A DNA stretch of 64,000 bases. It comes from Candidatus Methanophagaceae archaeon (lineage in GTDB: Archaea > Halobacteriota > Syntropharchaeia > Alkanophagales > Methanospirareceae). The stretch's first letter is position 1. Each line of letters starts with the position of its first letter. Below the pieces are notes generated by a model. It was not told the origin of the DNA. It did no database searches and was given only the letters and a program-made list of their open reading frames with translations. Shown here one piece after another: positions 1 to 64,000 of the stretch. The translations under genes and the position numbers were made by a program. The stretch spans positions 135,265 through 199,264 of the forward strand of contig PQXB01000001.1 in NCBI GenBank assembly GCA_003194425.1, in the 5' to 3' direction.

Positions 1-915
1 GGTTTGAAGTTGGCGGGTGTGGCGGAGCGGCGACCGCTGATTTACGCTGCGACCGAGAGGAATTGGAGAGAGTTTCTGGGGCTTGCGAAGCAGTTTGAAG
101 TTCCTGTAACGCTCTTCTCTGAAAACCTCGACACGCTAAACCGTCTTGCTCTGACCTTCTCTTTGGCGGGCGTAAAAGATCTTGTCTTGGACCCGGGGAC
201 GCAGCCGGTGGGGGCGGGGCTTGAGGAGAGTTTTTCAAAGTTCGTGCGGCTGAGGCGTGCGGGAATTGAGGGGGAGGAGAAGGGGAAGGAGGTTGCGTTT
301 CCTTTGATGGCGGTTCCGATGACTACGTGGGTAGGGCTGGCTCGAGAGGCTCGTGAAAATGAAGGGAATTCAGAGACTTTAGAGGCATCTTACTGGGAAG
401 CAATTCTCGCAGACTTGTTCATCCTAAAATACGCGGACATAATGATTCTACACTCGACGGAGCCGCACTCGTTGATTCCTGTTCGGACGCTCGTTGCGAA
501 TATTTACACTGACCCGCGGCGGCCGGTGAGCGTGAATCCGGGGTTGAAGGCGGTTGGAAATCCGAGCGAGAGCTCGCCGCTCTTTGTCACGACCAACTTC
601 GCCTTGACTTACTACACGGTAGAGAGCGACATTTCGTCTAACAAGATTGACTCGTTCTTGGTCGTGGCGGACACGGACGGGTTGGGCGTGGAAGCCGCGG
701 TTGCGGGGGGGCAGCTCAACGCAGAGGTGATGAAAGAGACTTTGGAGTCGTTTGCGGTGGCGGAGAAGGTAAAGCACAAGACAGTGGTACTGCCGGGGCT
801 TGCAGCACGGATTTCGGGCGAGACCGAGGACGCTACGGGGTGGAAGGTGGTTGTGGGTCCGCGGGACAGTGGTCAGATTCCGGGCTGGCTGGAGAAGAAT
901 TGGCCGCCGGAATAG
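1..915 (+). CDS. Partial (5'-truncated by window) corrinoid iron-sulfur protein subunit of CODH/ACS, CdhE/AcsC-like C-terminal TIM-barrel plus Rossmann part. CdhD cannot be excluded.
   Basis: ORF runs in frame from nt 1. Sequence is TIM-barrel/corrinoid-like (LPGLAARISGE, GPRD). Methyl-branch neighbours (mtr operon) lie in the same window. Confidence 0.45.
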   Translation, partial: GLKLAGVAERRPLIYAATERNWREFLGLAKQFEVPVTLFSENLDTLNRLALTFSLAGVKDLVLDPGTQPVGAGLEESFSKFVRLRRAGIEGEEKGKEVAFPLMAVPMTTWVGLAREARENEGNSETLEASYWEAILADLFILKYADIMILHSTEPHSLIPVRTLVANIYTDPRRPVSVNPGLKAVGNPSESSPLFVTTNFALTYYTVESDISSNKIDSFLVVADTDGLGVEAAVAGGQLNAEVMKETLESFAVAEKVKHKTVVLPGLAARISGETEDATGWKVVVGPRDSGQIPGWLEKNWPPE

Positions 916-947
916 GCTGGCAAAATAACCTAGCTTAGAAAATCTGG

Positions 948-1418
948 ATGAAAGTGGGGGTAGGTGGGACTTTTGACCCGCTGCACGACGGGCATAAAAA
1001 ACTTTTGAAAAAGGTGTTTGAGTTGAGTGAAGGCGGAAAAATCGTCGTAGGCGTGACTTCAGACCGCTTTGCACGAGCCACTAAAAAGGTTCTCCTCCGT
1101 CCGTACGCCGCAAGAGCAGCGAGGGTCAGGCGGTTTTTGCGCGAGGAATGCGGGGTAGGGGGGGAAGGGGTAAAAGTGGAGACGGTGGAGTTGAACGACA
1201 GGTTTGGGGTTGCGTTGGACGAGGATTTTGAGTGCCTCGTGATTTCGCCGGAGACTTACGAGGTCGCGTTGGAGATAAACAGGCTTCGAAAAGAGCGTGG
1301 CAGGAAGCCGATAAAAATAGTTAAGGTAGAGCACCTAAAGGCAGCCGACGGAAAACCAATCTCTTCTACGAGGATAAAAAAAGGCGAAATAAACGAGCAC
1401 GGGGCTTTGTTGCAGTAA
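948..1418 (+). CDS. coaD: Archaeal phosphopantetheine adenylyltransferase (cytidylyltransferase-like)
   Basis: N-terminal GGTFDPLHDGH nucleotidyltransferase HxGH motif; ~156 aa as in archaeal PPAT. Confidence 0.7.
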   Translation: MKVGVGGTFDPLHDGHKKLLKKVFELSEGGKIVVGVTSDRFARATKKVLLRPYAARAARVRRFLREECGVGGEGVKVETVELNDRFGVALDEDFECLVISPETYEVALEINRLRKERGRKPIKIVKVEHLKAADGKPISSTRIKKGEINEHGALLQ

Positions 1419-1431
1419 TGTTGCATAAAAG

Positions 1432-2637
1432 TCAGAGTGAGAGTCGCTTCTCAAACCTCGTCAGGTTCTCGCACCCGCCCTTCAAGACCAGCACCAAATC
1501 CTCCAGCCGAACGCCGCCCACTTCGGGGTCGTACAACCCCGGCTCAATTGTAACCACATTCCCACTTCGCAGCAGGTAGTCGTTCTCGCCAACGCTGGGA
1601 GTTTCGTGCAAATCCAACCCCACGCCGTGCCCGGTGGAATGAATAAACCCGGTTTTCGAGCCTTTTCTAACCGTCCCGTAACCCCTCTCCTCAAAGACCT
1701 CGCAGACCCTGTTGTGCACCTCTCGGCAGGTTACACCCTCTTTCACAAGCCCTAAAGCAGCGTCTTGAGCGTGCTTGACCGCCTCGTACATTTCTTGCAC
1801 CTCCTTTGCAGGCTCGCCCTTGACCACGGTTCTTGTCATATCCGCAAAATACCGCTCTGACTTCAGTCTCGGGAAAATGTCGATGACCACGGGTTCGTTC
1901 GCGAGAATCGGACCGCTGCCAGTAAAATGCGGGTCGGCAGCTCTTTTTCCACACGCCACGATCGGCTCTCCGCCGTCGCAGTTGCACCCGGAATCAATTA
2001 AATCGTGCTCAATGCAGGCTTTCACTCTTTCGGAGGTTAGTTTTTCAGAGGTCAGTTTTGAGACGGATTTTATCAGGGCTACGGCGGTCTGCATTGCGTG
2101 CTCGCAGGCTCGCTGTGCCTTCCGAATGCAATTTATTTCGTACTCATTTTTCGTCTCTCGCTCTTTTGTTATTTCTGTCTCACCGCCTGCTGCCGTTTCG
2201 CCCGCCACCACTTCTACTTCCACGCCCCTCTTCCGCAGTTCCTCGGCTGTGTAGAGCGGAAAATACCTCGGCACCTCCACCGCGTTCAGTCCCTCCTGTT
2301 GAAGAATTCTTAGAAGAAGCTCTTCGGTTTTTAGGTTTGGGTTGTAGCCGTAGTCGAGCGTAGAGCGGACTTCTTTTGCGGTTGTCTCCTTTCTCGCCCG
2401 TTCGTACTCCATTTGCGAGACGACGAGAATGTCTTTTTCTTCGTGGGGAGCGGAGGATGGAGTGGAAGCGGAGGGAAGAGTGGATGAGGGAGTGGAAGCG
2501 GAGGGAAGAGTGGAGGAGGGAGTGGAAGCGGAGGGAAAGCGGAGGTAAATAAAAGGGTCTGCGGCGAGGAAGTGAGAGGCGTAAAACATATCAGCGTTGT
2601 GCGTGCTCTCGCTGACCATTAAAAGAGGTTTTTTCAT
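1432..2637 (-). CDS. M24 family Xaa-Pro aminopeptidase/dipeptidase
   Basis: Pita-bread C-domain motifs (HSTGHGVGLDLHE, VVTIEPGLY). The N-domain carries an in-frame (STPSSTLPSA)x3 repeat. Confidence 0.8.
   Translation of the reverse strand: MKKPLLMVSESTHNADMFYASHFLAADPFIYLRFPSASTPSSTLPSASTPSSTLPSASTPSSAPHEEKDILVVSQMEYERARKETTAKEVRSTLDYGYNPNLKTEELLLRILQQEGLNAVEVPRYFPLYTAEELRKRGVEVEVVAGETAAGGETEITKERETKNEYEINCIRKAQRACEHAMQTAVALIKSVSKLTSEKLTSERVKACIEHDLIDSGCNCDGGEPIVACGKRAADPHFTGSGPILANEPVVIDIFPRLKSERYFADMTRTVVKGEPAKEVQEMYEAVKHAQDAALGLVKEGVTCREVHNRVCEVFEERGYGTVRKGSKTGFIHSTGHGVGLDLHETPSVGENDYLLRSGNVVTIEPGLYDPEVGGVRLEDLVLVLKGGCENLTRFEKRLSL
2440..2530. repeat. 30-nt tandem repeat x3 inside the M24 peptidase CDS (in frame)
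   Basis: ggagtggaagcggagggaagagtggatgag-like unit repeated three times, encoding the STPSSTLPSA repeats. Confidence 0.8.
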
Positions 2638-2696
2638 CGTGCTTCCTATTTATTTCTTTTCCTATTTATTTTTCAGAGATAAGAAAATAGTTAAGA

Positions 2697-4034
2697 ATGA
2701 AAATTGGAGTGGTAATTCACGGACCCGAGGTAGTGGACGAAGGCGAGGCGGAGGAGGCGGTAAAACGGCTGAAGGCTGCGAACGCGGGGTTTAAAGTAGA
2801 AGCGGCTTTGGGCGGAATAACAGGTAAAACCGCGGTTGTTGACGCAGGCTTACGGCGTCTAATTGACATCAGTAAGGACTTGAGACCCTCTGAAGTAGTG
2901 CGGGATTTTGTCGCTCGGGGAATAGATTTTGTCGTCTTGGTAAATCGTGCGAAGACCAGCGAGAGCGGGTTTCGGCTCGGCGAGGGGATTCTGCGGAATT
3001 TCTTCGCGACTGGCGGTACTGGCGGTACTGGCGGTACTGGCGGTACTAAAGGCGGTGCAACGGCAACGGCGAAGATTTCGTTTCTGCAGTTGGAATTCTG
3101 TGGCAGGAGGATTCTTCGTTGGGTCGTGAAGCCCGGGGACGAGGAGGTGTGTAAAAGGCTGACAAGAGTTTTTAGCGAGTTTAGGGTTGAAGAGGTTGCG
3201 GAGAGCAAACACGAACTCGGGTCGAGGTCGAGGTGCCGAAGAGACGCTCGTTCGGGTTTAGTGTACCGCGAGATAAGAGGAGTGAGTCCCGGTGAGAAAA
3301 TCGTTGTGGACGGCGTAGTTGTCGGAGTGGCGTCGCAGGCTAACGCGGTTACGTTGGTTGCGAGGGAGGGGCGACTCGTAGAAATTCTGGGCGGCACGTT
3401 GATAAAGCACAACCTTGAAAAGCTGCCGAGTTTGGATCTGGAGCGGGAGATGGTTAAGACTGCGAGTGTAATTCGGAGGACGAGACCGAGAAGGAGGGGG
3501 AAAAAAGAAAAGTCAAAAGGAGGAAAGAGAAAGAAGAAGGCGTGCTTCTTCTACACGGTTGAGGGCATTTTCCCGAGGCTCGTGGGAAGGGGTGCTGGAG
3601 CAGGAGCCGAAGCAGGAGCCGAAGCAGGAGCCGAAGCAGGAGCCGAAGAGGCGGAGGTTGCGGTTGCGGTGACCGTGGGGGACGACACGACGAGCATTGC
3701 CGGCGACATCTTGAAGCGGTTCGGAGTTCGGCTGATTGGGATTACAGACGGCGACGCAGACGGGCTGATTGACGGAATTAAGACAGGAGCGTTGGAGGAG
3801 TACGAGAAGTTTCTGCCGCCTGGCTCGGTGGTAGTGAGGTTGAAACCCGAGACGGACGACCTTGTAGGGCAGCGGGTGAAGGCAGAGATTTTTAATGGAG
3901 GAGAAGAGATTGAGTTGGAAGGAGTAGGGGAAGAAGAAGTTGCGAGGTGGTTTGAGGAGTTGAAGCGTCGGGTGCTTGAGTTGGCAGGCGAGGAGGTTGT
4001 TGGGGTGCTGAGTTCTTCGACTTATGAAGGTTGA
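2697..4034 (+). CDS. Conserved archaeal hypothetical protein (MKIGVVIHGP N-terminus, DUF2117-like). Contains (GGT)4 and (AGAE)4 repeat insertions.
   Basis: Long ORF in the local coding strand pattern with no recognisable catalytic motif. Repeats at 3012-3047 (9 nt x4) and 3598-3650 (12 nt x4). Confidence 0.45.
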   Translation: MKIGVVIHGPEVVDEGEAEEAVKRLKAANAGFKVEAALGGITGKTAVVDAGLRRLIDISKDLRPSEVVRDFVARGIDFVVLVNRAKTSESGFRLGEGILRNFFATGGTGGTGGTGGTKGGATATAKISFLQLEFCGRRILRWVVKPGDEEVCKRLTRVFSEFRVEEVAESKHELGSRSRCRRDARSGLVYREIRGVSPGEKIVVDGVVVGVASQANAVTLVAREGRLVEILGGTLIKHNLEKLPSLDLEREMVKTASVIRRTRPRRRGKKEKSKGGKRKKKACFFYTVEGIFPRLVGRGAGAGAEAGAEAGAEAGAEEAEVAVAVTVGDDTTSIAGDILKRFGVRLIGITDGDADGLIDGIKTGALEEYEKFLPPGSVVVRLKPETDDLVGQRVKAEIFNGGEEIELEGVGEEEVARWFEELKRRVLELAGEEVVGVLSSSTYEG

Positions 4035-4101
4035 AAAGATTTATGTATTTTCAGTTATTTTCAATTTAAATTATGCGTAGGGCGAAAGGGCGAAATTTAG
4101 A

Positions 4102-4674
4102 ATGAAAGAAGAAGAGAAGGAAGTGCTAAAGGTATTGGAAGAGAATGCGAGGCTGAGCTACGGGGAAATTGCGAGGCTGGTCGGAGTGGCGGGCGGGGAA
4201 GCAGGCGGGGAAGCTGGAGGGGAAGCTGGTGGGGAAGCTGGTGGGGAAGTAGGCGGGGAAGCTGGTGGAGAAGCGGCGGTGAAAAAGATTATTTCAGAGT
4301 TGGAGAAGAAGAAAATTATAAAAAAATATACAGTGGTGGCGGACTGGGAAAAGGCGGGAGTAGAGAGCGTGCAGGCGTTAATTGACATAAAAGTCAGTCC
4401 TGAAAGGGAGACTGGGTACGACCCGGTTGCAGAGCGGATTTCGCGGTTTCCAGAAGTGCGGTCGGTGCGGCTGGTCTCGGGCGAGTACGACCTCTCGGTG
4501 CTGGTGGAGGGGAAGACGATGAGAGAGGTTGCGTATTTCGTTGCCGAGAAGATTGCACCGCTGGAGCAGGTTCGGAACACGCTGACGCACTTTTTACTGA
4601 AGACTTACAAGGAGGACGGAGAGATTTACGGCGAGGAGGAGGGGGAGGGGAAGAGGCTGGCGGTGACGCTGTAA
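4102..4674 (+). CDS. Lrp/AsnC family transcriptional regulator (HTH plus RAM domain) with a (GGEA)7 insertion in the HTH turn
   Basis: N-terminal LSYGEIARLVGV...AVKKIISELEKKKIIKKYTVV HTH and a C-terminal RAM/ligand domain (VRLVSGEYDLSVLVEG). 12-nt x7 repeat at 4190-4272. Confidence 0.75.
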   Translation: MKEEEKEVLKVLEENARLSYGEIARLVGVAGGEAGGEAGGEAGGEAGGEVGGEAGGEAAVKKIISELEKKKIIKKYTVVADWEKAGVESVQALIDIKVSPERETGYDPVAERISRFPEVRSVRLVSGEYDLSVLVEGKTMREVAYFVAEKIAPLEQVRNTLTHFLLKTYKEDGEIYGEEEGEGKRLAVTL

Positions 4675-4739
4675 AAACACTTTCTTTCTAAAGAAAGAAC
4701 CTGTGCTAAAAGAGAGAAGAGAAAAAGAAAAAGAGGGAA

Positions 4740-5963
4740 ATGTCAAATAAAATAGCCGAGCGGGTGAAAGGGCTAAAAGGCTCGGGCATAAGAGAGTTTT
4801 TCGATGTCGCAGAGCAGATGGAGGGGGCGATTTCGTTGGGCGTCGGCGAGCCTGACTTTGTAACACCCTGGAGCATTCGGGAAGCGTGCATATTTTCGCT
4901 TGAAAAGGGCTACACTTCTTACACGAGCAACTGGGGGCTGCTCGAATTGAGAGAGGCGATTTCCGAAAGGACTTACAGAGAAAGTGGCGTGTTCTACGAC
5001 CCAGAGGGCGAGATTCTCGTGACGACCGGAGTGAGCGAGGCGTTCGATTTGGCGCTGCGTGCGGTTGTCAACCCAGGCGACGAGGTCGTGCTTCACGAAC
5101 CCTCGTACGTCTCCTACAAGCCCTGCACGGTCTTTGCTGGCGGTACGCCGGTCTGCGTGGAGACGCGGGTAGAGGACGAGTTCAAACTGCGGGCGGAGCA
5201 GCTGGCGGAGCGGGTGACCGAGAAGACGAAGGCGGTTGTCCTGAACTACCCAAACAACCCCACAGGAGCGGCGTTGAGCAGGAAGGAGTTGGAGGAGATT
5301 GCGGAGGTTGCGGAGGAGCGGGATTTGGTGGTTATTTCGGACGAGATTTACGGCAGTCTGACTTACGGCGACAACGGAGACAGCGGGGAGCGGGGGAGGG
5401 GGCACACCTGCTTCTCGTCGCTCAACGGAATGCGGGAGCGGACGGTTCTGCTGAACGGTTTTTCGAAGGCTTACGCGATGACAGGGTGGCGGATTGGGTA
5501 CGCTGCGGGAAACCGGGAGCTCTTGGAGGCGATGATGAAAATTCACCAGTACGTGATGCTTTGTGCTCCGATTACGGCACAGAAGGCGGCGCTGGAGGCG
5601 CTGAGCCCGAGGTGCGACTGCGAGACCGAGAAAATGGTCGAGGAGTACAACAGGCGACGGCGGTTAATGCTGGCAGGGCTGCGGGAGGTTGGGCTGGAGT
5701 GTTTTGAGCCGAAGGGTGCGTTCTACACTTTCCCCTCGGTTGAGAGCACGGGCCTCTCGTCCGAGGAGTTTGCAAAGCGGCTGCTCTTGGAGGAGAAGGT
5801 GGTCGTGATTCCGGGAAGCGTCTTCGGGGCTTGCGGCGAGGGGTTCGTGAGGTGCTCTTACGCGGTCTCGCAGTACGAAATAAAAGAGGCGTTGGAGCGG
5901 ATTGGGCGGTTTTTGGAGGGGTTGGAAGGGGGTGGAAGGGGTTTGAGAGGGGAAGGGGTTTGA
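4740..5963 (+). CDS. Class I/II pyridoxal-phosphate aminotransferase (aspartate aminotransferase-like)
   Basis: Aminotransferase class I/II fold by overall similarity (e.g. LNGFSKAYAMTGWRIGY). Confidence 0.8.
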   Translation: MSNKIAERVKGLKGSGIREFFDVAEQMEGAISLGVGEPDFVTPWSIREACIFSLEKGYTSYTSNWGLLELREAISERTYRESGVFYDPEGEILVTTGVSEAFDLALRAVVNPGDEVVLHEPSYVSYKPCTVFAGGTPVCVETRVEDEFKLRAEQLAERVTEKTKAVVLNYPNNPTGAALSRKELEEIAEVAEERDLVVISDEIYGSLTYGDNGDSGERGRGHTCFSSLNGMRERTVLLNGFSKAYAMTGWRIGYAAGNRELLEAMMKIHQYVMLCAPITAQKAALEALSPRCDCETEKMVEEYNRRRRLMLAGLREVGLECFEPKGAFYTFPSVESTGLSSEEFAKRLLLEEKVVVIPGSVFGACGEGFVRCSYAVSQYEIKEALERIGRFLEGLEGGGRGLRGEGV

Positions 5964-5969
5964 GAGGGA

Positions 5970-7235
5970 GTGAAATTGAGAGGGAGTGAAAAAATGTTTT
6001 CGTCGCAGGAGGAACAGGAGGAACAGGAGGAACAGGAGGAGCAGGAGGAACAGGAGGAGGTTTTTGAGAAAGAGCGGAGATATTTGATGCCGACCTACAA
6101 GCGATCGCGGGTCGTGCTGAAATCCGGAAGAGGGGCGGTGGTGAAGGATTTCTCGGGTCGCGAGTACTTGGACTGCGTCGCTGGAATTGCGGTGAACGCG
6201 GTCGGGCACTGCCACCCCGCGGTAGTGAAAGCGTTGAGAGAGCAGGCGGAACGGCTCATTCACACCTCAAATTTGTTTTACACCGAGCCACAAGTAAAAC
6301 TCGCGGAGAAACTTTCGGGACTAACAGGACTGGAGAAGGCGTTCTTCTGCAATTCCGGTGCAGAGAGCGTGGAGGCGGCGTTGAAGTTAGCGTGCAAAGA
6401 AACAGGGAAAACCGGGTTCGTTGCCGCGGAGGGAAGTTTTCACGGCAGAACGCTCGGCTCGCTGAGTGCTACTTTTGACCCGAAGTTCAGAGGCGTGTTT
6501 GAACCTTTGCTTTTGCCTCGGGTGGGGAACGGTGTGAAATTCGTGCCGTACGGCGACGCAGAGGCGATTCGAGCTGCGACTGACGACAAAACCGCTGCGG
6601 TCATTTTGGAGCCTGTTCAGGGCGAGACAGGCGTGATTATTCCCCCCGCGGGCTACTTAAAAGAGGTGCGGGAAATCTGCGACGAGAAAAGGGTCTTGCT
6701 GATTTTTGATGAAATTCAGACCGGGTTCGGTCGTACTGGAAAGTGGTTCTGCAAGGAGCACGAGGGCGTGGAGCCGGATATTTTGACACTCGCGAAGGCG
6801 TTGGGAGCAGGGTTTCCAATCGGCGCGATGCTCGCACGAGAGGGCTTGGAATTTGAAGCCGGCGAGCACGGCTCGACCTTCGGCGGCGGTCCGCTGGCGT
6901 GCTCCGCCGCGCTGGCGTCTGTAAAAGTGATTGAGCGGGAGGGGCTGGTGGATCGGTCGAGAGTGCTGGGTGCGTATTTTTTGGAGCGGTTTGCGGCTGA
7001 GTCCACGGCTGCAGGCTCGGACTCCAACCCTGCAGTGAAGGAAGTGCGGGGCAAGGGGCTGATGATTGGGATTGAATTGGCGAAGCCCTGCGGGGAAGTG
7101 GTCGAGCGGGCGTTAGAAAGAGGCGTTCTGGTAAATTGCACTGCAGAGAGAGTGGTAAGGCTGGTGCCGCCGCTGGTCGTAAGCAAAGAGCAGTTGGACA
7201 AGGTGATTTCGGTCCTGCTCGAATTCATCAAGTAA
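5970..7235 (+). CDS. Class III aminotransferase (acetylornithine/LysJ-type). N-terminal (EEQ)n low-complexity; start uncertain.
   Basis: Conserved DEIQTGFGRTGKWF and TFGGGPLACSAAL motifs. Start may be at the internal ATG 5994 or 6087. Confidence 0.8.
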   Translation: MKLRGSEKMFSSQEEQEEQEEQEEQEEQEEVFEKERRYLMPTYKRSRVVLKSGRGAVVKDFSGREYLDCVAGIAVNAVGHCHPAVVKALREQAERLIHTSNLFYTEPQVKLAEKLSGLTGLEKAFFCNSGAESVEAALKLACKETGKTGFVAAEGSFHGRTLGSLSATFDPKFRGVFEPLLLPRVGNGVKFVPYGDAEAIRAATDDKTAAVILEPVQGETGVIIPPAGYLKEVREICDEKRVLLIFDEIQTGFGRTGKWFCKEHEGVEPDILTLAKALGAGFPIGAMLAREGLEFEAGEHGSTFGGGPLACSAALASVKVIEREGLVDRSRVLGAYFLERFAAESTAAGSDSNPAVKEVRGKGLMIGIELAKPCGEVVERALERGVLVNCTAERVVRLVPPLVVSKEQLDKVISVLLEFIK

Positions 7236-7276
7236 TTTTAATATGTCTAATTAAAATATAATTTAGAGGTTGTAAA

Positions 7277-7987
7277 ATGGAATACGAGATAATTGGGGAT
7301 AATCTCCAGATGGTCGTTGTAAAGATCTCTTCTGGAGAGATGGTTTACGGAGAGGCGGGTGCAATGATTTATATGAGCGAGAATATGGAGATGAACGCGA
7401 AGGCGAAGGGCGGGTTTCTGAAAGGGGTGATGCGAAAATTTGCGGGAGAGTCATTTTTTATGACAGAATTCTCGCCGAAAGGATACGGTTTCGTGGCTTT
7501 TGCCGGCAACGCACCAGGGCGGATAAAAGCGATTGAACTCAGGGGCAACGAGTTCATTGCAATGAACGATGCTTTCTTGTGCGCTCAGGAGGGCGTTGAA
7601 CTCGAGATCAAGGCTGCCTTATCAGCGAAACAGAGAGGGGGGTTGCTGTTCGGTGGAGGACGACCATTTATTCTGGAACGGCTGGGTGGAAGGGGGTCTG
7701 CGTTTATCCACGCCTGCGGCGATTTTGTAGAGATTGACCTTGCACATGGCGAAGTTGTGAAGGTGGACACCGGCTCTATCGTAGGATTCGAGAGCAGCGT
7801 GAGTTACGACATCGTGAGGGCAGGGAACGTAAAGACAATGCTCTTCAGTGGCGAACACTCCTATTTGACTACCTTGACCGGTCCAGGTCACGTGATTCTG
7901 CAGTCAATGACCATGCCGAACTTGGCGGCAGCGCTCAGACCTTTCCTGCCTTCATCTTCAGGAACATCCGAAGGATCCGTAGAGTAG
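7277..7987 (+). CDS. AIM24/TIGR00266 family protein
   Basis: Family-typical MEYEIIG...LQMVVVKI start and beta-rich repeats of DUF124/AIM24 proteins. Confidence 0.55.
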   Translation: MEYEIIGDNLQMVVVKISSGEMVYGEAGAMIYMSENMEMNAKAKGGFLKGVMRKFAGESFFMTEFSPKGYGFVAFAGNAPGRIKAIELRGNEFIAMNDAFLCAQEGVELEIKAALSAKQRGGLLFGGGRPFILERLGGRGSAFIHACGDFVEIDLAHGEVVKVDTGSIVGFESSVSYDIVRAGNVKTMLFSGEHSYLTTLTGPGHVILQSMTMPNLAAALRPFLPSSSGTSEGSVE

Positions 7988-8097
7988 GATCCGAGAGTAG
8001 GTAGTCGCAGTTCAGTATCGAGAGGTTGCAGGGGGTTGAGGTCAAAACAAAAGAAGCACGTTCCGATTTTCAAACGAGCGTCAGGGCAGAAACGCTT

Positions 8098-9045
8098 TTA
8101 TCTTTTTTCTTTTCTTATTTGAGGGTAGAAAAAAACCGCCAACGGAACGAGAAAGAGGACGCCAATCACGATTTTGCCGACGACCGAGCCTGAATTGAAG
8201 AGAATAAAAAAAACAGGCTCTTCCTCACGCTGCATCTCAAACAGGCAGGGAAAAACATCTCCCAAGAACTCTTTTGTTACATTGAGAATCCCGTCGTAAG
8301 AGCCTTCGGGTGGTGCGAGTGCCGAGACGCGAATCATTGTAAAGTTGGCACTGTGAAACGGCTCCTCCTTCACATAAAAATAGAGGACGACCCGCCGGTC
8401 TGTTACATTTCCGCTTTCTCCCCCCCTCTTTACGACGACGAGCTTCTTTACCGAGACTGTGCCGTTGAAGTAGCCTAACTCTCCTTTTCTGCTCTCGAAA
8501 GTGGAGTACAGAGGTCTCCCTGCCCAACTCACATTCTGCACAAACACCTCCTCTTTCCCCACCTCCTCAATCTCGTAGCCAAGAGCGGGGTAGCAGACGA
8601 TAGGGGAGTGGAAGCTTGAACGAGCGTTGGACTGCAGAATGAGGAGATCTATTGAGTAGTATGATTTTGGCTGTGAGTAAGCACGCATTAGCATCACATC
8701 CGCACCCAGAGTTTCTGCAACACCCGTAGTGTTGTAATCTGGTTCTAAGGCGTTCCACTCGTCAATCTGCTTTGGAAATGCCAGCATATGCTCGTTGTTC
8801 CCGAAATCCTGCAGCGTTTGAACGAACATTGCATCTTCTGTAGCCTGCGAGAGCTCGGTGTCAATTGTCTTGATGCCCTTGGCTAAAATCATTGAAGGCG
8901 TCGAGAAGAGCAGGATAATTACGAGTGCGAACGAAAGCAGTCCAATAATCCTTGAATATTCCACGAAGAAATCTTTCAGCTCCTCCCTCTCTTCCTCTTT
9001 TTCCTTCTTCTTCTCTCCTTCTCTCCCCTCCTTCTCTTTTGCCAC
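8098..9045 (-). CDS. Bitopic membrane protein: KE-rich cytosolic N-terminus, TM, ~250-aa extracytoplasmic domain with many N-x-S/T sequons, C-terminal TM plus basic tail. Paralog of 57919-58839.
   Basis: N-terminal TM IIGLLSFALVIILLF; six or more NxS/T sequons; C-terminal GKIVIGVLFLVPLAVFFYPQIRKEKR. Clear paralogy to the ORF at 57919-58839. Confidence 0.6.
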   Translation of the reverse strand: MAKEKEGREGEKKKEKEEEREELKDFFVEYSRIIGLLSFALVIILLFSTPSMILAKGIKTIDTELSQATEDAMFVQTLQDFGNNEHMLAFPKQIDEWNALEPDYNTTGVAETLGADVMLMRAYSQPKSYYSIDLLILQSNARSSFHSPIVCYPALGYEIEEVGKEEVFVQNVSWAGRPLYSTFESRKGELGYFNGTVSVKKLVVVKRGGESGNVTDRRVVLYFYVKEEPFHSANFTMIRVSALAPPEGSYDGILNVTKEFLGDVFPCLFEMQREEEPVFFILFNSGSVVGKIVIGVLFLVPLAVFFYPQIRKEKR

Positions 9046-9220
9046 TTCAAACCTTACCTCCTCTCTCTAAACTTCTTTTCGTCTAAATGTTTAAACACCT
9101 GCTAAACACTTCACTTGCAAATTCGCTGTTCTTAAAACCTTTTTAAAATAAAAAAAATGAGAGGAGCAGAAAATCTGAAAAAATCTCCTCTCTTCTCCTC
9201 TTTGGTCCTCTTTTATTGTC

Positions 9221-9925
9221 CTATTTCCTGTCCTCTTTTCTGCGGTTGTACAGCACGAATCCAGCGAGTGCGAGCAGTCCGGTACCAAACAAGACCACCG
9301 TCGGCAGCTCTGGCGTTGGGTAGGGGTCGCCACAGGTTGGAGAAGACACAGTGGTTGCTGAGGAGCCCTCTGTATTTATGTACGCCTCCGCACCATCCCC
9401 AGCCATCGAGAGCCTAAGAGCGAGATAATCTCCCTGTGGCACTGTAAACAATGGACAACTCACAACAAAATGGCTAGCACCATCACTGCAGACATTTACA
9501 ATTCCTACGATTGATTTTTCGCACTTTTCGTCGAACTCTCCTGTGCTGTGGTCGAGGATTCCAACTTTCGCTGTAACCGTTTCGGTACTATCGAGATAAC
9601 CACTACACTCCGCATCAATAGGCTCATAATCGAGATGTACAACCCAGTTTCCCGCGCAGAAGGAAACCTCGCATTGAGCCGATTCGTTTGCACTCCAGGT
9701 AAATGAGTCGGTCTCATTTAACCAGAAATCATTTGAAGTTCCCGTTCTCGCTCCTCTCGTCATCCAATAATTTGCTCCAGCTGGAACTTCTGTTTCATTT
9801 GTAGTTGGGTACCACGTGATGCTCACCGCGCTCGCCGTTCCGACCACCGAAACCAGCACTACCGCTGCTACCAAAAAACTTACAACCGCTTTTTTCGTTT
9901 CTGTTTTCGTTTCTGTTTTGTTCAT
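9221..9925 (-). CDS. Secreted protein with a PEL-CTERM-like tripartite sorting signal
   Basis: Signal peptide, Cys-rich domain, C-terminus PTPELPTVVLFGTGLLALAGFVLYNRRKEDRK (P-E-L + TM + RRK). Shares GD(Y/W)LA(L/V)RLS with 38791-39513. Confidence 0.65.
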   Translation of the reverse strand: MNKTETKTETKKAVVSFLVAAVVLVSVVGTASAVSITWYPTTNETEVPAGANYWMTRGARTGTSNDFWLNETDSFTWSANESAQCEVSFCAGNWVVHLDYEPIDAECSGYLDSTETVTAKVGILDHSTGEFDEKCEKSIVGIVNVCSDGASHFVVSCPLFTVPQGDYLALRLSMAGDGAEAYINTEGSSATTVSSPTCGDPYPTPELPTVVLFGTGLLALAGFVLYNRRKEDRK

Positions 9926-10065
9926 TTTTTCTTTTTTTCACCTCCTAACTTTTTTTCTTTTTTTCCTTCGCTTCCCTCTTTTTCCTCCTCCTCTTTTTCT
10001 ACTCTCTTTTCTTCCTCTGCCCTCTCCCTTTTTGGCTCGTTCTTACCGAGGGCAATTAGTATATT

Positions 10066-10734
10066 CTATCTCACTCTATAAAAATGTTTTCGATATTTTA
10101 GCGTTATTTTCAAGATTTCAGGGGAATTTAGGTTGCTAAATGTCTCGAGGGCGGGATTTTTTTCCCGCACCCTGCTCACGGGGAGGAGGCAAACGTTCTT
10201 GAGCCGCGGGAGGAGAGAAGAGAGTTTCTTCTCGCCGCACTCCGCCGCTGCCTTCGTCGCTGCCAGCGTCGGCTCTTTTTTGTAAACCGCGTGCAACGGC
10301 TCCAGCAACCCGTTCTCCCAACACGGCACTACCGCGTCGCAGCAGCCTGCCACTGCAGTCTCGAAGAGAAGTTCTACAACAGCCTCGCAGACAAAAGGCA
10401 TGTCGCAGCCAAGAACGAAGCAGTAGGCAGACGAAGCCCGCTCCAAGCCCGACTGAACGCCTGCAAGCGGACCAAAACCCTTCAGCGTGTCAAAGACAAA
10501 GACGATTTTTGTTTTTGTAGCTGTTTTAAGAGCGTTCTTAATTCGTTCGCCCTGCACTTCGTCGCGTGCTGCCACGATTATTTCGTCCGCCACGCCCGAG
10601 ATTCTCTCGATCGCGTGCTGCAGGAGCGGTTTGTTGTTTAAGCAGGCGAGGCATTTCTCGACGTGGGGATCTTGAAATCTTTGGCTCTTCCCGCCCGCGA
10701 GAATGACCGCGGTCTTTTTTCTTTCGCTTTGCAT
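10066..10734 (-). CDS. mobA: Molybdenum cofactor guanylyltransferase MobA-like NTP transferase
   Basis: AVILAGGKSQRF N-terminal NTP-transferase motif; ~200 aa. Confidence 0.6.
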   Translation of the reverse strand: MQSERKKTAVILAGGKSQRFQDPHVEKCLACLNNKPLLQHAIERISGVADEIIVAARDEVQGERIKNALKTATKTKIVFVFDTLKGFGPLAGVQSGLERASSAYCFVLGCDMPFVCEAVVELLFETAVAGCCDAVVPCWENGLLEPLHAVYKKEPTLAATKAAAECGEKKLSSLLPRLKNVCLLPVSRVREKNPALETFSNLNSPEILKITLKYRKHFYRVR

Positions 10735-10810
10735 TGGTTTTTAACTCTAAATTAAACTTAAGAAAGAAGAGGGTTTTTAAGGTGTAACGAAAGAATAAAA
10801 GGGAGGAAAG

Positions 10811-11128
10811 ATGGAAGCGAGGGAAGTAATATCTTCGGTTGTAATGGTTTTTTCTACCTTCGTGCTGGCGTACAAATGGGTGTACAAGTACAAGGCAGGA
10901 GACCCAGTGGTCGTGCTCTCGTCGGTGGTTTTGATGGGGATGTTAGCGGTTCTGTTTCTAAGTACAGCAGAGCGGTTAAAGAGGCTGGAGGAGGAACTAA
11001 ACGAGAAAGAGCGGTCTTTGCGAGTGAGCATGCAGTCAGTCGAGGAGGAGGTGCGGGAGAAGGTGAGTGCTGCGACGAGGCGGTTGGACGAGGTTAGGGA
11101 GGAGATTGTAAGGAGGGGGTACCGGTAA
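10811..11128 (+). CDS. Small membrane protein (2 TM plus coiled coil), hypothetical
   Basis: Hydrophobic N-terminus followed by an EE/RR-rich helix. Confidence 0.35.
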   Translation: MEAREVISSVVMVFSTFVLAYKWVYKYKAGDPVVVLSSVVLMGMLAVLFLSTAERLKRLEEELNEKERSLRVSMQSVEEEVREKVSAATRRLDEVREEIVRRGYR

Positions 11129-11139
11129 AAAGACATCTG

Positions 11140-11730
11140 ATGTGGAAAGAGGTAGTGGCGAAGTTTGAGGGTCTGCCCTCGCAGAAGAGGGTCGTTGAAC
11201 TGCTCTTGGAGCGAGGGTTTCAAGTCAGTGCGGAGGGCAGTGCGGAGGGCAGTGCGAAGGGCAGTGCGAAGGGCAGTGCGGAAGGAAGGGTGAAGGGAAG
11301 AATTGTCTCGGGCGGGATTGAAATTCCGCACACGCAGGTGGCGAACGAGACAGGCGTGGACAGGCGGGTAGTAGACGAGACGGTGAGGCGGATTTTGAGG
11401 GACGCGGGGCTGCGGGAGATTTTTGAAAATATCAGGTCGGTCGCGTTTCTTGCGGAGGTCGCGCCTTTGCTGGGGCTGTGTGTGGTTGTAATTTACCCAA
11501 CGGACGCGAGGGAGAAGGGGATTCTCGGCGAGGTCGCTACGGTGATTGGAAAGCGCGGGGTTAGCATTCGTCAGGCAGTCAGCGACGACCCCTACCTCGT
11601 GGACGACCCGAAACTCACGATCATCGCGGATAAAAATATTCCAGGCGACTTAATTGCGGAAATCGGGCGGATAAAGAGCGTGAAAAGCGTGCAGATTCTC
11701 TCGCCCCGTCTCCCGTCCCGCAGAGCGTAA
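11140..11730 (+). CDS. ACT-domain regulator of amino-acid metabolism (archaeal COG2150-like) with a (SAEG/SAKG)5 insertion
   Basis: N-terminal HTH-like region; C-terminal ACT-like VVVIYPTDAREKGILGEVATVIGKRGVSIRQ. 12-nt x5 repeat at ~11232-11290. Confidence 0.5.
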   Translation: MWKEVVAKFEGLPSQKRVVELLLERGFQVSAEGSAEGSAKGSAKGSAEGRVKGRIVSGGIEIPHTQVANETGVDRRVVDETVRRILRDAGLREIFENIRSVAFLAEVAPLLGLCVVVIYPTDAREKGILGEVATVIGKRGVSIRQAVSDDPYLVDDPKLTIIADKNIPGDLIAEIGRIKSVKSVQILSPRLPSRRA

Positions 11731-11734
11731 AAAA

Positions 11735-12655
11735 GTGCACATTGGAATTGTCACCTGTGAGATTTTAAGAAGCGAGATTGCAGCGGTAATTGAAAAATCG
11801 GGCGTGGAGAATGTTTTTTTCGTGCTGCCCGAGTTCGAGCCTGAGACCTGCAGTTTGGCTCTAAACATAACATCTAAAAGAATGAACGCTCGGTTTTCGA
11901 GCGAGGCAAAAACGAAAACAGGGAGAAGAACGAAAAGAAGAACGAAATTAAAGATAAAAGAGAAGACAATTGCGGGGATAAAAAGGGAGATTCGTGAGAG
12001 GCGGATTAGGAATTCTGTTATCGTTAAGGTCTTGGATTTGAGGATGCACGACTACCCGGACAAACTGCTGGCTGAGGTTGCAGGCTGGGTGAAAAAGATG
12101 AGTTCGGTTTTAGGCGTGGATTTCGTGTTGCTGGGCTACGGCTTGTGCGGAAGCACGGCGAGCGAGGTGGAGCGAGTGGTGGTCGACGAGGCAGAGGTGC
12201 CTGTAGTAATTCCTCGGGACGGCGGAGGCGGCGACAGCGGGCGGGACAGCGGAGGCGGCGGCGAAATACTAAACAACTGCGTCGAAATTGCACTTGGCAG
12301 GGAACGGGTTCGGGAACTGCTGAAGGAGGAGGTCGGGACTTTTTTTATGACTCCCGCAGGGGCGTCGATCATAAAAGAACCTCAAGTAATCTTGGAGTCG
12401 TCTATAAATATTAGGGCAGGCAGGCTGAACCGAAGTGCTACTTGCGCTGCTACTGACACGCCAAAAATCGTAAAACTTATGAAGAACCACTACCGCAGGG
12501 TCGTGAAAATCTGCTACTCTGACGCCGACGAGAAGGACAGGGAGTACTCAAAGACGGTTGAGAAGTTCGCCAAGAAGTTCGGGCTTGAGGTAAAAGTCGA
12601 GCGTGGGTCGGCGAGAATTATGCTCGCGGCGTTGGAGGAAGCCCTCCAACCATAA
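11735..12655 (+). CDS. DUF1638-like protein (hypothetical) with low-complexity inserts
   Basis: MHIGIVTCEILRSEI start resembles DUF1638 proteins. Low-complexity KR-rich and GGGGDSGRDSGGGG inserts. Confidence 0.3.
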   Translation: MHIGIVTCEILRSEIAAVIEKSGVENVFFVLPEFEPETCSLALNITSKRMNARFSSEAKTKTGRRTKRRTKLKIKEKTIAGIKREIRERRIRNSVIVKVLDLRMHDYPDKLLAEVAGWVKKMSSVLGVDFVLLGYGLCGSTASEVERVVVDEAEVPVVIPRDGGGGDSGRDSGGGGEILNNCVEIALGRERVRELLKEEVGTFFMTPAGASIIKEPQVILESSINIRAGRLNRSATCAATDTPKIVKLMKNHYRRVVKICYSDADEKDREYSKTVEKFAKKFGLEVKVERGSARIMLAALEEALQP

Positions 12656-12673
12656 AACCTCGCTCTTCTATTT

Positions 12674-13858
12674 TCACTTGCATTTCTTATAAATTCTTTT
12701 AAATATATTTACATTTTTCACTGCCGCAGCAAACGCTTTTGCTCGGGTCTCGCCGACGCCAATTCCTGTGGCTACGGGCTCTCCGGGTTTTATGATTCTG
12801 CCTTTTTCAGGAATATCCGCTACTCCTACCCTTCTACCCCAACTCCCACCGAAGTCCTCTGCCACCACCATTTCCCGCTCTGCAAAGAGAATCGCTTTTG
12901 CGGCGCACCTTTGCCTTTTTGCCTTCACTCTTTCCGGTAGCTCCTTCCCCTCTCCCCCTCCTGCAACAACCGCTTTAAGATGCTCGTCCACCAAATTCAA
13001 GCCCGTAGAAAGCTCCACCGTGTCGAGGCTGCCTTGAAATCGCGGGTTCACTTCGATCACGACGGGTCGCCGCCCGTCCGCGGTAACAACAAAATCCACG
13101 CCGTTAGAACCCACCAAACCCAACTCAACCACCAACTCCTCCGCAATCTCGCTCATTCGCTGCACCTCCTCCGAAAATCTCGTCTCAAACGGCGAAATAT
13201 TCCCGCAGTAGACGAACGGACCGGGAGCGCCGAGACTCTTCAACCCGATTAACTGCTCGTTCACGCAGACCGAGACCGCCTCGTTCTTTTTAGAAATCGT
13301 GGAGACCGAGGCAGGCGTTCCTTTTAAATATTCCTGAAACAGAAATTCGGGCAACCGCTCTGCCCACCGAACCAACTCCTTCCCGGTCCTGCAGAGGAAA
13401 TTCGCAGTCCCTCCGCCGCCGTAAGCCGGCTTCGCAACCACCGGGTACTTTAGGTCTGCTCCTTCTCCTTCGGCTATTTCTTTCCCGGTGTAAGTGCGGG
13501 GGTGAGGGACGCCCAAGTCGTCCAATCGGGCGGAGAGCCACGCCTTGTTCGCCACCGCTCTCGTCTTCTCCAGCGAGTTACCCACTATTTTTCGCCCCAA
13601 GAAATCAGAACCCGCCCTCTCAAACCCTGACCCCAGAATTACGCCGTCTGCTTTGCTTACCTCTCCTCTGAGGAGTTTGAGACTGCTGAGGAGTTTGAGA
13701 CTGGCTTGAGGCTGAAGCGGGTCCAAGTGAAAATATTTTTTCGCGCACCTCCTCGTGTCCAAGTCGCCAAAAGCGTCGGCAGCAGACATTTCGTAGCCCG
13801 CTCTGCTGCCTGAACAGACAATGTGCCGAACCGAGTAGCCCACCGCCAACAATTTCAT
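12674..13858 (-). CDS. ATP-grasp family ligase (MptN/CofF/RimK-like carboxylate-amine ligase)
   Basis: ATP-grasp motifs (YPVVAKPAYGGGG..., VIEVNPRF). Confidence 0.6.
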   Translation of the reverse strand: MKLLAVGYSVRHIVCSGSRAGYEMSAADAFGDLDTRRCAKKYFHLDPLQPQASLKLLSSLKLLRGEVSKADGVILGSGFERAGSDFLGRKIVGNSLEKTRAVANKAWLSARLDDLGVPHPRTYTGKEIAEGEGADLKYPVVAKPAYGGGGTANFLCRTGKELVRWAERLPEFLFQEYLKGTPASVSTISKKNEAVSVCVNEQLIGLKSLGAPGPFVYCGNISPFETRFSEEVQRMSEIAEELVVELGLVGSNGVDFVVTADGRRPVVIEVNPRFQGSLDTVELSTGLNLVDEHLKAVVAGGGEGKELPERVKAKRQRCAAKAILFAEREMVVAEDFGGSWGRRVGVADIPEKGRIIKPGEPVATGIGVGETRAKAFAAAVKNVNIFKRIYKKCK

Positions 13859-14066
13859 TTTTACTACTCTTATTTGGATGGCAAACTAAACAAACTAAAA
13901 TACAAGGGCTCGTAATTATTATCGGACGGCGGAATGCAGAATCAGTAAGAGCAAGTAAGAAAATATTAGATAGGGGAAATAAAATTGCGAATAATAAAAA
14001 GAACCTAAACTATTCAAACCTTTAAGTACTTTTAAATACTAATAAAAACAAAATAGAGCAAGAGAG
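13859..14066. promoter_or_regulatory. AT-rich divergent intergenic region (probable promoters for 12674-13858 and 14067-15350)
   Basis: 208-nt ORF-free AT-rich stretch with several TATA-like TTTAAATA / AATAAAA boxes between divergent genes. Confidence 0.35.
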
Positions 14067-15350
14067 ATGAAAATGAAGGAAAAGGAGAAGAAGGAAAGAG
14101 GGGAGAAGCGAAACAACGGCAGCAGCGGCAGGGCGAGAAGAAGGGAAGCAGTGATTTTTACAGGACTTACTTGCGTGTTTGTGTGTGGTTTTGTCTTCGC
14201 GGCAGTAGGGACGCCGCCCCCCACCGCCGCGGGCGCAGAGGGCGCAGAGGGAGGCGGCGGCGCAGGGGGAGGGAAGACCTGGTACGTGGACGACGACGGC
14301 AGCACGAACGCGTGGGACAACGGCACAACCGACGGCGGGAACTACTGGAGTGACCACGCCTGCACGGGCAACCCGTCAGACGGAAGCGAGCCGTACGAAA
14401 TCGACGCGGACAGCACAGACCGCTACCCGTTTGAAGATGTGAGCTGGTGGGCAGCACCACCACCGCTACCAACACTACCACCGCCATCAAAGCCCGCGGT
14501 CACAATCGCGACCGACAAGACAGAATATTCGCCGTCTGGCAAAGGGAAAACAATTGGTTATTTCACGGTGAGCGGTGACGAAATCTGCCTAGAAGAAAGG
14601 AAGCCAATTGTTTATTTCTTCGGTTCCGAAGGGTGCGGGTACTGCAAGTGGGAGCATCCAGTGTTCCTAAGTGTTACCTCAAGGTTTGGGGATTTCATTT
14701 CGCTGCACGACAATATGGGAAATTTCAGCGCGGACAAGGAGATTTTTGAGAAATATAATCCCGGTGGTAGCGTGCCGACACTGGTTCTGGGCTGCAAATA
14801 TTACCGACCCGGCGCTGGCACAAGCATCGGCGAGGAGCAGGAAGCGAAGGTCTTGACAGCTTTGATTTGCGATTTAACTGACAGTAAGCCAGTAGAAGTC
14901 TGCTCTGACCCTGAGGTTGAGGATTTGATGAAGAAAAACACGATGAACCTCACAGACGAGATGAAAATCACAATCGGCTTGAAGAACCCAACGAGCAGCC
15001 CGGTAAACGCTTACTTCGTCTGGAATCTCAGTCTGCCGGACTACGGCTACGAGTGGACGATGATGGTAGTGCCACTGGCGCCGCTGCCTGCGGAGTTCGA
15101 GCAGTGCTACAACTTCTCGCTGCTTATTCCTGACTGGGGTGCGGTTGGGTTTAACGCGAGTTGGACGGTAGCGCTGCTGGAGGAAACGGCGCCGTACGAG
15201 ACGATTTGCGAGGACTCTGCGGACTGGAGGTACGTGCCTGCAGGGTCAGGGAGAGGGGTAGTAGAAGAAGAAGGAGGAGTAAAGCCTGCTGAGGTAGGAG
15301 AGGAATTGAAGAGAAGGGTAGAGGAAGAGGGAGTGGAGTTGCCGTTTTAG
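14067..15350 (+). CDS. Secreted thioredoxin-fold protein (CxxC = CGYC) with N-terminal signal peptide
   Basis: RARRRE + hydrophobic signal peptide; FGSEGCGYCKWEHP thioredoxin-like motif. Start may instead be the in-frame GTG at 14151. Confidence 0.55.
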   Translation: MKMKEKEKKERGEKRNNGSSGRARRREAVIFTGLTCVFVCGFVFAAVGTPPPTAAGAEGAEGGGGAGGGKTWYVDDDGSTNAWDNGTTDGGNYWSDHACTGNPSDGSEPYEIDADSTDRYPFEDVSWWAAPPPLPTLPPPSKPAVTIATDKTEYSPSGKGKTIGYFTVSGDEICLEERKPIVYFFGSEGCGYCKWEHPVFLSVTSRFGDFISLHDNMGNFSADKEIFEKYNPGGSVPTLVLGCKYYRPGAGTSIGEEQEAKVLTALICDLTDSKPVEVCSDPEVEDLMKKNTMNLTDEMKITIGLKNPTSSPVNAYFVWNLSLPDYGYEWTMMVVPLAPLPAEFEQCYNFSLLIPDWGAVGFNASWTVALLEETAPYETICEDSADWRYVPAGSGRGVVEEEGGVKPAEVGEELKRRVEEEGVELPF

Positions 15351-15383
15351 GTTAGGCGGCTCTCCTCTTTTTTTATTTTTTAG
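15291..15383. repeat. 93-bp direct repeat, copy 1 (3' end plus terminator of gene 14067-15350)
   Basis: Identical to 15916-16008 except 2 mismatches. Confidence 0.85.
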
Positions 15384-15388
15384 TTAAA

Positions 15389-15643
15389 ATGAAAAAATAT
15401 AAGGTCCGAGTAATAATTGACCCCTGTGAAGAGGGGGGATATTTTGCTACGTGCCCAGCCTTGCAGGGCTGCCACGCAGAAGGAGAGACCTACTTAGAGG
15501 CTTTGGAGAACATTCAGGATGTTATCAAAATTCATCTTGAAAGCCGAGCGGAATTGGGAATGTTGCCACCCGATCAAGCAGAAGTTGTTAGCGTGCTGGA
15601 CACATTCAAAGTGGAATTAATGGTACCAGTGGCGGAAGCGTGA
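15389..15643 (+). CDS. hicB: HicB family antitoxin (UPF0150)
   Basis: EEGGYFATCPALQGCHAEGETYLEALENIQDVIKIHLE is HicB-like. Confidence 0.75.
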   Translation: MKKYKVRVIIDPCEEGGYFATCPALQGCHAEGETYLEALENIQDVIKIHLESRAELGMLPPDQAEVVSVLDTFKVELMVPVAEA

Positions 15644-15873
15644 GTAAAAAGCTGCCCTCTGTAACCGACAGGGAAGTTATCAAGGTTGCCAAAAAGCTTG
15701 GTTTCACATTTTACAGGCAGGCAAAGGGCAGTCACGAAGTTTGGCGTAGGGCGAGTGACGGGCGGCATACTGTGATACCAAGACACGCAGGTAAAATTAT
15801 CAAACGGAAGACGCTGAAAAGTATCATAAATGATTTTGGAATAACCGTTGAGGTCTTTAACGGGCTGAGATAA
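15640..15873 (+). CDS. hicA: HicA family mRNA-interferase toxin
   Basis: KVAKKLGFTFYRQAKGSHEVWRR...TVIPRH (YcfA/HicA). 4-nt ATGA overlap with hicB. Confidence 0.8.
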   Translation: MSKKLPSVTDREVIKVAKKLGFTFYRQAKGSHEVWRRASDGRHTVIPRHAGKIIKRKTLKSIINDFGITVEVFNGLR

Positions 15874-15915
15874 ATATATCCAACAAAGAGATTGCATCCC
15901 TCTCCGAGGTAGGAG

Positions 15916-16008
15916 AGGAGTTGCAGAGAAGGGTAGAGGAAGAGGGAGTGGAGTTGCCGTTTTAGGTTAGGCGGCTCTCCTCTTTTTTTATTTTTTAGTC
16001 AAGGTTTT
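15916..16008. repeat. 93-bp direct repeat, copy 2
   Basis: Near-identical to 15291-15383. Confidence 0.85.
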
Positions 16009-16025
16009 TAGCACAGGTAAAAAAG

Positions 16026-16331
16026 TTGTTGTCTATAATGAATCTTCGGTTTTACAGAGACCCAGCGACAAATCTTCCACACATCTACAAACACGGGGTA
16101 ACAGAGCGGGAAGTAGAAGAAATTTTAGCACAGCCCGGCGAAGACCGTCTTGGAAATGAGGGCTCGCGAGTTGCTGTTGGTCAGACTCGAGAAGGCAGGT
16201 TTCTTCGTGTCGTTTATGTGCCTGACAAAGAGCCTAATAGTTTATTTGTGATAACGGCGTATAATTTAATGGGAAAAGCATTGTTAGCGTACCGAAAGCG
16301 AAAGCGAAGGAGGAGAAGGAGAAGAAAATGA
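16026..16331 (+). CDS. DUF4258-like putative toxin with poly-Arg C-terminal tail
   Basis: HGVTEREVEEIL...GRFLRVVY...VITAYNL pattern typical of DUF4258. Its C-terminal RKRKRRRRRRRK codons double as the SD (aggagg) of the next gene. Confidence 0.5.
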   Translation: MLSIMNLRFYRDPATNLPHIYKHGVTEREVEEILAQPGEDRLGNEGSRVAVGQTREGRFLRVVYVPDKEPNSLFVITAYNLMGKALLAYRKRKRRRRRRRK

Positions 16332-16561
16332 AGCAGCAGGATAAGTTTCCACCTGGCTGGAAAGAAGAGCGAGTGCGGCGTGTTTTAACGCACTACGAGA
16401 ACCAAACAGACGAGGAAGCGGTAGCTGAAGACGAAGCCGCTTTTGAGCTTGAACCTGAAATTGAACCAGAACCCGAAGGGCAGAGAGGCCAGACGATTAT
16501 GGAGATCCCGCAAGAACTGGTTCCTAAGGTTCGTGCTCTAATTGCTGAATGTCAGTGCTGA
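16328..16561 (+). CDS. Putative cognate antitoxin / small acidic protein
   Basis: 4-nt overlap (ATGA) with the upstream toxin-like gene; no family recognised. Confidence 0.3.
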   Translation: MKQQDKFPPGWKEERVRRVLTHYENQTDEEAVAEDEAAFELEPEIEPEPEGQRGQTIMEIPQELVPKVRALIAECQC

Positions 16562-16694
16562 ATCGTCCCTTTTCAATCCCGACGACCCTTTCTTCACTAC
16601 AACTAAAATGCTCATAGGAATATATCTGAAGAAGTAGGAGAGAGGGATGGAGTTACCACACACCCACTCACCACACCACTCACCACACACCCAC

Positions 16695-17495
16695 TCACCT
16701 CGCACCCACAAACTCCCGCACCTTCTCCTCAATCTTCTCAGTCCCAGAATTCATAACCGCCGTGCCCACGAGCAGAGCGTCCGCACCCGCCGCAAACATT
16801 CTCGACGCCTCCTCCTCGCCTTCAATTCCGCTCATCGCGACCAAAACGACCTCGGCAGGGAGTTCGGCTAATCTTGGCTTCACCTCTGCCGCAACCCGCT
16901 CAAAAGTCTCCAAATCCACCTCAAGCCTCTTTAAGTCACGGTTGTTCACGCCCACCAAAACCGACTCCGAAATCCCCTCCAAATCCGCCTCAAAAATCTT
17001 CCTCCACGACTCCCCGTCCACCTCGACCAACGCCTCCAGCCCGAACGAGGCGGCTTTCCTCGCCAACTCCCGCAGCCTCTTGGCACTCAAAAATCTCGCA
17101 ATTAGCAGCACCGCGTCCGCACCGCTCGCGTACGACTCGTGCACCTGAAACTCGTCAAAAATAAAATCCTTCCTCAAGACCGGCAGCTCAACCTCCGAGA
17201 GTTTAACAGCCCTCAAATCCTCCAAACTCCCTAAAAACGCCTCGTCTGTCAAGACCGAAATCGCACACGCCCCGCCGTTCTGCATTCTCCTCGCTGCTTC
17301 TACAGACCCAATTTCTGTTTGTAATTTTGTCCCTTCTTCTTTCAACCCCCTCCGCTTCACTTCCGCGATTACAGCCCTTTTTCCCGCTCCTTCCCCCGCT
17401 CTCTTCGTCTCTAAAATCGCCTCCTTCAGACTCCTCCGCTCCTTTAACCGCTCAACCGTCTCCCGCTTCCTCTTTAAAACTTCTTTTACATTCAT
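16695..17495 (-). CDS. trpC: Indole-3-glycerol-phosphate synthase
   Basis: GACAISVLTDEAFLGS, LVEVD, VLVAMSGI motifs. Start placed at MNVKEVL (17495); the ORF-track start 17561 is less likely. Confidence 0.7.
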   Translation of the reverse strand: MNVKEVLKRKRETVERLKERRSLKEAILETKRAGEGAGKRAVIAEVKRRGLKEEGTKLQTEIGSVEAARRMQNGGACAISVLTDEAFLGSLEDLRAVKLSEVELPVLRKDFIFDEFQVHESYASGADAVLLIARFLSAKRLRELARKAASFGLEALVEVDGESWRKIFEADLEGISESVLVGVNNRDLKRLEVDLETFERVAAEVKPRLAELPAEVVLVAMSGIEGEEEASRMFAAGADALLVGTAVMNSGTEKIEEKVREFVGAR

Positions 17496-18642
17496 CGTAA
17501 ATTTCAAAATATTTCTCCGCTGTTTTCTCCCACGAGTACTGCTTCGCCCTTTCCCTGCCACGCCTGCTCAGCTCTGCACGAAGTTCAGGCTCACGAAGCA
17601 GTCTAGACATTCCTGCGGCTATTTCGTCAGTGCTGTAAGGGTCGACGAGAACCGCAGCGTCGCCCGCTACTTCTGCCGTGCCCGTGAATTTTGAGGTTAC
17701 CACAGGCGTTCCTACCTGCATCGCCTCGATCACAGGCAGCCCAAAGCCCTCACAGGGCGAAGGATAAACAAGAAACTTGGCACGCCGTAAAAGCGTGTCC
17801 AACTCCTCGTCAGAAATAAAACCCGTAAAAATCACCCGCTCTTCCATTCCCGTTTTCCTTACGGCAGCGTCACAACGCTTCTTCATTTTTCTCAAATACG
17901 GGTTGTTGGAGTAGTTGCCGGTGATGAGCAGCTTGCCCGCGTACCCTTCCTGACGCACCAGCCTTGAGAAAGCTGAAATTAAACGCCCAATGTTCTTCCG
18001 CTCGTGAATCCCGCCAACATTAAGAAGAAAGCCGTCGGTCGAGCCGCTGCTCAACTGAAACCGCTCTTCAAGGCTCTTTTCGGTCGCAGCGCTCGGCGTT
18101 GTGGGTCTCCGCAAGCCGTTGGGGACGACCCTGACCTTCTCTGCAGGAACGCCAACCTTCTCCACGATTTCGTGCTTCGAGAACTCGGAGACCGTTGTTA
18201 CGACATCGTTCAGGCGGCACGCGAGCCGAGTGCCGGACTTGTAGAGGAGGTGGTTTCGGAAAAAACCCATCGCCTCGCGGAAAGTGAAAGGAATTACATC
18301 GTGAATCGTGAGAACGCACGGGGCTTTCTTGCGGAACGGAAAACTCCAGTTGTACGGAAAATGAACGACCTCCGCACCCTCTTGCTCGGCAATCTTCTGA
18401 ATCGTGACAGAATCCAACCAAGCGTTCTTCAGCGACATTGCGTGCGAACGGACGGGCAGAGGACGAGTTGCAACATTTGGGTCGCTCTCAAAAATCCGCT
18501 TCGCCTCTGCGAGCCGGTTTGACTTGCAGAGCAGGACAACTCGGTGCCCCTTCGCGGCGGCATATTTCGTTATTTGGATGACTCCCTGCTCCACGCCGCC
18601 GACCACGCCGTCAAACTTCCGAAAATCCATCACTATTTTCAT
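17452..18642 (-). CDS. GT4 family glycosyltransferase
   Basis: GT4 C-domain (EGFGLPVIEAM). Start re-assigned to ATG at 18642 (MKIVMDF...), removing the 224-nt overlap with the upstream GH130 gene. Confidence 0.8.
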   Translation of the reverse strand: MKIVMDFRKFDGVVGGVEQGVIQITKYAAAKGHRVVLLCKSNRLAEAKRIFESDPNVATRPLPVRSHAMSLKNAWLDSVTIQKIAEQEGAEVVHFPYNWSFPFRKKAPCVLTIHDVIPFTFREAMGFFRNHLLYKSGTRLACRLNDVVTTVSEFSKHEIVEKVGVPAEKVRVVPNGLRRPTTPSAATEKSLEERFQLSSGSTDGFLLNVGGIHERKNIGRLISAFSRLVRQEGYAGKLLITGNYSNNPYLRKMKKRCDAAVRKTGMEERVIFTGFISDEELDTLLRRAKFLVYPSPCEGFGLPVIEAMQVGTPVVTSKFTGTAEVAGDAAVLVDPYSTDEIAAGMSRLLREPELRAELSRRGRERAKQYSWEKTAEKYFEIYDECKRSFKEEAGDG

Positions 18643-18646
18643 CGTT

Positions 18647-19843
18647 TCAAAAACTACCGAGCAGGCTCTCGACGTCCGTGACCGCCACGCAGACCGACTC
18701 GTCCGACGCACCGTAGTACAGAAAAACCTTCCCGTCTCCGTCTTGCTTTCTCTCCTGCTCTCGCTCTCTCTCCCTCTCCTGTTCCCTCTCTTTCTCCCTC
18801 TCCTGTTCCCTCTCTCTCTCCCTCTCCTGCTCTCGCTCCACAACGCCGTTCGAGAAGACGACATTTCCAAAGAAGCCCTCGGTCTCGTAAGGCTCGGTCG
18901 GGGTCAGCAGCGGCACGGAGGCTCGCCTCACTACGCGGAACGGCTCCTCAAGGTCAAGCAGCAGGCAGAAAAGCGAGTAAGCGTCGTCCGCCCCTTTACC
19001 GTGGCAAATTACCAGCCAACCCTCGGAAGTCTTAATCGGCGGTGCTCCCGCCCCTACCCGCTCCGACTCCCAGTTCTCCTCCTTCCTCTTACTCTCGCGG
19101 TCGCGGGTGCGGAGGACGCACTTGTGGTTGCCCCAGTGCAGAAGGTCGGGCGACTCGGCGTACCAAATCGCAGGCTTCCCGAAGCCCGAATTGTTGGGGC
19201 GGTGGAGAGCCACATATTTCCCACCTACTTTCTCTGGAAAGATTGCGACATCCTTGTTCTCGGGGCAGAAAATCAGCCCCTTCCTCTCGAGGTTCTTGAA
19301 ATCCTCGGTAACCGCCAACGCAGTCGCCCACGAGTCTTCGGAGACTGCGGTGTAGTTGATGTAGTATTTTCCGTCGATGAAAGTCACTCGGGCATCCTCT
19401 ACGCCGTACCTCTCCGCCTCGCACGCGGGGTAAATGAACGGCTCGTCCTCTACGGTAAAATTGACCCCGTCCCTGCTCCTGGCTACTCGGATGTGGCTCA
19501 AGGTCGAGAGGAACTCCCGCCCTTTGTAGGCGACGGCACGAGTGTCTTTCAGCGTCACCGCGGGGTCCGACGCCTTGAACTCCAAAATATCCGGGACTGC
19601 AGTGCCGTCACCAGTGCCGTCACCAGTGCCGTCTCCGTCGTCCTCAAACCGACAGACTGGCGTGCGGACGTAGCCTTCTCTGGGTTCGCAGCCCTCCGCG
19701 ACTCGCACCAGCAGAATAATTTCGTCGCCGAAGTTCACAGCACCCGGATTAAAAGCACCGAGCACCTTGTAGCCGTCTCTTGTAGGCTTTACATCGCGGG
19801 GCTTAATTATCGGGTTGTTTTTATGCCTCACAATCATTTTCAT
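18647..19843 (-). CDS. GH130 family glycoside phosphorylase (beta-mannoside phosphorylase-like) with GDGT x3 and ER-rich inserts
   Basis: NPIIKPRDV start and five-bladed propeller GH130 pattern. Repeats at 19598-19640 (12 nt x3) and 18720-18840. Confidence 0.7.
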   Translation of the reverse strand: MKMIVRHKNNPIIKPRDVKPTRDGYKVLGAFNPGAVNFGDEIILLVRVAEGCEPREGYVRTPVCRFEDDGDGTGDGTGDGTAVPDILEFKASDPAVTLKDTRAVAYKGREFLSTLSHIRVARSRDGVNFTVEDEPFIYPACEAERYGVEDARVTFIDGKYYINYTAVSEDSWATALAVTEDFKNLERKGLIFCPENKDVAIFPEKVGGKYVALHRPNNSGFGKPAIWYAESPDLLHWGNHKCVLRTRDRESKRKEENWESERVGAGAPPIKTSEGWLVICHGKGADDAYSLFCLLLDLEEPFRVVRRASVPLLTPTEPYETEGFFGNVVFSNGVVEREQEREREREQEREKEREQEREREREQERKQDGDGKVFLYYGASDESVCVAVTDVESLLGSF

Positions 19844-19872
19844 CTAATTTTGATTCTTTTTTATAAAAACGA

Positions 19873-20625
19873 TTACCTCCTCTTCAAGCCCACACCAGCG
19901 AGCAGCCCGAAGAACAGCCCTGCCAAATGCGCCGTAAACGCAATCGGGTAGGCAGAGCCAATCATTAAGAAATTGAGCACCGCAAAAAGAATAACTACCA
20001 TCCACATCTCCAACGGCACCGGCAACGGAAAAATATACATCCGCATCCTCGGCATCAGCACCGCAAGCGCTCCGAAAACGCCGTACAACGCTCCGCTCGC
20101 TCCAAGCGACGGGTTAATCGCGGTTAGACCGTACACAAGCCCTGCAAAGATTCCCGAGCCGAAGAAGACGAGCAGGAACTTTGAACTGCCGATTTTTCGC
20201 TCCAGCACCGGCCCGAAGAAGACCAAAAAAAACATGTTGAAGAAAAGGTGCCAGAGACCGCCGTGTAGGAAAACGTGCGTTACCAGCGTCCAGGGTCGCT
20301 CTGAAATGTGTGCTGGCATCAAAACCAACTGCCTCTCGTAGCCCGGAACGAGTAGTTGCAGAGCGAAAGAGGCGGAAATGAGGAGCAGGAGCAGGTAAGA
20401 GTAGTTGTGAGAAAAAACGCCAAAATTCGTGCCAAAGTTCTTTCGAATTTCTTTTTTGTTTTCTTTTCTGCGTACCTCATCAAACCCAGACCCGACGCAC
20501 CAGTGCTTCTCGGGTGGCAGGTGCTCCTCGCAGAGGCTGTCGCCGCAGTATTTGCATTTCTGGGTCGCGGGTCTGCCGCAGACCGTGCACCGTGCTCGTG
20601 TTGCTCGTGTCGTCGTGCGTACCAT
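19873..20625 (-). CDS. Rhomboid family intramembrane serine protease with N-terminal zinc ribbon
   Basis: CTVCGRP...CKYCGDSLCEEH zinc ribbon; rhomboid GASGALYGVFG (Ser) and AHLAGLFFG (His). Confidence 0.7.
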   Translation of the reverse strand: MVRTTTRATRARCTVCGRPATQKCKYCGDSLCEEHLPPEKHWCVGSGFDEVRRKENKKEIRKNFGTNFGVFSHNYSYLLLLLISASFALQLLVPGYERQLVLMPAHISERPWTLVTHVFLHGGLWHLFFNMFFLVFFGPVLERKIGSSKFLLVFFGSGIFAGLVYGLTAINPSLGASGALYGVFGALAVLMPRMRMYIFPLPVPLEMWMVVILFAVLNFLMIGSAYPIAFTAHLAGLFFGLLAGVGLKRR

Positions 20626-20652
20626 TTTATTTTAAAAAGGGTAGTTTTTTAT

Positions 20653-21924
20653 TTAAACCTTGACCTCGCCCACCAAATAACCGCTCCTCGCCTCCGCTAC
20701 CCGCACCTTACAAGTAGCACCGAGTGCAGGAGGCGGTTCCGACTTTACCACGACCGTCCTGTACAAAGCGTCTCTTGCAACTACGCCCCCTCTCTTTCCC
20801 TTCTCGGTCACTAAAACCCGCAGCACCGTTCCCTCTAATTCTTTGTTCTTTGCGAGTGCAAGCCTGCGACACGCTGCGGAGAAAATTCTCGACCGCCGCT
20901 TCTTCTCCCGCTCAAGCAAGTCCTTCAGCCCCGCCGCTTCTGTCCCTGGTCTCGGCGAGAACCTCGTCACGTTCACCCTCTCCGGCTTCACCGCCCCCAA
21001 CAAATCCAGCGACGCAACAAAATCCGCCTCGGTCTCAGTGGGGAAACCAACGATGAAATCCGTACACACAGTGCAGTCTTCAAACCGCCTCCTTATGCTT
21101 TTCACAATTTCAACGAAGTCCGCAGCCTTGTAGTTCCGCCGCATTTCGCCCAGCACCTTGTCCGACCCCGACTGCACAGGGAGGTGAAAGAACTTGAAGA
21201 CCTTCTCGGAGTCAAACGCTTCAAGCAGGTCGTCCAGAATGCGAGCCACCGAAAACGGGTTCATCATTCCCACGCGAATTCTAAAATCGCCTGCCACCTC
21301 CACAGTGGCTACCCGCTCCAGCAACTCAGGAAGTCTTGTCCTCGATCCCACGCCTGCACAACCTTCTCTCCGGTCGTAGCCGTAGGCACTGCAGTCCTGC
21401 GAAGTAATTCTTATTTCTCTCGCACCCCTCGCCACCGCGCTTCGCACCGCTTCGCAGACCTCCTCAGGCTTGCGGCTTCTCAGCTCCCCCCTCGCCCGCT
21501 TTACGATGCAGTAGGAGCAGTTTCCGAGGCAGCCTGTTGAGATTGGAATTACTGCAACCACACCGTCAAACTCAAGTGGCACTTCAACTTCAAAATCAAA
21601 AAGGTCCCGAGGTGTTATCATTTTTACATTCTCTCCCAAAACACTCCTCACTAACTCAGGCTGTGCCGCCGCAATGCAGCCCGCCACGACAACCTCTTTT
21701 CCCTGACCCCGCTCTTTCAACGCCTTCAACGCCTCCAACTCCCTCAACCGCTTTAAGACATTCAATTCCGTCCTCTTCGTTACGGTGCAAGTATTCACGA
21801 CGACAACATCGGCTTCTTCGGCTCCCCCCACCAGCTCGTGCCCCGAGTTTTTAAAAATCGCCCTCATTTTCATCTCGTCGCCGACATTCGCGGTGCAGCC
21901 GAAGGTCTCGATGTGAAATTTCAT
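20653..21924 (-). CDS. mtaB: Radical-SAM methylthiotransferase, MiaB-like archaeal type (MtaB/CDKAL1-like)
   Basis: MKFHIETFGCTAN MTTase N-domain, radical SAM CxxxCxxC (CLGNCSYC), TRAM-like C-terminus. Confidence 0.8.
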   Translation of the reverse strand: MKFHIETFGCTANVGDEMKMRAIFKNSGHELVGGAEEADVVVVNTCTVTKRTELNVLKRLRELEALKALKERGQGKEVVVAGCIAAAQPELVRSVLGENVKMITPRDLFDFEVEVPLEFDGVVAVIPISTGCLGNCSYCIVKRARGELRSRKPEEVCEAVRSAVARGAREIRITSQDCSAYGYDRREGCAGVGSRTRLPELLERVATVEVAGDFRIRVGMMNPFSVARILDDLLEAFDSEKVFKFFHLPVQSGSDKVLGEMRRNYKAADFVEIVKSIRRRFEDCTVCTDFIVGFPTETEADFVASLDLLGAVKPERVNVTRFSPRPGTEAAGLKDLLEREKKRRSRIFSAACRRLALAKNKELEGTVLRVLVTEKGKRGGVVARDALYRTVVVKSEPPPALGATCKVRVAEARSGYLVGEVKV

Positions 21925-21983
21925 CTTTTAACTTTGAGAAAGGGGTAAAGGATAAAAGAGTAAAGGATAAAAAGAGGAGAGGA

Positions 21984-23108
21984 ATGACCCAGACGACGAG
22001 ACGGAAAATTGAGCAGCTCCGAATCTGTGCAGAGCAGGAGGTGGAGGCAGAGGAGGCTACGAGCTGCTTTGCAGACGTTAGGCTCGTTCACGTCGCACTA
22101 CCGGAGATTGACAAGGAGGAAATTGAACTGAAGACCGAGTTCTTGGGCTTCTCGCTCAACTACCCAATAATGATTGCCTCGATGACCGGCGGGCATCCAG
22201 AGACGAAAAGAATAAACGCCGTGCTTGCAGAAGCCGCGGAAACGCTTAGCGTTGGCATTGGCGTTGGCTCGCAGCGGGCGGCGTTGGAAGGAGTAGGAAG
22301 TCAAGAGGACTCTTTCCGTGTGGTTCGGGACACTGCACCCAACGCGTTTGTTTACGCGAACTTGGGTGCTCCGCAGTTGAAGGAGTTTGGGGTTGCGGGT
22401 GTAGAGCGGGTTATTGAAATGGTCGACGCGGACGCAGTCGCAATTCACCTCAACTTCTTGCAGGAGGCGATTCAGCACGAGGGGGACGTGGACGCAGGGG
22501 GGTGTTTGGCGGCGATAAAAGAGGTCTGCGAGGCGGTAAAGAAGCCCGTAATCGCGAAGGAGACGGGTGCGGGGATTAGTTACGGGGTTGCGAAGAAGTT
22601 GCACGAGGCTGGTGTAGCCGCGATTGATGTGGGCGGTTGGGGCGGCACGAGCTTGGCTGCTGCCGAGATTTACCGTGCTAAAGCTGAAGGAGACGAGTTG
22701 AGCGAGCATTTGGGGCGACTCTTCGGCTGGGACTGGGGCATTCCAACAGTGGAGAGCATTTTGGAGTGCTGTGCGGCGCTCTCTGCTCCTGCTCCCGTTC
22801 CCGTTTCTACCCCGGTTCCCGTGGTCGCGACTGGCGGAATTCGAACTGGACTTGACGCTGCGAAGAGCATCGCTCTTGGTGCGAGTCTCTGCAGTGCTGC
22901 TCTGCCGTTCCTGAAGCCTGCGATGAAAAGTGTGGAGGAAGTGGTGAAAAAAATAACCGAAATGGGCGAGGAGTTGAAGGTTGCAATGTTTTTAACGGGC
23001 TGCAGGACTACGGCGGAACTGAAGGGAGCGGAGGTTGTTCTGACAGGGAAGGCGAGAGAGACGGCAGAGCAGCGAGGGTTTTTACGCTCTCTTCTCCGCA
23101 GTCCGTAG
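21984..23108 (+). CDS. fni: Type 2 isopentenyl-diphosphate delta-isomerase
   Basis: FMN-dependent TIM-barrel IDI-2 pattern (IMIASMTGG..., ATGGIRTGLD). Confidence 0.8.
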   Translation: MTQTTRRKIEQLRICAEQEVEAEEATSCFADVRLVHVALPEIDKEEIELKTEFLGFSLNYPIMIASMTGGHPETKRINAVLAEAAETLSVGIGVGSQRAALEGVGSQEDSFRVVRDTAPNAFVYANLGAPQLKEFGVAGVERVIEMVDADAVAIHLNFLQEAIQHEGDVDAGGCLAAIKEVCEAVKKPVIAKETGAGISYGVAKKLHEAGVAAIDVGGWGGTSLAAAEIYRAKAEGDELSEHLGRLFGWDWGIPTVESILECCAALSAPAPVPVSTPVPVVATGGIRTGLDAAKSIALGASLCSAALPFLKPAMKSVEEVVKKITEMGEELKVAMFLTGCRTTAELKGAEVVLTGKARETAEQRGFLRSLLRSP

Positions 23109-23195
23109 ACACTTTTTTAGGCGGGAAGCCCAAATAGTTACCGCCTCATTGAATATTCAACAAAGCACTTAATTTCTAAATGCTTATTAAATTTA

Positions 23196-23972
23196 ATGAC
23201 CTTAGAGATAAAAGGCGTGGACGCGTACTACGGCAGCGTGAAAGTGCTGGAAGGAGTGGATTTCAAAGCACAGCAGGGCGAATTTCTGGGCGTCGTCGGT
23301 CCGAACGGCTCTGGCAAGACGACGCTGCTGCGGGCGGTTAGTCGGATTCTGAAGCCGCGGGTGGGAACGGTCTTGTTAAATGGGTCGAATGTGCTTGAAA
23401 TGAAGGACAAAGAGTTCTCGAGAAACTTCGCCGCAGTCCCGCAGGACACGACCATAAATTTCGAGTTCTCGGCTCTCGACATCGTGCTGATGGGCAGGAA
23501 TCCGCATTTGGGCAGGTTAGAACTGGAGAGCGAGCGGGACATTGAAATTGCGAGGCGGTCGATGAAACTCACCAACTGCTGGCACCTTGCTGAACGCCCG
23601 GTTACAGAATTGAGCGGTGGTGAGCGGCAGCTTGTCATAATCGCGAGAGCACTCACGCAGCAGCCAAAAGTCCTCCTCCTCGACGAGCCCACCTCGCACC
23701 TCGACATCAACTACCAAATAGAAATAATGCAACTTCTGAGGCGGCTGACTTTGGACGAGGGTTTAATTGTGGTTGCGGTAATTCACGACCTCAATTTAGC
23801 TGCTATCTTCTGCGACCGCCTGGCGCTGCTGCACAAGGGTAGAATCGCTGCTCTTGGCACGCAAGAAGAAGTCTTAACCGCGGAAAACATCAAAAGAATC
23901 TTCGGTGCGAATGTGGTTGTCAGTAGGCTCCCCCAGACCAACCAGTGCTACATTTTACCTGCTAAAACATAA
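23196..23972 (+). CDS. ABC transporter ATP-binding protein (FecE/BtuD-like); no permease adjacent
   Basis: Walker A GPNGSGKTT, signature LSGGERQ, Walker B LLLDEP. Confidence 0.8.
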   Translation: MTLEIKGVDAYYGSVKVLEGVDFKAQQGEFLGVVGPNGSGKTTLLRAVSRILKPRVGTVLLNGSNVLEMKDKEFSRNFAAVPQDTTINFEFSALDIVLMGRNPHLGRLELESERDIEIARRSMKLTNCWHLAERPVTELSGGERQLVIIARALTQQPKVLLLDEPTSHLDINYQIEIMQLLRRLTLDEGLIVVAVIHDLNLAAIFCDRLALLHKGRIAALGTQEEVLTAENIKRIFGANVVVSRLPQTNQCYILPAKT

Positions 23973-23975
23973 AAA

Positions 23976-24045
23976 ATAAAAGGGGGATAAAAAACAAAAT
24001 CCCCTCATTGCTTTTCTTTTTCTCTCTTTTTCTTTTTTTTCTTTT
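23976..24045. terminator. Convergent-gene terminator region: GC hairpin flanked by oligo-T/A tracts
   Basis: gggggat-(loop)-atcccc hairpin with T-runs on both strands, between the ABC ATPase (+) and mtrH (-). Confidence 0.35.
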
Positions 24046-25020
24046 TCACGCGCCCATTTTCAGAATCGGGTGCGGTTCCATCGCCTCGATCTCGTGCTCT
24101 GCCTTGTTCGCCTCAGAGACAATCATATCCGCCATTCCAACCAGCGGGAAGACCTTCGGTGCGTTCTCAATCGGTCCGTAGAGCACGAAATCCTGCCCAG
24201 CGATTACAGGAATAATATTTGAGGCAATGTCGCAGATGCTGTGGACGTCTGCGCCCAGACCTTCCCAGCCGCCCGGTCCTTTCGTCGCGTGCTCCTTCCT
24301 GAAAGTCTTCAGCCAAGTCCAAGCCGAGGGTGCGTTGTGAATGCCCAGACCCACTGAAATGCCGAACTTCGATTTAATGACGAAGCCCGAGGCGACCGCA
24401 GAGCCGACGCCTGCCCCGATTGGCAGTGTAGCGGGGTCGCACATCTGTTTCGTCACGCCCATATCCCGCGCAAGCTGAACCAACCCCTTCTCAAAGGTGC
24501 CTGCTCCTGTCTCCAACAAGTCAATCTTCCCTGCTACCGTCGAATCTTTTGGATTGAACGCTAAGATAATCGCTGCTTCCAGTCTAGACTCTCTGATTAC
24601 TTCCAGCTCCTCTGGCGAACACGAGACGTTTATTGAGTTGTAGACTGCCCTGTCAATCAGCCCCACCTCGTCAACGTACTTCAGCCCCGCAACCTTCGCC
24701 TCCGCAACCGTCGAGTCAATCAAGAAAGGCGAGTCACTTTTCTCTGCGCAGAACTCGATCTCTTTCTCCATTGCCTCCGGCGATTCTGAAAATATCTGCA
24801 TCATGCACGGGTTCCCTGTTAAATCCGAGAACTCGTCCTGCTTGTTTAACACATCTTCCGCTGCTTTCTTGTCAAATATCCCCTTCTCCGCGTCCTCTAC
24901 CAAGTAATGCTTTGCGTAGAATATCGTGCCACAAAGAACCGTCGCGCACTCGCCTGGCTGTCCCCCGACTTTCGTTCCTCCAATTTCATAAATATCCTGC
25001 TTCCTGTCAAATACATACAT
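24046..25020 (-). CDS. mtrH: Tetrahydromethanopterin S-methyltransferase subunit H
   Basis: Near-canonical MtrH N-terminus (IGGTKVGGQPGECATVLCGTIFY...GIFDKKAAE); ~320 aa. Confidence 0.85.
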   Translation of the reverse strand: MYVFDRKQDIYEIGGTKVGGQPGECATVLCGTIFYAKHYLVEDAEKGIFDKKAAEDVLNKQDEFSDLTGNPCMMQIFSESPEAMEKEIEFCAEKSDSPFLIDSTVAEAKVAGLKYVDEVGLIDRAVYNSINVSCSPEELEVIRESRLEAAIILAFNPKDSTVAGKIDLLETGAGTFEKGLVQLARDMGVTKQMCDPATLPIGAGVGSAVASGFVIKSKFGISVGLGIHNAPSAWTWLKTFRKEHATKGPGGWEGLGADVHSICDIASNIIPVIAGQDFVLYGPIENAPKVFPLVGMADMIVSEANKAEHEIEAMEPHPILKMGA

Positions 25021-25119
25021 TTTTCTTCTGTCCTCCTTTTTCTCTCTCCTTTCCTTTTTCCTTTCTCTCTCCTTTCCCTTTTCTCCTTTCTCCTCTGCTC
25101 TCCCTCCTTCTCCTGTTTT

Positions 25120-25407
25120 TTATCCTCCTATCAGGAAAATCACATACACAAGAATCCCTACAATCAGCCCGTATAAAATGCCGATTGCGAAGCCCATCTT
25201 CTCGCCCTGTCTCTGCGCCAGCTCGCCCATCACGAACTCCACCTTCTCGTCCATCGCTGTCAACCTGCCCTGTAGTTTCGTGTGCTCTGGCGGTGTAATC
25301 GCGACCGGAACCGCTAACTCCTTCAGCTCCTCCTCCAGCTTCTCCAGCACCTCTGTCTCTACTTCTTTCTCTATCTTCTCCTCTCCTCCTTTTGATTTTT
25401 CGCTCAT
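25120..25407 (-). CDS. mtrG: Tetrahydromethanopterin S-methyltransferase subunit G
   Basis: Size, position in the mtr operon, single C-terminal TM. Confidence 0.55.
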   Translation of the reverse strand: MSEKSKGGEEKIEKEVETEVLEKLEEELKELAVPVAITPPEHTKLQGRLTAMDEKVEFVMGELAQRQGEKMGFAIGILYGLIVGILVYVIFLIGG

Positions 25408-25488
25408 TTTCTCTTCCTCCTTTTCTTTCCTTGTCTCTCCTCTCCTTGTCTTTCTCCTTCCTTTCCTCGTCCTTCCCTTCTCCTACTC

Positions 25489-25677
25489 CTACATAATTCC
25501 AAGCCCGGCGAGAAGCAGACTCACGAAAATACCGATTGCCAGCCCTTTCACGAACCCGACCCAGAGACCTGCTGCGAACCGCGAGTCCCTACCGATCAGT
25601 GTTATGTTTTTTCTTAAGTCCTCAATTCTCGCGGTTAGGAGCGCTGTTTCCGGCGTCTGTTGAATTACTTTTGCCAT
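25489..25677 (-). CDS. mtrF: Tetrahydromethanopterin S-methyltransferase subunit F
   Basis: 62 aa with C-terminal TM, directly after mtrA (zero gap), as in mtrEDCBAFGH. Confidence 0.5.
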   Translation of the reverse strand: MAKVIQQTPETALLTARIEDLRKNITLIGRDSRFAAGLWVGFVKGLAIGIFVSLLLAGLGIM

Positions 25678-26421
25678 TTAGACCACCCCCTGTAAGCCCC
25701 AGTAAATGAGTGGCAGAAGGAACACGACTGCGATTAGTAGCCCAGTAAAAAGCCCCAACGTAGCGTTCATCGAAATCCCTGACGATAACTTCTGGTCTCT
25801 CGCGATTAACTGTGCCTTGTACTGAATGTCAGTCGCGGCGTGATTTATCACTTCCATATAAGGTGTGGCGGGCATTGCCAAAGGCATCTCCAAGACTGCA
25901 CCCAGCGCCTCCTCTTCGCCCACCTTCACAATCATCGGGTCTTCAGGAAAAGCACCAGGGTCCCTCGCTTTCAGCTCGTTCACCTTCGCATTTATCGCAC
26001 CGTAGTCCTCCACCCCGATCATATCGATTACTTCTACTTGGTTTCTGAACCGCTCGACCGCAGCGTCAGGTAGGTTCTCAATGAACGGAATCGCACCTGT
26101 TGTGTCAATTATTTTACGGTTAGACGGGTCAATGCCGTTCTTCCAGAGTGCGAGCATCGAACCGCCGCTAATGTGCCCCGGAACCTCCGCTCCTGCGATG
26201 ATGAGGAATCTGATGTTCGGATTTGAAATGATGTTTGTAATCATCTTCTCTAACCCGATGTTCTCTGTCTTGTCAGGTCCCTGAATCGCAATTCCTTGCA
26301 GGTTCTCGATGTGGAAGTACGAGCCTGTCGAGGAAATCGCGACGCAACTCTTCGGGTCGCCGACCTCGTAGTCACCTGTAACGAGCGGCCAACCATCTGG
26401 AACTTCTTTCTTCTCTACCAT
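25678..26421 (-). CDS. mtrA: Tetrahydromethanopterin S-methyltransferase subunit A (corrinoid-binding)
   Basis: ~245 aa with a C-terminal TM anchor. MtrA-like motifs (DYEVGDPKS, FLIIAGAEVPGHISG). Confidence 0.8.
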   Translation of the reverse strand: MVEKKEVPDGWPLVTGDYEVGDPKSCVAISSTGSYFHIENLQGIAIQGPDKTENIGLEKMITNIISNPNIRFLIIAGAEVPGHISGGSMLALWKNGIDPSNRKIIDTTGAIPFIENLPDAAVERFRNQVEVIDMIGVEDYGAINAKVNELKARDPGAFPEDPMIVKVGEEEALGAVLEMPLAMPATPYMEVINHAATDIQYKAQLIARDQKLSSGISMNATLGLFTGLLIAVVFLLPLIYWGLQGVV

Positions 26422-26424
26422 TTT

Positions 26425-26742
26425 TTATGCTCCTCCCACTTTCAGCCCTATTCCCAACTTGAACAACGCAAGCGTCACCGCCAGCACGCCAAAAATCACG
26501 CCGAAGACGAGCATCGTCACGAAGCCTGCGGTGTTCAACGCTCCTTCTCTGCGTGGCTGCGACATTACAAACCCGCTTGTAGGGTCAAGGCAGTTGAAGA
26601 GGTCGTCTACTGAAGTTTCCAATGCTGTTATCTGCTCCTCTATCGGTGCGAGGTTTACCTTGTAAAATCCTGGTCTTGCCACACCCACGGTAAGCGAGTC
26701 AGGATCCAGAACCACACCAAATTTCTCATTTATTACCAACAT
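26425..26742 (-). CDS. mtrB: Tetrahydromethanopterin S-methyltransferase subunit B
   Basis: ~105 aa with C-terminal TM, at the operon position between mtrC and mtrA. Confidence 0.6.
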   Translation of the reverse strand: MLVINEKFGVVLDPDSLTVGVARPGFYKVNLAPIEEQITALETSVDDLFNCLDPTSGFVMSQPRREGALNTAGFVTMLVFGVIFGVLAVTLALFKLGIGLKVGGA

Positions 26743-26857
26743 TTTCCTTCTTCTCTCTCCCTCCTCTCTTCTCCTTTTTCCCTCCTCTTCTCTACTCCTT
26801 CATCCTCTCTTCTCATCTTCAATTTCATTTCTTCCCTCCCCTTTTCTCTCCTGTCTC

Positions 26858-27724
26858 CTACTCGATCGTCTTGATCATCCCTGTACCTACTGTCGAGTAC
26901 GCTTCCTCAAAGCACATTCTCACGAACTTCACGAAGCAGACCAACCACACGACCGCGCCGAAAATCACTAAAAGCACTCCGTCTACTACTCCACTAACGC
27001 CCCAGGTCGTAGTCGCGACCGCTGCCACCACAATTCCGAGAATTACGCAGAGCAGCCCTGAAACCTCAACCGAGACAATCATCGTTCGCGGTCTTCGCTC
27101 GTCAGGACCGAGGCAGGCGTTGTACGGGTGAAACATTGCCATACAAGAGAGAATGAACATCACTGCGATGAGCCCGTTGCTAATTGCCTTGTCCAGCACT
27201 ACATCAAAGTTCAGCGAGCCTGCCACGATTGAGAATTGAAGCAGCATCGCGATCGTCCCCGCCATTCCAAGTTCCGTCATCCCCTGCTCCAATTTCGGAA
27301 TCTTCATTCCGATTATCTTCTCGTGGTTCGAGAGCACGCCCGAGACCAGTCCGACAACGCCCATCAGCAGAACGCCGCCTAACGCCGCCGCTGGGGCAAG
27401 CACCGAGTCTCCGACCTTACTAACGACCTTGCTAACTAACGCGATTCCAACTAACGCCCCTACAATGCCGTAGCCCATTGCCAGCACGCCGATTGACGGA
27501 ACGCCGGTTCCCAGCCCGTATTTAGAAGTCTTCCGCACGGAATCCATTCCCCAGACAAGAGCCAAAATCAAGCCCACCGCTTTTATCACTGCGGGCAGCC
27601 CTGGAAAAATCAGAATCACCGCCGAAATCACCCCTGCAATTATTCCCAACTGCTTTACATCGGGCGGAATTGTGAACCCCTCCGCCTTTTCTTCTTCTAC
27701 TACCGGTCCTCCTCCGACTGTCAT
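26858..27724 (-). CDS. mtrC: Tetrahydromethanopterin S-methyltransferase subunit C
   Basis: Polytopic membrane protein of MtrC size in operon context. Confidence 0.7.
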   Translation of the reverse strand: MTVGGGPVVEEEKAEGFTIPPDVKQLGIIAGVISAVILIFPGLPAVIKAVGLILALVWGMDSVRKTSKYGLGTGVPSIGVLAMGYGIVGALVGIALVSKVVSKVGDSVLAPAAALGGVLLMGVVGLVSGVLSNHEKIIGMKIPKLEQGMTELGMAGTIAMLLQFSIVAGSLNFDVVLDKAISNGLIAVMFILSCMAMFHPYNACLGPDERRPRTMIVSVEVSGLLCVILGIVVAAVATTTWGVSGVVDGVLLVIFGAVVWLVCFVKFVRMCFEEAYSTVGTGMIKTIE

Positions 27725-27725
27725 T

Positions 27726-28418
27726 TTATCCCGTCAGCCCTCCTAAATTCACTACCAGCACTACAAGAACGCCGCACAAGAGCGAAATAACGCCGCACGA
27801 AACTAGCGCCTTCGGCAGTCGCTTGAACTTCGGGTCTTGGAAGCCTTCGATCGTGCCGCCGATGTTGTAGGCTGCGATGATCGCGTTTGCCACGAAGATT
27901 CCCATCGCCGCTATTCCTGCCATCGTCTCCTCGAAGTGCGCGTAGTTGAGCAGACCGAAGTACATAATTGCACCCCCGAAACCGCCTAACAACGCACCCA
28001 CCATTCCCGAAATGTAGCTCACATTTGGCACCCCGTGCCCGTCGCACTGCGGTGTCTTGTAGGCTTTCTGCGGTTCTTTCGTTATCGGGTCTACATCCAC
28101 TCTGCCCGAGACGGGAACGATGCCGGTTCCGAAGACATAAATCACATTCGCTACGAGCATCGTGACGCCCATCATCAGCCACGAGCCGACGCTGCCCGAG
28201 AGCGAGACAAGCAGAATATTATCGCTGAATGTCGCGACCGAAGACGCCGTAAAAAGACCGCACATCGCCGCGCCGAACATTAGCATCACCGTTCCCGTTG
28301 CTACTCCTGTCGCTGTTCCCATCGCTGCTGGCGCTCCTCCTACAGGCAGCAGGTGAACGCCGAGACTCGCTAACACTCCCCCCAATATCACACAAACCAA
28401 TATCAAAATTGGGTCCAT
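27726..28418 (-). CDS. mtrD: Tetrahydromethanopterin S-methyltransferase subunit D
   Basis: Polytopic ~230 aa, 1-nt gap to mtrC. Confidence 0.7.
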   Translation of the reverse strand: MDPILILVCVILGGVLASLGVHLLPVGGAPAAMGTATGVATGTVMLMFGAAMCGLFTASSVATFSDNILLVSLSGSVGSWLMMGVTMLVANVIYVFGTGIVPVSGRVDVDPITKEPQKAYKTPQCDGHGVPNVSYISGMVGALLGGFGGAIMYFGLLNYAHFEETMAGIAAMGIFVANAIIAAYNIGGTIEGFQDPKFKRLPKALVSCGVISLLCGVLVVLVVNLGGLTG

Positions 28419-28488
28419 TTTTCTCGCTCACTTCCTCTCCTTTCTCTCTTCCTCTCCTTTCTCTCTTCTCTCTTTTTCATCTTTCATC

Positions 28489-29439
28489 TTACTCTCCTAC
28501 AAAAGTCCCGTACCTCTTTCTCGCCCATCTCACCAGGACTAAATTCCCGACTATCATCGCTACTCCAATCACCAGTCCAACTACGATTCCGATTACCGCT
28601 GCAGAGTCTCCAGCTGCGGCTTCTAAGTTCGGCAAATACCTTGCAACCTGCATCCCAACGAGCGTCCTCCAATTCTCGAAGAGAATTATCACGCCGAAGG
28701 TCAGTCCAGTGCAGGGACCGCCGAACTTCGCACAAAACGCCGCAATGTCCTTCTGTGTCCGCACGCCGCAGTCAGCGTAGCGCGTTATTTTGCCGTGGTA
28801 GACTACCCGCTTGCCCTCACCGAAAGGTCTGTCCTGGAACTCTCGCTCGGTGCCGTAGTGAATATCGCCTGTAGACGACCCGATTGCCCCGACTGTGATG
28901 CCCCAAATAAAAGCGAGCATCGGCAGAGCGAAGGGGTGGTCCAAACCGGGATTTCCCGAGAGCGTCCCAAGATTGCTCTGAATGTATGCTATCGCCGTAA
29001 TGCAGAGTGTTGCCATAAATCCATGCGTTGCGATTGGCATTATGTGCCCGTACAAGACATCGAGGTAAATCGGTTGCTCGAATCGTTTCTGTGCCGTCGT
29101 CCTGCCCACGTGCGCCGTTACCGAAAAAATCACATGAACTGCTTCGCCGACCACTGCCCCGATGGGAATCGCGATAATCGGGTGCGCCCCTTTGGAGAGC
29201 AGCACCCACGCGATAACGCCCGCTACGGTGCAGTAGAGTGCGTAGGCCGGTGCCTCACCAGAAATCGCCTTGTTGAAGAACCGATGCACTTGTCCTACTT
29301 GTGGTGCCAGTTGCACTTGCGAGTTCGGATTGCTCTGTGACCCAACATCAGACTCGAGGTCCTCAAACATGCACGCTACCAATGCCAAAAAAACTATCAG
29401 CAACATCCACGCAAACAGCATTGCTATTTCTATTGGCAT
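28489..29439 (-). CDS. mtrE: Tetrahydromethanopterin S-methyltransferase subunit E
   Basis: Polytopic ~316 aa, first gene of the operon. Confidence 0.75.
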   Translation of the reverse strand: MPIEIAMLFAWMLLIVFLALVACMFEDLESDVGSQSNPNSQVQLAPQVGQVHRFFNKAISGEAPAYALYCTVAGVIAWVLLSKGAHPIIAIPIGAVVGEAVHVIFSVTAHVGRTTAQKRFEQPIYLDVLYGHIMPIATHGFMATLCITAIAYIQSNLGTLSGNPGLDHPFALPMLAFIWGITVGAIGSSTGDIHYGTEREFQDRPFGEGKRVVYHGKITRYADCGVRTQKDIAAFCAKFGGPCTGLTFGVIILFENWRTLVGMQVARYLPNLEAAAGDSAAVIGIVVGLVIGVAMIVGNLVLVRWARKRYGTFVGE

Positions 29440-29490
29440 AACGAAAAATATAGGGACGCCTCTTTAAAAGGTTTTCTATTTTTTTACGCT
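29440..29490 (-). promoter_or_regulatory. Possible promoter/leader of the mtr operon (TATA-like TTTAAAG about 27 nt upstream of the mtrE ATG)
   Basis: 51-nt AT-rich gap. On the coding strand: ...aaaaatagaaaaccttttaaagaggcgtccctatatttttcgtATG. Confidence 0.3.
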
Positions 29491-30987
29491 TCAAACTTCC
29501 AAGCCCTCCAGAATCTCTGCGAATTTCCTGTCCGCGTTCCTCTTTTTCAGCTTTGCGAGCTTCACAATCTCGCTCTTGTCCACTCCAAATTCTCCCCCGC
29601 GAACGAACTCGGTCGCGTCCAAAAGCCGCTTCCCCACCCGAGACCGCACGACAACCGTCGAAAAGCCGTCTGGACTCCCGACCGAGCCGACCGAGATGTC
29701 TGCGAGCCGCGAGACGAAGTCGTCGCAGTAGGGACAGCCCTCCCGCACAACTCCCTCCAACTCCCGCACGTCGCAGGAAAAAACCTCTCCGTCCGCTGCG
29801 GTGACGATGAACTTCCCTTTTGTAATTTGCGTCTTCTCTGCGCGGTCGAGGTCAACGCCGAACCGCCGCCTCGTCTCCTCCTTCAGACCCTCGTAGTCAA
29901 AACTCTCAAGGCAGAACAAGCCCAGCACCGTGATTTCTGCCCCCGGGAATTCTCGTTCCAATTTCCGTACCGCTCTGACCTCGCAGGGCGTTCCTACGAC
30001 CGCAAGTCGCCTCTTGCTCTTGCTCTTACCCCCCTTTTCTTCCTCTTCCAACGCTCCTTCTTTCAACGCAGCCGCAATCTTTGAAACCATCGGGACACGC
30101 AGGTATTTCGTCCCGCTCGCGCTTCTCACCCCTGCCGCGTCCTCAACCACGACCGCCTCTGCCTTGTAGCCCTCTCCCCGCTGCACCACGACCGCGCTGT
30201 CAAAAAAACCGTTCTCCAGCCCTGCGACGAGCAGAGCCGAGACCATTCCTCCGTCCTGCCCTTGCACAACTGAACTCTTAGCCGCGACCAAATCGCTGTA
30301 AACGCCCAGTGCCTCGTCTCGCTTACTCCCTGCCCCTAAATCCAAGAACCTGTTTTCAATTTCCCGCTCGTCCTCCGCGGTCGTCGGAAAAATATTCTTC
30401 GCCAATTTTATCGCTTCTGTGGGGCAGACGAGAGCACACGAGCCACAACCCACGCAGTCGTCGGAGGGCTCTTTGTACGGCGTGCCGACCTCCCGCTCCA
30501 CGCCACGACCCAGAACATTTATCGCCGAGACGCCGACCAACTCCTCGCAGACCCGCGTGCACAACCCGCAGAGAATGCAGTGCTCCTCTGCTTCGTCCTT
30601 TTTCGCTGCCAACTCCAGCCTGAATCTCGGCTTCCCCTCTCCCTCTCTCACCCCGTACTCCCTCGCCAGACTTTGAATTCTGCCCTCCCCAGGACACCTC
30701 GCGAGCAGCAGTTCCAGGAGCATTTTCCTTACTTCGACGACCTCTGGAGATTTGGTCTTTACCACCAGCCCCTCCTCGGCAGGGTAGTTGCAGGCGGTGA
30801 CAATTTTCTTCCTGCCTCTCCCTCCTCGCCACTCAATCTCAACCGAGCAGAGCCGACAAGCGCCAAACGGCTCCAACGCGGGGTGGTAGCACAAAGTCGG
30901 AATTTCAATGCCAACGCTTCTCGCCGCGTCCAATAAGGTAGCTCCTTCCTCTATTTCCACTACCTCCCCGTCAATTTCTAATTTCAT
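29491..30987 (-). CDS. Fusion protein: NuoG/HydA-type N-terminal [2Fe-2S] + [4Fe-4S] ferredoxin module fused to an FrhB/FdhB-like F420-binding beta subunit
   Basis: N-terminal 2Fe-2S Cys pattern, HCILCGLC and CVGCGSCALVCP clusters. C-terminal FrhB_FdhB N- and C-domains (VVGTPCEVRAV, REGCPYCDDFVSRLADISVGSVG). Confidence 0.7.
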   Translation of the reverse strand: MKLEIDGEVVEIEEGATLLDAARSVGIEIPTLCYHPALEPFGACRLCSVEIEWRGGRGRKKIVTACNYPAEEGLVVKTKSPEVVEVRKMLLELLLARCPGEGRIQSLAREYGVREGEGKPRFRLELAAKKDEAEEHCILCGLCTRVCEELVGVSAINVLGRGVEREVGTPYKEPSDDCVGCGSCALVCPTEAIKLAKNIFPTTAEDEREIENRFLDLGAGSKRDEALGVYSDLVAAKSSVVQGQDGGMVSALLVAGLENGFFDSAVVVQRGEGYKAEAVVVEDAAGVRSASGTKYLRVPMVSKIAAALKEGALEEEEKGGKSKSKRRLAVVGTPCEVRAVRKLEREFPGAEITVLGLFCLESFDYEGLKEETRRRFGVDLDRAEKTQITKGKFIVTAADGEVFSCDVRELEGVVREGCPYCDDFVSRLADISVGSVGSPDGFSTVVVRSRVGKRLLDATEFVRGGEFGVDKSEIVKLAKLKKRNADRKFAEILEGLEV

Positions 30988-32936
30988 CTTCTTCTCTCAC
31001 CTCCACTCCGCACCTTTCTCCTTTCTATTTCCCGCTCCGCTTCAGGCACCGGCGGAGGAACCGGCACGCCAGAAATCTTCTTCACCGCCCTCACCTTCGG
31101 CGGACAAACATCAAAACAAATCCCGCACTTTACGCACTTACTCTGGTCAATTACGTGCACTTTTTTCTTCCCGCCCGAAATCGCACCCTCAGGGCAGTTC
31201 TTCAGGCAAAGCAGACAAGCAACGCACTTCTCCGGCTCGATGTAGTACGAAATCAAGTCCTTACAAAACAACGCAGGACATCTCTTCTCCGCGATGTGCG
31301 CCTCGTACTCGTCCCTAAAGTAGCGGAGCGTGCTCAAGACCGGGTTCGCCGCGGTCGTCCCCAGAGCGCAGAGTGACGCCTTTTTCATCACCTCTCCAAT
31401 CTCCTCGAGCATTTCAATGTCGCCCTCCTTCCCCCTACCCGCCACGACACCCTCCAAAATCTCTCGCATTCTCCTCAAACCCTCTCGGCACGGCACGCAC
31501 TTGCCACACGACTCGTCGCAGAGGAAATCCACGAAGTAGCGCGCCAAATCCACGATGCACGTCTCCTCGTCGATCACGATCATTCCGCCCGAGCCCATCA
31601 TCGAGCCCAGCCTCGTGAGTTCGTCAAAATCAACGGGTGTGTCGAGGAACTGCTCTGGAATTATTCCGCCTGAGGGACCGCCGGTCTGGACGCTTTTGAA
31701 CCGTTTTCCGCCGCGAATCCCTCCCCCGATTTTGTAAATAATTTCACGCAGCGTCGTCCCCATCGGGACCTCCACCAAGCCCGTGTTGTTCACTGTGCCG
31801 ACGAGCGAGAAGATTTTCGTGCCCTTGCTGCCCTCGGTTCCGATTGAGTTGAACCAGTCCGCGCCTTTGGCGATGATTAGCGGCACGTTCGCCCAGGTCT
31901 CGACATTGTTGAGGTTGCTCGGTTTGTCCCAGACGCCGCTCTCGGAGGTGTGGATGTATTTTGGTCGTGGTTCGCCGACTTTTCCCTCGATCGCATTCAT
32001 CAAGGCACTGGACTCACCGGAGACGAAGGCACCCGCACCCCTGTGCACTTTCACATCGAAATTGAAGCCCGAGCCCAGAATATTCTCGCCAAGAAATCCG
32101 TACTCCTTCGCCTGCTCGATAGCGACCCCCAGATTTGCGATCGCGATTGGGTATTCCTGTCGCACGTAAACGAAGCCCTGGTGAGAGCCGATTGCGTAAG
32201 CGCCGATTGTCAGCCCCTCGAGGACGCGGTGCGGGTTGCCCTCCATAATTGACCTGTCCATATAAGCACCCGGGTCGCCCTCGTCGCAGTTTACGATTAC
32301 ATATTTTGGTTCTCCTGCTGCGTTCCGAGTGGTTTCCCACTTCCTGCCAGCGGGAAACCCGCCGCCACCCCTGCCTCGCAAATTCGCTCTCTTCACCTCT
32401 TCCAGCACCTCCTCGGGCGTCTTCTCCTCCAACACCTTCGCTAACGCCTTGTAGCCGCCGAGAGCGAGGTAGTCCTCGATTTTCGTCGGGTCGATCCAGA
32501 GGTTTCCCTTGAAGACGAGGCGGGTCTGGTGCTTGTAGAACGGAATGTCCTGCTCGTGAACGCTTCGTTCGCCGGTGCTGGGCTCGGCGTAAAGCAGCCG
32601 CTCAATAATCCGCTTCCCTTTTATCGTCTCTGAAACAATTTCCGGCACGTCCTCGGGCGTTACTCCAAGGTAGCAAATCTCCTCAGGATAAATCACAAGA
32701 ATCGGACCACGCTCGCAGAACCCGTGGCAGCCCGTCCTCCGAACGCCCACCTGCTCAGTCAGACCTTGCTTCTCCAACTCCTCCTGAATCGCAGCAGCAA
32801 CCGCGTCGCTGCCCGTCGCGTGGCACGCCGTCCCAGAGCAGAGCGTGATGAACGGCTTGTTCAAGTCCCGCCCTGCCACAATCTTTCTTCTCAACTCCCT
32901 CAATTCTTGCCCTGAGTTTAGTCTCGTTCTTGGCAT
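30984..32936 (-). CDS. NuoF/HydB-like NAD(P)H-binding flavoprotein subunit with N-terminal thioredoxin-like [2Fe-2S] and C-terminal 2x[4Fe-4S] ferredoxin domains
   Basis: FMN motif GRGGGGFPAGRKW, NADH motif GAGAFVSGESSALMNAIEG, CGKCVPCREG; C-terminal CVACLLCLKNCP and CVKCGICFDVCP. Confidence 0.8.
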   Translation of the reverse strand: MPRTRLNSGQELRELRRKIVAGRDLNKPFITLCSGTACHATGSDAVAAAIQEELEKQGLTEQVGVRRTGCHGFCERGPILVIYPEEICYLGVTPEDVPEIVSETIKGKRIIERLLYAEPSTGERSVHEQDIPFYKHQTRLVFKGNLWIDPTKIEDYLALGGYKALAKVLEEKTPEEVLEEVKRANLRGRGGGGFPAGRKWETTRNAAGEPKYVIVNCDEGDPGAYMDRSIMEGNPHRVLEGLTIGAYAIGSHQGFVYVRQEYPIAIANLGVAIEQAKEYGFLGENILGSGFNFDVKVHRGAGAFVSGESSALMNAIEGKVGEPRPKYIHTSESGVWDKPSNLNNVETWANVPLIIAKGADWFNSIGTEGSKGTKIFSLVGTVNNTGLVEVPMGTTLREIIYKIGGGIRGGKRFKSVQTGGPSGGIIPEQFLDTPVDFDELTRLGSMMGSGGMIVIDEETCIVDLARYFVDFLCDESCGKCVPCREGLRRMREILEGVVAGRGKEGDIEMLEEIGEVMKKASLCALGTTAANPVLSTLRYFRDEYEAHIAEKRCPALFCKDLISYYIEPEKCVACLLCLKNCPEGAISGGKKKVHVIDQSKCVKCGICFDVCPPKVRAVKKISGVPVPPPVPEAEREIERRKVRSGGERRR

Positions 32937-32943
32937 TTTTCAC

Positions 32944-33435
32944 CTACGCGTACTTTTCTAAAATCCCCGCTACCATCGCGGGCGTAATCTTGCCGTGGTA
33001 ATTCCCGTCAACCACCACCACCGGTCCCATCGCACAGCAGCCCAGACAATTCACCCGCCGCAGACTAAACCGCCTGTCCAGCGTCGTCTCGCCCTCTTTT
33101 ATCCTCAGCCGCTCCTCCAGCCTGTCCAGAATCTTCGGCGCACCACGAACCTGACAGGCAGTGCCAAGACAAACCTGCACCGTGTGGCGACCCGCCGGAG
33201 TCAGGCTCATCGCTTCATAAAAACTCGCCACGCGGTAGATTTTGCTCTTTGGAACTCGCAACCGCTCGCTTATTCGTGCAATCGCCTCTCTTGGAATCCA
33301 GTTGAACTCGCTCTGAATGTCCAGCAGTAACTGAATCAAAAACCCCTCCTCGCCCCGCTCCTTGTAGCCCTCAATTATTTCCTCCACCCTCTCCAACCCT
33401 GTTTCCAACTCGGTTTTCAAGTTTGTTTTTCCCAT
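32944..33435 (-). CDS. NuoE/HydC-like [2Fe-2S] thioredoxin-like subunit
   Basis: C-x4-C...CLGCC pattern (VCLGTACQVRG...VNCLGCCAMGPVVVVDGNYH). Start set at MGKTNL; the longer ORF-track N-terminus is probably untranslated. Confidence 0.6.
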   Translation of the reverse strand: MGKTNLKTELETGLERVEEIIEGYKERGEEGFLIQLLLDIQSEFNWIPREAIARISERLRVPKSKIYRVASFYEAMSLTPAGRHTVQVCLGTACQVRGAPKILDRLEERLRIKEGETTLDRRFSLRRVNCLGCCAMGPVVVVDGNYHGKITPAMVAGILEKYA

Positions 33436-33531
33436 TTGTTTAAATGAGTGTTTGGAACAGTTTATAAATTTTGCGGTTTTTTCTGATTTGACGGCTTTAG
33501 ATTTGACGGCGAAAGAAGGGAAAGCGGGAAA

Positions 33532-34359
33532 ATGACACGGGGCTACGTAACCGAAATGTTCAGCTCCTTCCAGGGTGAAGGACCCTACGCAGGCAGGAGG
33601 CAGGTCTTTCTTCGGTTTGCGGGCTGTCCCCTCTCTTGTTTTTACTGCGACACCGCCTACGCAAGAGAGCCCAGACCAAAGTTCTGCAACCTGCTCCGCC
33701 CTGACAAGAAGACCCGCAAAAGAAACCCGCTGTCCGCGAGCGAGGTGCTGGACTGCGTAAAAGCGCTGCTCTCTCCCGACCTGCACAGCGTCTGCTACAC
33801 CGGCGGCGAGCCGCTCACACCGTCTTCCGCGGGGTTCGTAAAAGAAATTGCAAACGCGGTAAAAGAGACGGGGCTAAGGAATTTTTTAGAGACGAGTGGG
33901 TGCTCGGCACGGGCGTTCGCGTCTTTAGCCGACTGCTTTGACTTCGCTTCGGTTGACATAAAACTGCGGGGTCACCAAGCGGTGCAGGGGGAAGACAGCT
34001 ACGAGGCGTTGTACAGGAACGAGCTTGAGTGCGTAAGAATCGCGGTTGAGCGGGGTGTAGAGACGGTGGTGAAGGTGGTAGTGCTAAAGGGCACGCCCGC
34101 GGCGGAAATCGAAGAAATCTGCAGAGACCTTTCGGGGTTTGAATTTGGGTTAGAGGAGAGAGGAAGGGGCAGGGAAAAGGGTAGGGGAAGGGGCAGGGAA
34201 AAGGGTAGGGTAAAGTTTGTGTTGCAGCCTGTTACTGCTCCGCGGTCGGGGGCAGTGCCGAGCACAGAGGAACTCTTTGAACTTTCCGAAGTGGCGGGGC
34301 GGTTCTTACGCGATGTTGCGGTGATTCCGCAGGTGCATAAATTTTTGGGAGTTTTATGA
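33532..34359 (+). CDS. queE: 7-carboxy-7-deazaguanine synthase (radical SAM) with a (GRGREKGR)-type repeat insertion
   Basis: FLRFAGCPLSCFYCDT radical-SAM cluster motif typical of QueE. 27-nt x2 repeat at ~34150-34215. Confidence 0.75.
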   Translation: MTRGYVTEMFSSFQGEGPYAGRRQVFLRFAGCPLSCFYCDTAYAREPRPKFCNLLRPDKKTRKRNPLSASEVLDCVKALLSPDLHSVCYTGGEPLTPSSAGFVKEIANAVKETGLRNFLETSGCSARAFASLADCFDFASVDIKLRGHQAVQGEDSYEALYRNELECVRIAVERGVETVVKVVVLKGTPAAEIEEICRDLSGFEFGLEERGRGREKGRGRGREKGRVKFVLQPVTAPRSGAVPSTEELFELSEVAGRFLRDVAVIPQVHKFLGVL

Positions 34360-34437
34360 AAAAACTTTTTTGCAAGCAAAAACCTTTACTAAAAAATTGC
34401 AAGCAAAAACCTTTACTAAAAAACTTTTCTTATTTTT

Positions 34438-35661
34438 TTACAGAATTCTGCCTGAGCCGATTAAGTGCCACCGTGCGCCGATTTTCCGTCCGATTGCGAC
34501 ACGAGCTCCATTTTCCGCGCAAATCGGTCTGCTCAGTTTCACATCAACTGTCTCTCTCGCTTTCGTCACCCGCTTCACCTCGCCCATTGTGATTGCGGTT
34601 CCTACGCTCAGCATCACTTTCTCGCCCAGTTTTATCGCCTGAATCCCCTCCTCTTTCGCTACGCCGACGACACGGTCCAGCAAGTGAAATTCGATTCGGA
34701 GTTCGTTCCGAGTCGGAGGTAGCGACCCAAGCGTGCCGACGCACTGCCCCACCAACGAGTCTTCGATTGTCAAGCTGGGGTCCAGTTTTGTGCCGACGCC
34801 GATTAGACCGCCTGGGGTCACTTCTTTTACCCGCTCGCCGCCTGCGATTATTGAACTTATCTCGGTCTCAATCGGCTGCCACGTCTCCTTCTCCTTTCCT
34901 CCCGCTTCCTTTCCTCCCGCTGTCGCCACCCGACCCGGTCGGATTTCCAGCCTGTCGCCTTCTCGCAGCCTGCCCTGAAGCAGCGAACCGCCGATTACCC
35001 CGCCCTTCAGATTTTTTATCGGCGTTCCGGGTTTGTTTACATCAAAGGAGCGAGCAATGTGCATAATTGGAGGCTTGTCAGCGGGACGCGAGGGAGTAGG
35101 AATTTCCTGCTCGATGCACTGAATTAAAATGTCAAGATTCGCGGACTGTTGGGCCGAGATTGGGACAATCGGCGAGTTTTCCGCACCCGTTCCCCTAACA
35201 AACTCTTTTATTTGGCGGTAGTGTTGCAGTGCTTCCGCCCGCGAGACGAGGTCTATTTTGTTCTGCGCAATCACGATTTTCTTGATCCCGATTAAGTTCA
35301 GAGCCATCAGGTGCTCCTTCGTCTGCGGCTGCGGGCAGGGTTCGGAGGCTGCGATTAGGAGAACAGCACCGTCCATTATCGCGGCACCGCTCAGCATCGT
35401 CGCCATCAACGCCTCGTGCCCCGGCGAATCGACGAACGAGACAGACCGCAGCTCCTCGGTCCTTGACCCGCAGTGCTTGCAGAACTCTTCGACGGTGTAA
35501 CACCCCGGCTCCTCACAGGCAGGACATTTTCTGAATGTCACGTCTGCGTAGCCGAGCCGAATTGAAATTCCGCGTTTTATCTCCTCGCTGTGCCTGTCCG
35601 CCCACTCGCCTGACAAGGCTCTCACTAAAGTCGTTTTCCCGTGGTCTACGTGCCCGACCAT
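34438..35661 (-). CDS. Translation initiation factor 2 subunit gamma
   Basis: G1 to G4 motifs (GHVDHGKTT ...), zinc knuckle (CPAC...CKHC). Start problem described in findings. Confidence 0.85.
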
Positions 35662-35764
35662 TCCGATGTTTACTGACGGTTTCTTCGTTTTGCCTGCCCC
35701 CTTCCTTTTCTTTTGTGTTTCCTCTTCTATTTATTCTTCTTTGATAAGACCTTCTTTTTAAGAA

Positions 35765-37033
35765 ATGTTTGAGTTGCGAGCGGGCGAGAAGGAAATTCAG
35801 ACCGCGGCGGGGCGGTTTGCGGAGGCGGAGGTCGCGCCGAGAGCGGCGGAAATCGACCGAAAGGCGAAGTTCCCGCGGGTGCTCGTGCGGAAAATGGCAG
35901 AGCAGGGGCTCTTTGGAATTCCGTTCCCAAAGAAATACGGCGGGGCAGGAGCGACTTTAACGAGCTACGTTGCCGCGGTAGAGGAGCTCTCGAAGGCGAG
36001 TGCGAGCGTTGGTTTCCTGAGTGCTGCGGGGCTTATTTCCGCGTTCCCTTTTCTCTACGCAGGCACAGAGGAGCAGAAAGAGAAATTCCTTCGACCCCTG
36101 TGTTTAGGAGAGAAGCAGGGGGCTTTTGCTTTAACTGAGCCGTCTGCTGGGTCTGACCCGCTCTCCATCAAGACAACTGCGGTTCGAGAAGGCGAAGGCG
36201 GTGGTAGAGGGGGAGGCAAGGATGAATTTGTGCTGAACGGGCGGAAGGCGTTTGTCACTAACACCGCGGTCGCAGACATTTACTTGGTCTTCGCACAGAC
36301 AGAGAAGGGTAGAAAGGGTGAGGAGAAGAGCGGAGAGAGAGAGAAGAGCGGAGTGAGAGAGAAGAGCGGAGTGAGAGAGAAGAGGAGAGAAGGAGGGAGG
36401 GGGGGAGGTTTGAGTGCGTTTGTCGTTGAGAAGGGGACGAAGGGCTTCTCGTTCGCTAAAATCGAGGAGCTGCTGGGAATGCGAGGCTGTCTCGTTGGCG
36501 GGCTGACTTTCGACGACTGCAGAGTTCCCGCGGAGAACCTGCTCGGGAAAGAGGGCGACGGGTTCAGGATCGCGATGGCGACGCTGGACAGGGACAGAAT
36601 CGCGATGAGTAGCATCGGCGTCGGCGTTGCTCAAGCCTGCCTCGACGCCTCAAAGAAGTACGCAAAAGAGCGGAGGCAGTTCGGACAGCCAATCGCAAAC
36701 TTCCAAGCAGTCCAGTTTATGCTCGCTGACATTGCTGTGGAGACTGAGGCAGCGCGGCTACTCACCTACAAAGCCGCTTCTCTCGCAGACAAAGGCGACG
36801 GAAGAAAAGGCGGAGGAGCGGAGAAAATCACGAAAGAGGCGGCGATGGCGAAGCTCTACGCCTCGGAAGTTGCCCAGCGGGCTGCCACAAACGCAGTTCA
36901 GATTCACGGCGGGTTCGGCTGCACGAAGGACTGCCCCGCGGAACGGTATTTCCGGGACGCACGGGTGCTCGGCATCGCGGTAGGGACTTCAGAGATTCAG
37001 CGGCTCGTGATCGCGAGGGAAGTGCTGAGGTAA
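35765..37033 (+). CDS. Acyl-CoA dehydrogenase with a low-complexity insertion in the middle domain
   Basis: ACAD N-, middle and C-domain motifs (AFALTEPSAGSD, QIHGGFG). 21-nt x3 repeat at ~36326-36385. Confidence 0.8.
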   Translation: MFELRAGEKEIQTAAGRFAEAEVAPRAAEIDRKAKFPRVLVRKMAEQGLFGIPFPKKYGGAGATLTSYVAAVEELSKASASVGFLSAAGLISAFPFLYAGTEEQKEKFLRPLCLGEKQGAFALTEPSAGSDPLSIKTTAVREGEGGGRGGGKDEFVLNGRKAFVTNTAVADIYLVFAQTEKGRKGEEKSGEREKSGVREKSGVREKRREGGRGGGLSAFVVEKGTKGFSFAKIEELLGMRGCLVGGLTFDDCRVPAENLLGKEGDGFRIAMATLDRDRIAMSSIGVGVAQACLDASKKYAKERRQFGQPIANFQAVQFMLADIAVETEAARLLTYKAASLADKGDGRKGGGAEKITKEAAMAKLYASEVAQRAATNAVQIHGGFGCTKDCPAERYFRDARVLGIAVGTSEIQRLVIAREVLR

Positions 37034-37037
37034 AGCG

Positions 37038-37088
37038 GAGAAGAGGAAAGGGGAGAAGAGGAAAGGGGAGAAGAGGAAAGGGGAGAAG
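37038..37088. repeat. 17-nt GA-rich tandem repeat x3 (gagaagaggaaagggga) in the leader of the phosphohexomutase gene
   Basis: Exact three-copy tandem repeat between the ACAD stop and the PGM start. Confidence 0.8.
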
Positions 37089-37137
37089 AAATGATGAATA
37101 GAGATATTATGAGTAGGAGAAGGAGGGAGTATTATTT

Positions 37138-38784
37138 ATGAAAATAGACCGAAACACCTACCGTGCGAACGACATTAGAGGAATCGCAGACTCTCAGCTC
37201 AGCGACGAGTTTTGCCGTTTGACAGGGTTGGCGTACGTGGAACTGCTGCGGAGAGAGCGAGGTAAAGAGCCGCAAGAACTCACGGTCGTCGTAGGAAAAG
37301 ATGTCAGGAACAGTTCGCCGCGGCTGAAGAGCGCGTTTGCCGAGGCTCTCGTGAGTCGAGGGGTTCGTGTCGTTGACATTGCCCCGGGGGAGAAGGTGAG
37401 TTCAACGCCGCTGATGTATTTCGCGACTTGGCTCTTCGGTGCCGACGGCGGTGTTGAAATTACGGGTAGCCACCTCGAGAAGGAGTGGAACGGCTTCAAA
37501 CTCTGCGTCGCCTCGGAAAGCACCACAGAGCAGCAAATCAGCGAGATGTTTCAGACCGCGAAGAGGCTGGCGGAGGACGGAGAAAAAGAGGGGTTCAAGG
37601 CTTCTGAAGGCACGAGCGAGGAGGTCGACGTCCTGCCCGCCTACCACGAAATGGTGGTTGCGAATGTTGTTCTGCGGGAGAGGTGGGAGGAGCTGGCGTT
37701 AGGCTCGCTTTCAGGGAAGACTTCTCTGAAGGCTGCGATTTCCACCGCAACTCGCGAGGTGGAGAAGCTGTCCGAGGAGAGTAGGAGACCGTTAGCGGGC
37801 TTAAAAATCGTTTACGACGCAGGAAACGGGACTACAGGAGTAGTTGCACCACCGATTTTCAAGGCTTTGGGTGCAGAGGTTTTTGAGCTTTACTGCGAGC
37901 CGGACGGTAATTTCCCGCACCACCTGCCCGACCCCACGATTCCGCGATTTCTGAAAGACTTGCACTCCGAGGTGGCTCGCAGAGAGGCGCACCTCGGGCT
38001 CTCCTCTGACTGCGACGGCGACCGTGCAGGCGCGGTCTCGCCGGGTGGAAAGAATGTAATCGGGGAGCAAATCCTCGCTCTGCTCTGCAAACACATTTTA
38101 AAAGACCACCCGCGTGCGAAAATCGTTTACGACACAAAATGCTCGGACGCGATAAAAGAGGTGGTGGTTGAGAGCGGTGGCGTGCCGGTTGAGTGGAAGA
38201 CAGGGTTCTCTTTCATTAAATCCAAAATGGTCGAGGTCGGTGCGGTCGCGGGCGGCGAAATGTCAGGGCACGTCTACTTCGCGAAGAACAACCGCGCAGA
38301 CGACGCGGTCTTCGCATTCTCCGAACTTCTACTGCTCACCGCCGAGGAGTTGCGTCTCAAAAAATTCAAAGACAGAACCGTGCTTGACGGGTTGCTTGCG
38401 GACTTTTCGAGCAGGTACGTGAATACGCCGGAGATAAGAATTCCGGTGGTTAGCGACGCGGAGAAGGAGCGTGTCTGCGACGCCGTTGAAGGTTACTACC
38501 GAGGGCTTGCGACTGGAGAGCCTGAAAAGTACCGCAGAAGAACCGACGAGAGCGGGCGGGACATTGACGGCGTGAAGATTGATTTTCTGCAGGAGGACGG
38601 CTGGGCGCTCGTGCGCCGCTCGAACACTTCTCCTGTGATAATTCTCAGAATGGAAGCGAGGACCGAGGAAGGGCTTGGTAGGATTGGAAAGCATTTAATA
38701 AAAAAGTTTCGGGAGTTCAAGACCGTGGACCTGAACGCAGACGAGTTCGTAAAGAGAATAAACAAAAAATTTAAAAAGTGCTAA
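37138..38784 (+). CDS. Phosphoglucomutase/phosphomannomutase family protein
   Basis: Active-site loop TGSHLEKEWNGFK-like and four-domain alpha-D-phosphohexomutase architecture. Confidence 0.8.
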   Translation: MKIDRNTYRANDIRGIADSQLSDEFCRLTGLAYVELLRRERGKEPQELTVVVGKDVRNSSPRLKSAFAEALVSRGVRVVDIAPGEKVSSTPLMYFATWLFGADGGVEITGSHLEKEWNGFKLCVASESTTEQQISEMFQTAKRLAEDGEKEGFKASEGTSEEVDVLPAYHEMVVANVVLRERWEELALGSLSGKTSLKAAISTATREVEKLSEESRRPLAGLKIVYDAGNGTTGVVAPPIFKALGAEVFELYCEPDGNFPHHLPDPTIPRFLKDLHSEVARREAHLGLSSDCDGDRAGAVSPGGKNVIGEQILALLCKHILKDHPRAKIVYDTKCSDAIKEVVVESGGVPVEWKTGFSFIKSKMVEVGAVAGGEMSGHVYFAKNNRADDAVFAFSELLLLTAEELRLKKFKDRTVLDGLLADFSSRYVNTPEIRIPVVSDAEKERVCDAVEGYYRGLATGEPEKYRRRTDESGRDIDGVKIDFLQEDGWALVRRSNTSPVIILRMEARTEEGLGRIGKHLIKKFREFKTVDLNADEFVKRINKKFKKC

Positions 38785-38790
38785 AAACAA

Positions 38791-39513
38791 TTGAAAAGTA
38801 TGAAGAAAAATGTGAAATTGATGGAGGGAGTGATTTTTGGGTTGTTGGTGTTGGCGAGTGCGAGCATGCAGGTGACAGTGGTAGCGGCGGAGACAACGCA
38901 GACTTGGTTTCTTTCGTCAGAGGGTAAGCCAAGCGGTGCGCCGACCGCGAACGACGGACTAACACACGCGAAGGACAATCTGATGCAGAAAGATTCAAGA
39001 ACTGGTACAGGTTCGTATTTTACGCTTCCTTATGATAAGGTCGCGTGGTTTTATGCGGACACAGGGGCAGAATGTGGCTTGGGGTTTGGAGAGTACTCTT
39101 GGAGAGCACACATTCGTACAGGGGAAAAAGTAGACGGGGATGAAGTAGGTTCTAATCTTACCGTTGAAATCTGTAGGTTGGAGAAAGACACAGGAAATGT
39201 AACTGTTCTGGCAAGCCACACAGAGACATTGACAGCACAAGAGACGCATTTTGACTGGAACATTTCTTGCACAGACAACGGAACCACAACTCAGGATTTC
39301 AGCACTGGCGACTGGTTAGCCGTTCGATTGTCGTGGGACTGCACGGACGGTCTTAGAGTAGACTACAAAGCCGAGGCGGGTCTAGATTCCTTCATCGAAA
39401 GCCCCTCAACAGACCCCGGCTACCCTGCCCCTGAACTGCACTCCCTCGTCCTCTTCTCGACAGGCTTGCTCGCACTCGCGGGCTACAGTCTGCTGACAAA
39501 GAGAAGGGGATAA
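38791..39513 (+). CDS. Secreted protein with PEL-CTERM-like sorting signal (paralog of 9221-9925)
   Basis: Signal peptide; C-terminus DPGYPAPELHSLVLFSTGLLALAGYSLLTKRRG. Confidence 0.65.
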   Translation: MKSMKKNVKLMEGVIFGLLVLASASMQVTVVAAETTQTWFLSSEGKPSGAPTANDGLTHAKDNLMQKDSRTGTGSYFTLPYDKVAWFYADTGAECGLGFGEYSWRAHIRTGEKVDGDEVGSNLTVEICRLEKDTGNVTVLASHTETLTAQETHFDWNISCTDNGTTTQDFSTGDWLAVRLSWDCTDGLRVDYKAEAGLDSFIESPSTDPGYPAPELHSLVLFSTGLLALAGYSLLTKRRG

Positions 39514-39557
39514 AAGACGGAGAAGTTAAGTCAGGAGCTTACCGGTTTTAACCTAAC

Positions 39558-39600
39558 CGGTCGAGTCCGGCGGTCGAGTCCGGCGGTCGAGTCCGGCGGA
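39558..39600. repeat. 13-nt tandem repeat x3.3 (cggtcgagtccgg) upstream of the nuclease gene
   Basis: Exact copies, self-complementary ends (ccgg...ccgg). Confidence 0.75.
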
Positions 39601-39687
39601 TCGGAGGCTTGCGTGCGAAGCCGAGCTGAGGCTTACGAGCAACGCTGTGCTGGAGAACTCTCCAGCTCTTCAGAAGGAAAAAGAAAA

Positions 39688-40041
39688 ATGAAACCAACCT
39701 ACTGGTACAAGGCGAAATTGGGGAGGGTCGTGGACGGCGACACTTTGGACTTGGTAATTGACCTCGGATTTTATGTGCAGTTGCGGGAGCGAGTTCGGTT
39801 GGCGGGAATTGACACGCCTGAAATTCACGGCGTTCCCAAGAGCAGCGAGGAGTACAAGAAGGGACTGGAAGCGAAGGAATTCGTCGAGCGACGGCTGAGC
39901 GAGAACGAAAATGAAATGGTGATTGAGACAAGGAAGCGCGGAAAATGGCGACGCTGGATTGCGAAAATCTACCTTGAAGATTCCGAAAAAACCTTGAACG
40001 ACGAATTAGTTGAGCAGGGTCTAGCTGTGGTCGTGTCGTAG
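39688..40041 (+). CDS. Thermonuclease (SNase-like) family protein
   Basis: GRVVDGDTLDL...RLAGIDTPE SNase motifs. Start placed at the ATG preceded by a GA-rich SD (ORF-track start 39613). Confidence 0.65.
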   Translation: MKPTYWYKAKLGRVVDGDTLDLVIDLGFYVQLRERVRLAGIDTPEIHGVPKSSEEYKKGLEAKEFVERRLSENENEMVIETRKRGKWRRWIAKIYLEDSEKTLNDELVEQGLAVVVS

Positions 40042-40074
40042 CAGAAGAAGAAGAAGGAAATAGAAGAAGGAAAT

Positions 40075-40866
40075 TCAAAAATAATACGGAGCGACTAAAA
40101 AGAGAATGACATTTATAATTCCGTGAGAAAGGCTTATTCCAAAAATCGAACCTGTCTGCTCCCGAATTACTGAATACAAAAAGCCAACGGAAAAAGCAAG
40201 AACGCAGTCCAAAACCGCGAGGTTGCCAATGTGAAGCACGCTGAAGAGAATTGAGACAAAAAAAATCCCCCACCTCCTGCTCATCAGTTTCCGGGCGTTG
40301 TGTTGAATCAAGCCCCGAAACACGAGCTCTTCCAAGAAACCCGTGCAGACAACGAAAACTGCTGCTGCAACGACGAAATTCGCGGCTAAGCCTGCCCCTT
40401 CCCCCGCCGGCAGGGGAGCGGGCTTCAAAATCTGAAATTCTATTATTCCTGCAGGAAAGGCAAGGAGAACCACGCCTGCGTTAATTGGCACGTGCTTCAA
40501 CTTTGGTAACGAAAATCCGAGGTCTTTTAGGCGGAGTCCTTGCACCAACATTCCGGTGAAGGTTGCGAGAAATATCGGAATGGAAATGAAAAGGAAGCCA
40601 AAAATCTTACTAACTTGAGCGAAAGGCATTGAGAGGCTTAGAATTCGAATAAGCGGTGCGAGAAGAAGAACCACGAGAAACTGGGACAGATTTTTCTCGG
40701 TCTCTGTTTTGGTTTCTCGTGCAGAATAGAAAAGCAGTGCGAAGAGGATGGTTGCGTGAAAAGCGATGCCTGCTTTTGGGTGGTAACACGTCAGTGTCTC
40801 TGCGCTTGTTACCAGAAGCAAGAAAACCGCACAGATGTGTTTGATTTTTAAGGCGATTCTTTTCAT
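40075..40866 (-). CDS. CPBP family (CAAX-protease-like) intramembrane metalloprotease
   Basis: EELVFRG (motif 1), FSVLH (motif 2), HGIIN (motif 3); polytopic. Confidence 0.75.
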   Translation of the reverse strand: MKRIALKIKHICAVFLLLVTSAETLTCYHPKAGIAFHATILFALLFYSARETKTETEKNLSQFLVVLLLAPLIRILSLSMPFAQVSKIFGFLFISIPIFLATFTGMLVQGLRLKDLGFSLPKLKHVPINAGVVLLAFPAGIIEFQILKPAPLPAGEGAGLAANFVVAAAVFVVCTGFLEELVFRGLIQHNARKLMSRRWGIFFVSILFSVLHIGNLAVLDCVLAFSVGFLYSVIREQTGSIFGISLSHGIINVILFLVAPYYF

Positions 40867-40904
40867 TTCCTCTTTTAATCTGCTGTTATTAATTTGTTTA
40901 GTAA

Positions 40905-41831
40905 ATGAAAAACGCAGAGGGAGAAGACGAGGCAGCAGCAGAAGAGGAGGAAGAAGAGGAGAAGAGGTTGAGCGTTGTTCTGGCTGTGGGAATGGGATTT
41001 TTTATCGTTCTTACCGCGGTGGTTGCGTTGCTGCTTGCGGCGCCGTTTGAAGCCGCTGGCGTAAAAGCGTTTGAGAACTCGGAGTCGGTCTGGACCCCGC
41101 TCTATTTCCTTGCTCTCGTTGTCGGCTTCACGGTGGTTATTCTCGTAGTGCTAAAACTCGGGGACAGGGGCGAGAGGCTCCTCTATTTTTTGATGCTTGG
41201 TGCGGTGGCGGTGACGCTGTACTATGTTTTTGCGGTTCTCTTTCCTGCTCCTCTCGGCAGTCTCCCGCTGGTCAGCACCCTCGCGGTCTGTCTGCTGCTC
41301 TACAAATTTCCAGAGTGGTACGTTCTCGACGCGACGGGTCTACTAATCGGGGGCGGAGCGGCGGCGATGTTTGGCATTTCGCTCGGCGTGGCTTCTGTCG
41401 TGCTGTTGTTGGTGATTTTGGCGGTTTACGACGCGATTTCGGTTTACAAGACGAAGCATATGATTGTGTTGGCGGAAAGCATCGTTGAAATGCGAGTTCC
41501 GATTCTTTTTGTCCTGCCGAGGCGGCGGGGGTTCTCTTTGGTGCGGGGGGGACGAGGGGCAAAGTCCCACAAGAGCAGCAGGATGGACGAGGCGTTTTTA
41601 ATGGGGCTTGGGGACGCGATTATTCCGACGATGCTGGTCGTGTCTGCGAATTTAATGCCCGCGTTCGCTCGCTACTGGGGTTTAATAAACGCGCCTGCTT
41701 TGGGTGCGCTGTTAGGGACACTTGCGGGCTACGGGGCGCTGGTCAGAATTGCGGGCAGAGGGACGCCGCACGCGGGGCTGCCGTTTCTCAATTTAGGTGC
41801 GATTCTCGGGTTTGTCGTTGGGTTGGCTTGA
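40905..41831 (+). CDS. Presenilin/signal-peptide-peptidase family (A22) intramembrane aspartyl protease
   Basis: YD (LAVYDAISVY), GLGD (LMGLGDAIIP) and PAL (NAPALGAL) motifs in consecutive TM helices. Confidence 0.7.
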   Translation: MKNAEGEDEAAAEEEEEEEKRLSVVLAVGMGFFIVLTAVVALLLAAPFEAAGVKAFENSESVWTPLYFLALVVGFTVVILVVLKLGDRGERLLYFLMLGAVAVTLYYVFAVLFPAPLGSLPLVSTLAVCLLLYKFPEWYVLDATGLLIGGGAAAMFGISLGVASVVLLLVILAVYDAISVYKTKHMIVLAESIVEMRVPILFVLPRRRGFSLVRGGRGAKSHKSSRMDEAFLMGLGDAIIPTMLVVSANLMPAFARYWGLINAPALGALLGTLAGYGALVRIAGRGTPHAGLPFLNLGAILGFVVGLA

Positions 41832-42089
41832 CAACTTCCTCACGCCGTCTGCCAACCCGTGAGCGTAATTTATGCAGCCGAAGGCGGTAAAGAAATCCCC
41901 TTTTTCAAGGTAGTATTTCGCGTCCTCAAAATATGCCTTCGCAAGGCTCAACACCTCTTCTCTTGCTCCTGCAGCACTCGCAGCACCTGCAGCACTCGCA
42001 GCACCTGCAGCACTCGCAGCACCAAGCGACAACGCTTCAAAAAGTGCGATGTCTTTCTTTATCCTACCCGCTTCTTCGTTCAACTTCAC
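41793..42089 (-). CDS. DUF357-like small archaeal protein with an (AASAAG)3 repeat
   Basis: FTAFGCINYAHGLAD motif. 18-nt x3 repeat at ~41965-42020. Convergent 39-nt overlap with the presenilin gene. Confidence 0.4.
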   Translation of the reverse strand: MKLNEEAGRIKKDIALFEALSLGAASAAGAASAAGAASAAGAREEVLSLAKAYFEDAKYYLEKGDFFTAFGCINYAHGLADGVRKLSSQPNDKPENRT

Positions 42090-43129
42090 GATCCTATTTT
42101 AAGTTGCCACGTCTTATTTTTCTTCCCATTCTTTTTTATAGCATCTTCCTCTTCCAGACCCTTAAACTCTAACAAGAATTCGCGGATCCGCCTCTCCGCC
42201 AATTTCACATATTCTTCGCCTGTCTCGTAGCCAACATAATGGCGTCGGGTTTTTATCGCCGCTATTCCCGTCTGCCCGCTCCCCGCGAAAGGGTCTAAAA
42301 CAACCTCGCCCTCGAAGGTGTAAAGTTGAATCAGCCTGTAAGGAAGTTCCACAGGGAACGGTGCTGGGTGTCCAACCCTACGAGCAGATTCCGCAGGGAA
42401 CGTCCAAACGCTTTTAGTAAACTCAAGAAACTCCTCCTTTGAGATTGTGCTTTTTCTTCTTCTTTTCTCGTTCTTGCTCTCTCCTCGGCTAAACCCGCTT
42501 TTAGAAAAGACCAAAATATATTCGTGAATGTCCCGCAGCGTGGGATTAGCAGCAGAAAGCCAGCTCCCCCACGCCGTTGAAGGGCTCGCACTCGCGGCTT
42601 TGTTCCAAATGATTTCCCCTCGCATCAAAAACCCTAAACCGAGCAGGTCCTCAAGCACAAAAGCGTGAAGAGGAATGTACGGCTTTCTTTCTAAATTCGC
42701 GATGTTTACGCAGGCTCTACCGCCGGGCACGAGCACCCTGAAGACCTCTTTCCAAACCGTTCTTAAAAAATTTCTGTATTCTTCAAGCGTTAAATTTTCG
42801 TCGTATTCTTTGCCCGCGTTGTAGGGCGGCGAAGTGACCATTAAATGAACGCTGTCATCTGGCAACTCGTCCATCTGTTCGCTCGATTTACAGAAGATTT
42901 TATCCAACAACTGCGGTGGAATGCGATTTTCCAGAAATTGCACTTTCTTTTCTTTTTCCCCTGGCAAACTTTCGTATAATTTGCTGGCATAAAACGCGGT
43001 GGAATTATGATTTATTCGACCGGGCGAGCCAAACGAGCTTGTTTGCGTCCCTCTTTTTCTTTGACTGTTTGTCATTGTATAATAAAGAGGATTTTGAAAA
43101 ACCCCCGAAAACGAGTGAAAATGCCACAA
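42086..43129 (-). CDS. Beta-class DNA methyltransferase (N4-cytosine or N6-adenine), apparently orphan
   Basis: Motif IV SPPY (VTSPPYNAG) precedes motif I DPFAGSGQTG. 4-nt overlap with the downstream DUF357 gene. Confidence 0.8.
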   Translation of the reverse strand: MWHFHSFSGVFQNPLYYTMTNSQRKRGTQTSSFGSPGRINHNSTAFYASKLYESLPGEKEKKVQFLENRIPPQLLDKIFCKSSEQMDELPDDSVHLMVTSPPYNAGKEYDENLTLEEYRNFLRTVWKEVFRVLVPGGRACVNIANLERKPYIPLHAFVLEDLLGLGFLMRGEIIWNKAASASPSTAWGSWLSAANPTLRDIHEYILVFSKSGFSRGESKNEKRRRKSTISKEEFLEFTKSVWTFPAESARRVGHPAPFPVELPYRLIQLYTFEGEVVLDPFAGSGQTGIAAIKTRRHYVGYETGEEYVKLAERRIREFLLEFKGLEEEDAIKKNGKKNKTWQLKIGS

Positions 43130-43276
43130 AAGTATATAAAGAAGAGAGTGTTACGAGGAGTAAATCAAAATCCTCTAAAGTAAAATATTTCGCAGTCTTG
43201 AAATTTCCAAAAGGGGATTTTTGACGAAGCGGTGAAGCGTAGCGAAACCAAATACGCTCTGTTATACGCTGTGTCT

Positions 43277-43465
43277 TTATTGGACTTTCTTAACTTGCTT
43301 CCCCAACAATTTGATATATTCAAGAAAACTTAACCCTTCGAATTCCGCTTCCTTAGCAATAATTTTCCTCGCGATATGAACTTGCTGTAAAGCCGGGTCG
43401 TCTGGGAACTCCGCTTCCACCGCTCTTCTTATTTCCTCAATATCCTTCTCTTTGACCTTGCTCAT
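43277..43465 (-). CDS. Small protein downstream of the PIN gene (possible antitoxin)
   Basis: 62 aa, 15-nt gap to the PIN gene. Confidence 0.3.
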   Translation of the reverse strand: MSKVKEKDIEEIRRAVEAEFPDDPALQQVHIARKIIAKEAEFEGLSFLEYIKLLGKQVKKVQ

Positions 43466-43480
43466 ATTTTCCCCCCCTTC

Positions 43481-43945
43481 CTATAACAATTCCGCAGGTG
43501 TCATAATCTCTATTTGCCTCAGGTTATTTAAAGTATTTACCCTCCTCACTCTGTCTCTCGTTTTTCTCCTTACAATGTGCCTAAAGTTCCAACTCAAAAG
43601 ACAGTCTATCTCGTTTATCGCTGCGATAGCAATATGGTAGGCATCTTCAGGGTAACCCGCGGGAACTGCGTCATAGCGAATATATTCGCTCGCTACCCTT
43701 TCAACGTCGTCAGTTAAAGCGAGGAGTGAAAATTGCGCGACTGCATCCTTCATTTTGCTTCGGAGTTCTATGTCTGGGGTTCGTTCAATCTCGGCAACCG
43801 TAATTTCGGAGATGAAAGTCTCAAAGTTACCTTTTTCCGCGAAAAAAGATTCTGTGAGCGATTTCCTCTCCGGATTCCGCTCATCAAACCGTGCTGAAAT
43901 TACTGAGGTGTCTAAATACACTTTCCCTCTTCTTCTCAGTTTCAC
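43481..43945 (-). CDS. PIN-domain (VapC-like) toxin; GTG start
   Basis: Acidic residues at PIN positions (VYLDTSVI, ...EIE..., ...EDAYHIAIAAINEID...). Confidence 0.55.
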   Translation of the reverse strand: MKLRRRGKVYLDTSVISARFDERNPERKSLTESFFAEKGNFETFISEITVAEIERTPDIELRSKMKDAVAQFSLLALTDDVERVASEYIRYDAVPAGYPEDAYHIAIAAINEIDCLLSWNFRHIVRRKTRDRVRRVNTLNNLRQIEIMTPAELL

Positions 43946-44014
43946 TTTCCTTTACCTCTTAGGCATTGCATAACTTCGGTATCCACTCGAGTTCACACAT
44001 CCTCAAAATAAGTT

Positions 44015-44323
44015 TTATAGTCCCGTTGCATATTTTACACTCCCTAAAAGGTACGGACGAAGTCCGGGTTTCACCGTCCCATAAATTACAAGGTCAACCC
44101 TGCATTTGAATAAATCCTCAAGGAAAAGTTTTAATTCAATGTAATTGTCAAACGTTTTCTTACTCTTCTCAAATTCCACCAGTATGTCTATGTCACTCCC
44201 TCTTCTTTGTTCATTTCTTACATACGAGCCAAATAATCCTATCTCTTTAACACCAAATCTTTTTATTATCGCTTTGCTCTCCTCGATTTTCTTCAATATT
44301 TCGTTTTCGTCCGCTGTTATCAT
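44015..44323 (-). CDS. Minimal nucleotidyltransferase (MNT) antitoxin-type protein
   Basis: LFGSYVRNEQRRGSDIDILVEF NTase motif. Confidence 0.75.
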   Translation of the reverse strand: MITADENEILKKIEESKAIIKRFGVKEIGLFGSYVRNEQRRGSDIDILVEFEKSKKTFDNYIELKLFLEDLFKCRVDLVIYGTVKPGLRPYLLGSVKYATGL

Positions 44324-44452
44324 TTCTTCTTCACCTCTTTGGCAGAGACGGGCATTTTATAGGGCAAAATGTCCAGAAGGACAAGCTACTTAAGTGAGCA
44401 TAGCGTAAACTTGTATTCTTATACTGTGCCACATCTCTTTATTAACCATAAC

Positions 44453-46285
44453 CTATGTGCGATCGATACACGTATATCTAAATTTCTTTTTTACATTCCA
44501 CACTTTCACTACTGCCCATGTTAAGGCAAGGAACCATGCACTTGGTGAGATTATCTTAGCAAGGATAGCTGAGATAATACACACAACAATAAAGAGCCCT
44601 ATTTCGCCACCCATTAAGAATTGTTTTTCTTTTTCGACCTTGGATTTACACATAGCAATTATTTCATTCTCCTTAATTTCATTCTCCTTATCCCTCTCCT
44701 TGTTTTTTACATCTGACTCAACAACACCTAACGCTTTTTTAATTTTGCCAACTTCTGTTAGACATTGATCTTCACGTTTTTTGTCTTCTGCTATATTAAA
44801 CACCTTGCTAAGTGATTCTAAACAATTTACTAATGTAATACTATCGCCGCATTGCTTAGCATAGCCACCAGCTACAAACAATCTTTTCTGAGCTAAATCC
44901 ATTCTACCTTTCCTTAGATAGCATAGCCCCGCAGCGTAGCTGGAAAGTCCAAGACAATAGGGGTCATAGGTTTTTCCAGAAAGCCATGAAGTCCAGAACA
45001 GAGGATCATTCCCCCTCCACTCCCACTCACCCGGAATCTTGGCAACCATCATGCTGAGGCACTCGATTACCTCCCTATGCCGTCCCATATTCATATACCG
45101 ATCTGCGGTTTTTAATAAGGATTCAAGTGCTTTTTCATACTCTTTTAGAACAATCAGCGCAAGCCCATGATTCTTTAGTGCCTTAGTAACAAGCCATGGA
45201 TCATCACTTCCACGGATGATCTTATCTGACTGTGCTGCAATAAAAGTAGCTTCCTCCTTTGATGGGTCAAGAAGAATTATTTCAGAAAAGAAGTTCTTCC
45301 ATGCCATTTCATTGATACCCGAAGCCCACCTGAGTAGGAATTTATTTTGGCGAGTTTTCATTTTATCTTCTTTACCCTGATCATATTTTTCGTCGGCGTC
45401 TTTATCTAAGAGTCTTGCAAAAATACTCTTTTGGTCCGCGCCTACTAATTTACAATTAGGGCATTCGCGACCAAAAGCTTTGATGTTACCTGTTAGGCTG
45501 ACCTCATTATTCCGCAGCACCCAATAAACACCCTTCGCCGTTTTGGCAGTGCTTAGGATTACTGGAAAAATATCATCGTCGTTGCCACTGTATCCTACAA
45601 TTAAAACGGTGTAGGATCTAAAGACGACACGAAGAAGGTCTGAAAGATCTTTTTTTAGATTAAGTCCTGCCAGTCTAAGAGTAAATATTATGCTTGCTTT
45701 TTCGTCTAAAGTGCCATGAAGCTTAACTACGGGCAGGTGTGACTCGTCTGACCCCTTATTATTCAAGGAGTTTAACAAGCCTTGACGCACAGAATTCACA
45801 TAAAGTTTGTATTTATTAAGGCTTACTTTCTCTAATGCTTTCTCTATATATGTATCAAAATTCGTTGTTAGGACAATTGGTATCTTATATTCACGAGCGA
45901 TATATGCGATATTGGAGTGGTTGCAATTGGGTATGCCCATATTCAAAATATCTATAAAACCAAAGAAATTCTCTCGAAGATTACTATGCAAAATTTGACA
46001 GAACAATTCAGGTTTTATTCTTTTTGTACGACAATTAATAAAACTGTGGAAGTCATCAAGTCCGCTGTGTGCACTTTTTGCGGAATCTATTACAAGATCC
46101 ATTAGCTCCTTCGAGAGTGGACAAGAGGAAGGAGGATCCTTAGAAATCCCCGCACCCACAAAGATAACAAGTTCATTCGACTTTGCTTTTTTAAGCTCTT
46201 GAACAGCACTCTCAAGATCAACCAACTCTCTTAATTCATTTTTTACCATATCTTGCCTTTGACAATTATCTTTTTCTTTAATCAT
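44453..46285 (-). CDS. SIR2_2-domain protein with TPR-like helical middle region and 1-2 C-terminal TM helices (candidate NADase effector)
   Basis: SIR2_2 motifs VIFVGAGIS, VLTTNFD, VVKLHGT. C-terminal IGLFIVVCIISAILAKIISPSAWFLALTWAVV. Confidence 0.7.
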   Translation of the reverse strand: MIKEKDNCQRQDMVKNELRELVDLESAVQELKKAKSNELVIFVGAGISKDPPSSCPLSKELMDLVIDSAKSAHSGLDDFHSFINCRTKRIKPELFCQILHSNLRENFFGFIDILNMGIPNCNHSNIAYIAREYKIPIVLTTNFDTYIEKALEKVSLNKYKLYVNSVRQGLLNSLNNKGSDESHLPVVKLHGTLDEKASIIFTLRLAGLNLKKDLSDLLRVVFRSYTVLIVGYSGNDDDIFPVILSTAKTAKGVYWVLRNNEVSLTGNIKAFGRECPNCKLVGADQKSIFARLLDKDADEKYDQGKEDKMKTRQNKFLLRWASGINEMAWKNFFSEIILLDPSKEEATFIAAQSDKIIRGSDDPWLVTKALKNHGLALIVLKEYEKALESLLKTADRYMNMGRHREVIECLSMMVAKIPGEWEWRGNDPLFWTSWLSGKTYDPYCLGLSSYAAGLCYLRKGRMDLAQKRLFVAGGYAKQCGDSITLVNCLESLSKVFNIAEDKKREDQCLTEVGKIKKALGVVESDVKNKERDKENEIKENEIIAMCKSKVEKEKQFLMGGEIGLFIVVCIISAILAKIISPSAWFLALTWAVVKVWNVKKKFRYTCIDRT

Positions 46286-47361
46286 AGATAGCCTCTATCG
46301 AATATAGCAGCAGTAGGAATTCTTTTACGCACTTCGGACAGAAGGATTTTTTCATCACGCTTTGACAGGGTCGAGGTATTGTATGCCCACCTAAGTCCGT
46401 TTTTTGAATATAAAACCAGAAGCCTGTCAGTTCCAGAAATAATGTTATGCCTTTCGCGTAGGGTTGCTTTCTCAATATCTGACCACCGCAAGCCAAATGG
46501 CCTGCCTAAACCGGAAATAAAAATTCCTTCATCAAGTAATGTTATCTTTTGTAAATGTACAATAATTGTTTGAAGAATAAGATAAAGGGAGGATAATCCC
46601 CCTAAAACGCCCAAGAGGATACTAATTAATCCTGTTTTTTCATACCTGAACCTGATATAAATCAGTAATAAGGCTGTTACAGCGGGGGAAATAGTCCAAA
46701 TAAATGACCGAATAAACGAACGCATAGTTGGTTTAAAAGTTTGACCCATAATCTTTGGTAGAGCAGGGGGTTGGTGACCTTTTATGTACTTTACTAATTC
46801 TCCTATGGTTGTGCCGTAAGGGAAACTTAGCATAAACAGAAACAGCGATAATTCGCCCAGTAGCTGACCCTCTAAGTTTACAAGGCTCCAAATAAAGAGA
46901 TAAAAAGATGAAGTGAGTAAGGCAATAATTGGAGCTCTTTTGTAGAGATGAAAGCCCATTAGTTCAAACATCAGGCTCATCTTATCTGTCCAATCTATAT
47001 TTTCAGTAAGAAAGATTCTCTCCATTTCGACACCCTTTTCAAGTTCAATCAATTGTGCTGCCCGAAGATTATATTCCTCATCCCTTAGCTTAATTCTCTG
47101 CGAAAATGTATCGAATGGATTAATAGAAACTCGTGTTGACCGGCCACAAATATAACCTATTGCAAAAGGAATTGCTACTGTTATTATTCCCAATGGATGA
47201 AAAGGTGCCAAAAGAAAAGAGATTATGATGGCTACTAAATGAGGAACTCCAGCACGCCTAATTCTAAATATTTTGAAAATGACCCAGAAGAATACAAAAC
47301 TTACGCACAAAGTGGTGCCTATGACATACAAAAGTGTCATGTTCTCGTTCATGGTAATCAT
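46282..47361 (-). CDS. Polytopic membrane protein with a C-terminal soluble (PH-like) domain, in operon with the SIR2 gene
   Basis: At least 6 predicted TM helices; 4-nt overlap with the SIR2 gene. Confidence 0.5.
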   Translation of the reverse strand: MITMNENMTLLYVIGTTLCVSFVFFWVIFKIFRIRRAGVPHLVAIIISFLLAPFHPLGIITVAIPFAIGYICGRSTRVSINPFDTFSQRIKLRDEEYNLRAAQLIELEKGVEMERIFLTENIDWTDKMSLMFELMGFHLYKRAPIIALLTSSFYLFIWSLVNLEGQLLGELSLFLFMLSFPYGTTIGELVKYIKGHQPPALPKIMGQTFKPTMRSFIRSFIWTISPAVTALLLIYIRFRYEKTGLISILLGVLGGLSSLYLILQTIIVHLQKITLLDEGIFISGLGRPFGLRWSDIEKATLRERHNIISGTDRLLVLYSKNGLRWAYNTSTLSKRDEKILLSEVRKRIPTAAIFDRGYL

Positions 47362-47367
47362 CTCCTT

Positions 47368-47853
47368 CTATTCTCTTTGTGCTTTGATAATACTATCGAG
47401 AATAATAGAGCAAATTATCCCTCCTGTATACCCTATACTTGGCGCAAGGAGAAAAAAGATAGTGTTGAATTTTAAAATGCCAATAGCCTCAAGCCATTCT
47501 TGGCCGATATCTTTGTTAATGAAGAATGATAATGCGGCAGAAAGAATAGCTATGTTAGCCATAACTATACAAAACCACCCAATACCAAAGAATTTTGCAG
47601 GTGTCAAGATATCAGAACCCATTGCTGAATAAGATAATACGGAAATACTTGAAAATCCGATTCCGAAGATAACGGCAATCACAGGATAAATCACCAACAA
47701 CATTTTCATTTTATTTTCGTACTCTCCGAGGATCTCCCATGAGTTGCTGATTGTACCTTGAAATATTTCCATTGCAATCCACAATGTTAAGTAGAAAAAG
47801 AACAAGTAGCCAAATATAAAGCCGAAGGTTGATGCTTTACTTATTTTTTGCAT
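47368..47853 (-). CDS. Four-TM membrane protein, hypothetical
   Basis: Hydrophobic throughout; 6-nt gap downstream and 13-nt overlap upstream within the operon. Confidence 0.45.
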   Translation of the reverse strand: MQKISKASTFGFIFGYLFFFYLTLWIAMEIFQGTISNSWEILGEYENKMKMLLVIYPVIAVIFGIGFSSISVLSYSAMGSDILTPAKFFGIGWFCIVMANIAILSAALSFFINKDIGQEWLEAIGILKFNTIFFLLAPSIGYTGGIICSIILDSIIKAQRE

Positions 47854-48677
47854 TCTGATTCATCTGCCTTTGAGCTTTTAATCTGTTTGATTTCATCCAG
47901 CATACTTTCTGTTAGTTTTATGTCTTCATATTTTCCTATTTCTCTGTCTATATAAAGACTACGTTCATATTTCTCTTTCGCCATCTCATATTTTCCCTGA
48001 ATATGCTCTATTTCGGCGAGCCTAAAGATAGCACCGCTTATGACAGAAAGTATTTCATGGTTGTTTGGTGACTTGCTGTTCAGTGATTCCGCAATCACAA
48101 GTGCCTTTTCTACTGCCCCGGCTGCTTTGTCTAAATACTGCTGCTGACGATACAGAAGCGACAACTGATAATAAACAGCTACAACGTTTAATTCATGGCA
48201 GATAGATTCCGCATCTGTTTCAGACTTACTCGTAAGACGCTTCTGAATTTCGAGAGCTTGGAGATATAAGAACTCCGCCTTTTTCAACCTATTATTATTC
48301 CGAAGCTCTTCAATGAATTTTTTGGATCTTGGATTGTGCCAGTTTCCGGTGTAAGTGGTCTCATGGAGAAACTTGGCACGGTTATAGAGACGCTGAGATT
48401 TCGGAGTAAGAAATCGAGAGATAAAAAAGACAATTAGTCCACACATAGGAAACGAGATGCTTTCCCAAGAATTGAGGGAGAATTCCAATTTACCGATTGA
48501 CTGCCACACCATCATTCCAATAAAGCAAAATAGAGCAAATGTTACTTTTTTGTTTTTCTGACCCTCCAATCCTAACCTTATCCAACCTTTCTTCCCAATT
48601 TCCCAACCAATCAAAGCATTTGCTATTAATCCCACTACAATAAAGCAATACAGATCGAAAATAAATTGTTGTGTCAT
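47841..48677 (-). CDS. Membrane-anchored TPR-repeat protein (3 N-terminal TM plus TPRs)
   Basis: N-terminal TM helices followed by TPR-like AEFLYLQALEIQKRL / AVYYQLSLLYRQQQYLDKA repeats. Confidence 0.5.
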   Translation of the reverse strand: MTQQFIFDLYCFIVVGLIANALIGWEIGKKGWIRLGLEGQKNKKVTFALFCFIGMMVWQSIGKLEFSLNSWESISFPMCGLIVFFISRFLTPKSQRLYNRAKFLHETTYTGNWHNPRSKKFIEELRNNNRLKKAEFLYLQALEIQKRLTSKSETDAESICHELNVVAVYYQLSLLYRQQQYLDKAAGAVEKALVIAESLNSKSPNNHEILSVISGAIFRLAEIEHIQGKYEMAKEKYERSLYIDREIGKYEDIKLTESMLDEIKQIKSSKADESECKK

Positions 48678-48716
48678 TTTTTTATGTTATTTCCAAACTT
48701 GAGCTCGCACACACTT

Positions 48717-50975
48717 TTATTTATCATCAGAACCCTTCTCTGTTACCAACCTCGGCACGAGCGTCGAGTACCGCCCCAACTGAATCCCGTATTTTTTGTT
48801 GTACTCTGCCATTTCCATCAGTTCGCCAGACCTGTGCCTCGCCCGTTTTATCCGCATTCCCTCAATCTCCCACCCGTGCTCCTCCTTCAACTTCCGCAGC
48901 AACTCCGCCCGCCGCATCACATGCAACTCCTGCTCGGACCGCACGAACAAGTGCCAGTCGTCTGAATATTCGCCAAAGAAATTTTTGTAAGCCTCGTTCT
49001 CCGCCTCCAGACTCGCAAGCCTGGGGTCTCGCAAGGCAAGCGGGCGGTGCAGCAGTTTCGCACTCATCGCGATCGCCTCCTCCTTCGTCTCCACCGGCAC
49101 GAGCATGTGCACTGGACACGGTTCGACCTCCTTCTTCTCACCCGTCACACCGTCGTACATCCACCACTTGCTCCTGTCGTTTTTGTCGCCCAGGAAGAAC
49201 CGCTTGAAGTTGCTTGAACACGAAGGTGAACACGAAGGTGAACACGAAGGTGAACACGAAGGACCGACGACGACAGGAATGCCCGACCTGACGAGACCCG
49301 ACGCAACCGCGAACATCGTCTCCGTCCACGCACCCCAAATTATCGCGACCACGGGCAGCCGAGCGTAGAGGTAGTCGGCAATCTGCGTCCAGTTCGCTTT
49401 CGGCACGTAGCCACTCCCAACCAACGCACCGCGGTAGACCGCAGCAGGAACGTGCGAAATCGCAGTGCAGCCCCCGAAATTCACCAACCCCTTCAGCACT
49501 CCAGCCGCGATGTACTGCTCGAACAAGAACTTCCGCCCCCCTTCCTCCTCGTCAAAATACTTCGCAACGTCCGCAGCAACGCAGCCCGAAACCGTGACAA
49601 GAGCGTTCCGCTCCAGAAAATACCTCGCAATTTCCGCTACTTCTTTCCCGTTCCCTGAACCCTCGCAGTCTCCGCGGTCTCCACAGCCCAGAATATTTAT
49701 CATTCCCGGCCCGTTCCCGCCTAAAATAATCCCGAAGGTCAGGTCCCGCCACTCCAACTCCGACATCGGACCCCGCCCAGCCCGCATAAGAAACTTGTCT
49801 TGCTTTATTTTACCTTTTTTCTTTGGTATTTTTTTCACCCCCACCACCAGCCGAACAGCGAGTTCGCCCGCCTTCTCTGGACCAGAAATTCGCACGCCCG
49901 GCAGGTCCTTCTCCAACACCTCGCTGACCAAATCCTGCACCGTCTTCGCTGACCTCTCCTCTAACTCCAAATCCAACCCGCAGGCGACCACCTTCGCACC
50001 CACCCGCTTCGCCTCCTCTAAAACATCAAGCTCAAAGCACAATTCTCCGCTGACCACGACCACATCGGGAATGCCTGCTCTGAAAACCTCCCTCGCCTTC
50101 ACCGCCGACGCGAGAACCTTTCCGCGTTTGTAAAATCTTGGAATGTCGTGCCCCACCGCACCGACGCCGCAAATTTCTACCGCCTCCTCCAATCCCGCTC
50201 CCGACCTTCTCAAATACTCAACCGCGAACCACGCCGGCAAGAAATCGCTGCCAAGAAAGACCACAACCGGCTTGCTCGTGTCAGCCGCACCGAGACCAAC
50301 TTCGGTCTCGACCGGCGGGAAGTCAGTGTACTCGGTCGCAGGACGCGTGCCTGCGTTGTAGAACCCGAAGCAGCACATTTTTAGCGTCTCTGCAATTTCC
50401 ATCGCGAGAAATGTAAGCGAGCCCGCGTGCAACGCCTTCTCTTCAAATTCCTCCGCACTCTCTCCGCCCTGTTCTTGAGCGAGAAGCAATTTTGAGAGCT
50501 GCGATTCCGCGTAGCACAACGCCCTCTCCGCCTCGCCCAAATCTTTCGTGTAAAACCCGGTCAGCAGTGAGGTGTTCATTGAGGGGTAGGTAACTGACTT
50601 CCCAATCTCAAGTTCCTTCTCTCGCCCAAACCGTTCTACCGAAAAATCAAGCAGACGCCTCGCAACCCCCAACTGCCGAGACAGCCCTTTACAAGCCTCC
50701 TGCAAACTCTGCCTCGCTTGCTTCGCCTGCTCTTCCTTTTTCAGCTTTTCTTCCTTTTTCAGATTTAGTTCGGCGTTCGCGTAGACCGCGGGGTACCTGT
50801 TCAGAAGCACGCTGTCCCACTCTTCGATGTCCGCAGCGTCTGCAAAAATGTTCAACCTCGGCTTCCACTGTTCCAGCTGTCCTCGCTCGCCCATTTCCCT
50901 GAGTATTTCGCGGGCGATTCGTTCCTTCTCTTTCTCTTTCTCCTTCTCTTCCCCCTTCCCCTTCTCTTCCTCCAC
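48717..50975 (-). CDS. Large (752 aa) conserved hypothetical protein with KE-rich N-terminus and a (PSCS)4 repeat
   Basis: Long GC-rich ORF with coding-like composition. 12-nt x4 repeat at ~49207-49262. No family confidently recognised. Confidence 0.5.
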   Translation of the reverse strand: MEEEKGKGEEKEKEKEKERIAREILREMGERGQLEQWKPRLNIFADAADIEEWDSVLLNRYPAVYANAELNLKKEEKLKKEEQAKQARQSLQEACKGLSRQLGVARRLLDFSVERFGREKELEIGKSVTYPSMNTSLLTGFYTKDLGEAERALCYAESQLSKLLLAQEQGGESAEEFEEKALHAGSLTFLAMEIAETLKMCCFGFYNAGTRPATEYTDFPPVETEVGLGAADTSKPVVVFLGSDFLPAWFAVEYLRRSGAGLEEAVEICGVGAVGHDIPRFYKRGKVLASAVKAREVFRAGIPDVVVVSGELCFELDVLEEAKRVGAKVVACGLDLELEERSAKTVQDLVSEVLEKDLPGVRISGPEKAGELAVRLVVGVKKIPKKKGKIKQDKFLMRAGRGPMSELEWRDLTFGIILGGNGPGMINILGCGDRGDCEGSGNGKEVAEIARYFLERNALVTVSGCVAADVAKYFDEEEGGRKFLFEQYIAAGVLKGLVNFGGCTAISHVPAAVYRGALVGSGYVPKANWTQIADYLYARLPVVAIIWGAWTETMFAVASGLVRSGIPVVVGPSCSPSCSPSCSPSCSSNFKRFFLGDKNDRSKWWMYDGVTGEKKEVEPCPVHMLVPVETKEEAIAMSAKLLHRPLALRDPRLASLEAENEAYKNFFGEYSDDWHLFVRSEQELHVMRRAELLRKLKEEHGWEIEGMRIKRARHRSGELMEMAEYNKKYGIQLGRYSTLVPRLVTEKGSDDK

Positions 50976-50997
50976 TGCCTCTTCCTCCGCGGGGTTG

Positions 50998-51234
50998 TTA
51001 AAAAATATCCACCTCTGCCACGCAGTTCGGACAGACGACCCGCTTTTTTACCGCTTCTCCTGTAATTCCGGGGGTCGTAACGCCTTTTATTCGGTGCGCA
51101 GGGTGCGTGTCTTCCACCGTTACCTCCACCGAGCAGGTTTCACACAGCGGAACGCCGCAGAGACTGCACTTCGCTCTCGCTTCCCGCTCTTTACAAACTC
51201 CGCAAACGCCGCAAACGCCGCAAGCCTCTCCCAT
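50998..51234 (-). CDS. Small Cys-rich zinc-ribbon protein with a (CGV)3 repeat
   Basis: CGVCGVCGVC...CSLCGVPLCETC...CPNC motifs. Confidence 0.4.
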   Translation of the reverse strand: MGEACGVCGVCGVCKEREARAKCSLCGVPLCETCSVEVTVEDTHPAHRIKGVTTPGITGEAVKKRVVCPNCVAEVDIF

Positions 51235-51285
51235 CTTTTCTACAAATCATTTAAAAAATAAAAAATTGTTAGGAACAATTCAGCA

Positions 51286-52560
51286 ATGAAAAAAGAAGAG
51301 GTTCTCTTCTCTGCGGAGGAGTGCGAATTCAGAGCCGAGTTGCGAGATTTTCTTGAGCGCGAGGACGCGAAGGGGGCAGAGCGGGAAATATTTGAGCAGG
51401 ATTTTTATCCGCGGGAACTTTACGAGCGGTTGGGGAAAGCGGGTTTCTTGGCGCCGGTGCTGCCCGCGGAGTTCGGCGGTAAGGAAGAGGAAGGCGGGAG
51501 TAAAAGAGGAGGGAGTGAGGGAGGGGGTAAATTGGTGTACGAGGCGGTGTTGGCGGAGGAGCTCGGTGCTGCCTGCGTGCCGCTTGCCTGGATTCACTCA
51601 ACCTCCTCCTACGCCTACGCGACGATTTTGAGGTACGGGAGCGAGGAGCAGAAGAGGCGGTTCTTGCCCGCGATGAAACGGGGCGAGAAGGTCGGTGCTG
51701 TCGCGATAACCGAGCCAGAGGCGGGGAGCGACGTAATGCGGATTCAGACGAGGGCGGAGTTGCGAGCGAGAGGCGGTGAATTTCTGTTAAGCGGCGAAAA
51801 GCGAAACATCACAAACGGGAGCCAAGCAGACTTGCTTTTGGTCTGGGCGGTGACGAACCCCGAGGTTGACCCTGCGCGGGGGCTGAGCGTTTTTATCGTG
51901 GAGCCTGGTGAAGGTGGAGGACCTGGTGAAGGTGGAGGAGAAGGGTTTGAAGTAGTGGAGGATTTCAAGTTGTTAGGCGGGTTTCCGGGGACTGTAAATT
52001 CTCGCCTGCGGTTTGACGAGTTGAGCGTGCCGAGGGGGAACTTGCTCGGCGAAGAGAGCGGGGAGAACGCGGGAGCGAGGATTTTGTTCGACGAGCTCAC
52101 GGTTGAGCGGGTCTTGTACGCGGCGATGCTGGTCGGCGAGGCGAGACCTGTGCTCGAACTCGCAGCGGACTACTCGGCAGAGCGGGAGCAGTTCGGAACG
52201 CAAATAAGCAGGTTCGAGGCGGTGAGCTTCAAAATCGCAGACGCAGCTGCAAAGTTAGAGGCTGCAAAGTTGATGATTTTTTACACTGCGAGGTTGCTCG
52301 ACGCGGACGCGGGCTTCAGTGCAGAGAAGGAGTCAGCAATCTCGAAACTGCTCGCTTCCGAGGCGTTCTACGAAGTCGCTCACAGCACCCTCCAAATTCT
52401 CGGCAGCAGAGGGGTCTCCGACGAGTACCCTGCTGAGTGGGCGTTCAGAATGGCGAGGCTCTCAATGATTCCCGCAGGGACGAACGAGATTATGCGGTTC
52501 ATCGTGCAGCGCGAGATTTACAAGGAGCGCAAGGAGCGTAAGCGTAAGACAAAAACATGA
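51286..52560 (+). CDS. Acyl-CoA dehydrogenase (second copy) with Gly/Glu-rich insertions
   Basis: ACAD domain motifs ([11 protein letters not shown]). 21-nt x2 repeat at ~51898-51945. Confidence 0.8.
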
Positions 52561-53421
52561 ATAAAACAGAAATAGGGTCTGCAACTGCGAAGGGAGGATT
52601 TGTAAATGAAAAGAGTATTTGCAAGAAGTTTAACAGTTGGAAAAAGGATAAAGAGGCTCAAATTTGGCTCAGGATTATGGGATATAAAGTAGAAAAGATT
52701 GATTCTGTAGAAGCAATTCAAATTCCAACCAGAATTAAGAAGAGTGAAATAGAAAAATTTGGGATAAGCGAAGAGGATTTTGAGGGTTAGCGAAGAGGAT
52801 TTTGAGGGTTTGATGCGATTCAAGAAAGCCGACGCTCAGATAAGAATTGTCATTACTATCGGCGAGATTTTGAAGGTAGAGAATTTGTCTTTAAAGAAGG
52901 CTAATTCTGACGCAGATTATAATCAGGTGGATAAGCGGAGGGTTGATTCGTATCAAAAGATGTGGAGTTTTGACGACGAAATAGCCTACTGGTTAAAGCT
53001 TTTCACGGGTGAGAACAATCCTAAATCGTTTGCTAAACTCGTGGGTGAAGTTGAATTGAGAGACAAAAGGAGGTTATTTTTTGATGAAATGCCTGAGGAG
53101 ATTTGGACTAAAATTATAACATTTTTTGAAGAAAATAGGATAATTGTTGTTAGCGATATTTTAAAGGGGCGAGGCGGACTTTCAGCCAACTGGATGCTGG
53201 TCACGAGGTACAACAAAAATGAGGAGACTACTACTTGGACACTCAAAGATATTAACACCGTTATGAATTTCTTTGGTGGGGGGGAGGTAAAAATATCGCC
53301 GAGAGGAAGTTTGTATTTAGGTAAAATCACAATGCAGAGAAAAGGCGGAACTCCAGACCCTACAAAACTACAGTTCAAGATAAAACCCTGTCAGTTGTTT
53401 AGCCTGGGGGAACGACAATGA
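52557..53421 (+). pseudogene. Type II restriction endonuclease-like gene disrupted by a 22-bp tandem duplication (frameshift)
   Basis: ORFs 52557-52790 and 52780-53421 lie in different frames. Exact duplication agcgaagaggattttgagggtt x2 at 52767-52810. Removing one copy restores ...ISEEDFEGLMRFKK... The gene is followed with 4-nt overlap by an MTase. Confidence 0.55.
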
Positions 53422-54224
53422 AAGGAATGAAAATGGAAGTAGACAAAGTGTATTTAGGCGACTGCGTAAAGATTATGAAGACTTTACCAAATAAATCTGT
53501 AGATTTAGTCTTTGCAGACCCGCCGTTCAACATTGGGCTAAAATACGATGTTTATAACGATAACCTTTCGTATGAAAAATATTACAAGTGGTCTGAAGAG
53601 TGGGTAAAAGAGGCTTGCAGGCTACTTAAAAACAGTGGGGCAATTTATGTCGCGATCGGAGACGAATTCGCAGCAGAGCTAAACATAATTCTAAAACGAA
53701 GAGGCTTCTATTTCAGAAACTGGATCGTGTGGCACTACACCTTCGGTCAAAATCAGCGGAAGAAATTTACCCGCGCACACACTCACATTTTATATTTCAC
53801 CAAAGACAAAGCACGATTTACATTTAACGACAAGCACATTCGCGTGCCCTCGGCAAGGCAACTCGTCTACAAAGACAAGCGAGCAAACCCGCTTGGAAAG
53901 ATTCCCGACGATGTCTGGCAGTTTTCGAGAATTTGCGGAACGTTCAAGGAGCGTCTCGGAAGACACCCTTGCCAAATGCCAGAATCCTTACTTGAGCGAA
54001 TAATAAGCGTCAGTTCCAACGAGGGCGACACGGTCTTAGACCCTTTCGGCGGGACAGGGACAACAGCAGCAGTCGCGAAGAAATTGAAGAGACATTTCAT
54101 CACGATGGAAATATCCGAAGAATATTACGACATCATCTTGAGAAGGTTGAATTTAAGAAGAGTGAAGAGTGTGTCAGAGGACGAGGAAGAGGAGCAGAGG
54201 ACTTTATTTGCGGTTTTAAGATAA
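53418..54224 (+). CDS. Beta-class DNA methyltransferase (R-M system partner)
   Basis: Motif IV DPPF near the N-terminus (LVFADPPFNIG), motif I DPFGGTGTT near the C-terminus. Confidence 0.8.
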   Translation: MKGMKMEVDKVYLGDCVKIMKTLPNKSVDLVFADPPFNIGLKYDVYNDNLSYEKYYKWSEEWVKEACRLLKNSGAIYVAIGDEFAAELNIILKRRGFYFRNWIVWHYTFGQNQRKKFTRAHTHILYFTKDKARFTFNDKHIRVPSARQLVYKDKRANPLGKIPDDVWQFSRICGTFKERLGRHPCQMPESLLERIISVSSNEGDTVLDPFGGTGTTAAVAKKLKRHFITMEISEEYYDIILRRLNLRRVKSVSEDEEEEQRTLFAVLR

Positions 54225-54357
54225 TACCTCCGCTAATTCCCGTCTATTTATAGAAGGGATACAGCGGATAATATAAAAAGTTTTCGGAATAAAAAGCGGA
54301 AACACCTTCCAAGCGCCGGTAAACCCCTTTGTGCCTTCGCAGGTCTTTATTTATTCT

Positions 54358-55590
54358 TCAAAACGCTCCCCTAACGCACTCTTCGGTCCTGCACAACCTC
54401 GCCCTAGCACCACCGCACAGAAGCGGCACGTACCTCAGCATTTTACCCGAGTTCGTCAAAACACAGTCGTAGCCCTCAAACGCGGGCGAGACCACGAAAC
54501 AAGTGTCGCAAATTACTTTTACCTTAACCCCGAAATTCTCAATCTTCTCCACTAACCCTTCCCTCCGCACGCTCTCACTCTCTTTTATCGCCCGCGCGGT
54601 AAAGACGAAGAAATCCTTTCTTACTTTCCTTCCCCTGCCCTCCTCCTTCAAGAGTCCGTAAATGCGTCTCAATTCCGCGGGAGAGCAGTGCGGACAGCCG
54701 AGTGCGATTGCTGTCCCCTCGGGTTCGCAATTCTCATCTTCAGCACCACCAAAAACCGCCTTTAAATCCTCCTTTCCTATTTTTATCTCCTCCTCTGGCA
54801 GCTCCTCCTCTTCCGCCTCTGGCGTCACTCCTTTTATGTGAAACATTCCCACAGACCCGGTCGCCCCCACCGCCGCGGACAAATGCTTCAACTCGTCTCT
54901 GCTCGGCGGACGGGAAGAAACGGGAAGTTCAATCGCGGGTATTTTGTCCCCTACAAGATTGCCAATCAAAAATCCCAGCGCACTGTAGTCCGCGTCCGCG
55001 AGCTCGCACTTCTCTCTCTCGCACACCTTCACCCGCACAGTTGGCTTCCTGTTCTCGGCTTGGTGAAGCCCGTAAAGAGGCGTCTTCCCGATTAACGCGG
55101 CGGCGAGGGCAGAAGGCGCCCCCTCCATATTCGTCCGCGCACCCAGGACCGAGTTAGCGAACAAGACCGCCGAAGACTCTGCCCACGCCAAATGCTCGCC
55201 TTTTTTCGGCAGGTCACCCCCACCAAGCAGGTAAGGGACGCAGGTGCATTCTGCGGAGACGCCCAGACTCTTGTAAGCCGCGAGCACCGCCAGCTGCTTC
55301 TTCGCAAACGGCTCTAAAACGCCCATTTCCCGCCATTTCTCCTTTTCCAAATCCATTCCGACGGGATTTAGAGTGCTTTCAACCGCTACCCTGCCTTCAA
55401 GACTGTTGATGAACTCAAAGGCGTCGCCGATGGTCTTGTAGGACGCGCCCGACAAGTGTGCGGTCTTTATCGGAATTAGCATTGAGGCGTCGTTTATTTC
55501 GCCGATTGCGACGAGGATTTCCATCGCCTTCTGCCTCGTCCAGCCCGCCTCCCCTTCGTAAATCCGCTCTTCTTCTCTCGTGAGGTGCAT
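54358..55590 (-). CDS. AcnX-type (DUF521) hydro-lyase large subunit, probable phosphomevalonate dehydratase of the archaeal mevalonate pathway
   Basis: MHLTREEERIYEGEAG...AMEILVAIGEI...IPIKTAHLSGASYKTIG matches the DUF521/AcnX N-terminus. Confidence 0.55.
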   Translation of the reverse strand: MHLTREEERIYEGEAGWTRQKAMEILVAIGEINDASMLIPIKTAHLSGASYKTIGDAFEFINSLEGRVAVESTLNPVGMDLEKEKWREMGVLEPFAKKQLAVLAAYKSLGVSAECTCVPYLLGGGDLPKKGEHLAWAESSAVLFANSVLGARTNMEGAPSALAAALIGKTPLYGLHQAENRKPTVRVKVCEREKCELADADYSALGFLIGNLVGDKIPAIELPVSSRPPSRDELKHLSAAVGATGSVGMFHIKGVTPEAEEEELPEEEIKIGKEDLKAVFGGAEDENCEPEGTAIALGCPHCSPAELRRIYGLLKEEGRGRKVRKDFFVFTARAIKESESVRREGLVEKIENFGVKVKVICDTCFVVSPAFEGYDCVLTNSGKMLRYVPLLCGGARARLCRTEECVRGAF

Positions 55591-55709
55591 TTTCTTGTTG
55601 CTAGAAAAGTAGTCGATAACTATTTGGGCTTCCCTCCTTCACGCCTAAATACGCTAGCTTCTTGCTGCTCCTACCTTCCTGTCTTCTCTTCCTTGTCCTC
55701 TTTCTGCAT

Positions 55710-56150
55710 TTAACTCGAATTCCTCTTCCCCTCCCAATCTACTTGAACCTCTACCTCCACCTCTGTCTTTGGCACGGTCTGCTCTCTAAAATACTCGGCA
55801 TCAAATTCTACACGAACTGCACCCTTTGGAAGCAAATCTGCACCTTCTACCACCCTTTTTCTAACCACGCTGTCGTGTGCAGCGTCTGTAAATATCAGAG
55901 TTACTGTCACATTTTTTGCCTCTTTATCTCCGATGTTCCAGACCTCTCCCTGCACTTTCACGCTCTCCATTCCGCTGACGCTGAGGTTCTCTGCTGCTCC
56001 CTGTGTAGCTCCCTGTGTAGTAACAACATCATAAGCAATGTTCACTTCGCTCTCTCTTTCTTCTCTGATTTGGAGGAAAAGGAGAACACCACAAAAAATA
56101 ATCCCCGCTATCACCACACCAAGTACAAATCTCTTGATTTTACGCTCCAT
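55710..56150 (-). CDS. N-terminally anchored small protein, hypothetical
   Basis: Single N-terminal TM; lower-GC block. Confidence 0.35.
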   Translation of the reverse strand: MERKIKRFVLGVVIAGIIFCGVLLFLQIREERESEVNIAYDVVTTQGATQGAAENLSVSGMESVKVQGEVWNIGDKEAKNVTVTLIFTDAAHDSVVRKRVVEGADLLPKGAVRVEFDAEYFREQTVPKTEVEVEVQVDWEGKRNSS

Positions 56151-56152
56151 TT

Positions 56153-56302
56153 TTATTCTCCTTTTCTTCTATTGATATTGTACAAACCCACATATTCCAA
56201 GAAACCTTTATTTGTTTTATGTTTCGCCAAATACACTATGAATGGAATAAGCGTAGCTAATAAAAGTTGAGATATTGTATTTACGATTTCTTGAACTAAC
56301 AT
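56153..56302 (-). CDS. Small hydrophobic peptide (49 aa), hypothetical
   Basis: Start placed at the internal ATG to avoid a 59-nt overlap. Tight spacing with neighbours. Confidence 0.25.
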   Translation of the reverse strand: MLVQEIVNTISQLLLATLIPFIVYLAKHKTNKGFLEYVGLYNINRRKGE

Positions 56303-56303
56303 C

Positions 56304-57230
56304 TCAGCCCCCCCTTTTTCTCGGCTTACCTGTCTTAATAATCGCGTAAACCAACCCCGCAATCACGCTTATCGCTAATATCGGCAGGGGGAAGAAAGCG
56401 AAACCGAAACCTTCCGCTGAGCTGTGAAAGTCAAAAATCGTGAAGAGACTTTTCGCGGGTCCGATTGTAAAAGATTCTACTCCCAAAATATCAAGAGCCA
56501 TTGGCGCTGTTCCCATCAGAAGCCCCAGCGCAAAAAAACAGAGAATAAATACTTTGAAAAATTTGGAGGCAAATCCTGTTGCAGAGATATTCAGGAGCTT
56601 GTCTGTTTCTCTGCCATAAATTATCAGCCCGTTTTTTCGGTCTTCCAGCAATACTTCTTTCGGATATCTCAGCACGTTACGGGTCACCCACAGATCGCCC
56701 ACCGCTCCGGAAGCGTTTACTACAAGCGGTAGCAGGATCCAGTGCGCAACCGAAGGGAAAGCAGCCATTAAACCAATCCCCGCCAGAGAAATCACGACCA
56801 ACGGCGCAATCGCGATCACAATGAACTGGTTGCGTCGAAAAGCAGTTTTTGTTGTGGCGTAGAAATAGGGGAGGATGAAATATGCAATGCCCGCGCCGTA
56901 ACTCGGCTTGCCACCATATTTTGTCATAAATACGCCGTGAATGAGTTCGTGCAGCACCAGTGTGCCAATGAAGAGTGCTGCTGAAATGAGAATTGTGCCG
57001 CCGCTCGTGAAGTCAAAGTTAAAGCCAACTTTCCCTGTAAATTGAGAATAGAGTGCAGTGAAAAAAAATGCAAACGCAAACAGAGCCAATGTCCCCACCC
57101 CAATTAGCGTAACTACAACCTCTTTTGACATCTCCAACCTGCCAAGCTCTTTACGCCCGTCAACGTCAAGGTTGAGTGGTTGTTGTTCTTTCATCTTAAT
57201 CCTCTTGTACAAGCCCCATCCACGCCACAC
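56304..57230 (-). CDS. Polytopic membrane protein with HExxH (putative zincin peptidase, DUF3267-like)
   Basis: HELIHGVFM within a TM region. Start ambiguous (57230, 57194 or 57131). Confidence 0.5.
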   Translation of the reverse strand: MWRGWGLYKRIKMKEQQPLNLDVDGRKELGRLEMSKEVVVTLIGVGTLALFAFAFFFTALYSQFTGKVGFNFDFTSGGTILISAALFIGTLVLHELIHGVFMTKYGGKPSYGAGIAYFILPYFYATTKTAFRRNQFIVIAIAPLVVISLAGIGLMAAFPSVAHWILLPLVVNASGAVGDLWVTRNVLRYPKEVLLEDRKNGLIIYGRETDKLLNISATGFASKFFKVFILCFFALGLLMGTAPMALDILGVESFTIGPAKSLFTIFDFHSSAEGFGFAFFPLPILAISVIAGLVYAIIKTGKPRKRGG

Positions 57231-57299
57231 CAGAATAAAATTTTCTAAATATTTGCCTTTTTGTCAGACATAAAAAGATAAATAAGAATATACCCCTCT

Positions 57300-57935
57300 T
57301 TGAGATGCAAATTCATTTTGAAGGTTGCAGGAGGCTTCGTGGGCTTGGTCTTCTTTGCCGGCGTAATTTCGGTGGACGGGAGCGGAGCGGGTGGGGTAGG
57401 CGGTGCGAGCCTGCTGCTGCCGCTGTGCGTTGGCGGCGGGGTCTTCTTGGGTCTCGGTGCGGTCATTTTGTGGGTAGTCTGGACAGCAGAATCGCGTTCC
57501 ACCAACTTCCTCGCCAAGATCCCTTTTGCTTTCGTGCGGCGGTTTGAAGCGGAGTTTCAAAAAATGAAGGAGAAGAGTTTTTCAATACGCGAGACCGTTC
57601 CTCTTATTCTCGTAATTTACTTTGTCTGTTGGGTTCTTCTTGCAGTTCAGTGGCAACTCATCGGTTTGTCGCTTGGCGTGACGGCGGCGGAGTTGGGGTT
57701 TTTAGCCTACTTCCTTCTGCACCCGTTGATCACGATTCTGCGGTTCGTTCCTGTAACCGTCTCGGGGTTGGGGCTGATGGAAGGTGCGACCGCGGTAGTG
57801 TTTGAGTTGCTCGGCGTAGGACCTGCAGTAGGTCTCTCTTTTGCTTTGTTAGTGCGGTTGAATATGATTTTGGTGGACTGCGTGGGGCTGAAAGGAGTTT
57901 TTTCGTCAGAGTTCAGACTCAAAAATAACGCTTAA
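57300..57935 (+). CDS. Membrane protein, flippase-like / LPG-synthase-TM (UPF0104) family-like
   Basis: Multiple TM helices; GLMEGATAVVFELLG motif. Confidence 0.35.
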   Translation: MRCKFILKVAGGFVGLVFFAGVISVDGSGAGGVGGASLLLPLCVGGGVFLGLGAVILWVVWTAESRSTNFLAKIPFAFVRRFEAEFQKMKEKSFSIRETVPLILVIYFVCWVLLAVQWQLIGLSLGVTAAELGFLAYFLLHPLITILRFVPVTVSGLGLMEGATAVVFELLGVGPAVGLSFALLVRLNMILVDCVGLKGVFSSEFRLKNNA

Positions 57936-58839
57936 TCCGCGGGTAAAAAAAGACCAGCAGCGGAACGAGAAACAGCAGACCTACCCCCACTTTACCAGCG
58001 ACCGAACCGTGAAAGAGTAGAATAAACAGAACCGGCTCCTCTCCTCCCCGCAGTTCAAACATACACGGGAAGGCGTCTGCCATTAGTTCTTCGGTTAGAT
58101 TGAGAGCCTCCGCGTAAGAGCCTCCTCCTTCGTCCGCGGTTGGTGGTGCGAACGCGGAGACGCGAATCATTGTAAAGTTCTCTGAAAATGAGGACTCTTT
58201 CAAATAAAAATACAGCACGACCTTCCGCTCGGTTACCTCTCCTAAATCTCCTTTTTTCTTCGCGACCACGAGTTTCTTTACCGAGATTGTGCCGTTGAAA
58301 CAGCCTAACTCCTCTTTTTTACTCTCCCAGCTGCTGTACAAAGGACGTTCTGCCCAACTCGCGTTCGGCACCGCTAAACGCACTTTCCCCTCCTCCTCAA
58401 TCTCGTAGCCCATCGCGGGGTAGCAGACAATTGGGGGGTGAAAACTCGTGCGGTTGCTGGACTGCACGATCAGGAAGAAGACGGGCTGCTGCGCTTTTGC
58501 GTGCCAGTAGTCGCGCATAAGCATAACATCCGCACCAAGGTTGGCGGCAACTCGGCTCGTGTCAAGGTCTGATGTCATCCCGCGCCAGTCGCCAATTTTC
58601 ATCGGAAAAGCACGAATGTGCTCGCTGCTTCCGAGGTCCAGCCTCGCTCTTACCGTTACCGCGTCGTTGGTAGCGTGCGAGAGCTCGGTGTCAATCGTGG
58701 TGATATTTTTGGCGAGGAGCAGTGAGGGAGAAGAAAAAAGCAGAATGAGAACGAGAGAGAGCAGAAGAAGCCCGATTAATTTTGAATACTCCTCGACGAA
58801 ATCTTTTTCTTGCTCCTTCTTCTCTCCTCCTTCTTGCAC
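57919..58839 (-). CDS. Bitopic membrane protein, paralog of 8098-9045
   Basis: Same architecture and conserved blocks (HPPIVCYPAMGYEIEE, ISVKKLVV, FTMIRVSAFAPP, LFLVPLLVFFYPRIKR). Confidence 0.6.
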   Translation of the reverse strand: MQEGGEKKEQEKDFVEEYSKLIGLLLLSLVLILLFSSPSLLLAKNITTIDTELSHATNDAVTVRARLDLGSSEHIRAFPMKIGDWRGMTSDLDTSRVAANLGADVMLMRDYWHAKAQQPVFFLIVQSSNRTSFHPPIVCYPAMGYEIEEEGKVRLAVPNASWAERPLYSSWESKKEELGCFNGTISVKKLVVAKKKGDLGEVTERKVVLYFYLKESSFSENFTMIRVSAFAPPTADEGGGSYAEALNLTEELMADAFPCMFELRGGEEPVLFILLFHGSVAGKVGVGLLFLVPLLVFFYPRIKRYF

Positions 58840-59075
58840 CTTCCACCCTCACCTCACCTAGGAATTCGATTAAAAGATTTGGTGACTTTACTGCTCCTAC
58901 TGCTCTTCATCGTAAATGTAGCAGTCGTGCTCCCTCCCGCTGACACCTTCTCTCTCGACAAATCCAACGCATTTTCACAAGGGCGAACCAAAAGTGAAGA
59001 CCTTTCTCCTCGCCTTTCCGAGACCAGACAGTGCATTTTACTAACCTTTTTTCACCTTAAAATATTTCCTCTTCA

Positions 59076-59110
59076 AAAAATAAAAACAGGGGGTGGAACG
59101 CCCCCCTTTT
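59076..59110 (-). terminator. Hairpin plus oligo-T terminator downstream of the beta-helix gene
   Basis: Minus-strand transcript ggggggcguuccaccccc followed by uguuuuuauuuuuu, 30 nt after the stop. Confidence 0.45.
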
Positions 59111-59139
59111 CTTCTCTCTCCTTCTCTGCCTTTCCTTTT

Positions 59140-60732
59140 CTACTTCTTCTCCCTTCTCCGCTGTCCGAGCAAGAAGTAGCCCACGACCCCGAGCAGCCCC
59201 GCCGAGAACAGCACCACCGTCGGCAACTCCGGAACCGGCGCACACGGCACTGGACCAGACTTGTAGCCACTGAAGTCCACTTCCCCTTTTCCCGCATTCT
59301 CGTCGTTGTCGTAAATGCTTGCATCTATTTTCGCCGCGTTTGTCGTGCCCCAGTAGTTGTTCTTCGCCGTTACTGCGTCTGACTGGTCGTTGTAGAAGTT
59401 CCACTCGTACCCCTCGCTCGTTCCGTTGTAGTTCCCGTTCACTAAAATGTTGTTCTGCGCGATTGTGTTCCCTGTGCTTCCGCCTGATAAGTGGAACCCT
59501 GCCTGCTTGTTGGCTTGCACCCTGTTGCACGAAATGTTGTTGCCGTCCGTGTTCCAGAGCCGGATGCCTTGCTTGTTGTTCTCGTTCGCGGTGTTGCCGG
59601 TCAGAGTGTTGTAGTTCGAATAATCCAGAAAGATGCCGTCCCAGTTGTTGTAGTTAGCGGTGTTGCTGGTAAGGGTGTTGTTGCTCGAAGAATCCAGCTC
59701 GATGCCGTCGTCGTTGTTGTAGTTAGCGGTGTTGCTGGTAAGGGTGTTGTTGCTCGAAGAATTCAGCCAGATGCCGTCGTCGTTGTTGTAGTTAGCGGTG
59801 TTGCCGGTCAGAGTGTTGTAGTTCGAATAATCCAGCAGGATGCCGTCCCAGTTGTTCTCGTTCGCGGTGTTGCTGGTAAGGGTGTTGTAGTTCGAATAAT
59901 CCAGCAGGATGCCGTCGTCGTTGTTGTAGTTAGCGGAGTTGCTGGTAAGGGTGTTGTAGTTCGAATAATCCAGCCAGATGCCGTCCCAGTCGTTCTGGTT
60001 AGCAGTGTTGCTGGTAAGAGTGTTGTTGCTCGAATAATCCAGCCAGATGCCGACCCAGTTGTTGTAGTTAGCGGTGTTGCTGGTAAGGGTGTTGTTGCTC
60101 GAAGAATCCAGCAGGATGCCGTCGTCGTTGTTGTAGTTAGCGGTGTTGCTGGTAAGGGTGTTGTTGCTCGAATAATCCAGCTCGATGCCCCAGTCGTTCT
60201 GGTTAGCAGTGTTGTTCGTTAGCTCGTTGTTGCTTGAATCCTGCAGGTAGATGCCGAACCAGCTGTTTTTCGAGCAGTTGTTCTCAGAGATCTTGCAGTG
60301 CTGCACGCCGTTGAGGGTAATCCCTGCTATCCAGCCACCACTTGTCGCTCCGGTCGCCGTGAACCCTGAGATGTTCACCCAGTCCGCGGTCACTTCAAAG
60401 ACGTCGTCGCTTGAACTTGCCGCGGTCACTGTCACCTTGTCCTTGCCTTCGCCCTCTAGCGTGAGGTGTGCTGTCCCCACGTTCACGTTCTCGTTGTAAC
60501 TCCCGTTGTAAACAAAGACGGTGTCGCCGCTGGTTGCTGCGTTCACTGCGTTCTGAATTGTTGCGTAGTCGCACCCTATTGCGCAGACGGTGTAAGTCGC
60601 TGCGTTCGCTGTTCCCACAACTACCGCGGCGACTGCGCAAAGGGCAAGCGTAAAGGCAAAAAAGAAACCCATTGCAGACGCTGCCACCGCGGTATTTTCC
60701 TTCTTTCCTAATCCGTTTTTTCCTTTTCGCAT
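59140..60732 (-). CDS. Secreted right-handed beta-helix (NosD/PbH1-like) repeat protein with PEL-CTERM-like sorting signal
   Basis: Signal peptide; about twelve 22-aa repeats (LTSNTANYNNDDGILLDYSNYNT); C-terminus PVPELPTVVLFSAGLLGVVGYFLLGQRRREKK. Confidence 0.7.
   Translation of the reverse strand: MRKGKNGLGKKENTAVAASAMGFFFAFTLALCAVAAVVVGTANAATYTVCAIGCDYATIQNAVNAATSGDTVFVYNGSYNENVNVGTAHLTLEGEGKDKVTVTAASSSDDVFEVTADWVNISGFTATGATSGGWIAGITLNGVQHCKISENNCSKNSWFGIYLQDSSNNELTNNTANQNDWGIELDYSSNNTLTSNTANYNNDDGILLDSSSNNTLTSNTANYNNWVGIWLDYSSNNTLTSNTANQNDWDGIWLDYSNYNTLTSNSANYNNDDGILLDYSNYNTLTSNTANENNWDGILLDYSNYNTLTGNTANYNNDDGIWLNSSSNNTLTSNTANYNNDDGIELDSSSNNTLTSNTANYNNWDGIFLDYSNYNTLTGNTANENNKQGIRLWNTDGNNISCNRVQANKQAGFHLSGGSTGNTIAQNNILVNGNYNGTSEGYEWNFYNDQSDAVTAKNNYWGTTNAAKIDASIYDNDENAGKGEVDFSGYKSGPVPCAPVPELPTVVLFSAGLLGVVGYFLLGQRRREKK
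59560..60240. repeat. About 10 copies of a 66-bp tandem repeat (coding, in frame) in the beta-helix gene
   Basis: Repeated gttgttgtagttagcggtgttgctggtaagggtgttgttgctcgaagaatccag... units with point variants. Confidence 0.8.
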
Positions 60733-61248
60733 TTTTTTGTCAAGATTATTTTAGGTGTAGGTCTTAAAAAGGTTTTTGATTTTTTGCGTTAGTCTTACTT
60801 GCTTCTTACCATTTATCCAACGCTTAATTTTGTCCCTCTTCGATTCAGGCTCTAATTCTAATTCTCAAAATCAGGACGCTCGGCAATAACTAATACAGAT
60901 CTCCTCTTTTCTCCAGAATCGGTGTAGAGGTATTTGAACAACACAATTAAGTCACAACTTTCGTCCTTGAGCCGTCCAACCAGTTGGTCCACTTCAGAGT
61001 TGTTAAGAACGGTTTTTTACTCGAACCTTGCAGCACTTGACCTACCACGCAGACTTATTTAATCACAGAATCACAGAGCCTGGAGCTTGTGGAGCACTCC
61101 AGGGTGTCCCTGCTTTTCTCGTTCCTAACTGCTGCGTCTTCTTCCATTTTCAACCAGGCACCTCCTAATCAACTAATCATCCCAGGGGCTTACTTATCCA
61201 AGCAAGCTCATTCCTCAAATCTGTTAATCTTTAGACTTGTTATTTATA

Positions 61249-62163
61249 TTAAAGTGGAGGAATATCTTTACCAAGCCTCCCAATTGCGTCCGCACGGCAG
61301 TGCCGGCAGTGCGTCATCTCCTTCACGAACTCGCTGCACTTCTCCTGAATCGCCCGCTTCTCCTGCGGTGTCGGGGGTTTAATGTGTGCGAACTTGAACT
61401 GAGGGATGAGCGGAATAATGTTCTGCATATAAACGCCCAGCTCCGCTGCCTTCTTCGCAACCTCAACCACGTGCTGGTCGTTCACGCCAGGAACGAGAAC
61501 CGTGTTCACCTTCACCAGAATCTTCCGCTTCACCGCCTCCTCGATGCCTTTCAACTGGTTCTTGAGCAGCACTTCAGCCGCCTCCTGCCCCTCGTATTTT
61601 TTACCGCGGTAGTTCACGAACGAGTAGATTTCCTTGCCGACCGCGGGGTCGACGGCGTTCAGTGTTACGGTTACAGTCCCAACGCCCAGCTCTTCGATCT
61701 CCTCAATCCGGTCTGGCAGCAGCAGCCCGTTCGTGCTCAGGCACCGCATTAGCCGCGGGAACTCCTCCTTCACGAGCCGGAAGGTCTCGAAAGTCGCCTC
61801 GTTGAAGAGTGGCTCCCCTGGTCCTGCGACCGCGACGACCTTGATGTAGTGCACCTTCTTTAAAACCTCCCTCACCCGCTCCAGCGCTTCCTCCGGCGTC
61901 AACACCTTGCTCGTCACCCCAGGTCGCGACTCGTTCACGCAGTCGAATTTCCGAACGCAGTAGTTGCACTGAATGTTGCACTTCGGGGCTACGGGGAGGT
62001 GCATTCTCCCGAAGAAGTGGCAGGCGTTCTCGCTGAAGCAGGGGTGTTCTTGGATTTTCCGCAGTTGCTCGGGGTCCCACTGAATTTCCCTGCCCTCTAC
62101 TTCGGTTACTCGCGGGGCGGAGGGGGTGGGTCTCCCGCCCCTACTCCCCTCTTCTGCGCTCAC
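61249..62163 (-). CDS. NifB-like radical-SAM protein (stand-alone radical SAM core)
   Basis: CNIQCNYC cluster motif and NifB-like context (HPCFSENACHFFGRMHLPVAPKCN). Confidence 0.7.
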   Translation of the reverse strand: MSAEEGSRGGRPTPSAPRVTEVEGREIQWDPEQLRKIQEHPCFSENACHFFGRMHLPVAPKCNIQCNYCVRKFDCVNESRPGVTSKVLTPEEALERVREVLKKVHYIKVVAVAGPGEPLFNEATFETFRLVKEEFPRLMRCLSTNGLLLPDRIEEIEELGVGTVTVTLNAVDPAVGKEIYSFVNYRGKKYEGQEAAEVLLKNQLKGIEEAVKRKILVKVNTVLVPGVNDQHVVEVAKKAAELGVYMQNIIPLIPQFKFAHIKPPTPQEKRAIQEKCSEFVKEMTHCRHCRADAIGRLGKDIPPL

Positions 62164-62969
62164 AACACCGCCCTCTTGAACTTCTCAAACTCCTCAAGCC
62201 CGTCTTTCTTGAGGTAGCGTCCCAGCCGCAGTTTAGTCTCGCAGTTCTTGTAGTAGTTGAGGACGCGGTCTGCGAGTTCAAGAGCCTCGTCGTCGCTCAA
62301 GTTCTCTGCCAAAACCTCTGCAATTCTGGGCGACGCACCCGCGGCACCGCCGACGACCACTCTCCAACCTCTCGGCATTCCGACAAAACCCAAATCCTTT
62401 ATCCACGACTCCGCACAGCAGTTAGTGCAGCCAGAGACGCCGATTTTGAACTTTGACGGCAGTGCCATTCCGTGAAACCTCTTGTCAAGTTCCAGACCCA
62501 GCTTCACTGCGTCTTGCTTCCCGCGCTTGCAAAATGTCGTCCCTGGACAAAACTTTACGCTCCGCACACACAACCCGATCGCGTAGCCGGGTGGCAGACC
62601 GAGGTCGTTCCACGCATTTTCAATCTCGCTCTCCGCGATTCCCACGATCGCAATTCTCTGCGCCGAGGTCAATTTCAACGCCGCAGCTTTGTACTTCTCC
62701 GCGACTTCTGCTACCTTCCTCAGTGCGGAAGGCTCGCAAAGCCCGCCCGGAAAATGCGGTGCTATCGCGTAAGTCTCGTAGTCCCGCTGCACAATCGCTC
62801 CCTTCTCCAACAAGTCCCCCCTCTTCTCTTCTTCCTCTTCTTCCTTCTTCTCCTTCCTCTCCTCCTCTTCCTTTTTTTCTTCCTTCTCTTCTTCCTTCTT
62901 CTCCTCTTCCTTCTTCTCCTCTTCCTTCTCTTCTCCTTTCTTTTTTCCCTTCTCTTCTTCCTCTACCAT
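62160..62969 (-). CDS. Small nitrite/sulfite-reductase-like [4Fe-4S]-siroheme domain protein with KE-rich N-terminus
   Basis: Cys cluster pattern (CPGTTFC...GCTNCC). 4-nt overlap with the nifB-like gene. Confidence 0.55.
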   Translation of the reverse strand: MVEEEEKGKKKGEEKEEEKKEEEKKEEEKEEKKEEEERKEKKEEEEEEKRGDLLEKGAIVQRDYETYAIAPHFPGGLCEPSALRKVAEVAEKYKAAALKLTSAQRIAIVGIAESEIENAWNDLGLPPGYAIGLCVRSVKFCPGTTFCKRGKQDAVKLGLELDKRFHGMALPSKFKIGVSGCTNCCAESWIKDLGFVGMPRGWRVVVGGAAGASPRIAEVLAENLSDDEALELADRVLNYYKNCETKLRLGRYLKKDGLEEFEKFKRAVL

Positions 62970-62973
62970 TTTT

Positions 62974-64000
62974 TCACTCCCCTTTTAAGATTTCCTTGTG
63001 CTTACTCACGATTTCCTCTGCTAACCTGTCCAAAGCGTTGAACGCCTCTTCGCCTGGAACTCCTTTGACAACAACAGGCTCCAGCAGTTCTACCTTTAAG
63101 TTGGGCAGCAGTCCCGTAACTTGCTCCACCATTCTGCCGCCCCAGCCGTAAGACCCGACGACAGACGCGAATCGCAGTTTTGGTCGCAGAGCGTTTGCGA
63201 GACAAGCTGCGTAAACGACTTTCGGGTGCGGTCCGACCAGAACAGTCGGAGACCCGATCACAACCGTAGCAGCGTCTACCAAAGCCATCGCCAACTTCCC
63301 AATATCAGGTTCTGACAGATTAAACTGCTTTACTGTTACGCCCCGCTCAATCAAAGCCTCTGTAAAGTAATTTACCATTTTCTTCGTGCTGCCGTGCATT
63401 GAGATGAAGGGAATGACCACCTCGTTCTTCACCTCGTCAGAAGCCCAATCGCGGTAAGCGTTGAGGATGAAGTTCGGGTTGTTGTACGCGGGACCGTGAC
63501 TCGGTGCGATTATTTCTATCGCCAACGCATTTATTTTCTGCAGATTTTTCCTGATTGTTGTCCGGAAAGGCATCATAATCTCTGCGTAGTACCGCTTGGC
63601 TGCCTCGTAGACCGTCGCCGTCGCTGTCGCCTCGTCGGGTACAAACAGGTCGCTGGTTGCGAGATGTGAGCCGAGGAAATCGCAGGTAAAAAGCACACGG
63701 TCTTCTCTTAAATAAGTCAGCATCGTCTCTGGCCAGTGCACCCACGGTGCGTGAATGAACTCCAGCGTTTTGTCGCCCAAAGACAGCGTCTCTCCGTCTG
63801 CCACTGTTATAAACTTTTCTCCAGGAATTAAGAGCAAATCAGTAAGCAAATCCTTGCATTTCGGCGTGCAGACTACCTTGGCGTTGGGGTAAATATCGAG
63901 TACCTGTGGCAGCGACCCTGAATGGTCCTGCTCGGCGTGATTGGCAACTACATAATTTATCCCCCCAGTCCCAAGTTCCCCTGTTCCAAGTTCTTGTTCT
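62974..64000 (-). CDS. fprA: FprA-type flavo-diiron protein (F420H2/rubredoxin oxidase family), 5' end beyond the window
   Basis: Metallo-beta-lactamase-like diiron domain plus C-terminal flavodoxin domain. The ORF continues upstream of 63849 in frame (HAEQDHSGS motif at ~63930). Confidence 0.7.
   Translation of the reverse strand, partial: EQELGTGELGTGGINYVVANHAEQDHSGSLPQVLDIYPNAKVVCTPKCKDLLTDLLLIPGEKFITVADGETLSLGDKTLEFIHAPWVHWPETMLTYLREDRVLFTCDFLGSHLATSDLFVPDEATATATVYEAAKRYYAEIMMPFRTTIRKNLQKINALAIEIIAPSHGPAYNNPNFILNAYRDWASDEVKNEVVIPFISMHGSTKKMVNYFTEALIERGVTVKQFNLSEPDIGKLAMALVDAATVVIGSPTVLVGPHPKVVYAACLANALRPKLRFASVVGSYGWGGRMVEQVTGLLPNLKVELLEPVVVKGVPGEEAFNALDRLAEEIVSKHKEILKGE

Follow-up and report, generated by a model that had tools for sequence, protein, structure and literature searches.

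The window, as we call the whole 64-kb stretch of DNA that was analysed, carries three tightly spaced genes on the minus strand at 29491-33435 (window sequence). In the direction of transcription the features are:

33461-33468, minus strand: TATA-box-like TTTATAAA, 25 nt upstream of the bfuC ATG (read from the sequence)
32944-33435, minus strand: bfuC, 163 aa
30984-32936, minus strand: bfuB, 650 aa
29491-30987, minus strand: bfuA-frhB fusion, 498 aa
30373-30987, minus strand: bfuA N-terminal module, residues 1-205 of the fusion (Pfam Fer2_4 and Fer4 families)
29491-30315, minus strand: FrhB-type module, residues about 225-498 of the fusion (Pfam, alignment, Foldseek)
29440-29490, minus strand: 51-nt spacer from the fusion stop codon to the mtrE ATG (read from the sequence)
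28489-29439, minus strand: mtrE, downstream of the fusion (PF04206 match, 4e-105)

bfuB and the fusion gene overlap by 4 nt (ATGA, 30984-30987), and the 7 nt gap between bfuC and bfuB contains a GGTGA motif resembling a Shine-Dalgarno sequence. A sequence-only reading had described three co-oriented genes with one 4-nt overlap, 51 nt away from mtrE, and its coordinates and gene order proved exact. The putative promoter TTTATAAA likely serves the three genes as one operon. Its position, together with the size of homologous proteins (about 150-157 aa), backs the ATG at 33435 as start of bfuC. A longer bfuC reading frame with a GTG start, reaching 33786, was rejected; it would overlap the divergent radical-SAM gene. 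The spacer downstream of the fusion includes a TATA-like TTTTAAAG (29462-29469) and a T5 run (29444-29448; both read from the sequence), so mtr probably has its own promoter; co-transcription of mtr with the three-gene module is uncertain. The vicinity of the mtr operon had been pointed out in the sequence-only reading. mtr lies next to the trio in one lineage only (the window, L020 and L025), while more distant relatives of the trio adjoin methylene-H4MPT dehydrogenase genes instead. The adjacency is a lineage-specific local rearrangement and carries no functional weight.

Pfam domain searches agree with the earlier assignment of a NuoE-like and a HydB-type NuoF-like subunit. The predicted bfuC product (2Fe-2S_thioredx, 1.8e-48) is a NuoE/HydC-like thioredoxin-fold [2Fe-2S] subunit with C89, C94, C130 and C134 as ligands of cluster C1, and its best solved relatives are the C subunits of bifurcating enzymes (7t2r_C, 9mqx_C, 8a6t_C). 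By Pfam and NCBIfam, bfuB is predicted to encode a HydB-type NuoF-like subunit, which combines a partial 2Fe-2S_thioredx domain (residues 27-103), Complex1_51K (1.6e-43), SLBB, NADH_4Fe-4S (9e-34) and two Fer4 domains (564-614). Ligands were found for the N-terminal [2Fe-2S] cluster B5 (C33, C38, C70, C74), for the [4Fe-4S] cluster B1 (C477, C480, C483, C523) and for the C-terminal 2x[4Fe-4S] clusters B3/B4 (C571-C581, C601-C611), and the FMN/NADH site is represented by GRGGGGFP at position 188. The B2/Zn site consists of C460, H547, C553 and C558, with V498 in the position of the fifth ligand; in the structures of FeFe-, Nfn- and Wor-Bfu this site holds Zn. A phmmer search with BfuB returned 3.8e-233 against the HydB of the A. 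mobile NiFe enzyme (7t2r_B), and also matches to 8a6t_B and 9mqx_B.

The N-terminal [2Fe-2S] cluster, the C-terminal 2x[4Fe-4S] clusters and the His-containing B2/Zn site, all present in the window BfuB, distinguish bifurcating BfuB proteins from NuoF and non-bifurcating HydB (Schut et al. 2022). All 33 family members retain the His and Cys residues of the B2 site and the B3/B4 ligands without change, and the B5 cysteines are found in 30-32 of the 33, the exceptions being gaps or single substitutions. The fifth B2 position is occupied by Val in 30/33, whereas the majority of other Bfu proteins have Thr or Cys there.

These data bear on the possibility that the trio is a non-bifurcating soluble F420H2:NAD+ oxidoreductase replacing Fno for NAD(H), in which BfuB would keep its extra clusters as vestiges or only as an electron reservoir. 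Non-bifurcating HydB homologues are reportedly also a subject of work by Losey from 2020. Since F420 (-340 to -360 mV) and NAD (-320 mV) are nearly isopotential, such a reaction would need no energetic coupling and simple transfer is thermodynamically possible; moreover, ANME-1 lack Fno and would need some link between F420 and pyridine nucleotides. However, the strong purifying selection on the bifurcation-specific elements described above argues against it, as does their absence from the known non-bifurcating HydB homologues (Schut et al. 2022), and we consider this reading unlikely.

The N-terminal half of the fusion protein matches Fer2_4 (residues 2-80) and a 2x[4Fe-4S] region (134-195). 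It provides ligands for the [2Fe-2S] cluster A1 (C33, C44, C47, C66) and for two [4Fe-4S] clusters, A2/A4 (C137-C147, C178-C188). A search for the motif of the His-ligated [4Fe-4S] cluster A3 in the fusion was negative; the protein has LLLARCPGEGRI there, with a single cysteine, C98, which is invariant in alignment A1. The best solved match of the module, WorA (9mqx_A, 2.6e-40), likewise lacks A3. Thus, of the earlier description as a NuoG/HydA-type N-terminus fused to FrhB, the fusion as such is upheld by the Fer2_4 and FrhB_FdhB_N/C matches, with the refinement that the His-ligated cluster is missing. In the AlphaFold model of the fusion, residues 125-200 have pLDDT values below 55, which makes the ferredoxin-like domain unreliable.

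The C-terminal half matches FrhB_FdhB_N (240-302, 8e-15) and FrhB_FdhB_C (326-458, 3e-38). We followed Mills 2013 and Allegretti 2014 (PMC3591093, PMC3930138) in defining the functional residues of FrhB. In alignments to 3zfs_C and 9r51_B the FeS cysteines C335, C359, C418 and C421 correspond to C104, C134, C192 and C195 of FrhB. The FAD loops are kept (Q244-DGG, G292-TKY, G356-LFCLESF), and so are elements of the F420 site, with I388-TKGK (388-392) in place of 163-IGKGK and S435/V436 in place of S209/V210. All of these residues are invariant in alignment A1, so the loss of residues from the FrhB domain that the sequence-only reading had considered is not seen. Foldseek aligned the module to 9r51_B with an E value of 3e-21 and a target TM of 0.76.

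The Pfam families of the FrhB module also include FdhB, and Fdh-type Bfu enzymes exist; the fusion could on these grounds belong to a formate dehydrogenase linked to F420/NAD, as its FdhB-type subunit, with FdhA encoded elsewhere. The fusion scores 135 bits against FrhB and 65 bits against FdhB (8rvu_E; a further match is 7bkb_E), while FrhB, Fsr and CODH-zeta-type proteins reach 103-135 bits, and Fsr and the subunits of F420-reducing CODH/Fwd are well above FdhB. Neither the window nor any of more than 30 related loci contains an FdhA-sized gene, and no molybdopterin ORF was found in the 64-kb window or beside the trio at any locus. In the tree of Chadwick et al. 2022 FrhB8 stands apart from FdhB (FrhB12). 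A formate dehydrogenase is therefore very improbable.

At every locus with sufficient flanking DNA bfuC, bfuB and bfuA(FrhB) are adjacent, in the order C-B-A in more than 30 loci and A-C-B in two, and their BfuB proteins form one clade. Members of the trio family from ANME-1, ANME-2, Methanoliparia and Bathyarchaeia-type MAGs share at least 50% identity. The family is widespread in metagenomes, with 498 confirmed stretches, a number that includes N-terminal modules belonging to other Bfu types. Transcripts of the trio are contained in ANME transcriptomes (Chadwick et al. 2022, PLoS Biol 20:e3001508, S3 data).

Elsewhere the BfuA N-terminal module is paired with FdhA, with a GCV_H fusion, with an HdrA-like fusion, or occurs in standalone 245-aa forms beside further genes. 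Such variety would fit a trio that serves as electron-input/output module and docks on a partner encoded elsewhere (Hdr, the Fqo/Fpo arm, a dehydrogenase), or whose FrhB-like domain has a substrate other than F420. The ferredoxin and FrhB part resembles FpoF (148 bits), ANME genomes have many FrhB paralogues joined to different enzymes, and some proteins of the FrhB family, e.g., plant HCAR, do not use F420. Yet no further conserved neighbour of the trio emerged among 41 non-redundant loci, and fpo/fqo or hdr genes directly flank it in none of the loci. In ANME, FpoF/FqoF are encoded as proteins of their own, the fusion scores far under the cutoff of the FpoF model (148 versus 475), and the retained F420-site residues speak against another substrate. 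We regard this explanation as quite improbable.

Taken together, we favour, with a probability of roughly 0.6, the view that the trio encodes a soluble heterotrimeric flavin/iron-sulfur complex of the Bfu (HydABC) family with F420 as third substrate, an F420-Bfu. The window proteins have the complete set of ligands by which a bifurcating BfuBC core is recognised, and the A, B and C subunits are each closest, among solved structures, to enzymes with experimentally demonstrated bifurcation: NiFe-HydABCSL of A. mobile (7T2R), HydABC of T. kivui (8A6T), WorABCSL (9MQX) and NfnABC (9N5U). In related archaea FrhB-like subunits wire other enzymes, the CODH and Fwd of Ethanoperedens, to F420 (PMC11493965). 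At the level of sequence this supports the earlier proposal of a HydABC-type complex with F420 as third partner, for which all predicted ligands are present.

The assembled complex would catalyse the reversible reaction 2 F420H2 + NAD+ + Fd(ox) <-> 2 F420 + NADH + Fd(red). The FAD in the FrhB module would accept a hydride from F420H2, and single electrons would then pass within one polypeptide from the FrhB [4Fe-4S] cluster over A4 and A2 to A1, and from A1 to the BfuBC core (B1, FMN, B5, C1). There, two electrons would leave as hydride from FMN to NAD+, and two low-potential electrons may reach ferredoxin through a swinging C1 domain and B3/B4. With the potentials that we assumed for cell conditions (F420 -340 to -360 mV, NADH about -280 mV, ferredoxin about -500 mV), the balance would tip slightly towards confurcation, with F420 reduced by NADH together with reduced ferredoxin. 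The enzyme could then supply F420H2 to membrane complexes (Fqo/Fpo) or F420-dependent C1 enzymes.

The enzyme type is not new: two papers from 2022 already predicted it from genomes, and a literature search for a biochemical study (purification or assay) of the F420-Bfu subtype found none. Schut et al. 2022 (Front Microbiol 13:946711) described "F420-Bfu" as Type 1 BfuABC with BfuB of clade 45. In common with the window it has BfuC, a BfuB that carries all cofactors of the bifurcating type, a BfuA whose clusters are limited to A1, A2 and A4 and whose catalytic domain is an F420-reducing FAD domain, and the proposed reduction of F420 by NADH and reduced ferredoxin. Their two sequences were both from Methanosaetaceae, with a biosynthetic role proposed, whereas the host here is an ANME-1-related archaeon. 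The "FrhB8 / NuoF-Trx / Trx" cluster, which Chadwick et al. 2022 list in Fig 16 and S data for most ANME-1, many ANME-2a/b, one ANME-2c and Ca. Methanoperedens, comprises the same three consecutive genes; at the loci of GoMg1 and GoMg2 (L004, L016) identity to the window proteins is 66-86%. These authors noted the cluster without a function, did not recognise the NuoG-type N-terminus and the Bfu relationship, and reported for none of their genomes the mtr adjacency present in the window. New here are the conservation of the trio in more than 30 independent loci, its single BfuB clade, the A subunit that lacks A3 like WorA, the lineage-specific mtr adjacency and the distant relatives beside methylene-H4MPT dehydrogenase genes.

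Among solved structures, WorABCSL of Acetomicrobium mobile (PDB 9MQX, PNAS 2025), an electron-bifurcating tungsten aldehyde oxidoreductase with experimentally shown bifurcation, comes closest to the BfuA N-terminal module, and it is also close to BfuB and BfuC. In WorA, which shares the missing A3, electrons enter via A4. Its third substrate is oxidised on the separate WorSL, which WorA recruits through a C-terminal helix and Zn finger, whereas here the catalytic FrhB module is fused straight to BfuA. This module has the same fold as FrhB of F420-reducing [NiFe] hydrogenase, Fsr and Ethanoperedens CODH/Fwd (4OMF, 9R51, 7NP8, 8RIU, 8RJA; Foldseek E 1e-17 to 3e-21), and the four FeS cysteines, FAD loops and F420-site motifs are common to the fusion and FrhB-type proteins. 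The 2x[4Fe-4S] ferredoxin-type domain ahead of the FrhB domain also occurs in Fsr, FpoF and the CODH zeta subunit. The partner of the FrhB domain is an NADH/ferredoxin bifurcation core, as opposed to hydrogenase, sulfite reductase, CODH or Fwd in the known systems, and the NCBIfam scores of the fusion stay under the FrhB and FpoF cutoffs (189 versus 269, 164 versus 331, 148 versus 475). As cofactor-pool "transhydrogenases", NfnABC/StnABC (Sporomusa-type, 9N5U) and Thermococcus sibiricus Nfn-Bfu are functional analogues, with a BfuA flavin domain for NADPH, a hydride carrier of mid-range potential; Nfn-Bfu differs in its NfnB/GltD-like catalytic domain, in electron entry via A3 and in using NADPH rather than F420.

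Three co-oriented genes were located in the window, exactly where the sequence-only reading had placed them:

32944-33435, minus strand, bfuC, 163 aa
30984-32936, minus strand, bfuB, 650 aa
29491-30987, minus strand, bfuA-frhB fusion gene, 498 aa

Two observations speak for the bfuC start at 33435: a TTTATAAA box lies 25 nt before it, and the length of the protein agrees with those of its homologues. A gap of 7 nt separates bfuC from bfuB, which is preceded by a GGTGA motif, while bfuB and the fusion gene overlap by 4 nt (ATGA). The mtrE gene starts 51 nt past the stop codon of the fusion gene, and mtrD, C, B, A and H come after it. Each of the domains named in the earlier reading was recovered by Pfam and NCBIfam searches. 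The observation is thus confirmed, and its interpretation as a link between F420, NAD(H) and ferredoxin is supported at the sequence level.

Scanning the GTDB representative genomes yielded 19 loci, nearly all from Methanophagales/ANME-1, plus Ca. Methanolliviera. The best matches and the BfuB tree place the source organism as ANME-1/Methanophagales-related; looking up the exact sequence of the fusion protein gave no match. In metagenomes, a scan confirmed 498 stretches as related, and 80 of these were retained; this count also spans the N-terminal module in other Bfu types. Wherever the fusion was full-length and the flanking DNA long enough, the fusion gene adjoins bfuC and bfuB, in the order C-B-A in more than 30 loci and A-C-B in two. 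ANME-1 GoMg1 and GoMg2 are among the loci with an adjacent trio, in agreement with the three-column entry in the table of Figure 16 of Chadwick et al. Clustering of all neighbouring ORFs in 41 non-redundant loci revealed no further universally conserved neighbour. The BfuB proteins of the trio loci form a single clade in a neighbour-joining tree. At 50% identity the fusion family collapses to about two representatives among 1.84 billion, and it is therefore narrow and strongly conserved. These data support the view that the three genes form a monophyletic unit, complete in itself and of wide distribution.

The sister clade of the F420-type BfuB has the same type of BfuA N-terminus paired with other modules, namely FdhA, a GCV_H fusion, an HdrA-like fusion, a protein of roughly 590 aa and a second, divergent FrhB fusion. 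On environmental contigs (L087 5148-6446, L099 9189-12440, L052 1926-3704, L078 8535-11312) the A3-less BfuA N-terminal module was found fused to or paired with a glycine-cleavage H-protein domain, an HdrA-like Pyr_redox_2 domain, the roughly 590-aa protein (an unannotated 300-aa middle part and a C-terminal 2x[4Fe-4S] domain) or an adjacent FdhA. These partner modules are further putative Bfu substrate types. The divergent BfuA-FrhB fusion (L048 2977-4428, L049 1172-2677) has an FrhB part only about 30% identical to that of the window, and one such protein, P0142, shows 45% identity overall. The accompanying BfuB groups apart from the main F420-Bfu clade, pointing to either a fusion that arose independently or an old divergence.

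The position next to mtr is not shared by the family. Besides the window, adjacency of bfu and mtr was seen in just two contigs, both near-identical to it: L020 (relative P0001, 98%) and L025 (a JGI contig, 99%). None of the 16 GTDB loci has it, nor does any metagenome locus beyond the lineage of the window. In five ANME-1 loci (L002, L004, L006, L007, L015) a rhomboid gene directly follows the fusion gene. Genes for a MiaB-like radical-SAM protein and FMN_dh are also present there in three of them (L002, L004, L015; L004 9561-13262), and only the rhomboid gene was found after the fusion gene in L006 and L007. In the window, the rhomboid/MiaB-like/FMN_dh block occupies 19873-23108 in inverted orientation, separated from the trio by the mtr operon and an ABC ATPase gene. 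The bfu-mtr adjacency is therefore a derived, lineage-specific local rearrangement, and functional coupling of the trio to Mtr was rejected on this rearrangement together with the restriction to one lineage. The 51-nt spacer between the fusion gene and mtrE contains a TATA-like box (such boxes were read by eye) and a T5 run, so that mtr probably has its own promoter. A scan for sigma-70 promoters and intrinsic terminators, which does not apply to archaea, gave at most chance-level matches.

In more distant relatives (about 50-56% identity; L021 1729-5454, L022 4853-8636, L030, L033, L045) the trio repeatedly adjoins, in both orientations, three genes encoding the F420-dependent Mtd (PF01993), a 575-585-aa protein with Mpt_N and NAD-binding domains, and a PhoU-type (PhoU/MazE-domain) protein. 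The association with H4MPT C1 metabolism is therefore recurrent, but does not run via mtr. In L021, Ftr lies about 8 kb from the trio.

Several further features of the window were noted:

42086-43129, N6/N4 DNA methylase, in a low-GC island
44453-46285, SIR2-like 610-aa protein, in the same island
46282-47361, 359-aa ORF, no Pfam match, adjoining the SIR2-like gene
52780-54224, R.HinP1I-type restriction endonuclease and methylase pair, separate from the island
35765-37033 and 51286-52560, two acyl-CoA dehydrogenase genes
48717-50975, CdhA-like gene

The low-GC island at 42000-48000 (37-45% versus about 53%) is probably an acquired defence island. The presence of two acyl-CoA dehydrogenase genes alongside mtr and the CdhA-like gene is a hint of multi-carbon metabolism, of alkanes or of fatty acids. 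In the table of Chadwick et al., however, neither of the Ca. Syntrophoarchaeum genomes (two) has the FrhB8 trio (their name for the fusion gene and its two partners). Over the whole window, TRF listed short tandem repeats rich in purines or pyrimidines (89 rows), with periods mostly in multiples of 3 (e.g., 36318-36384, 34162-34215, 2448-2545, 4192-4283, 62820-62973). Many of them lie inside genes, among them those for an acyl-CoA dehydrogenase, a QueE-like radical-SAM protein and eIF2-gamma, and encode low-complexity inserts rich in G/E/K/R/S. About ten copies of a 69-nt tandem repeat (a 207-nt period can also be read) span 59563-60239, within the gene for a 530-aa beta-helix/NosD-type protein (59140-60732).

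The FrhB module of the fusion protein extends from about residue 225 onward. Residues defined for FrhB by Mills et al. 2013 and Allegretti et al. 2014 were mapped by HMMER alignment to M. marburgensis FrhB, and most of the mapped residues are invariant in a family alignment of 20 sequences. This holds for the [4Fe-4S] cysteines C335, C359, C418 and C421 (FrhB C104, C134, C192 and C195). The FAD loops Q244-DGG, G292-TKY(L) and G356-LFCLESF correspond to FrhB 24-QDGG, G73-T77 and 131-138, the first two being invariant. At the F420 site, I388-TKGK-392 and S435/V436 match the 163-IGKGK turn and the S209/V210 loop of FrhB; the family consensus at the turn is QIxKGK, and S435 is invariant. From these conserved residues and the F420-dependent metabolism of the host lineage, we infer that the FrhB module would bind F420 and take part in hydride transfer.

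An AlphaFold2 model of the fusion protein (mean pLDDT 71; below 55 across the 2x[4Fe-4S] domain) served only to confirm the FrhB fold, and not for cluster-to-cluster geometry. The modelled FrhB part can be overlaid on FrhB, on Fsr and on the CODH and Fwd subunits of Ca. Ethanoperedens that reduce F420, while matches to FdhB are much weaker. Placement in the FrhB/FdhB family, which comprises PF04422 and PF04432, is based on the ranking of HMM and structure scores and on the published tree of Chadwick et al. The sequence-only reading would have been called into question by an FrhB-like domain lacking its F420/FAD-binding residues, or by a fusion protein grouping with FdhB and having FdhA nearby. 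Neither applies, since the FrhB residues are conserved and the FdhB matches are so much weaker (65 bits versus 135 bits for FrhB), and no molybdopterin (FdhA) ORF was found in the window or in the related trio loci. A role as beta subunit of an F420-dependent formate dehydrogenase was rejected on this low score and the absence of an adjoining FdhA. An input subunit of the FpoF/FqoF type was rejected as well: the FpoF model NF040616 gave 148 bits against a cutoff of 475, no fpo or fqo genes are adjacent to the trio, and ANME carry separate FpoF/FqoF proteins apart from the fusion.

Residues 1-205 of the fusion protein form the BfuA N-terminal module, with a [2Fe-2S] cluster (A1) and two [4Fe-4S] clusters (A2 and A4), whose ligands are invariant in the 20-sequence alignment. 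These belong to the Y-shaped cluster set of BfuA, which may or may not include A3. The motif for cluster A3 (His-x3-C-x2-C-x5-C) is absent and LLLARCPGEGRI stands in its place; the same cluster complement was stated by Schut et al. 2022 for BfuB clade 45, which includes F420-Bfu, their name for the trio's enzyme. A lone cysteine, Cys98 (window about 30694-30696), sits in an invariant A-R-C-P motif at the position of the His-ligated A3/N5 motif of HydA/NuoG. Two lineage-specific inserts of low-complexity appearance were observed at residues about 115-133 and 312-324, and TRF listed no repeats inside 29491-33435.

The solved structures nearest to all three proteins are the A, B and C subunits of enzymes shown by experiment to bifurcate: A. 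mobile NiFe-HydABCSL (7T2R), T. kivui HydABC (8A6T), A. mobile WorABCSL (9MQX) and S. ovata NfnABC (9N5U). For BfuB against 7T2R the E value was 3.8e-233, and its Pfam matches were Complex1_51K (1.6e-43) and NADH_4Fe-4S (9e-34). The Bfu family is defined by its BfuBC core, which holds FMN, the clusters B1, B3/B4, B5 and C1, and an unusual B2 site that includes a conserved His (Schut et al. 2022). Residue-by-residue mapping showed all of these sites to be present in the proteins of the window.

Cofactor sites of the BfuBC core and the evidence for each
FMN loop, BfuB: GRGGGGFP at 188; residue mapping
B1 [4Fe-4S], BfuB: C477, C480, C483, C523; invariant in 33/33 members
B2/Zn site, BfuB: C460, H547, C553, C558; align to A. 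mobile C438, H525, C531, C536; invariant
B3/B4 C-terminal 2x[4Fe-4S], BfuB: C571-C581, C601-C611; Fer4 x2
B5 N-terminal [2Fe-2S], BfuB: C33, C38, C70, C74; 2Fe-2S_thioredx at residues 27-103
C1 [2Fe-2S], BfuC: C89, C94, C130, C134; PF01257 1.8e-48; best solved matches 7t2r_C and 9mqx_C

Conservation of the ligands was surveyed in 33 BfuB proteins encoded beside FrhB fusions. All B-subunit ligands are invariant in this sample except the four B5 cysteines, which are kept in 30-32 of the 33 proteins, the exceptions being gaps or single substitutions. The features of both the BfuBC core and the BfuA N-terminal module fit the proposed HydABC-like subunit set; NAD(H), ferredoxin and a third substrate would be tightly coupled in such an enzyme.

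Reversible bifurcation/confurcation among F420, NAD(H) and ferredoxin would be the most probable activity of the complex. Electrons would pass from FAD to the FrhB cluster, then via A4, A2 and A1 to the BfuBC core. The reduction of F420 by NADH and reduced ferredoxin should be slightly exergonic, judging from quoted potentials. The main rival is a simple F420H2:NAD+ oxidoreductase that does not bifurcate. According to Schut et al. 2022, non-bifurcating homologues lack the conserved His of the B2 site (A. mobile C438, C476/T, H525, C531, C536); in the trio, the bifurcation-specific elements are all conserved, and the rival is disfavoured.

On the bifurcating reading, F420-Bfu could serve as a catabolic "electron funnel" at the centre of metabolism in ANME-1 and in other archaea that oxidise methane or alkanes and have no Fno, Rnf or Ech, a tentative idea to which we assign a probability of roughly 0.3. 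Two electron streams would be confurcated onto F420, one of reduced ferredoxin from Fwd and CODH, the other of NADH from a MetF-type methylene-H4MPT reductase or from beta-oxidation, and all electrons could then enter the energy-conserving F420H2:quinone oxidoreductase. ANME-1 universally lack Fno, and Chadwick et al. 2022 posed the fate of their pyridine-nucleotide electrons as a question; the funnel would answer it by providing re-entry of pyridine-nucleotide and ferredoxin electrons into ANME-1 energy metabolism. In the tables of these authors four ANME-1 genomes are without a complete trio (GoMg4, SA, ERB6 and the single-cell genome L18). GoMg4 and SA have no FrhB8 trio; of the ANME-1 covered by both tables, they alone carry Rnf (and Mvh). 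ERB6 and L18 have neither a complete trio nor Rnf and are probably incomplete genomes. A complementary distribution of trio and Rnf in ANME-1 is possible, in this small sample. In archaea without ferredoxin-dependent pumps the CO2-forming steps are routed to F420, and ANME-1 extracts showed no direct F420 reduction by CODH or Fwd (Lemaire et al. 2024). Taken together, the absence of Fno, the trio/Rnf pattern and the results of Lemaire et al. make a catabolic funnel plausible but unproven. It is also suggested by the distant relatives, which keep the trio beside the F420-dependent Mtd and the NAD-domain Mpt_N protein.

An F420-Bfu of the same architecture had been predicted from two Methanosaetaceae sequences, with a proposed reduction of F420 by NADH and ferredoxin (Schut et al. 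2022). Chadwick et al. 2022 listed FrhB8, NuoF-Trx and Trx as consecutive genes in most ANME-1, many ANME-2a/b, one ANME-2c and Ca. Methanoperedens, and gave transcript values for the three genes without assigning a function. Our literature search found no biochemical or structural study of F420-type Bfu, and two Methanothrix papers of apparent relevance are silent on the complex. Since the gene set was described in two papers of 2022, the value of this window is modest, and novelty is limited to membership, distribution and context. What we add is the residue-level validation of every cofactor site, the evidence for a self-contained, monophyletic and widespread unit, the family-specific Val at the B2 site, and the recognition of the mtr position as a lineage-specific rearrangement. 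If the bifurcating reading is true, this would be the only enzyme known to connect all three pools of soluble electron carriers in methane-metabolising archaea, namely F420, NAD(H) and ferredoxin, and the first bifurcating enzyme of the Bfu type that works in central metabolism among anaerobic methane/alkane oxidisers. As ANME-1 have no Fno, Rnf or Ech, the three genes offer a specific candidate, amenable to cloning, for a recognised gap in their bioenergetics.

Compared with known systems, the trio does not fit the NuoEFG module of respiratory complex I, in which NuoG carries N5 and a C-terminal molybdopterin-like domain and NuoF has no extra Fe-S domains. The NuoG model matched the fusion protein over residues 3-192 only (103 bits versus a cutoff of 470), and nuoF_fam gave 474 bits versus a cutoff of 559 on BfuB, which has added N- and C-terminal Fe-S domains; this assignment was rejected on these grounds. 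The best solved match of the fusion N-terminal module is WorA of 9MQX, which likewise lacks A3 and receives electrons at A4; at the position of Cys98 it has Ala. At the fifth ligand position of the B2 site the NiFe enzyme has Cys and most other Bfu proteins have Thr, whereas V498 occupies it here (window about 31443-31445). Val was found in 30 of 33 F420-type BfuB proteins, and 42 BfuB proteins paired with other BfuA types have Thr (24), Cys (7), Ser (4) or Val (7). Val at this site emerged as a family-specific trait. With V498 only a 3Cys+His, Zn-type site is possible, and this fits the zinc site in the structures of the FeFe-, Nfn- and Wor-Bfu enzymes.

Follow-up and report, generated by a model that had tools for sequence, protein, structure and literature searches.

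A candidate membrane-embedded SIR2 antiviral operon in a low-GC island of an archaeal genome

SIR2 NADase effectors are activated by oligomerisation in type I Thoeris (SIR2-SLOG protein ThsA with TIR protein ThsB) and in SIR2-HerA (Nezha). DSR2 is a soluble, single-gene protein of about 1000 aa whose one chain joins an N-terminal SIR2_2 NADase-type domain to an alpha-helical repeat domain after it. SPARSA combines a short pAgo with SIR2-APAZ, and KomC of Kongming is a 264-aa soluble SIR2-only protein with soluble partners. Sirtuin-fold enzymes also include deacylases and ADP-ribosyltransferases, and some SIR2_2 proteins may have these activities rather than being NADases. In CBASS, Pycsar and type II Thoeris, transmembrane (TM) effectors disrupt the membrane.

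We examined a four-gene cassette encoding a SIR2 protein with a TM anchor and three membrane proteins, found in a 64,000-nt stretch of DNA (the window). The cassette consists of four minus-strand ORFs at 44453-48677, and the coordinates of g1 to g4 below are taken from the mechanical ORF list of the window.

48678-48716, minus strand: 39-nt spacer from the stop of an upstream high-GC CODH/prismane-like gene to the g1 ATG; left edge of the island
47841-48677, minus strand: g1, 278 aa, three TM helices and TPR domain
47368-47853, minus strand: g2, 161 aa, four TM helices
46282-47361, minus strand: g3, 359 aa, polytopic protein with PH-like domain
44453-46285, minus strand: g4, 610 aa, SIR2 protein with C-terminal TM hairpin
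44015-44323: MNT nucleotidyltransferase, downstream of the cassette, within the island
43481-43945: PIN protein, downstream of the cassette, within the island
42086-43129: type II N4/N6 methyltransferase, adjoining the island
43000-48716, no strand assigned: accessory island, GC 0.31-0.49, with the cassette, the MNT nucleotidyltransferase, the PIN protein and a 62-aa ORF

The first-pass annotation of this DNA had described tightly coupled genes in an AT-rich setting, next to toxin-antitoxin genes and an orphan methyltransferase, and all of this was borne out. The ORF list gives a 13-nt overlap (g1/g2), a 6-nt gap (g2/g3) and a 4-nt overlap (g3/g4), and overlapping or near-abutting junctions are also kept in other loci. 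GC content is 38% in the cassette vs 52% in the remainder of the window, the surrounding genome being archaeal-looking at ~52-55%, and it steps from 0.545 to 0.385 at ~48.8 kb, just past the stop of the CODH/prismane-like gene. This stop codon is spanned by the A/T-rich GATAAATAAAAG. A promoter for the cassette could lie only in the spacer or within the 3' part of the gene before it; sigma-70 and terminator scans were uninformative, the host being archaeal. The methyltransferase has no adjacent endonuclease, and a HinP1I-type R-M remnant lies 4 kb from the cassette. We searched the island for flanking direct repeats or a tRNA and found none. Contigs from four other samples carry the island sequence with 100% identity. 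That g1 to g4 are genuine genes rather than chance ORFs is shown by homologues of equal length and gene order, with identities of 27-73%, in unrelated contigs.

The presumed effector is g4, for which a SIR2_2 N-domain, a TPR-like helical middle and C-terminal TM helices had been proposed. Pfam SIR2_2 (PF13289) matches residues 137-261 (58.5 bits, cut-off 24.5, E 1e-15), and the whole domain covers residues 24-292 (nt 45410-46216). The expected motifs GAGIS (44-48), TTNFD (140-144) and KLHGT are present, as are GYSGNDDD at residues 231-238 and a catalytic-type His, H190. Across the 21 members of alignment A1, N142, D144, H190 and G191 are invariant and G44, A45, G46 and S48 are at least 90% conserved. 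The middle part is an alpha-solenoid (303-519, nt 44729-45379) whose Foldseek matches are TPR proteins; a disordered acidic/basic linker (523-538) leads to one long hydrophobic hairpin (541-603, nt 44477-44665, by hydropathy) and a basic tail, K-x-W-N..K....Y..I-D-R, placed in the cytoplasm by positive-inside charge counts. The AF2 model (pLDDT 84, pTM 0.80) has the same order of SIR2 fold, helical solenoid and TM hairpin.

The housekeeping deacetylase reading of g4, named in the first-pass annotation as one outcome that would count against its proposal, can be set aside. With the NCBIfam deacylase models (CobB/Sir2, PRK00481) g4 reaches 15-18 bits, the cut-offs being 221-243, Pfam SIR2 (PF02146) does not match, and the Cys4 zinc module is absent in A1, where the stretch of about 45 residues between TTNFD and HG (190-191) contains no Cys pairs. 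Among solved proteins, those closest in sequence and fold are the defence NADases KomC, SPARSA SIR2-APAZ, DSR2 and SIR2-HerA. Sequence and models make g4 a defence-type SIR2 whose active site is intact and whose C-terminal hairpin anchors it on the cytoplasmic side of the membrane, and by analogy with these relatives we infer that it is an NADase.

The second constant component is g3, which is polytopic as first described, with at least 5 broad hydrophobic segments by hydropathy and about 8 helices in the AF2 model. An N-terminal module, g3N (residues 1 to about 200), in which several TM helices accompany a conserved GRST..NP.D.FS loop, precedes a second module, g3C (205-359, nt 46285-46749), a TM hairpin followed by a cytoplasmic domain. 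This domain (272-358, nt 46288-46548), originally noted simply as a soluble C-terminal domain, is specifically a PH-like fold, with a beta-sandwich, a capping C-terminal helix, significant structural matches and the motif R-E-R-H-N-x2-S-G-x-D. The best fold matches of g3C are eukaryotic GRAM/PH domains, and a search of 9 members against Pfam at E ≤ 1 returned no match, including to bPH_2 (PF03703). Bacterial membrane PH proteins (bPH_2 / YdbS-YdbT type, PDB 2fb5) resemble g3C at fold level only, and we found no description in the literature linking them to an NADase. Every full-length g4 relative with enough flanking DNA has g3, or g3C alone, directly upstream, and the g3C HMM matched none of roughly 50 loci holding only distantly related SIR2 domains; this pattern of co-occurrence makes g3 the obligate partner of g4.

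A g3C homologue (E 5e-30) was also found in a different cassette (locus L081), directly upstream of an 881-aa protein with TPR, multi-TM and TIR_2 parts, the TM segments numbering at least 6. Neighbouring genes there encode DUF4062, TIR_2, RelA/SpoT and NUDIX proteins, and the partner proteins of this sister cassette have no match in PADLOC-DB 2.0 at E ≤ 0.1. Judged by sequence, the shared PH module upstream of either a SIR2 or a TIR protein looks like an effector swap, and since the PH-type partner serves SIR2 here and TIR there, NADase effectors would be interchangeable on one membrane chassis. Tentatively, and at somewhat less than even odds, g3C may define an unrecognised cross-domain class of immune membrane complexes in which a constant 2-TM + PH chassis passes a membrane infection signal to interchangeable effectors, these being membrane-anchored, TPR-bearing and NAD+-cleaving (SIR2 here, TIR in the sister cassette). 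If this is true, the window cassette is an archaeal example of the class.

The remaining two proteins also have the features first ascribed to them, namely three TM segments and TPRs in g1 and four TM segments in g2. Hydropathy places the g1 helices at about 2-28, 45-62 and 70-92, and they are followed by a TPR domain at about residues 116-278 (nt 47844-48332; Pfam TPR_2 E 4e-9, also TPR_12 and TPR_8), cytoplasmic by positive-inside charge counts. In alignment A4, 50 columns of g1 are invariant, and a juxtamembrane stretch, SRFLxPRSQRLYxRAKFLHETTYTGDW, is very conserved; conservation is 0.53-0.69 in the TM and juxtamembrane part vs 0.36-0.42 in the TPR part. Orthologues of g1 are the first cassette gene in L008, L004, L001, L033, L002 and L043/45. 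Protein g2 has four hydrophobic segments and no soluble domain, and it has no match in Pfam, NCBIfam or PADLOC. Its orthologues (26-73% identity) sit at the corresponding place in 7 loci, among them the reduced cassette of L005 and an Acidobacteriota locus (L017). The 161-aa start appears preferable to the 134-aa start of the gene callers in L034-L037 because the N-terminus is conserved.

From charge counts and models, all sizeable soluble domains of g1 to g4 are predicted to be cytoplasmic, with short external loops. The idea of three dedicated membrane partners held for g3, of which strictly the C-terminal 2-TM + PH module is universal, and did not hold in general for g1 and g2, which are missing or replaced in L007, L005 and L017. 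Sequence comparison thus makes g1 and g2 usual, not universal, extra subunits. The four-subunit model may not be general, because some relatives have no g1 and one near-identical variant carries a disrupted copy of it.

The full four-gene cassette recurs in at least 7 independent, unrelated metagenomic contexts, so that the synteny on which the original proposal depended does exist elsewhere. From locus to locus, divergence runs in parallel in all four proteins, with percentage identities of 71/73/60/60, 52/47/49/48, 50/45/50/47 and 39/27/33/32, and because of this and the conserved overlapping or near-abutting junctions, g1 to g4 probably constitute one functional unit. The hosts are archaeal MAGs, an Acidobacteriota MAG and Gram-negative-type contigs; cassette GC lies between 0.31 and 0.61, each locus has flanks of its own, and serine recombinases adjoin the cassette in some. 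The atypical GC, differing flanks and patchy archaeal and bacterial hosts argue for one horizontally mobile operon. The g4 family is very rare, with about 22 full-length proteins at the sensitivity of the homology search used, and was not found in the plasmid and viral collections searched. One locus (L002) has a CBASS cyclase (5.6e-97), NucC (3.6e-108), a Cas10 fragment and a CHAT-TPR protein as neighbours, and another (L001) has McrBC-like genes and PDC-S02/DUF1016; in the window, the methyltransferase, PIN and MNT genes and the R-M remnant likewise speak for a defence neighbourhood. The neighbours in L044 are ordinary (tannase, TonB-dependent receptor, IS200 genes). Of about 8 independent neighbourhoods, only about 3 show a clear defence context, the rest holding unannotated or ordinary genes.

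We infer a defence function from these observations: the cassette is a credible candidate for an antiviral defence system of SIR2-based immunity with no named match in PADLOC-DB 2.0. Our main reading, to which we give a probability of roughly 55%, is that it is a horizontally mobile operon for a membrane-embedded antiviral (conflict) system with the g4 SIR2 as an NAD+ hydrolase effector. In such a system g1 to g4 would assemble via roughly 15-17 TM helices, through contacts between subunits that are conjecture, into a complex that holds the SIR2 domain inactive. An infection cue would free or oligomerise the SIR2 domains; it might be perceived at the membrane, for example as genome injection or the insertion of viral membrane proteins, or it might be a viral protein bound by variable TPR surfaces. 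The TPR parts are the least conserved cassette regions, a possible sign of sensor variability, and of the 73 differences that separate a strain variant of 98% identity, 49 lie within the C-terminal TPR region of g1. Released SIR2 domains would then deplete NAD+, and the infected cell would stop growing before virus release (abortive infection).

The membrane itself could instead be the lethal target, with the g4 hairpin and the TM bundles of g1 to g3 oligomerising into a pore or lesion and the SIR2 domain acting as sensor or co-effector rather than main killer. The abundance of TM helices per cassette set (about 15-17) fits this, as do the wholly membrane-embedded g2, the family-wide conservation of the g4 hairpin and basic tail, and the TM segments of the TIR sister protein. 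However, the family-wide invariance of the SIR2 catalytic residues argues for an enzymatic role, the g4 TM regions are less conserved than the SIR2 domain (0.34 vs 0.46), and there is no likeness to known pore-forming effectors, the sole PADLOC match of the tail being PD-T4-2_B at E 0.038. We consider this account, pore and demoted SIR2 together, to be improbable.

The PIN and MNT genes of toxin-antitoxin type that adjoin the cassette in the low-GC island, the tight gene coupling and the movement of the cassette among very different genomes would also suit an addiction module that stabilises the island. Here g4 would be an NADase toxin held by g1 to g3 as constitutive inhibitors, loss of the locus or protein imbalance would kill the cell, and antiviral protection would be secondary, if any. 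Three large membrane proteins would, however, be an unusually costly antitoxin, and variable TPR surfaces and a SIR2-to-TIR swap are more typical of sensor-effector immunity than of simple toxin-antitoxin pairs. In addition, the near-identical variant in which g1 is disrupted (L040) still retains g4, and we regard addiction, with its killing on loss or imbalance, as an unlikely explanation. Least probable is a non-conflict regulator, in which a sirtuin-like enzyme tethered to the membrane, a deacylase or an ADP-ribosyltransferase, would modify proteins of the membrane or envelope on a TPR and PH scaffold: the breadth of the sirtuin fold, the generic nature of TPR and PH scaffolds and the several neighbourhoods without recognisable defence genes leave room for it, but the deacylase models fall far below their cut-offs, A1 lacks a zinc-ribbon module, the nearest structures are antiphage NADases, the patchy cross-domain spread, atypical GC and variable flanks are ill-suited to a housekeeping role, and the parallel TIR version points to NAD+ cleavage as the common chemistry.

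Returning to the antiviral reading, we compared the cassette with named systems. The suggestion that the set is undescribed stands against PADLOC-DB 2.0, where g4 was matched only over its SIR2 core and g1 to g3 had no match at E ≤ 0.1; g1 to g3 likewise had none in NCBIfam, or in Pfam apart from the TPR models on g1. Searches of full-text literature yielded no description of a membrane-anchored SIR2. The PADLOC candidate PDC-S65 was rejected, as its match (E 2.9e-10) covers profile positions 122-256 of 592 and g4 residues 118-259 only. AVAST type 5 (SIR2-STAND) was rejected on the lack of a P-loop/NACHT match and on the AF2 fold of g4. ThsA and SIR2-HerA match g4 weakly; type I Thoeris was rejected as there is no SLOG or TIR in g1 to g4 and no TIR gene conserved in the neighbourhoods, and SIR2-HerA as there is no ATPase domain in g1 to g3 and none conserved beside g4 in other loci.

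SPARSA is the best Foldseek match of g4 (8jl0_A, 2.7e-6), and the best PADLOC matches are pAgo-associated SIR2 models (2.5e-13). This likeness is confined to the SIR2 core (residues 112-261), and SPARSA was rejected since the PADLOC match is limited to positions 97-244 of a 558-position profile, an APAZ domain is lacking and no locus has an Argonaute/pAgo gene. KomC is the closest solved SIR2 in the PDB profile search (8zsf, 5.4e-12), aligning with g4 at TTN(F/Y)D and at the catalytic His (KomC H146, g4 H190), although the partners of g4 are membrane proteins without enzymatic domains. The next tier of sequence relatives, soluble SIR2-TPR proteins (for example P0023-P0029 and a 625-aa protein of L005), match about 36-48% of g4 length and share its SIR2_2 N-domain followed by TPR repeats, but they are without the TM hairpin and the g3 partner.

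DSR2 is like g4 in its domain order and is one of its top structural matches (Foldseek E 5e-6), with a sequence-profile match as well (6.9e-5). Membership was rejected, the NCBIfam Dsr2 model giving 19 bits against a cut-off of 1400 over residues 138-202 only, and unlike DSR2 the 610-aa g4 has a TM hairpin and always occurs with g3. By analogy, the two likely share a logic in which sensing of a viral protein by a helical repeat leads to loss of the cell's NAD+, and the proposed depletion of NAD+ by the cassette would parallel the outcome in DSR2, ThsA, SIR2-HerA and SPARSA.

A mechanical ORF list returned exactly the four coupled minus-strand genes, and the junctions between them (a 13-nt overlap, a 6-nt gap and a 4-nt overlap), which the first-pass annotation had described as an operon in a low-GC island:

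g1, 47841-48677, minus strand, 278 aa, three transmembrane (TM) segments and a TPR domain
g2, 47368-47853, minus strand, 161 aa, 4-TM protein
g3, 46282-47361, minus strand, 359 aa, multi-TM module (g3N) followed by a 2-TM hairpin and PH-like domain (g3C)
g4, 44453-46285, minus strand, 610 aa, SIR2_2 protein

The 4.2 kb cassette has a GC content of 38%, against 52% in the remaining window. On its upstream side the island ends abruptly: GC drops from 0.545 to 0.385 directly past the stop of a high-GC CODH/prismane-like gene, and g1 has its ATG 39 nt past this stop. The opposite edge is gradual; in line with the TA genes and orphan methyltransferase of the annotation, it holds genes for an MNT nucleotidyltransferase, a PIN protein, and an N4/N6 methyltransferase of type II, together with a 62-aa ORF. 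Within window 43277-44323, the MNT-type nucleotidyltransferase matches PADLOC entry PDC-S09 (2.7e-33) with no HEPN partner adjoining it; the PIN-domain protein and the 62-aa ORF, which has no family, come after it, and these are toxin-antitoxin-like genes. As signatures of integration, no tRNA or other Rfam match was found within the window and no direct repeats were found flanking the island. Other genes in the window (archaeal-type presenilin/SPP, FrhB, the CODH-like protein and acyl-CoA dehydrogenases) suggest that the host is archaeal; in this archaeal host the count of promoter-like sites equalled the shuffle expectation and the terminator scan was likewise uninformative. In-frame micro-repeats were seen in high-GC host genes (window 41965-42023 and 49215-49262); the units measure 9 nt in the gene for a DUF357 protein (AAGAAS repeats) and 12 nt in the CODH/prismane-like gene, the translation of which also shows similar SCSP repeats.

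The island and its junction with the CODH-like gene were found at 100% identity in contigs from four other public samples (L034-L037, from NCBI, ENA, JGI and Logan, matching window 43858-48915), every contig being only 4.5-5 kb. The organism therefore recurs across several datasets and its assemblies break around the island. As the same host-gene junction is included, we rejected these short contigs as evidence of mobility; they reflect fragmented assembly only. A 98.2%-identical variant (L040 1-1100, matching window 47800-48912) has 49 of its 73 differences concentrated in the C-terminal TPR region of g1 and the g1/g2 junction. Its g1 is broken by two 1-nt deletions and its g2-g4 are 97-100% identical; the g1 differences could be decay, recombination or sequencing error.

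The N-terminal SIR2_2 domain proposed for g4 was recovered by Pfam (E = 1e-15). Across 21 aligned members of the family, GAGxS was ≥ 90% conserved and TTNFD (N142, D144), H190-G191 and GYSGxDxD were invariant. We rejected a housekeeping sirtuin, which would have refuted the reading of the annotation: NCBIfam deacylase models scored 15-18 bits against cut-offs > 220, the zinc-ribbon insert is absent from g4, and the nearest solved relatives in sequence and fold are defence NADases. A profile search of PDB sequences placed KomC first (5.4e-12; the catalytic H146 of KomC aligns to H190), followed by FAM118B, SPARSA SIR2-APAZ, DSR2 and SIR2-HerA, with classical Sir2 reached only at 2e-3. The AF2 model of g4 (pLDDT 84, pTM 0.80) comprises the following, in line with the TPR-like middle and C-terminal TM helices first noted:

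residues 24-292, SIR2 fold
residues 303-519, helical TPR-like solenoid, next to which is a disordered linker
residues 541-579 and 584-603, two long helices, coinciding with the sole hydrophobic stretch of the protein by hydropathy

With this model Foldseek ranked SPARSA SIR2 and DSR2 first, and the middle domain matched TPR proteins. By sequence and model, g4, the presumed effector, is a defence-type SIR2 whose active site is intact.

The descriptions of g1 (three TM segments and a TPR domain) and g2 (four TM segments) also held; no family was detected for g2 in Pfam, NCBIfam or PADLOC. The soluble domains of the cassette proteins face the cytoplasm; charge counts place the g1 TPR domain and the basic g4 tail there. 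Conservation is lowest in the TPR regions (in g1, 0.36-0.42 versus 0.53-0.69 for the membrane part; in g4, 0.40 versus 0.46 for the SIR2 domain). The g1 TPR domain and the g4 solenoid were rejected as paralogues (hhalign probability 11%).

Full-length relatives of g4 are rare: among 5.8 billion proteins, a word-indexed search returned no more than about 22, at 31-100% identity. After these come soluble SIR2-TPR proteins, which match the N-terminal domain alone. Gene contexts were taken for divergent g4 members and for metagenome-scan finds, and the four genes proved to be syntenic at several other loci.

Loci carrying the four cassette genes (protein lengths for g1/g2/g3/g4; identity to the window proteins in the same order)
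L008: 277/161/351/611 aa; 71/73/60/60%
L004: 273/162/351/585 aa; 52/47/49/48%
L001: 50/45/50/47%
L033: 275/162/352/618 aa; 43/31/43/39%
L002: 271/163/366/604 aa; 39/27/33/32%
L043/45: cassette genes in the same order

The four genes diverge in parallel across loci, indicating that they are co-inherited as a unit. Wherever g4 is full length and enough DNA is available upstream of it, its direct upstream neighbour is g3. Reduced cassettes were also found: g3 and g4 only in an archaeal MAG (L007/L009/L047), and, in L005 581-6304 (the same in L006), a TM-anchored phosphoribosyltransferase-like protein in the g1 slot (PF00156, 2.9e-7), a g2-like protein, a short 154-aa g3 consisting of the hairpin and PH, and g4. 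A further SIR2-TPR protein, soluble and of the pAgo-associated SIR2 type (PADLOC 1.4e-30), is encoded just upstream in L005/L006. An Acidobacteriota locus (L017) has g2, a short g3 and g4, and is weak evidence only because it is frameshifted, probably through nanopore errors or decay. An HMM of the short g3 form found no partner in ~50 loci having only distantly related SIR2 domains. The membrane-tethered g4 is strictly linked in these contexts to a membrane partner of PH type. Of the three dedicated partners claimed at first, the universal one is the hairpin and PH module of g3; g1 and g2, though frequent, can be dispensed with.

Among the carriers of the cassette are archaeal MAGs, one MAG of Acidobacteriota, and contigs that encode sigma-54 regulators or TonB-dependent receptors. 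The GC content of the cassette spans 0.31 to 0.61 between hosts and is far under that of the flanks in the window and L008. A viral or plasmid origin was rejected, since no full-length relatives were found in IMG/VR or PLSDB.

An exhaustive profile search of 1.84 billion representatives gave 129 matches to g3, few of them full length; it was needed because a word-indexed search for distant g3C relatives gave 4 matches only. About 70 match clusters are proteins of roughly 150 aa covering the hairpin and PH module only, and about 10 matches are 190-200 aa proteins covering the N-terminal half only, so g3 is a fusion of two modules which elsewhere are separate genes. The g3C module was also seen fused to the C-terminus of larger proteins, P0115 (L079 840-2861) and P0076; one such fusion, a protein of 673 aa without a match in Pfam, has some 500 residues of helical sequence at its N-terminus.

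One short g3C form (P0072, E = 5e-30) is the immediate upstream neighbour of an 881-aa protein with an N-terminal TPR region, at least 6 TM segments and a TIR_2 domain. This sister cassette (L081 286-4757, the same in L082) consists, in order, of a DUF4062-like gene, a 240-aa 6-TM polytopic protein, the 150-aa g3C homologue and the 881-aa protein, with TIR_2, RelA/SpoT-RyR and NUDIX genes downstream. This arrangement looks like a TIR-based equivalent of the SIR2 cassette; the g3C chassis serves a TIR effector as well. The g1 profile matches the TPR region of the TIR protein (3e-10), which may be generic TPR similarity only. SIR2 and TIR domains both cleave NAD+, so the swap points to NAD+ cleavage as the common output.

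Cassette flanks differ at every locus. In L002 the neighbours are a CBASS cyclase (5.6e-97) and NucC (3.6e-108), along with serine recombinases, a CHAT-TPR protein and a fragment of Cas10; McrBC-like genes, a resolvase and a PDC-S02/DUF1016 gene occur in L001, and an RHS toxin in L033; and the window has the methyltransferase, PIN and MNT genes and, 4 kb away, a HinP1I-type R-M remnant. The remaining contexts have uninformative neighbours. The remnant is a second low-GC islet (window 52557-54224) with an R.HinP1I-like restriction endonuclease (PF11463, 5e-53) and an intact N4/N6 methyltransferase (53418-54224). The endonuclease is split by a perfect 22-nt tandem duplication, AGCGAAGAGGATTTTGAGGGTT (52768-52789 and 52790-52811), which moves its frame onto a TAG stop; with the methyltransferase intact, the islet looks like a freshly inactivated R-M system.

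In the overall reading which we prefer, at a probability of roughly 0.55, the g1-g4 proteins would assemble into one membrane complex restraining the SIR2 domain, an infection cue at the membrane level or bound by the TPR parts would release or oligomerise this domain, and the resulting NAD+ depletion would arrest the infected cell. Three rival readings are less probable: an output by pore formation and an addiction module, with the membrane proteins as inhibitors, are equally unlikely, and a modifying enzyme with no role in conflict is the least probable. If the restrained-complex reading is true, a SIR2 within a multi-protein membrane complex would point to sensing in another place and by another mode, at the cell membrane, and would add a system working in archaea, whose defence mechanisms have seldom been tested. 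Compact at 4.2 kb and with obvious active-site residues, the cassette is directly testable.

SIR2 NADases are established abortive-infection effectors; in the characterised ones compared here, activation goes through nucleotide signals, an ATPase, Argonaute or a viral protein that is bound directly. The cassette had been proposed to fall outside named systems, and in PADLOC-DB 2.0 the g4 matches were limited to the SIR2 core (best: pAgo-associated SIR2, PDC-S65, LmuA and ThsA), with none for g1-g3 or the L081 partners. Thoeris, DSR2, SIR2-HerA, SPARSA, Avs5 and PDC-S65 were each rejected, as a defining feature is missing for each. Full-text literature searches found neither a membrane-anchored SIR2 system nor a PH-type membrane partner in any system based on SIR2 or TIR, and a recent survey of TIR systems does not describe the cassette. 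The reading as a candidate undescribed membrane-associated NADase defence system is supported; it would be a rare, further form of SIR2-based immunity and not a separate kind of system. Known immune systems swap SIR2 and TIR on the same accessory chassis, as in SPARSA and SPARTA, and g3C is likewise found with SIR2 in the window and with TIR in L081. To our knowledge the characterised SIR2 NADases compared here are all soluble and activated by soluble sensors, whereas g4 is predicted to be membrane-tethered, with a PH-like partner common to the TIR version.

Follow-up and report, generated by a model that had tools for sequence, protein, structure and literature searches.

The locus described here lies on the forward strand of the window, by which we mean the whole 64,000-nucleotide stretch of Candidatus Methanophagaceae DNA that was analysed, which belongs to a metagenome-assembled genome (MAG) of ANME-1 (Methanophagales), a methane oxidiser. 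The locus comprises a disrupted gene for a putative Type IIP restriction endonuclease of the R.HinP1I family, the whole pseudogene occupying 52557..53421, followed by an intact gene for a predicted beta-class N6/N4 DNA methyltransferase of 268 aa (53418..54224). The endonuclease gene is split between two open reading frames. The N-terminal fragment, of 77 aa (52557..52790), is recorded at NCBI as hypothetical protein PXF51033.1, and the C-terminal fragment (52780..53421), which has 213 aa in the list of open reading frames when read from a TTG codon and 202 aa when read from the ATG at 52814, is PXF51034.1, annotated by NCBI as a type II restriction endonuclease. Just upstream, at 52407..52547 on the same strand, lies the 3' end of an acyl-CoA dehydrogenase gene, which marks the left edge of a low-GC island; GC content drops from 55-58% to 41% across the restriction-modification (R-M) cassette.

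The disruption is an exact tandem duplication. The 22-bp unit AGCGAAGAGGATTTTGAGGGTT is present twice, head-to-tail, at 52767-52788 and 52789-52810, with zero mismatches when the two strings are compared, and TRF reports a period of 22, 2.0 copies, 100% matches and a score of 88 for 52767-52810. Neither flank prolongs the repeat, whose two copies occupy exactly 44 bp. Copy 1 corresponds to codons 71-78 of the ancestral gene; copy 2 is the derived, extra 22 bp and brings a +1 frameshift, with a TAG stop (52788-52790) spanning the junction. A preliminary description of this DNA had reported the duplication, had placed the resulting shift of frame between the reading frames at 52557-52790 and 52780-53421, and had predicted that removing one copy would give a single reading frame of about 281 aa. 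All of this was borne out, the reconstructed gene being 843 nt long, a multiple of 3, and encoding 280 aa plus a stop. As it stands in the window, the endonuclease frame is lost after codon 77, and no uninterrupted reading frame for a complete enzyme is present. The N-terminal fragment has the invariant E18 and is without D85 and K106, which the C-terminal fragment keeps along with S104 and the recognition residues Q116, K119 and K255. Because the frameshift parts E18 from D85...S104-x-K106 and from the DNA-recognition residues, no full-length enzyme would be made, and endonuclease activity has probably been lost. By chance, an exact 22+22 tandem would be expected about 4e-9 times in 64 kb of random sequence (64000 x 4^-22). 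Exact tandem arrays with periods of 9-40 bp number 37 in the window, compared with 0-1 in block shuffles, and the 22-bp duplication is therefore one instance of a mutation class that is common in this genome; short tandem duplication is, indeed, a dominant class of mutation there. The spontaneous mutations of a thermophilic archaeon are known to include tandem duplications as a class of their own (PMC7785828).

Judged by its sequence, the reconstructed 280-aa protein is unambiguously an R.HinP1I-family enzyme. It matches Pfam PF11463 with E = 2.2e-53 (181.3 bits, cut-off 25), PADLOC REase_II at 1.7e-66 and PDB 1ynm (1ynm_A) with E = 5.7e-53, query residues 1-55 aligning with 1-55 and 83-275 with 60-246, so that the similarity to restriction endonucleases on which the preliminary description depended was found in Pfam, PDB and PADLOC alike. 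Homology to R.HinP1I (Haemophilus influenzae P1; G^CGC; PDB 1YNM, 2FKC) extends over essentially the full length, and the two proteins have in common the N-terminal E18 and an Asp and a Lys, presumably catalytic, that are spaced as D-X18-x-x-K. The catalytic residues of HinP1I, which we take to be Asp62 and Gln81-x-Lys83 in a motif SDX18QXK, differ from those here at one position: D85 and K106 are spaced as in HinP1I and are invariant in 64/64 sequences, whereas the middle residue, also invariant, is Ser104 in place of Gln (ADX18SXK). More broadly, E18, D85, S104, K106, Q116, K119 and K255 are invariant in 63/64 sequences, the remaining one being gapped at Q116 and K119. A second difference from R.HinP1I is a helical insert specific to this subfamily, about 23 aa long (aa 56-82), which falls between the two blocks aligned with 1ynm and just before the catalytic Asp; the duplication sits there. 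The aromatic Y114 occupies the position of HinP1I F91, presumably the intercalating Phe. From its likeness to HinP1I, we would expect the reconstructed enzyme to be a monomeric PD-(D/E)XK nuclease that nicks the two strands one after the other. A phenylalanine of HinP1I intercalates (PMC3025569). Residues Q116, K119 and K255 align with HinP1I Q93, K96 and K223, which contact GCGC (PMC7026639), and suggest that the enzyme would have been specific for GCGC. GCGC is depleted in the window (O/E 0.28), which we rejected as evidence on specificity because most 4-bp palindromes are depleted there. An AlphaFold2 model of the reconstructed endonuclease, built from an alignment of 14 sequences, had a mean pLDDT of 50.6 and was too poor to support a fold search. 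The endonuclease has more than 2000 homologues, all with one copy of the 22-bp unit and about 278 aa long.

The methyltransferase matches Pfam PF01555 at 1.7e-64, PADLOC MTase_II at 1.3e-74 and the CcrM, RsrI and MboIIA structures in the PDB at about 1e-31 to 1e-33. It carries motif IV (DPPF) at aa 34 and motif I (DPFGGTGTT) at aa 208, the core FGGTG of the latter, at aa 210, being C-terminal to motif IV. The DPPF motif is classically adenine-like. The GCGC target predicted from the endonuclease's contacts contains no adenine, which sits oddly with that motif, and the D-versus-S rule is not absolute. R.HinP1I is partnered differently, M.HinP1I being, as we understand it, a C5-cytosine methyltransferase, whereas the enzyme here is predicted to be a beta-class amino-methyltransferase and its endonuclease gene is broken. 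The order IV ... TRD ... I defines the beta class (PMC2890505), and by the PF01555 match and the position of motif IV ahead of motif I the protein is classified as a beta-class methyltransferase. Its ATG (53418-53420) is overlapped by the TGA of the endonuclease gene (53419-53421), giving the 4-nt ATGA (53418-53421) that the preliminary description had noted as typical of a Type II endonuclease-methyltransferase pair. The arrangement, endonuclease first and methyltransferase overlapping it, is a conserved ancestral operon: a methyltransferase more than 55% identical to this one lies no more than 60 nt downstream at 56/79 metagenome loci and 40/80 genome loci, and the methyltransferases directly downstream in homologous loci are 70-82% identical. 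No record matched the methyltransferase protein of the window exactly, and close variants were reached via the endonuclease fragments. Among alleles, the methyltransferase has 14 synonymous and 17 nonsynonymous polymorphisms (pN/pS about 0.32), a pattern that shows purifying selection on the encoded protein. Its only knock-out is a 291-bp in-frame deletion that removes motif I in L004, on a background in which the endonuclease is already dead. Methyltransferase activity has probably been retained, as that of an orphan.

We compared the window with 12 other contigs (L001-L012) carrying the same gene, which are 97-99.4% identical to it over the aligned stretch with indels counted and differ from it by 3-24 bases each. 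The identical two-copy state was found in L002 (ENA ERZ27227322), L003 (Logan SRR6664617), L009 (ENA ERZ27248172) and another ENA contig (P0123 and P0134), and the MAG record at NCBI (PXF51033.1 and PXF51034.1) has it too. At least five independent assemblies thus carry the two-copy allele, which is found on three or more haplotypes, so that the duplication is real and established. There is also evidence of recombination, since the allele fails the four-gamete test against nearby SNPs. L010 does not cover the duplication site, which 12 contigs span. The second copy is missing from L001, L004-L008, L011 and L012, all of which span the site, just as it is from the homologues at large.

Every one-copy contig carries another disabling lesion. 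Together with the 22-bp duplication at 52767-52810 (window, L002, L003, L009, P0123), the alleles hold six: a change of the start codon from ATG to ATA at 52559 (L001, L012), delA at 52677 (L004, L005, L012), a TGG>TAA nonsense change at 52964-5 that truncates the protein at W129 (W129*; L011), delA at 53076 (L007, L008), and a 14-bp tandem duplication after 53108 (L006, L010, L012). All six were verified at the DNA level, and outside L012 each is the sole lesion of its haplotype. L012, with three lesions, may have arisen by recombination or by chimeric assembly, and the ATG>ATA change may lower translation without abolishing it. W129* is known from a single contig, as L013 proved to be the same contig as L011, and some of the ENA and Logan metagenome assemblies possibly derive from the same reads, which makes the number of independent observations per lesion uncertain. 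None of the 13 contigs has an intact (ON) allele, and no intact endonuclease at more than 90% identity was present in a collection of 15 billion proteins, where the next match is 82-83% identical. Disabling lesions and ordinary SNP sites number 6 and 4 in the endonuclease gene and 1 and 31 in the methyltransferase gene (Fisher p = 2.5e-4). SNP diversity apart from the lesions is lower in the endonuclease (4 sites) than in the methyltransferase (31), although a pseudogene long dead would be expected to be the more diverse of the two; the observed pattern fits recent parallel knock-outs together with recombination in the methyltransferase gene, and is not fully explained by them. In other lineages of the family, the endonuclease is disrupted at 5/76 and 15/75 loci. 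A scan of JGI metagenomes yielded one ANME-1 allele (L013) and 79 other loci that were used as controls, while a scan of species-representative genomes found no ANME-1 genome with the cassette, and hence no empty site or intact ANME-1 relative.

Two of the contigs, L006 and L011, have a second copy of the acyl-CoA dehydrogenase 3' end, 92% identical to the first, just after the methyltransferase, so that in them a direct repeat of about 144 bp flanks the low-GC cassette on both sides. This resembles the R-M units that Nobusato, Kobayashi and colleagues are said to have found inserted with long target duplication in Helicobacter pylori. Unlike those units, the cassette of the window has lost the right-hand repeat copy, and as no empty site was recovered, insertion by the same mechanism is only a possibility. 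A scan of viral contigs found no relatives of the cassette, so no viral vector is indicated. A second R-M system nearby shows the same outcome, endonuclease lost and methyltransferase kept: the window lacks its ThaI-like endonuclease, which is intact in L006 and interrupted by a nonsense codon in L009, and retains its SPPY methyltransferase (42086-43129). Defence loci of ANME-1 are known hotspots of structural variation (PMC13385816).

We consider it highly probable that the endonuclease was lost repeatedly at this locus while the methyltransferase was retained, through selection against the active enzyme and not through a dedicated switch. On this account, horizontal transfer would have brought a low-GC Type II R-M cassette into one ANME-1 (Methanophagales) lineage, its point of insertion being the 3' end of the acyl-CoA dehydrogenase gene. 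In the window strain, a spontaneous 22-bp duplication of the replication-slippage class would have shifted the endonuclease frame after codon 77, and the same gene would have been knocked out at least five more times independently in close relatives, the methyltransferase staying intact and constrained and acting as an orphan. As a cell with active endonuclease would not survive losing the methyltransferase, point lesions that inactivate the endonuclease are the viable route, and the methyltransferase would decay only once its partner is dead, as it has done in one strain. From the parallel knock-outs and the lack of an intact copy, which together point to selection against the active endonuclease, we infer that selection was the cause of its loss. 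The five other lesions in related strains likewise argue for ordinary gene decay over a genetic switch. The reading of the locus as a Type II R-M pair whose endonuclease was inactivated by the 22-bp duplication is supported by the family assignments and the frameshift. Of the claim that this is a recently killed pseudogene beside an orphan methyltransferase, the pseudogene and the orphan stand and the recency needs qualifying, because the allele is established, being on at least three haplotypes with signs of recombination, even though overall divergence is about 1% or less.

The other possibility raised in the preliminary description, a reversible phase-variation switch in which slippage or recombination toggles the 22-bp unit between one and two copies and so turns restriction on and off, was not supported, and we think it very unlikely. 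A perfect tandem duplication can in principle excise precisely, such duplications arise very often in this genome, one-copy and two-copy states both occur among near-identical strains, and the four-gamete failure could also stem from recurrent gain and loss. However, neither the 13 contigs nor the protein collection contains an ON state, each one-copy allele being otherwise disabled; the copy number is only ever 1 or 2 and never 3 or more; the repeat is at this site in 0 of more than 2000 homologues; and contigs cross the site unbroken in each sample, with no hint of mixture within a sample. Moreover, the unit is a complex 22-mer inside conserved coding sequence, where known phase-variable R-M genes have simple-sequence tracts such as poly(G) or (GA)n (PMC9465063). 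A looser form of reversibility, to which we give a similarly low chance, is that the broken alleles constitute a population reservoir from which active enzyme is regenerated, either by precise excision of the 22-bp or 14-bp duplication or by homologous recombination between alleles with lesions at different positions. Since each lesion lies in a gene that is otherwise whole, recombination between any pair of alleles could restore an undamaged copy, and an archaeon would then possess a contingency system for defence that works through duplication and recombination. Recombination at the locus is visible as four-gamete failures, and the turnover of tandem duplications in this genome is unusually active.

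Random accumulation of endonuclease lesions in a cassette that is no longer useful, with no selection for loss, is the alternative to which we give most weight, and it too is unlikely. Disruption of the endonuclease is fairly common in other lineages (5/76 and 15/75 loci, the disruptions lying at scattered positions), so relaxed selection alone could contribute; the three lesions of L012 are what would be expected of an old pseudogene; and ANME-1 defence loci are structurally variable (PMC13385816). Against this, five haplotypes have exactly one lesion apiece, which implies that each lesion arose on an intact background, the 6 disabling lesions to 4 SNP sites in 843 bp of the endonuclease gene are far from the 1 to 31 of the methyltransferase gene (p = 2.5e-4), and the methyltransferase is still under purifying selection. 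It is more improbable still that the gene continues to function, whether as a split enzyme (77 + 202/213 aa) or by a programmed +1 frameshift in the overlap at 52762-52790, which would give a full-length protein with an insertion of 7-8 residues in the subfamily-specific helical segment. That segment is absent from HinP1I, so an insertion within it might be tolerated, and a GAGGG Shine-Dalgarno-like sequence precedes the ATG at 52814, but no recognisable slippery site and no split homologue were found, and other strains are truncated at W129 or around codons 166-180, losing K255 and the recognition domain, which makes loss of function the population-wide pattern. An artefact of sequencing or assembly, such that the organism has no second copy, we regard as the least credible explanation of all. 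MAGs can be locally misassembled at repeats, but the same duplication is present in at least five assemblies made with different pipelines (NCBI MAG, MEGAHIT k141 in ENA, Logan) and with different linked SNPs, so the error that the preliminary description had allowed for does not account for it.

Inactivation is a common fate of restriction genes, and repeated loss of the endonuclease under selection, our preferred explanation, leaves current understanding of R-M biology unchanged. What the locus offers is a natural experiment, in which an uncultured, slow-growing, species-level ANME-1 lineage has had one endonuclease knocked out six ways and its methyltransferase kept. The six knock-outs, together with the same fate of the second R-M system, suggest that active restriction is costly or disfavoured in this lineage, and the locus shows R-M decay proceeding in the order to be expected, the endonuclease going first and the methyltransferase only afterwards. 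The NCBI record, in which the pseudogene status is unannotated, would be better read as an orphan methyltransferase beside a dead endonuclease.

As in phase-variable R-M genes, a change in repeat copy number here causes a frameshift that turns the gene off. In known phase-variable systems the tract is a homopolymer or a short simple-sequence repeat that exists in many lengths, and populations contain ON as well as OFF states (PMC9465063), whereas this locus has a complex 22-mer in one or two copies only, no simple-sequence tract with length variants, and OFF alleles without an ON allele. The closer likeness is to orphan methyltransferases left by decayed R-M systems, in which the endonuclease has a frameshift or nonsense mutation, the cognate methyltransferase is intact and the state varies between strains; the locus fits that description, with a predicted methyltransferase that is intact and constrained (1 disabling lesion) beside a disrupted endonuclease (6). 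Strain-variable R-M pseudogenes form a wider pattern in Helicobacter, Neisseria and Mycoplasma. Those of Mycoplasma agalactiae are a described case (PMC9465063). What sets the present locus apart from known orphan methyltransferases is that six independent knock-outs of one gene occur in a single shallow, uncultured archaeal lineage, and that two of the six are tandem duplications of 14-22 bp and not homopolymer slips.

In the window, the endonuclease gene of a Type II restriction-modification (R-M) pair is interrupted by an exact tandem duplication. The 22-bp unit, AGCGAAGAGGATTTTGAGGGTT, occurs twice, head-to-tail, at 52767-52810 (TRF: period 22, 2.0 copies, 100% matches, score 88), and the repeat is not prolonged by the adjoining bases. 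String identity and ORF calls agree here with the preliminary description, which had placed a frame shift between the ORFs 52557-52790 and 52780-53421. The first encodes the N-terminal 77 aa and the second, in the +1 frame, 213 aa of the C-terminal part. NCBI holds the 77-aa fragment as the hypothetical protein PXF51033.1 and the 213-aa fragment as the type II restriction endonuclease PXF51034.1, both belonging to a Candidatus Methanophagaceae/Methanophagales (ANME-1) MAG with a 1.19-Mb contig. Removal of one copy gives, as had been proposed, a single ORF that ends in TGA and shares 4 nt (ATGA) with the start of the methyltransferase ORF (53418-54224, 268 aa); its length is 843 nt or 280 aa, and not the ~281 aa first estimated. 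The endonuclease ATG at 52557 overlaps the stop of the upstream acyl-CoA dehydrogenase gene in the same ATGA style. GC content is 41% in the cassette against 55-58% in the neighbouring genes on either side, which marks it as a horizontally acquired island.

The endonuclease similarity expected in the preliminary description is strong: for the reconstructed protein, the match to Pfam R-HINP1I (PF11463) scores 181 bits (E = 2.2e-53), that to a PADLOC Type II endonuclease model has E = 1.7e-66, and that to HinP1I, whose structure is solved (1ynm), E = 5.7e-53. Because the HinP1I alignment splits into two blocks (residues 1-55 to 1-55, and 83-275 to 60-246), about 23 residues (56-82) are additional here, directly ahead of the catalytic Asp, and the 22-bp duplication, at codons 71-78, falls within this segment. 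The methyltransferase matches PF01555 (N6/N4 methyltransferase; 1.7e-64), and its nearest solved relatives are CcrM, M.RsrI and M.MboIIA. Of its motifs, IV (DPPF, aa 34) comes ahead of I (DPFGGTGTT, aa 208), which is the order of the beta class (PMC2890505) to which it had been assigned.

The chief addition of our analysis is the six-fold parallel inactivation of one endonuclease. The 90%-identity clusters of both fragments included proteins of odd length, and their contigs were fetched and aligned to the one-copy reference. With indels counted, these allele contigs share 97-99.4% identity with the reference where aligned (3-24 base differences per contig), and their near-identical copies of the gene carry six distinct disabling lesions: an ATG>ATA start codon (52559; L001, L012), a deleted A in codon 41 (52677; L004, which is ANME-1 ex4572_4, L005, L012), the 22-bp duplication (52767-52810; the window, L002, L003, L009, P0123), TGG>TAA at codon 129 (L011), a deleted A at about codon 166 (53076; L007, L008) and a 14-bp tandem duplication, TAAAATTATAACAT, after 53108 (L006, L010, L012). 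Where the start codon is lost, the upstream gene still has its stop, as TAA, and there is no other in-frame start ahead of M41. All haplotypes but L012 carry exactly one lesion, with wild-type sequence at the five remaining sites, which means that every lesion arose on an intact gene. L012 (Logan SRR21545387) has the equivalents of the 52559, 52677 and 53108 lesions on one contig; dead alleles may have recombined naturally to give it, or strains living together may have been assembled into a chimera. L001 is the sole whole-gene one-copy contig free of frameshifts and nonsense codons, and its start codon is lost. No intact endonuclease of >90% identity was found in a collection of 15 billion proteins, in which the next match is 82-83% identical. 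A killed endonuclease leaving an orphan methyltransferase, one reading put forward in the preliminary description, is supported by the frameshifted endonuclease, the intact methyltransferase and the lack of an intact endonuclease allele among those found.

The two genes differ in the changes they have accumulated. The endonuclease has 6 disabling lesions and 4 ordinary SNP sites, whereas the methyltransferase on the same contigs (the METHYLTRANSFERASE contrast) has a single clearly disabling lesion, and of its 31 polymorphic sites 14 are synonymous and 17 nonsynonymous, with a crude pN/pS of ~0.32 (Fisher p = 2.5e-4 between the genes). That lesion, a 291-bp in-frame deletion (53873-54163) removing the SAM-binding motif I, is found in ANME-1 ex4572_4 (L004 5212/5213) on an already frameshifted endonuclease background, so both genes would be dead in this strain. 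The contrast is the pattern expected if selection acts against an active endonuclease and the methyltransferase cannot be lost first. Such loss-order logic is established R-M "addiction" reasoning, and we infer that the same order applies to this cassette. Ordinary SNP diversity is lower in the endonuclease than in the methyltransferase, probably through recombination that imported blocks into the 3' half of the latter, where linked SNPs form a cluster at 54035-54211.

The preliminary description also proposed that the 22-bp unit could be a reversible, phase-variable switch of restriction. This is not supported, since no ON allele occurs among the alleles found, the copy number is one or two and never any other, and the unit has no simple-sequence character, whereas genuine phase-variable R-M genes rely on poly(G) or (GA)n tracts (PMC9465063). 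Moreover, at least three haplotypes bear the two-copy allele, the duplication fails the four-gamete test against SNPs 53441, 53459, 53588 and 53604, and the 53279 C variant is common to P0123 and L001. The allele has thus become established and undergoes recombination; it is no transient state. Four gametes could also arise if a copy were repeatedly gained or lost, so reversibility is unsupported and improbable rather than refuted, and we retain the killed endonuclease as our reading. Assembly error had also been raised as a possible source of the duplication. The same two-copy state is present in L002, L003, L009 and the ENA contig P0123/P0134, and an artefact is ruled out because these come from several assemblers and differ in linked SNPs.

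Exact tandem arrays with periods of 9-40 bp number 37 in the window against 0-1 in shuffles (examples lie at 3599-3648, 13668-13703, 34162-34210, 34370-34423, 39558-39599, 41968-42023, 49215-49262 and 51904-51939), and 32 of the 37 have a period that is a multiple of 3 and stay in frame inside ORFs. These counts show short tandem duplication to be a very active mutation class here, with out-of-frame events purged by selection from functional genes; the 22-bp and 14-bp endonuclease duplications are tolerated or favoured exceptions. At the pyrE gene of Sulfolobus acidocaldarius, large indels (deletions and tandem duplications) make up ~10-15% of spontaneous mutations (PMC7785828). The in-frame arrays include SPSC x4 in a prismane-like gene and 18 bp x2 within the acyl-CoA dehydrogenase gene. 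A large array at 59563-60239 has ~9.9 copies of 69 bp (84-89% matches; alternatively 207 bp x 3.1) and probably encodes a repetitive protein. The 9-bp repeat CAAGGAGCG at 52521-52542 encodes the KERKERK tail of the acyl-CoA dehydrogenase and differs between strains: 3 bp (AGC/AAC) may be inserted after 52531, so that the protein has 424 or 425 aa.

Homologues of the endonuclease number more than 2000, the close relatives being ~278 aa long and 72-83% identical. All close homologues contain EEDFE[DG]LMRFKKADAQ once, so the extra segment is a subfamily trait and the second 22-bp copy a derived lesion. When 64 uninterrupted sequences were aligned, E18, D85, S104, K106 and K255 were invariant, as were Q116 and K119 save in one gapped sequence. 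Of 79 metagenome loci, 56 have a partner methyltransferase (>55% identical, <=60 nt downstream) on the 3' side of the endonuclease, as do 40 of 80 species-representative genomes, from many bacterial and archaeal phyla. Endonuclease followed by overlapping methyltransferase is therefore the conserved operon, and the family is widely transferred. Among other lineages, the endonuclease gene is unbroken at 71/76 complete metagenome loci and 60/75 genome loci, the disruptions being nonsense or frameshift changes at scattered positions. Since disrupted loci also occur there, decay of this endonuclease is a recurrent, ordinary fate; the ANME-1 lineage is distinctive only in that all copies seen are broken, and each break is different.

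HinP1I reads GCGC via K96, Q93 and K223 (PMC7026639). These residues align with the conserved K119, Q116 and K255 here, and a GCGC core is therefore our best guess at the specificity. Of 101 partner methyltransferases (loci L014-L172 of other lineages), 100 have DPPFNI as motif IV. Motifs of the DPPF type are classically adenine-type, but GCGC contains no adenine. The D-versus-S rule for the methylated base is not absolute, and either the methyltransferase may act on N4 of cytosine despite its D-type motif, or the site of this subfamily may differ from GCGC and have an adenine. Palindromes of 4 bp are strongly avoided in the window, where GCGC has the third lowest observed/expected ratio of all 256 4-mers (0.28; GGCC 0.07, CTAG 0.15, CATG 0.31, ACGT 0.36, GATC 0.45). 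Such avoidance would fit a long history of contact with many restriction systems, and is unspecific to this cassette.

R-M and toxin-antitoxin genes are reported to be structural-variation hotspots with high pN/pS in ANME-1 (PMC13385816, a recent study that mentions neither this endonuclease gene nor pseudogenes or frameshifts). A second R-M system nearby met the same fate as the HinP1I-like cassette. Its 347-aa beta-class methyltransferase (SPPY motif; 42086-43129, minus strand) is kept in the window. Of its ThaI-like (CGCG-type, PF15514) endonuclease, L006 has an intact copy (252-884, 210 aa) and L009 (215-1850) one that stops early, at codon 128. The window has no copy and carries instead a low-GC 5.6-kb segment (43077-48732) with a PIN protein, a nucleotidyltransferase (PADLOC PDC-S09), a 610-aa SIR2-like protein, membrane proteins and a TPR protein.

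Three independent Logan contigs (L001, L003, L008) all begin at window position 52504, inside the acyl-CoA dehydrogenase 3' segment, which is duplicated in some strains; the shared break is consistent with an assembly-graph branch at this repeat. In L006 (6523-6665) and L011 (2641-2856), the cassette lies between direct repeats of ~144 bp that are 92% identical and derive from the 3' end of the acyl-CoA dehydrogenase gene (window 52407-52547). The second copy encodes an alternative C-terminus ending in KERKQERKVKGKRNKLF before its stop, and the genes downstream are unlike those of the window. The right-hand copy is absent in the window, L002, L004 and L010, where AcnX is downstream. R-M insertion with long target duplication is a known type of event, which the bracketing in L006 and L011 resembles, and the presence of the repeat copy there and its absence in the other four suggest that our cassette arrived by such an insertion and was then rearranged.
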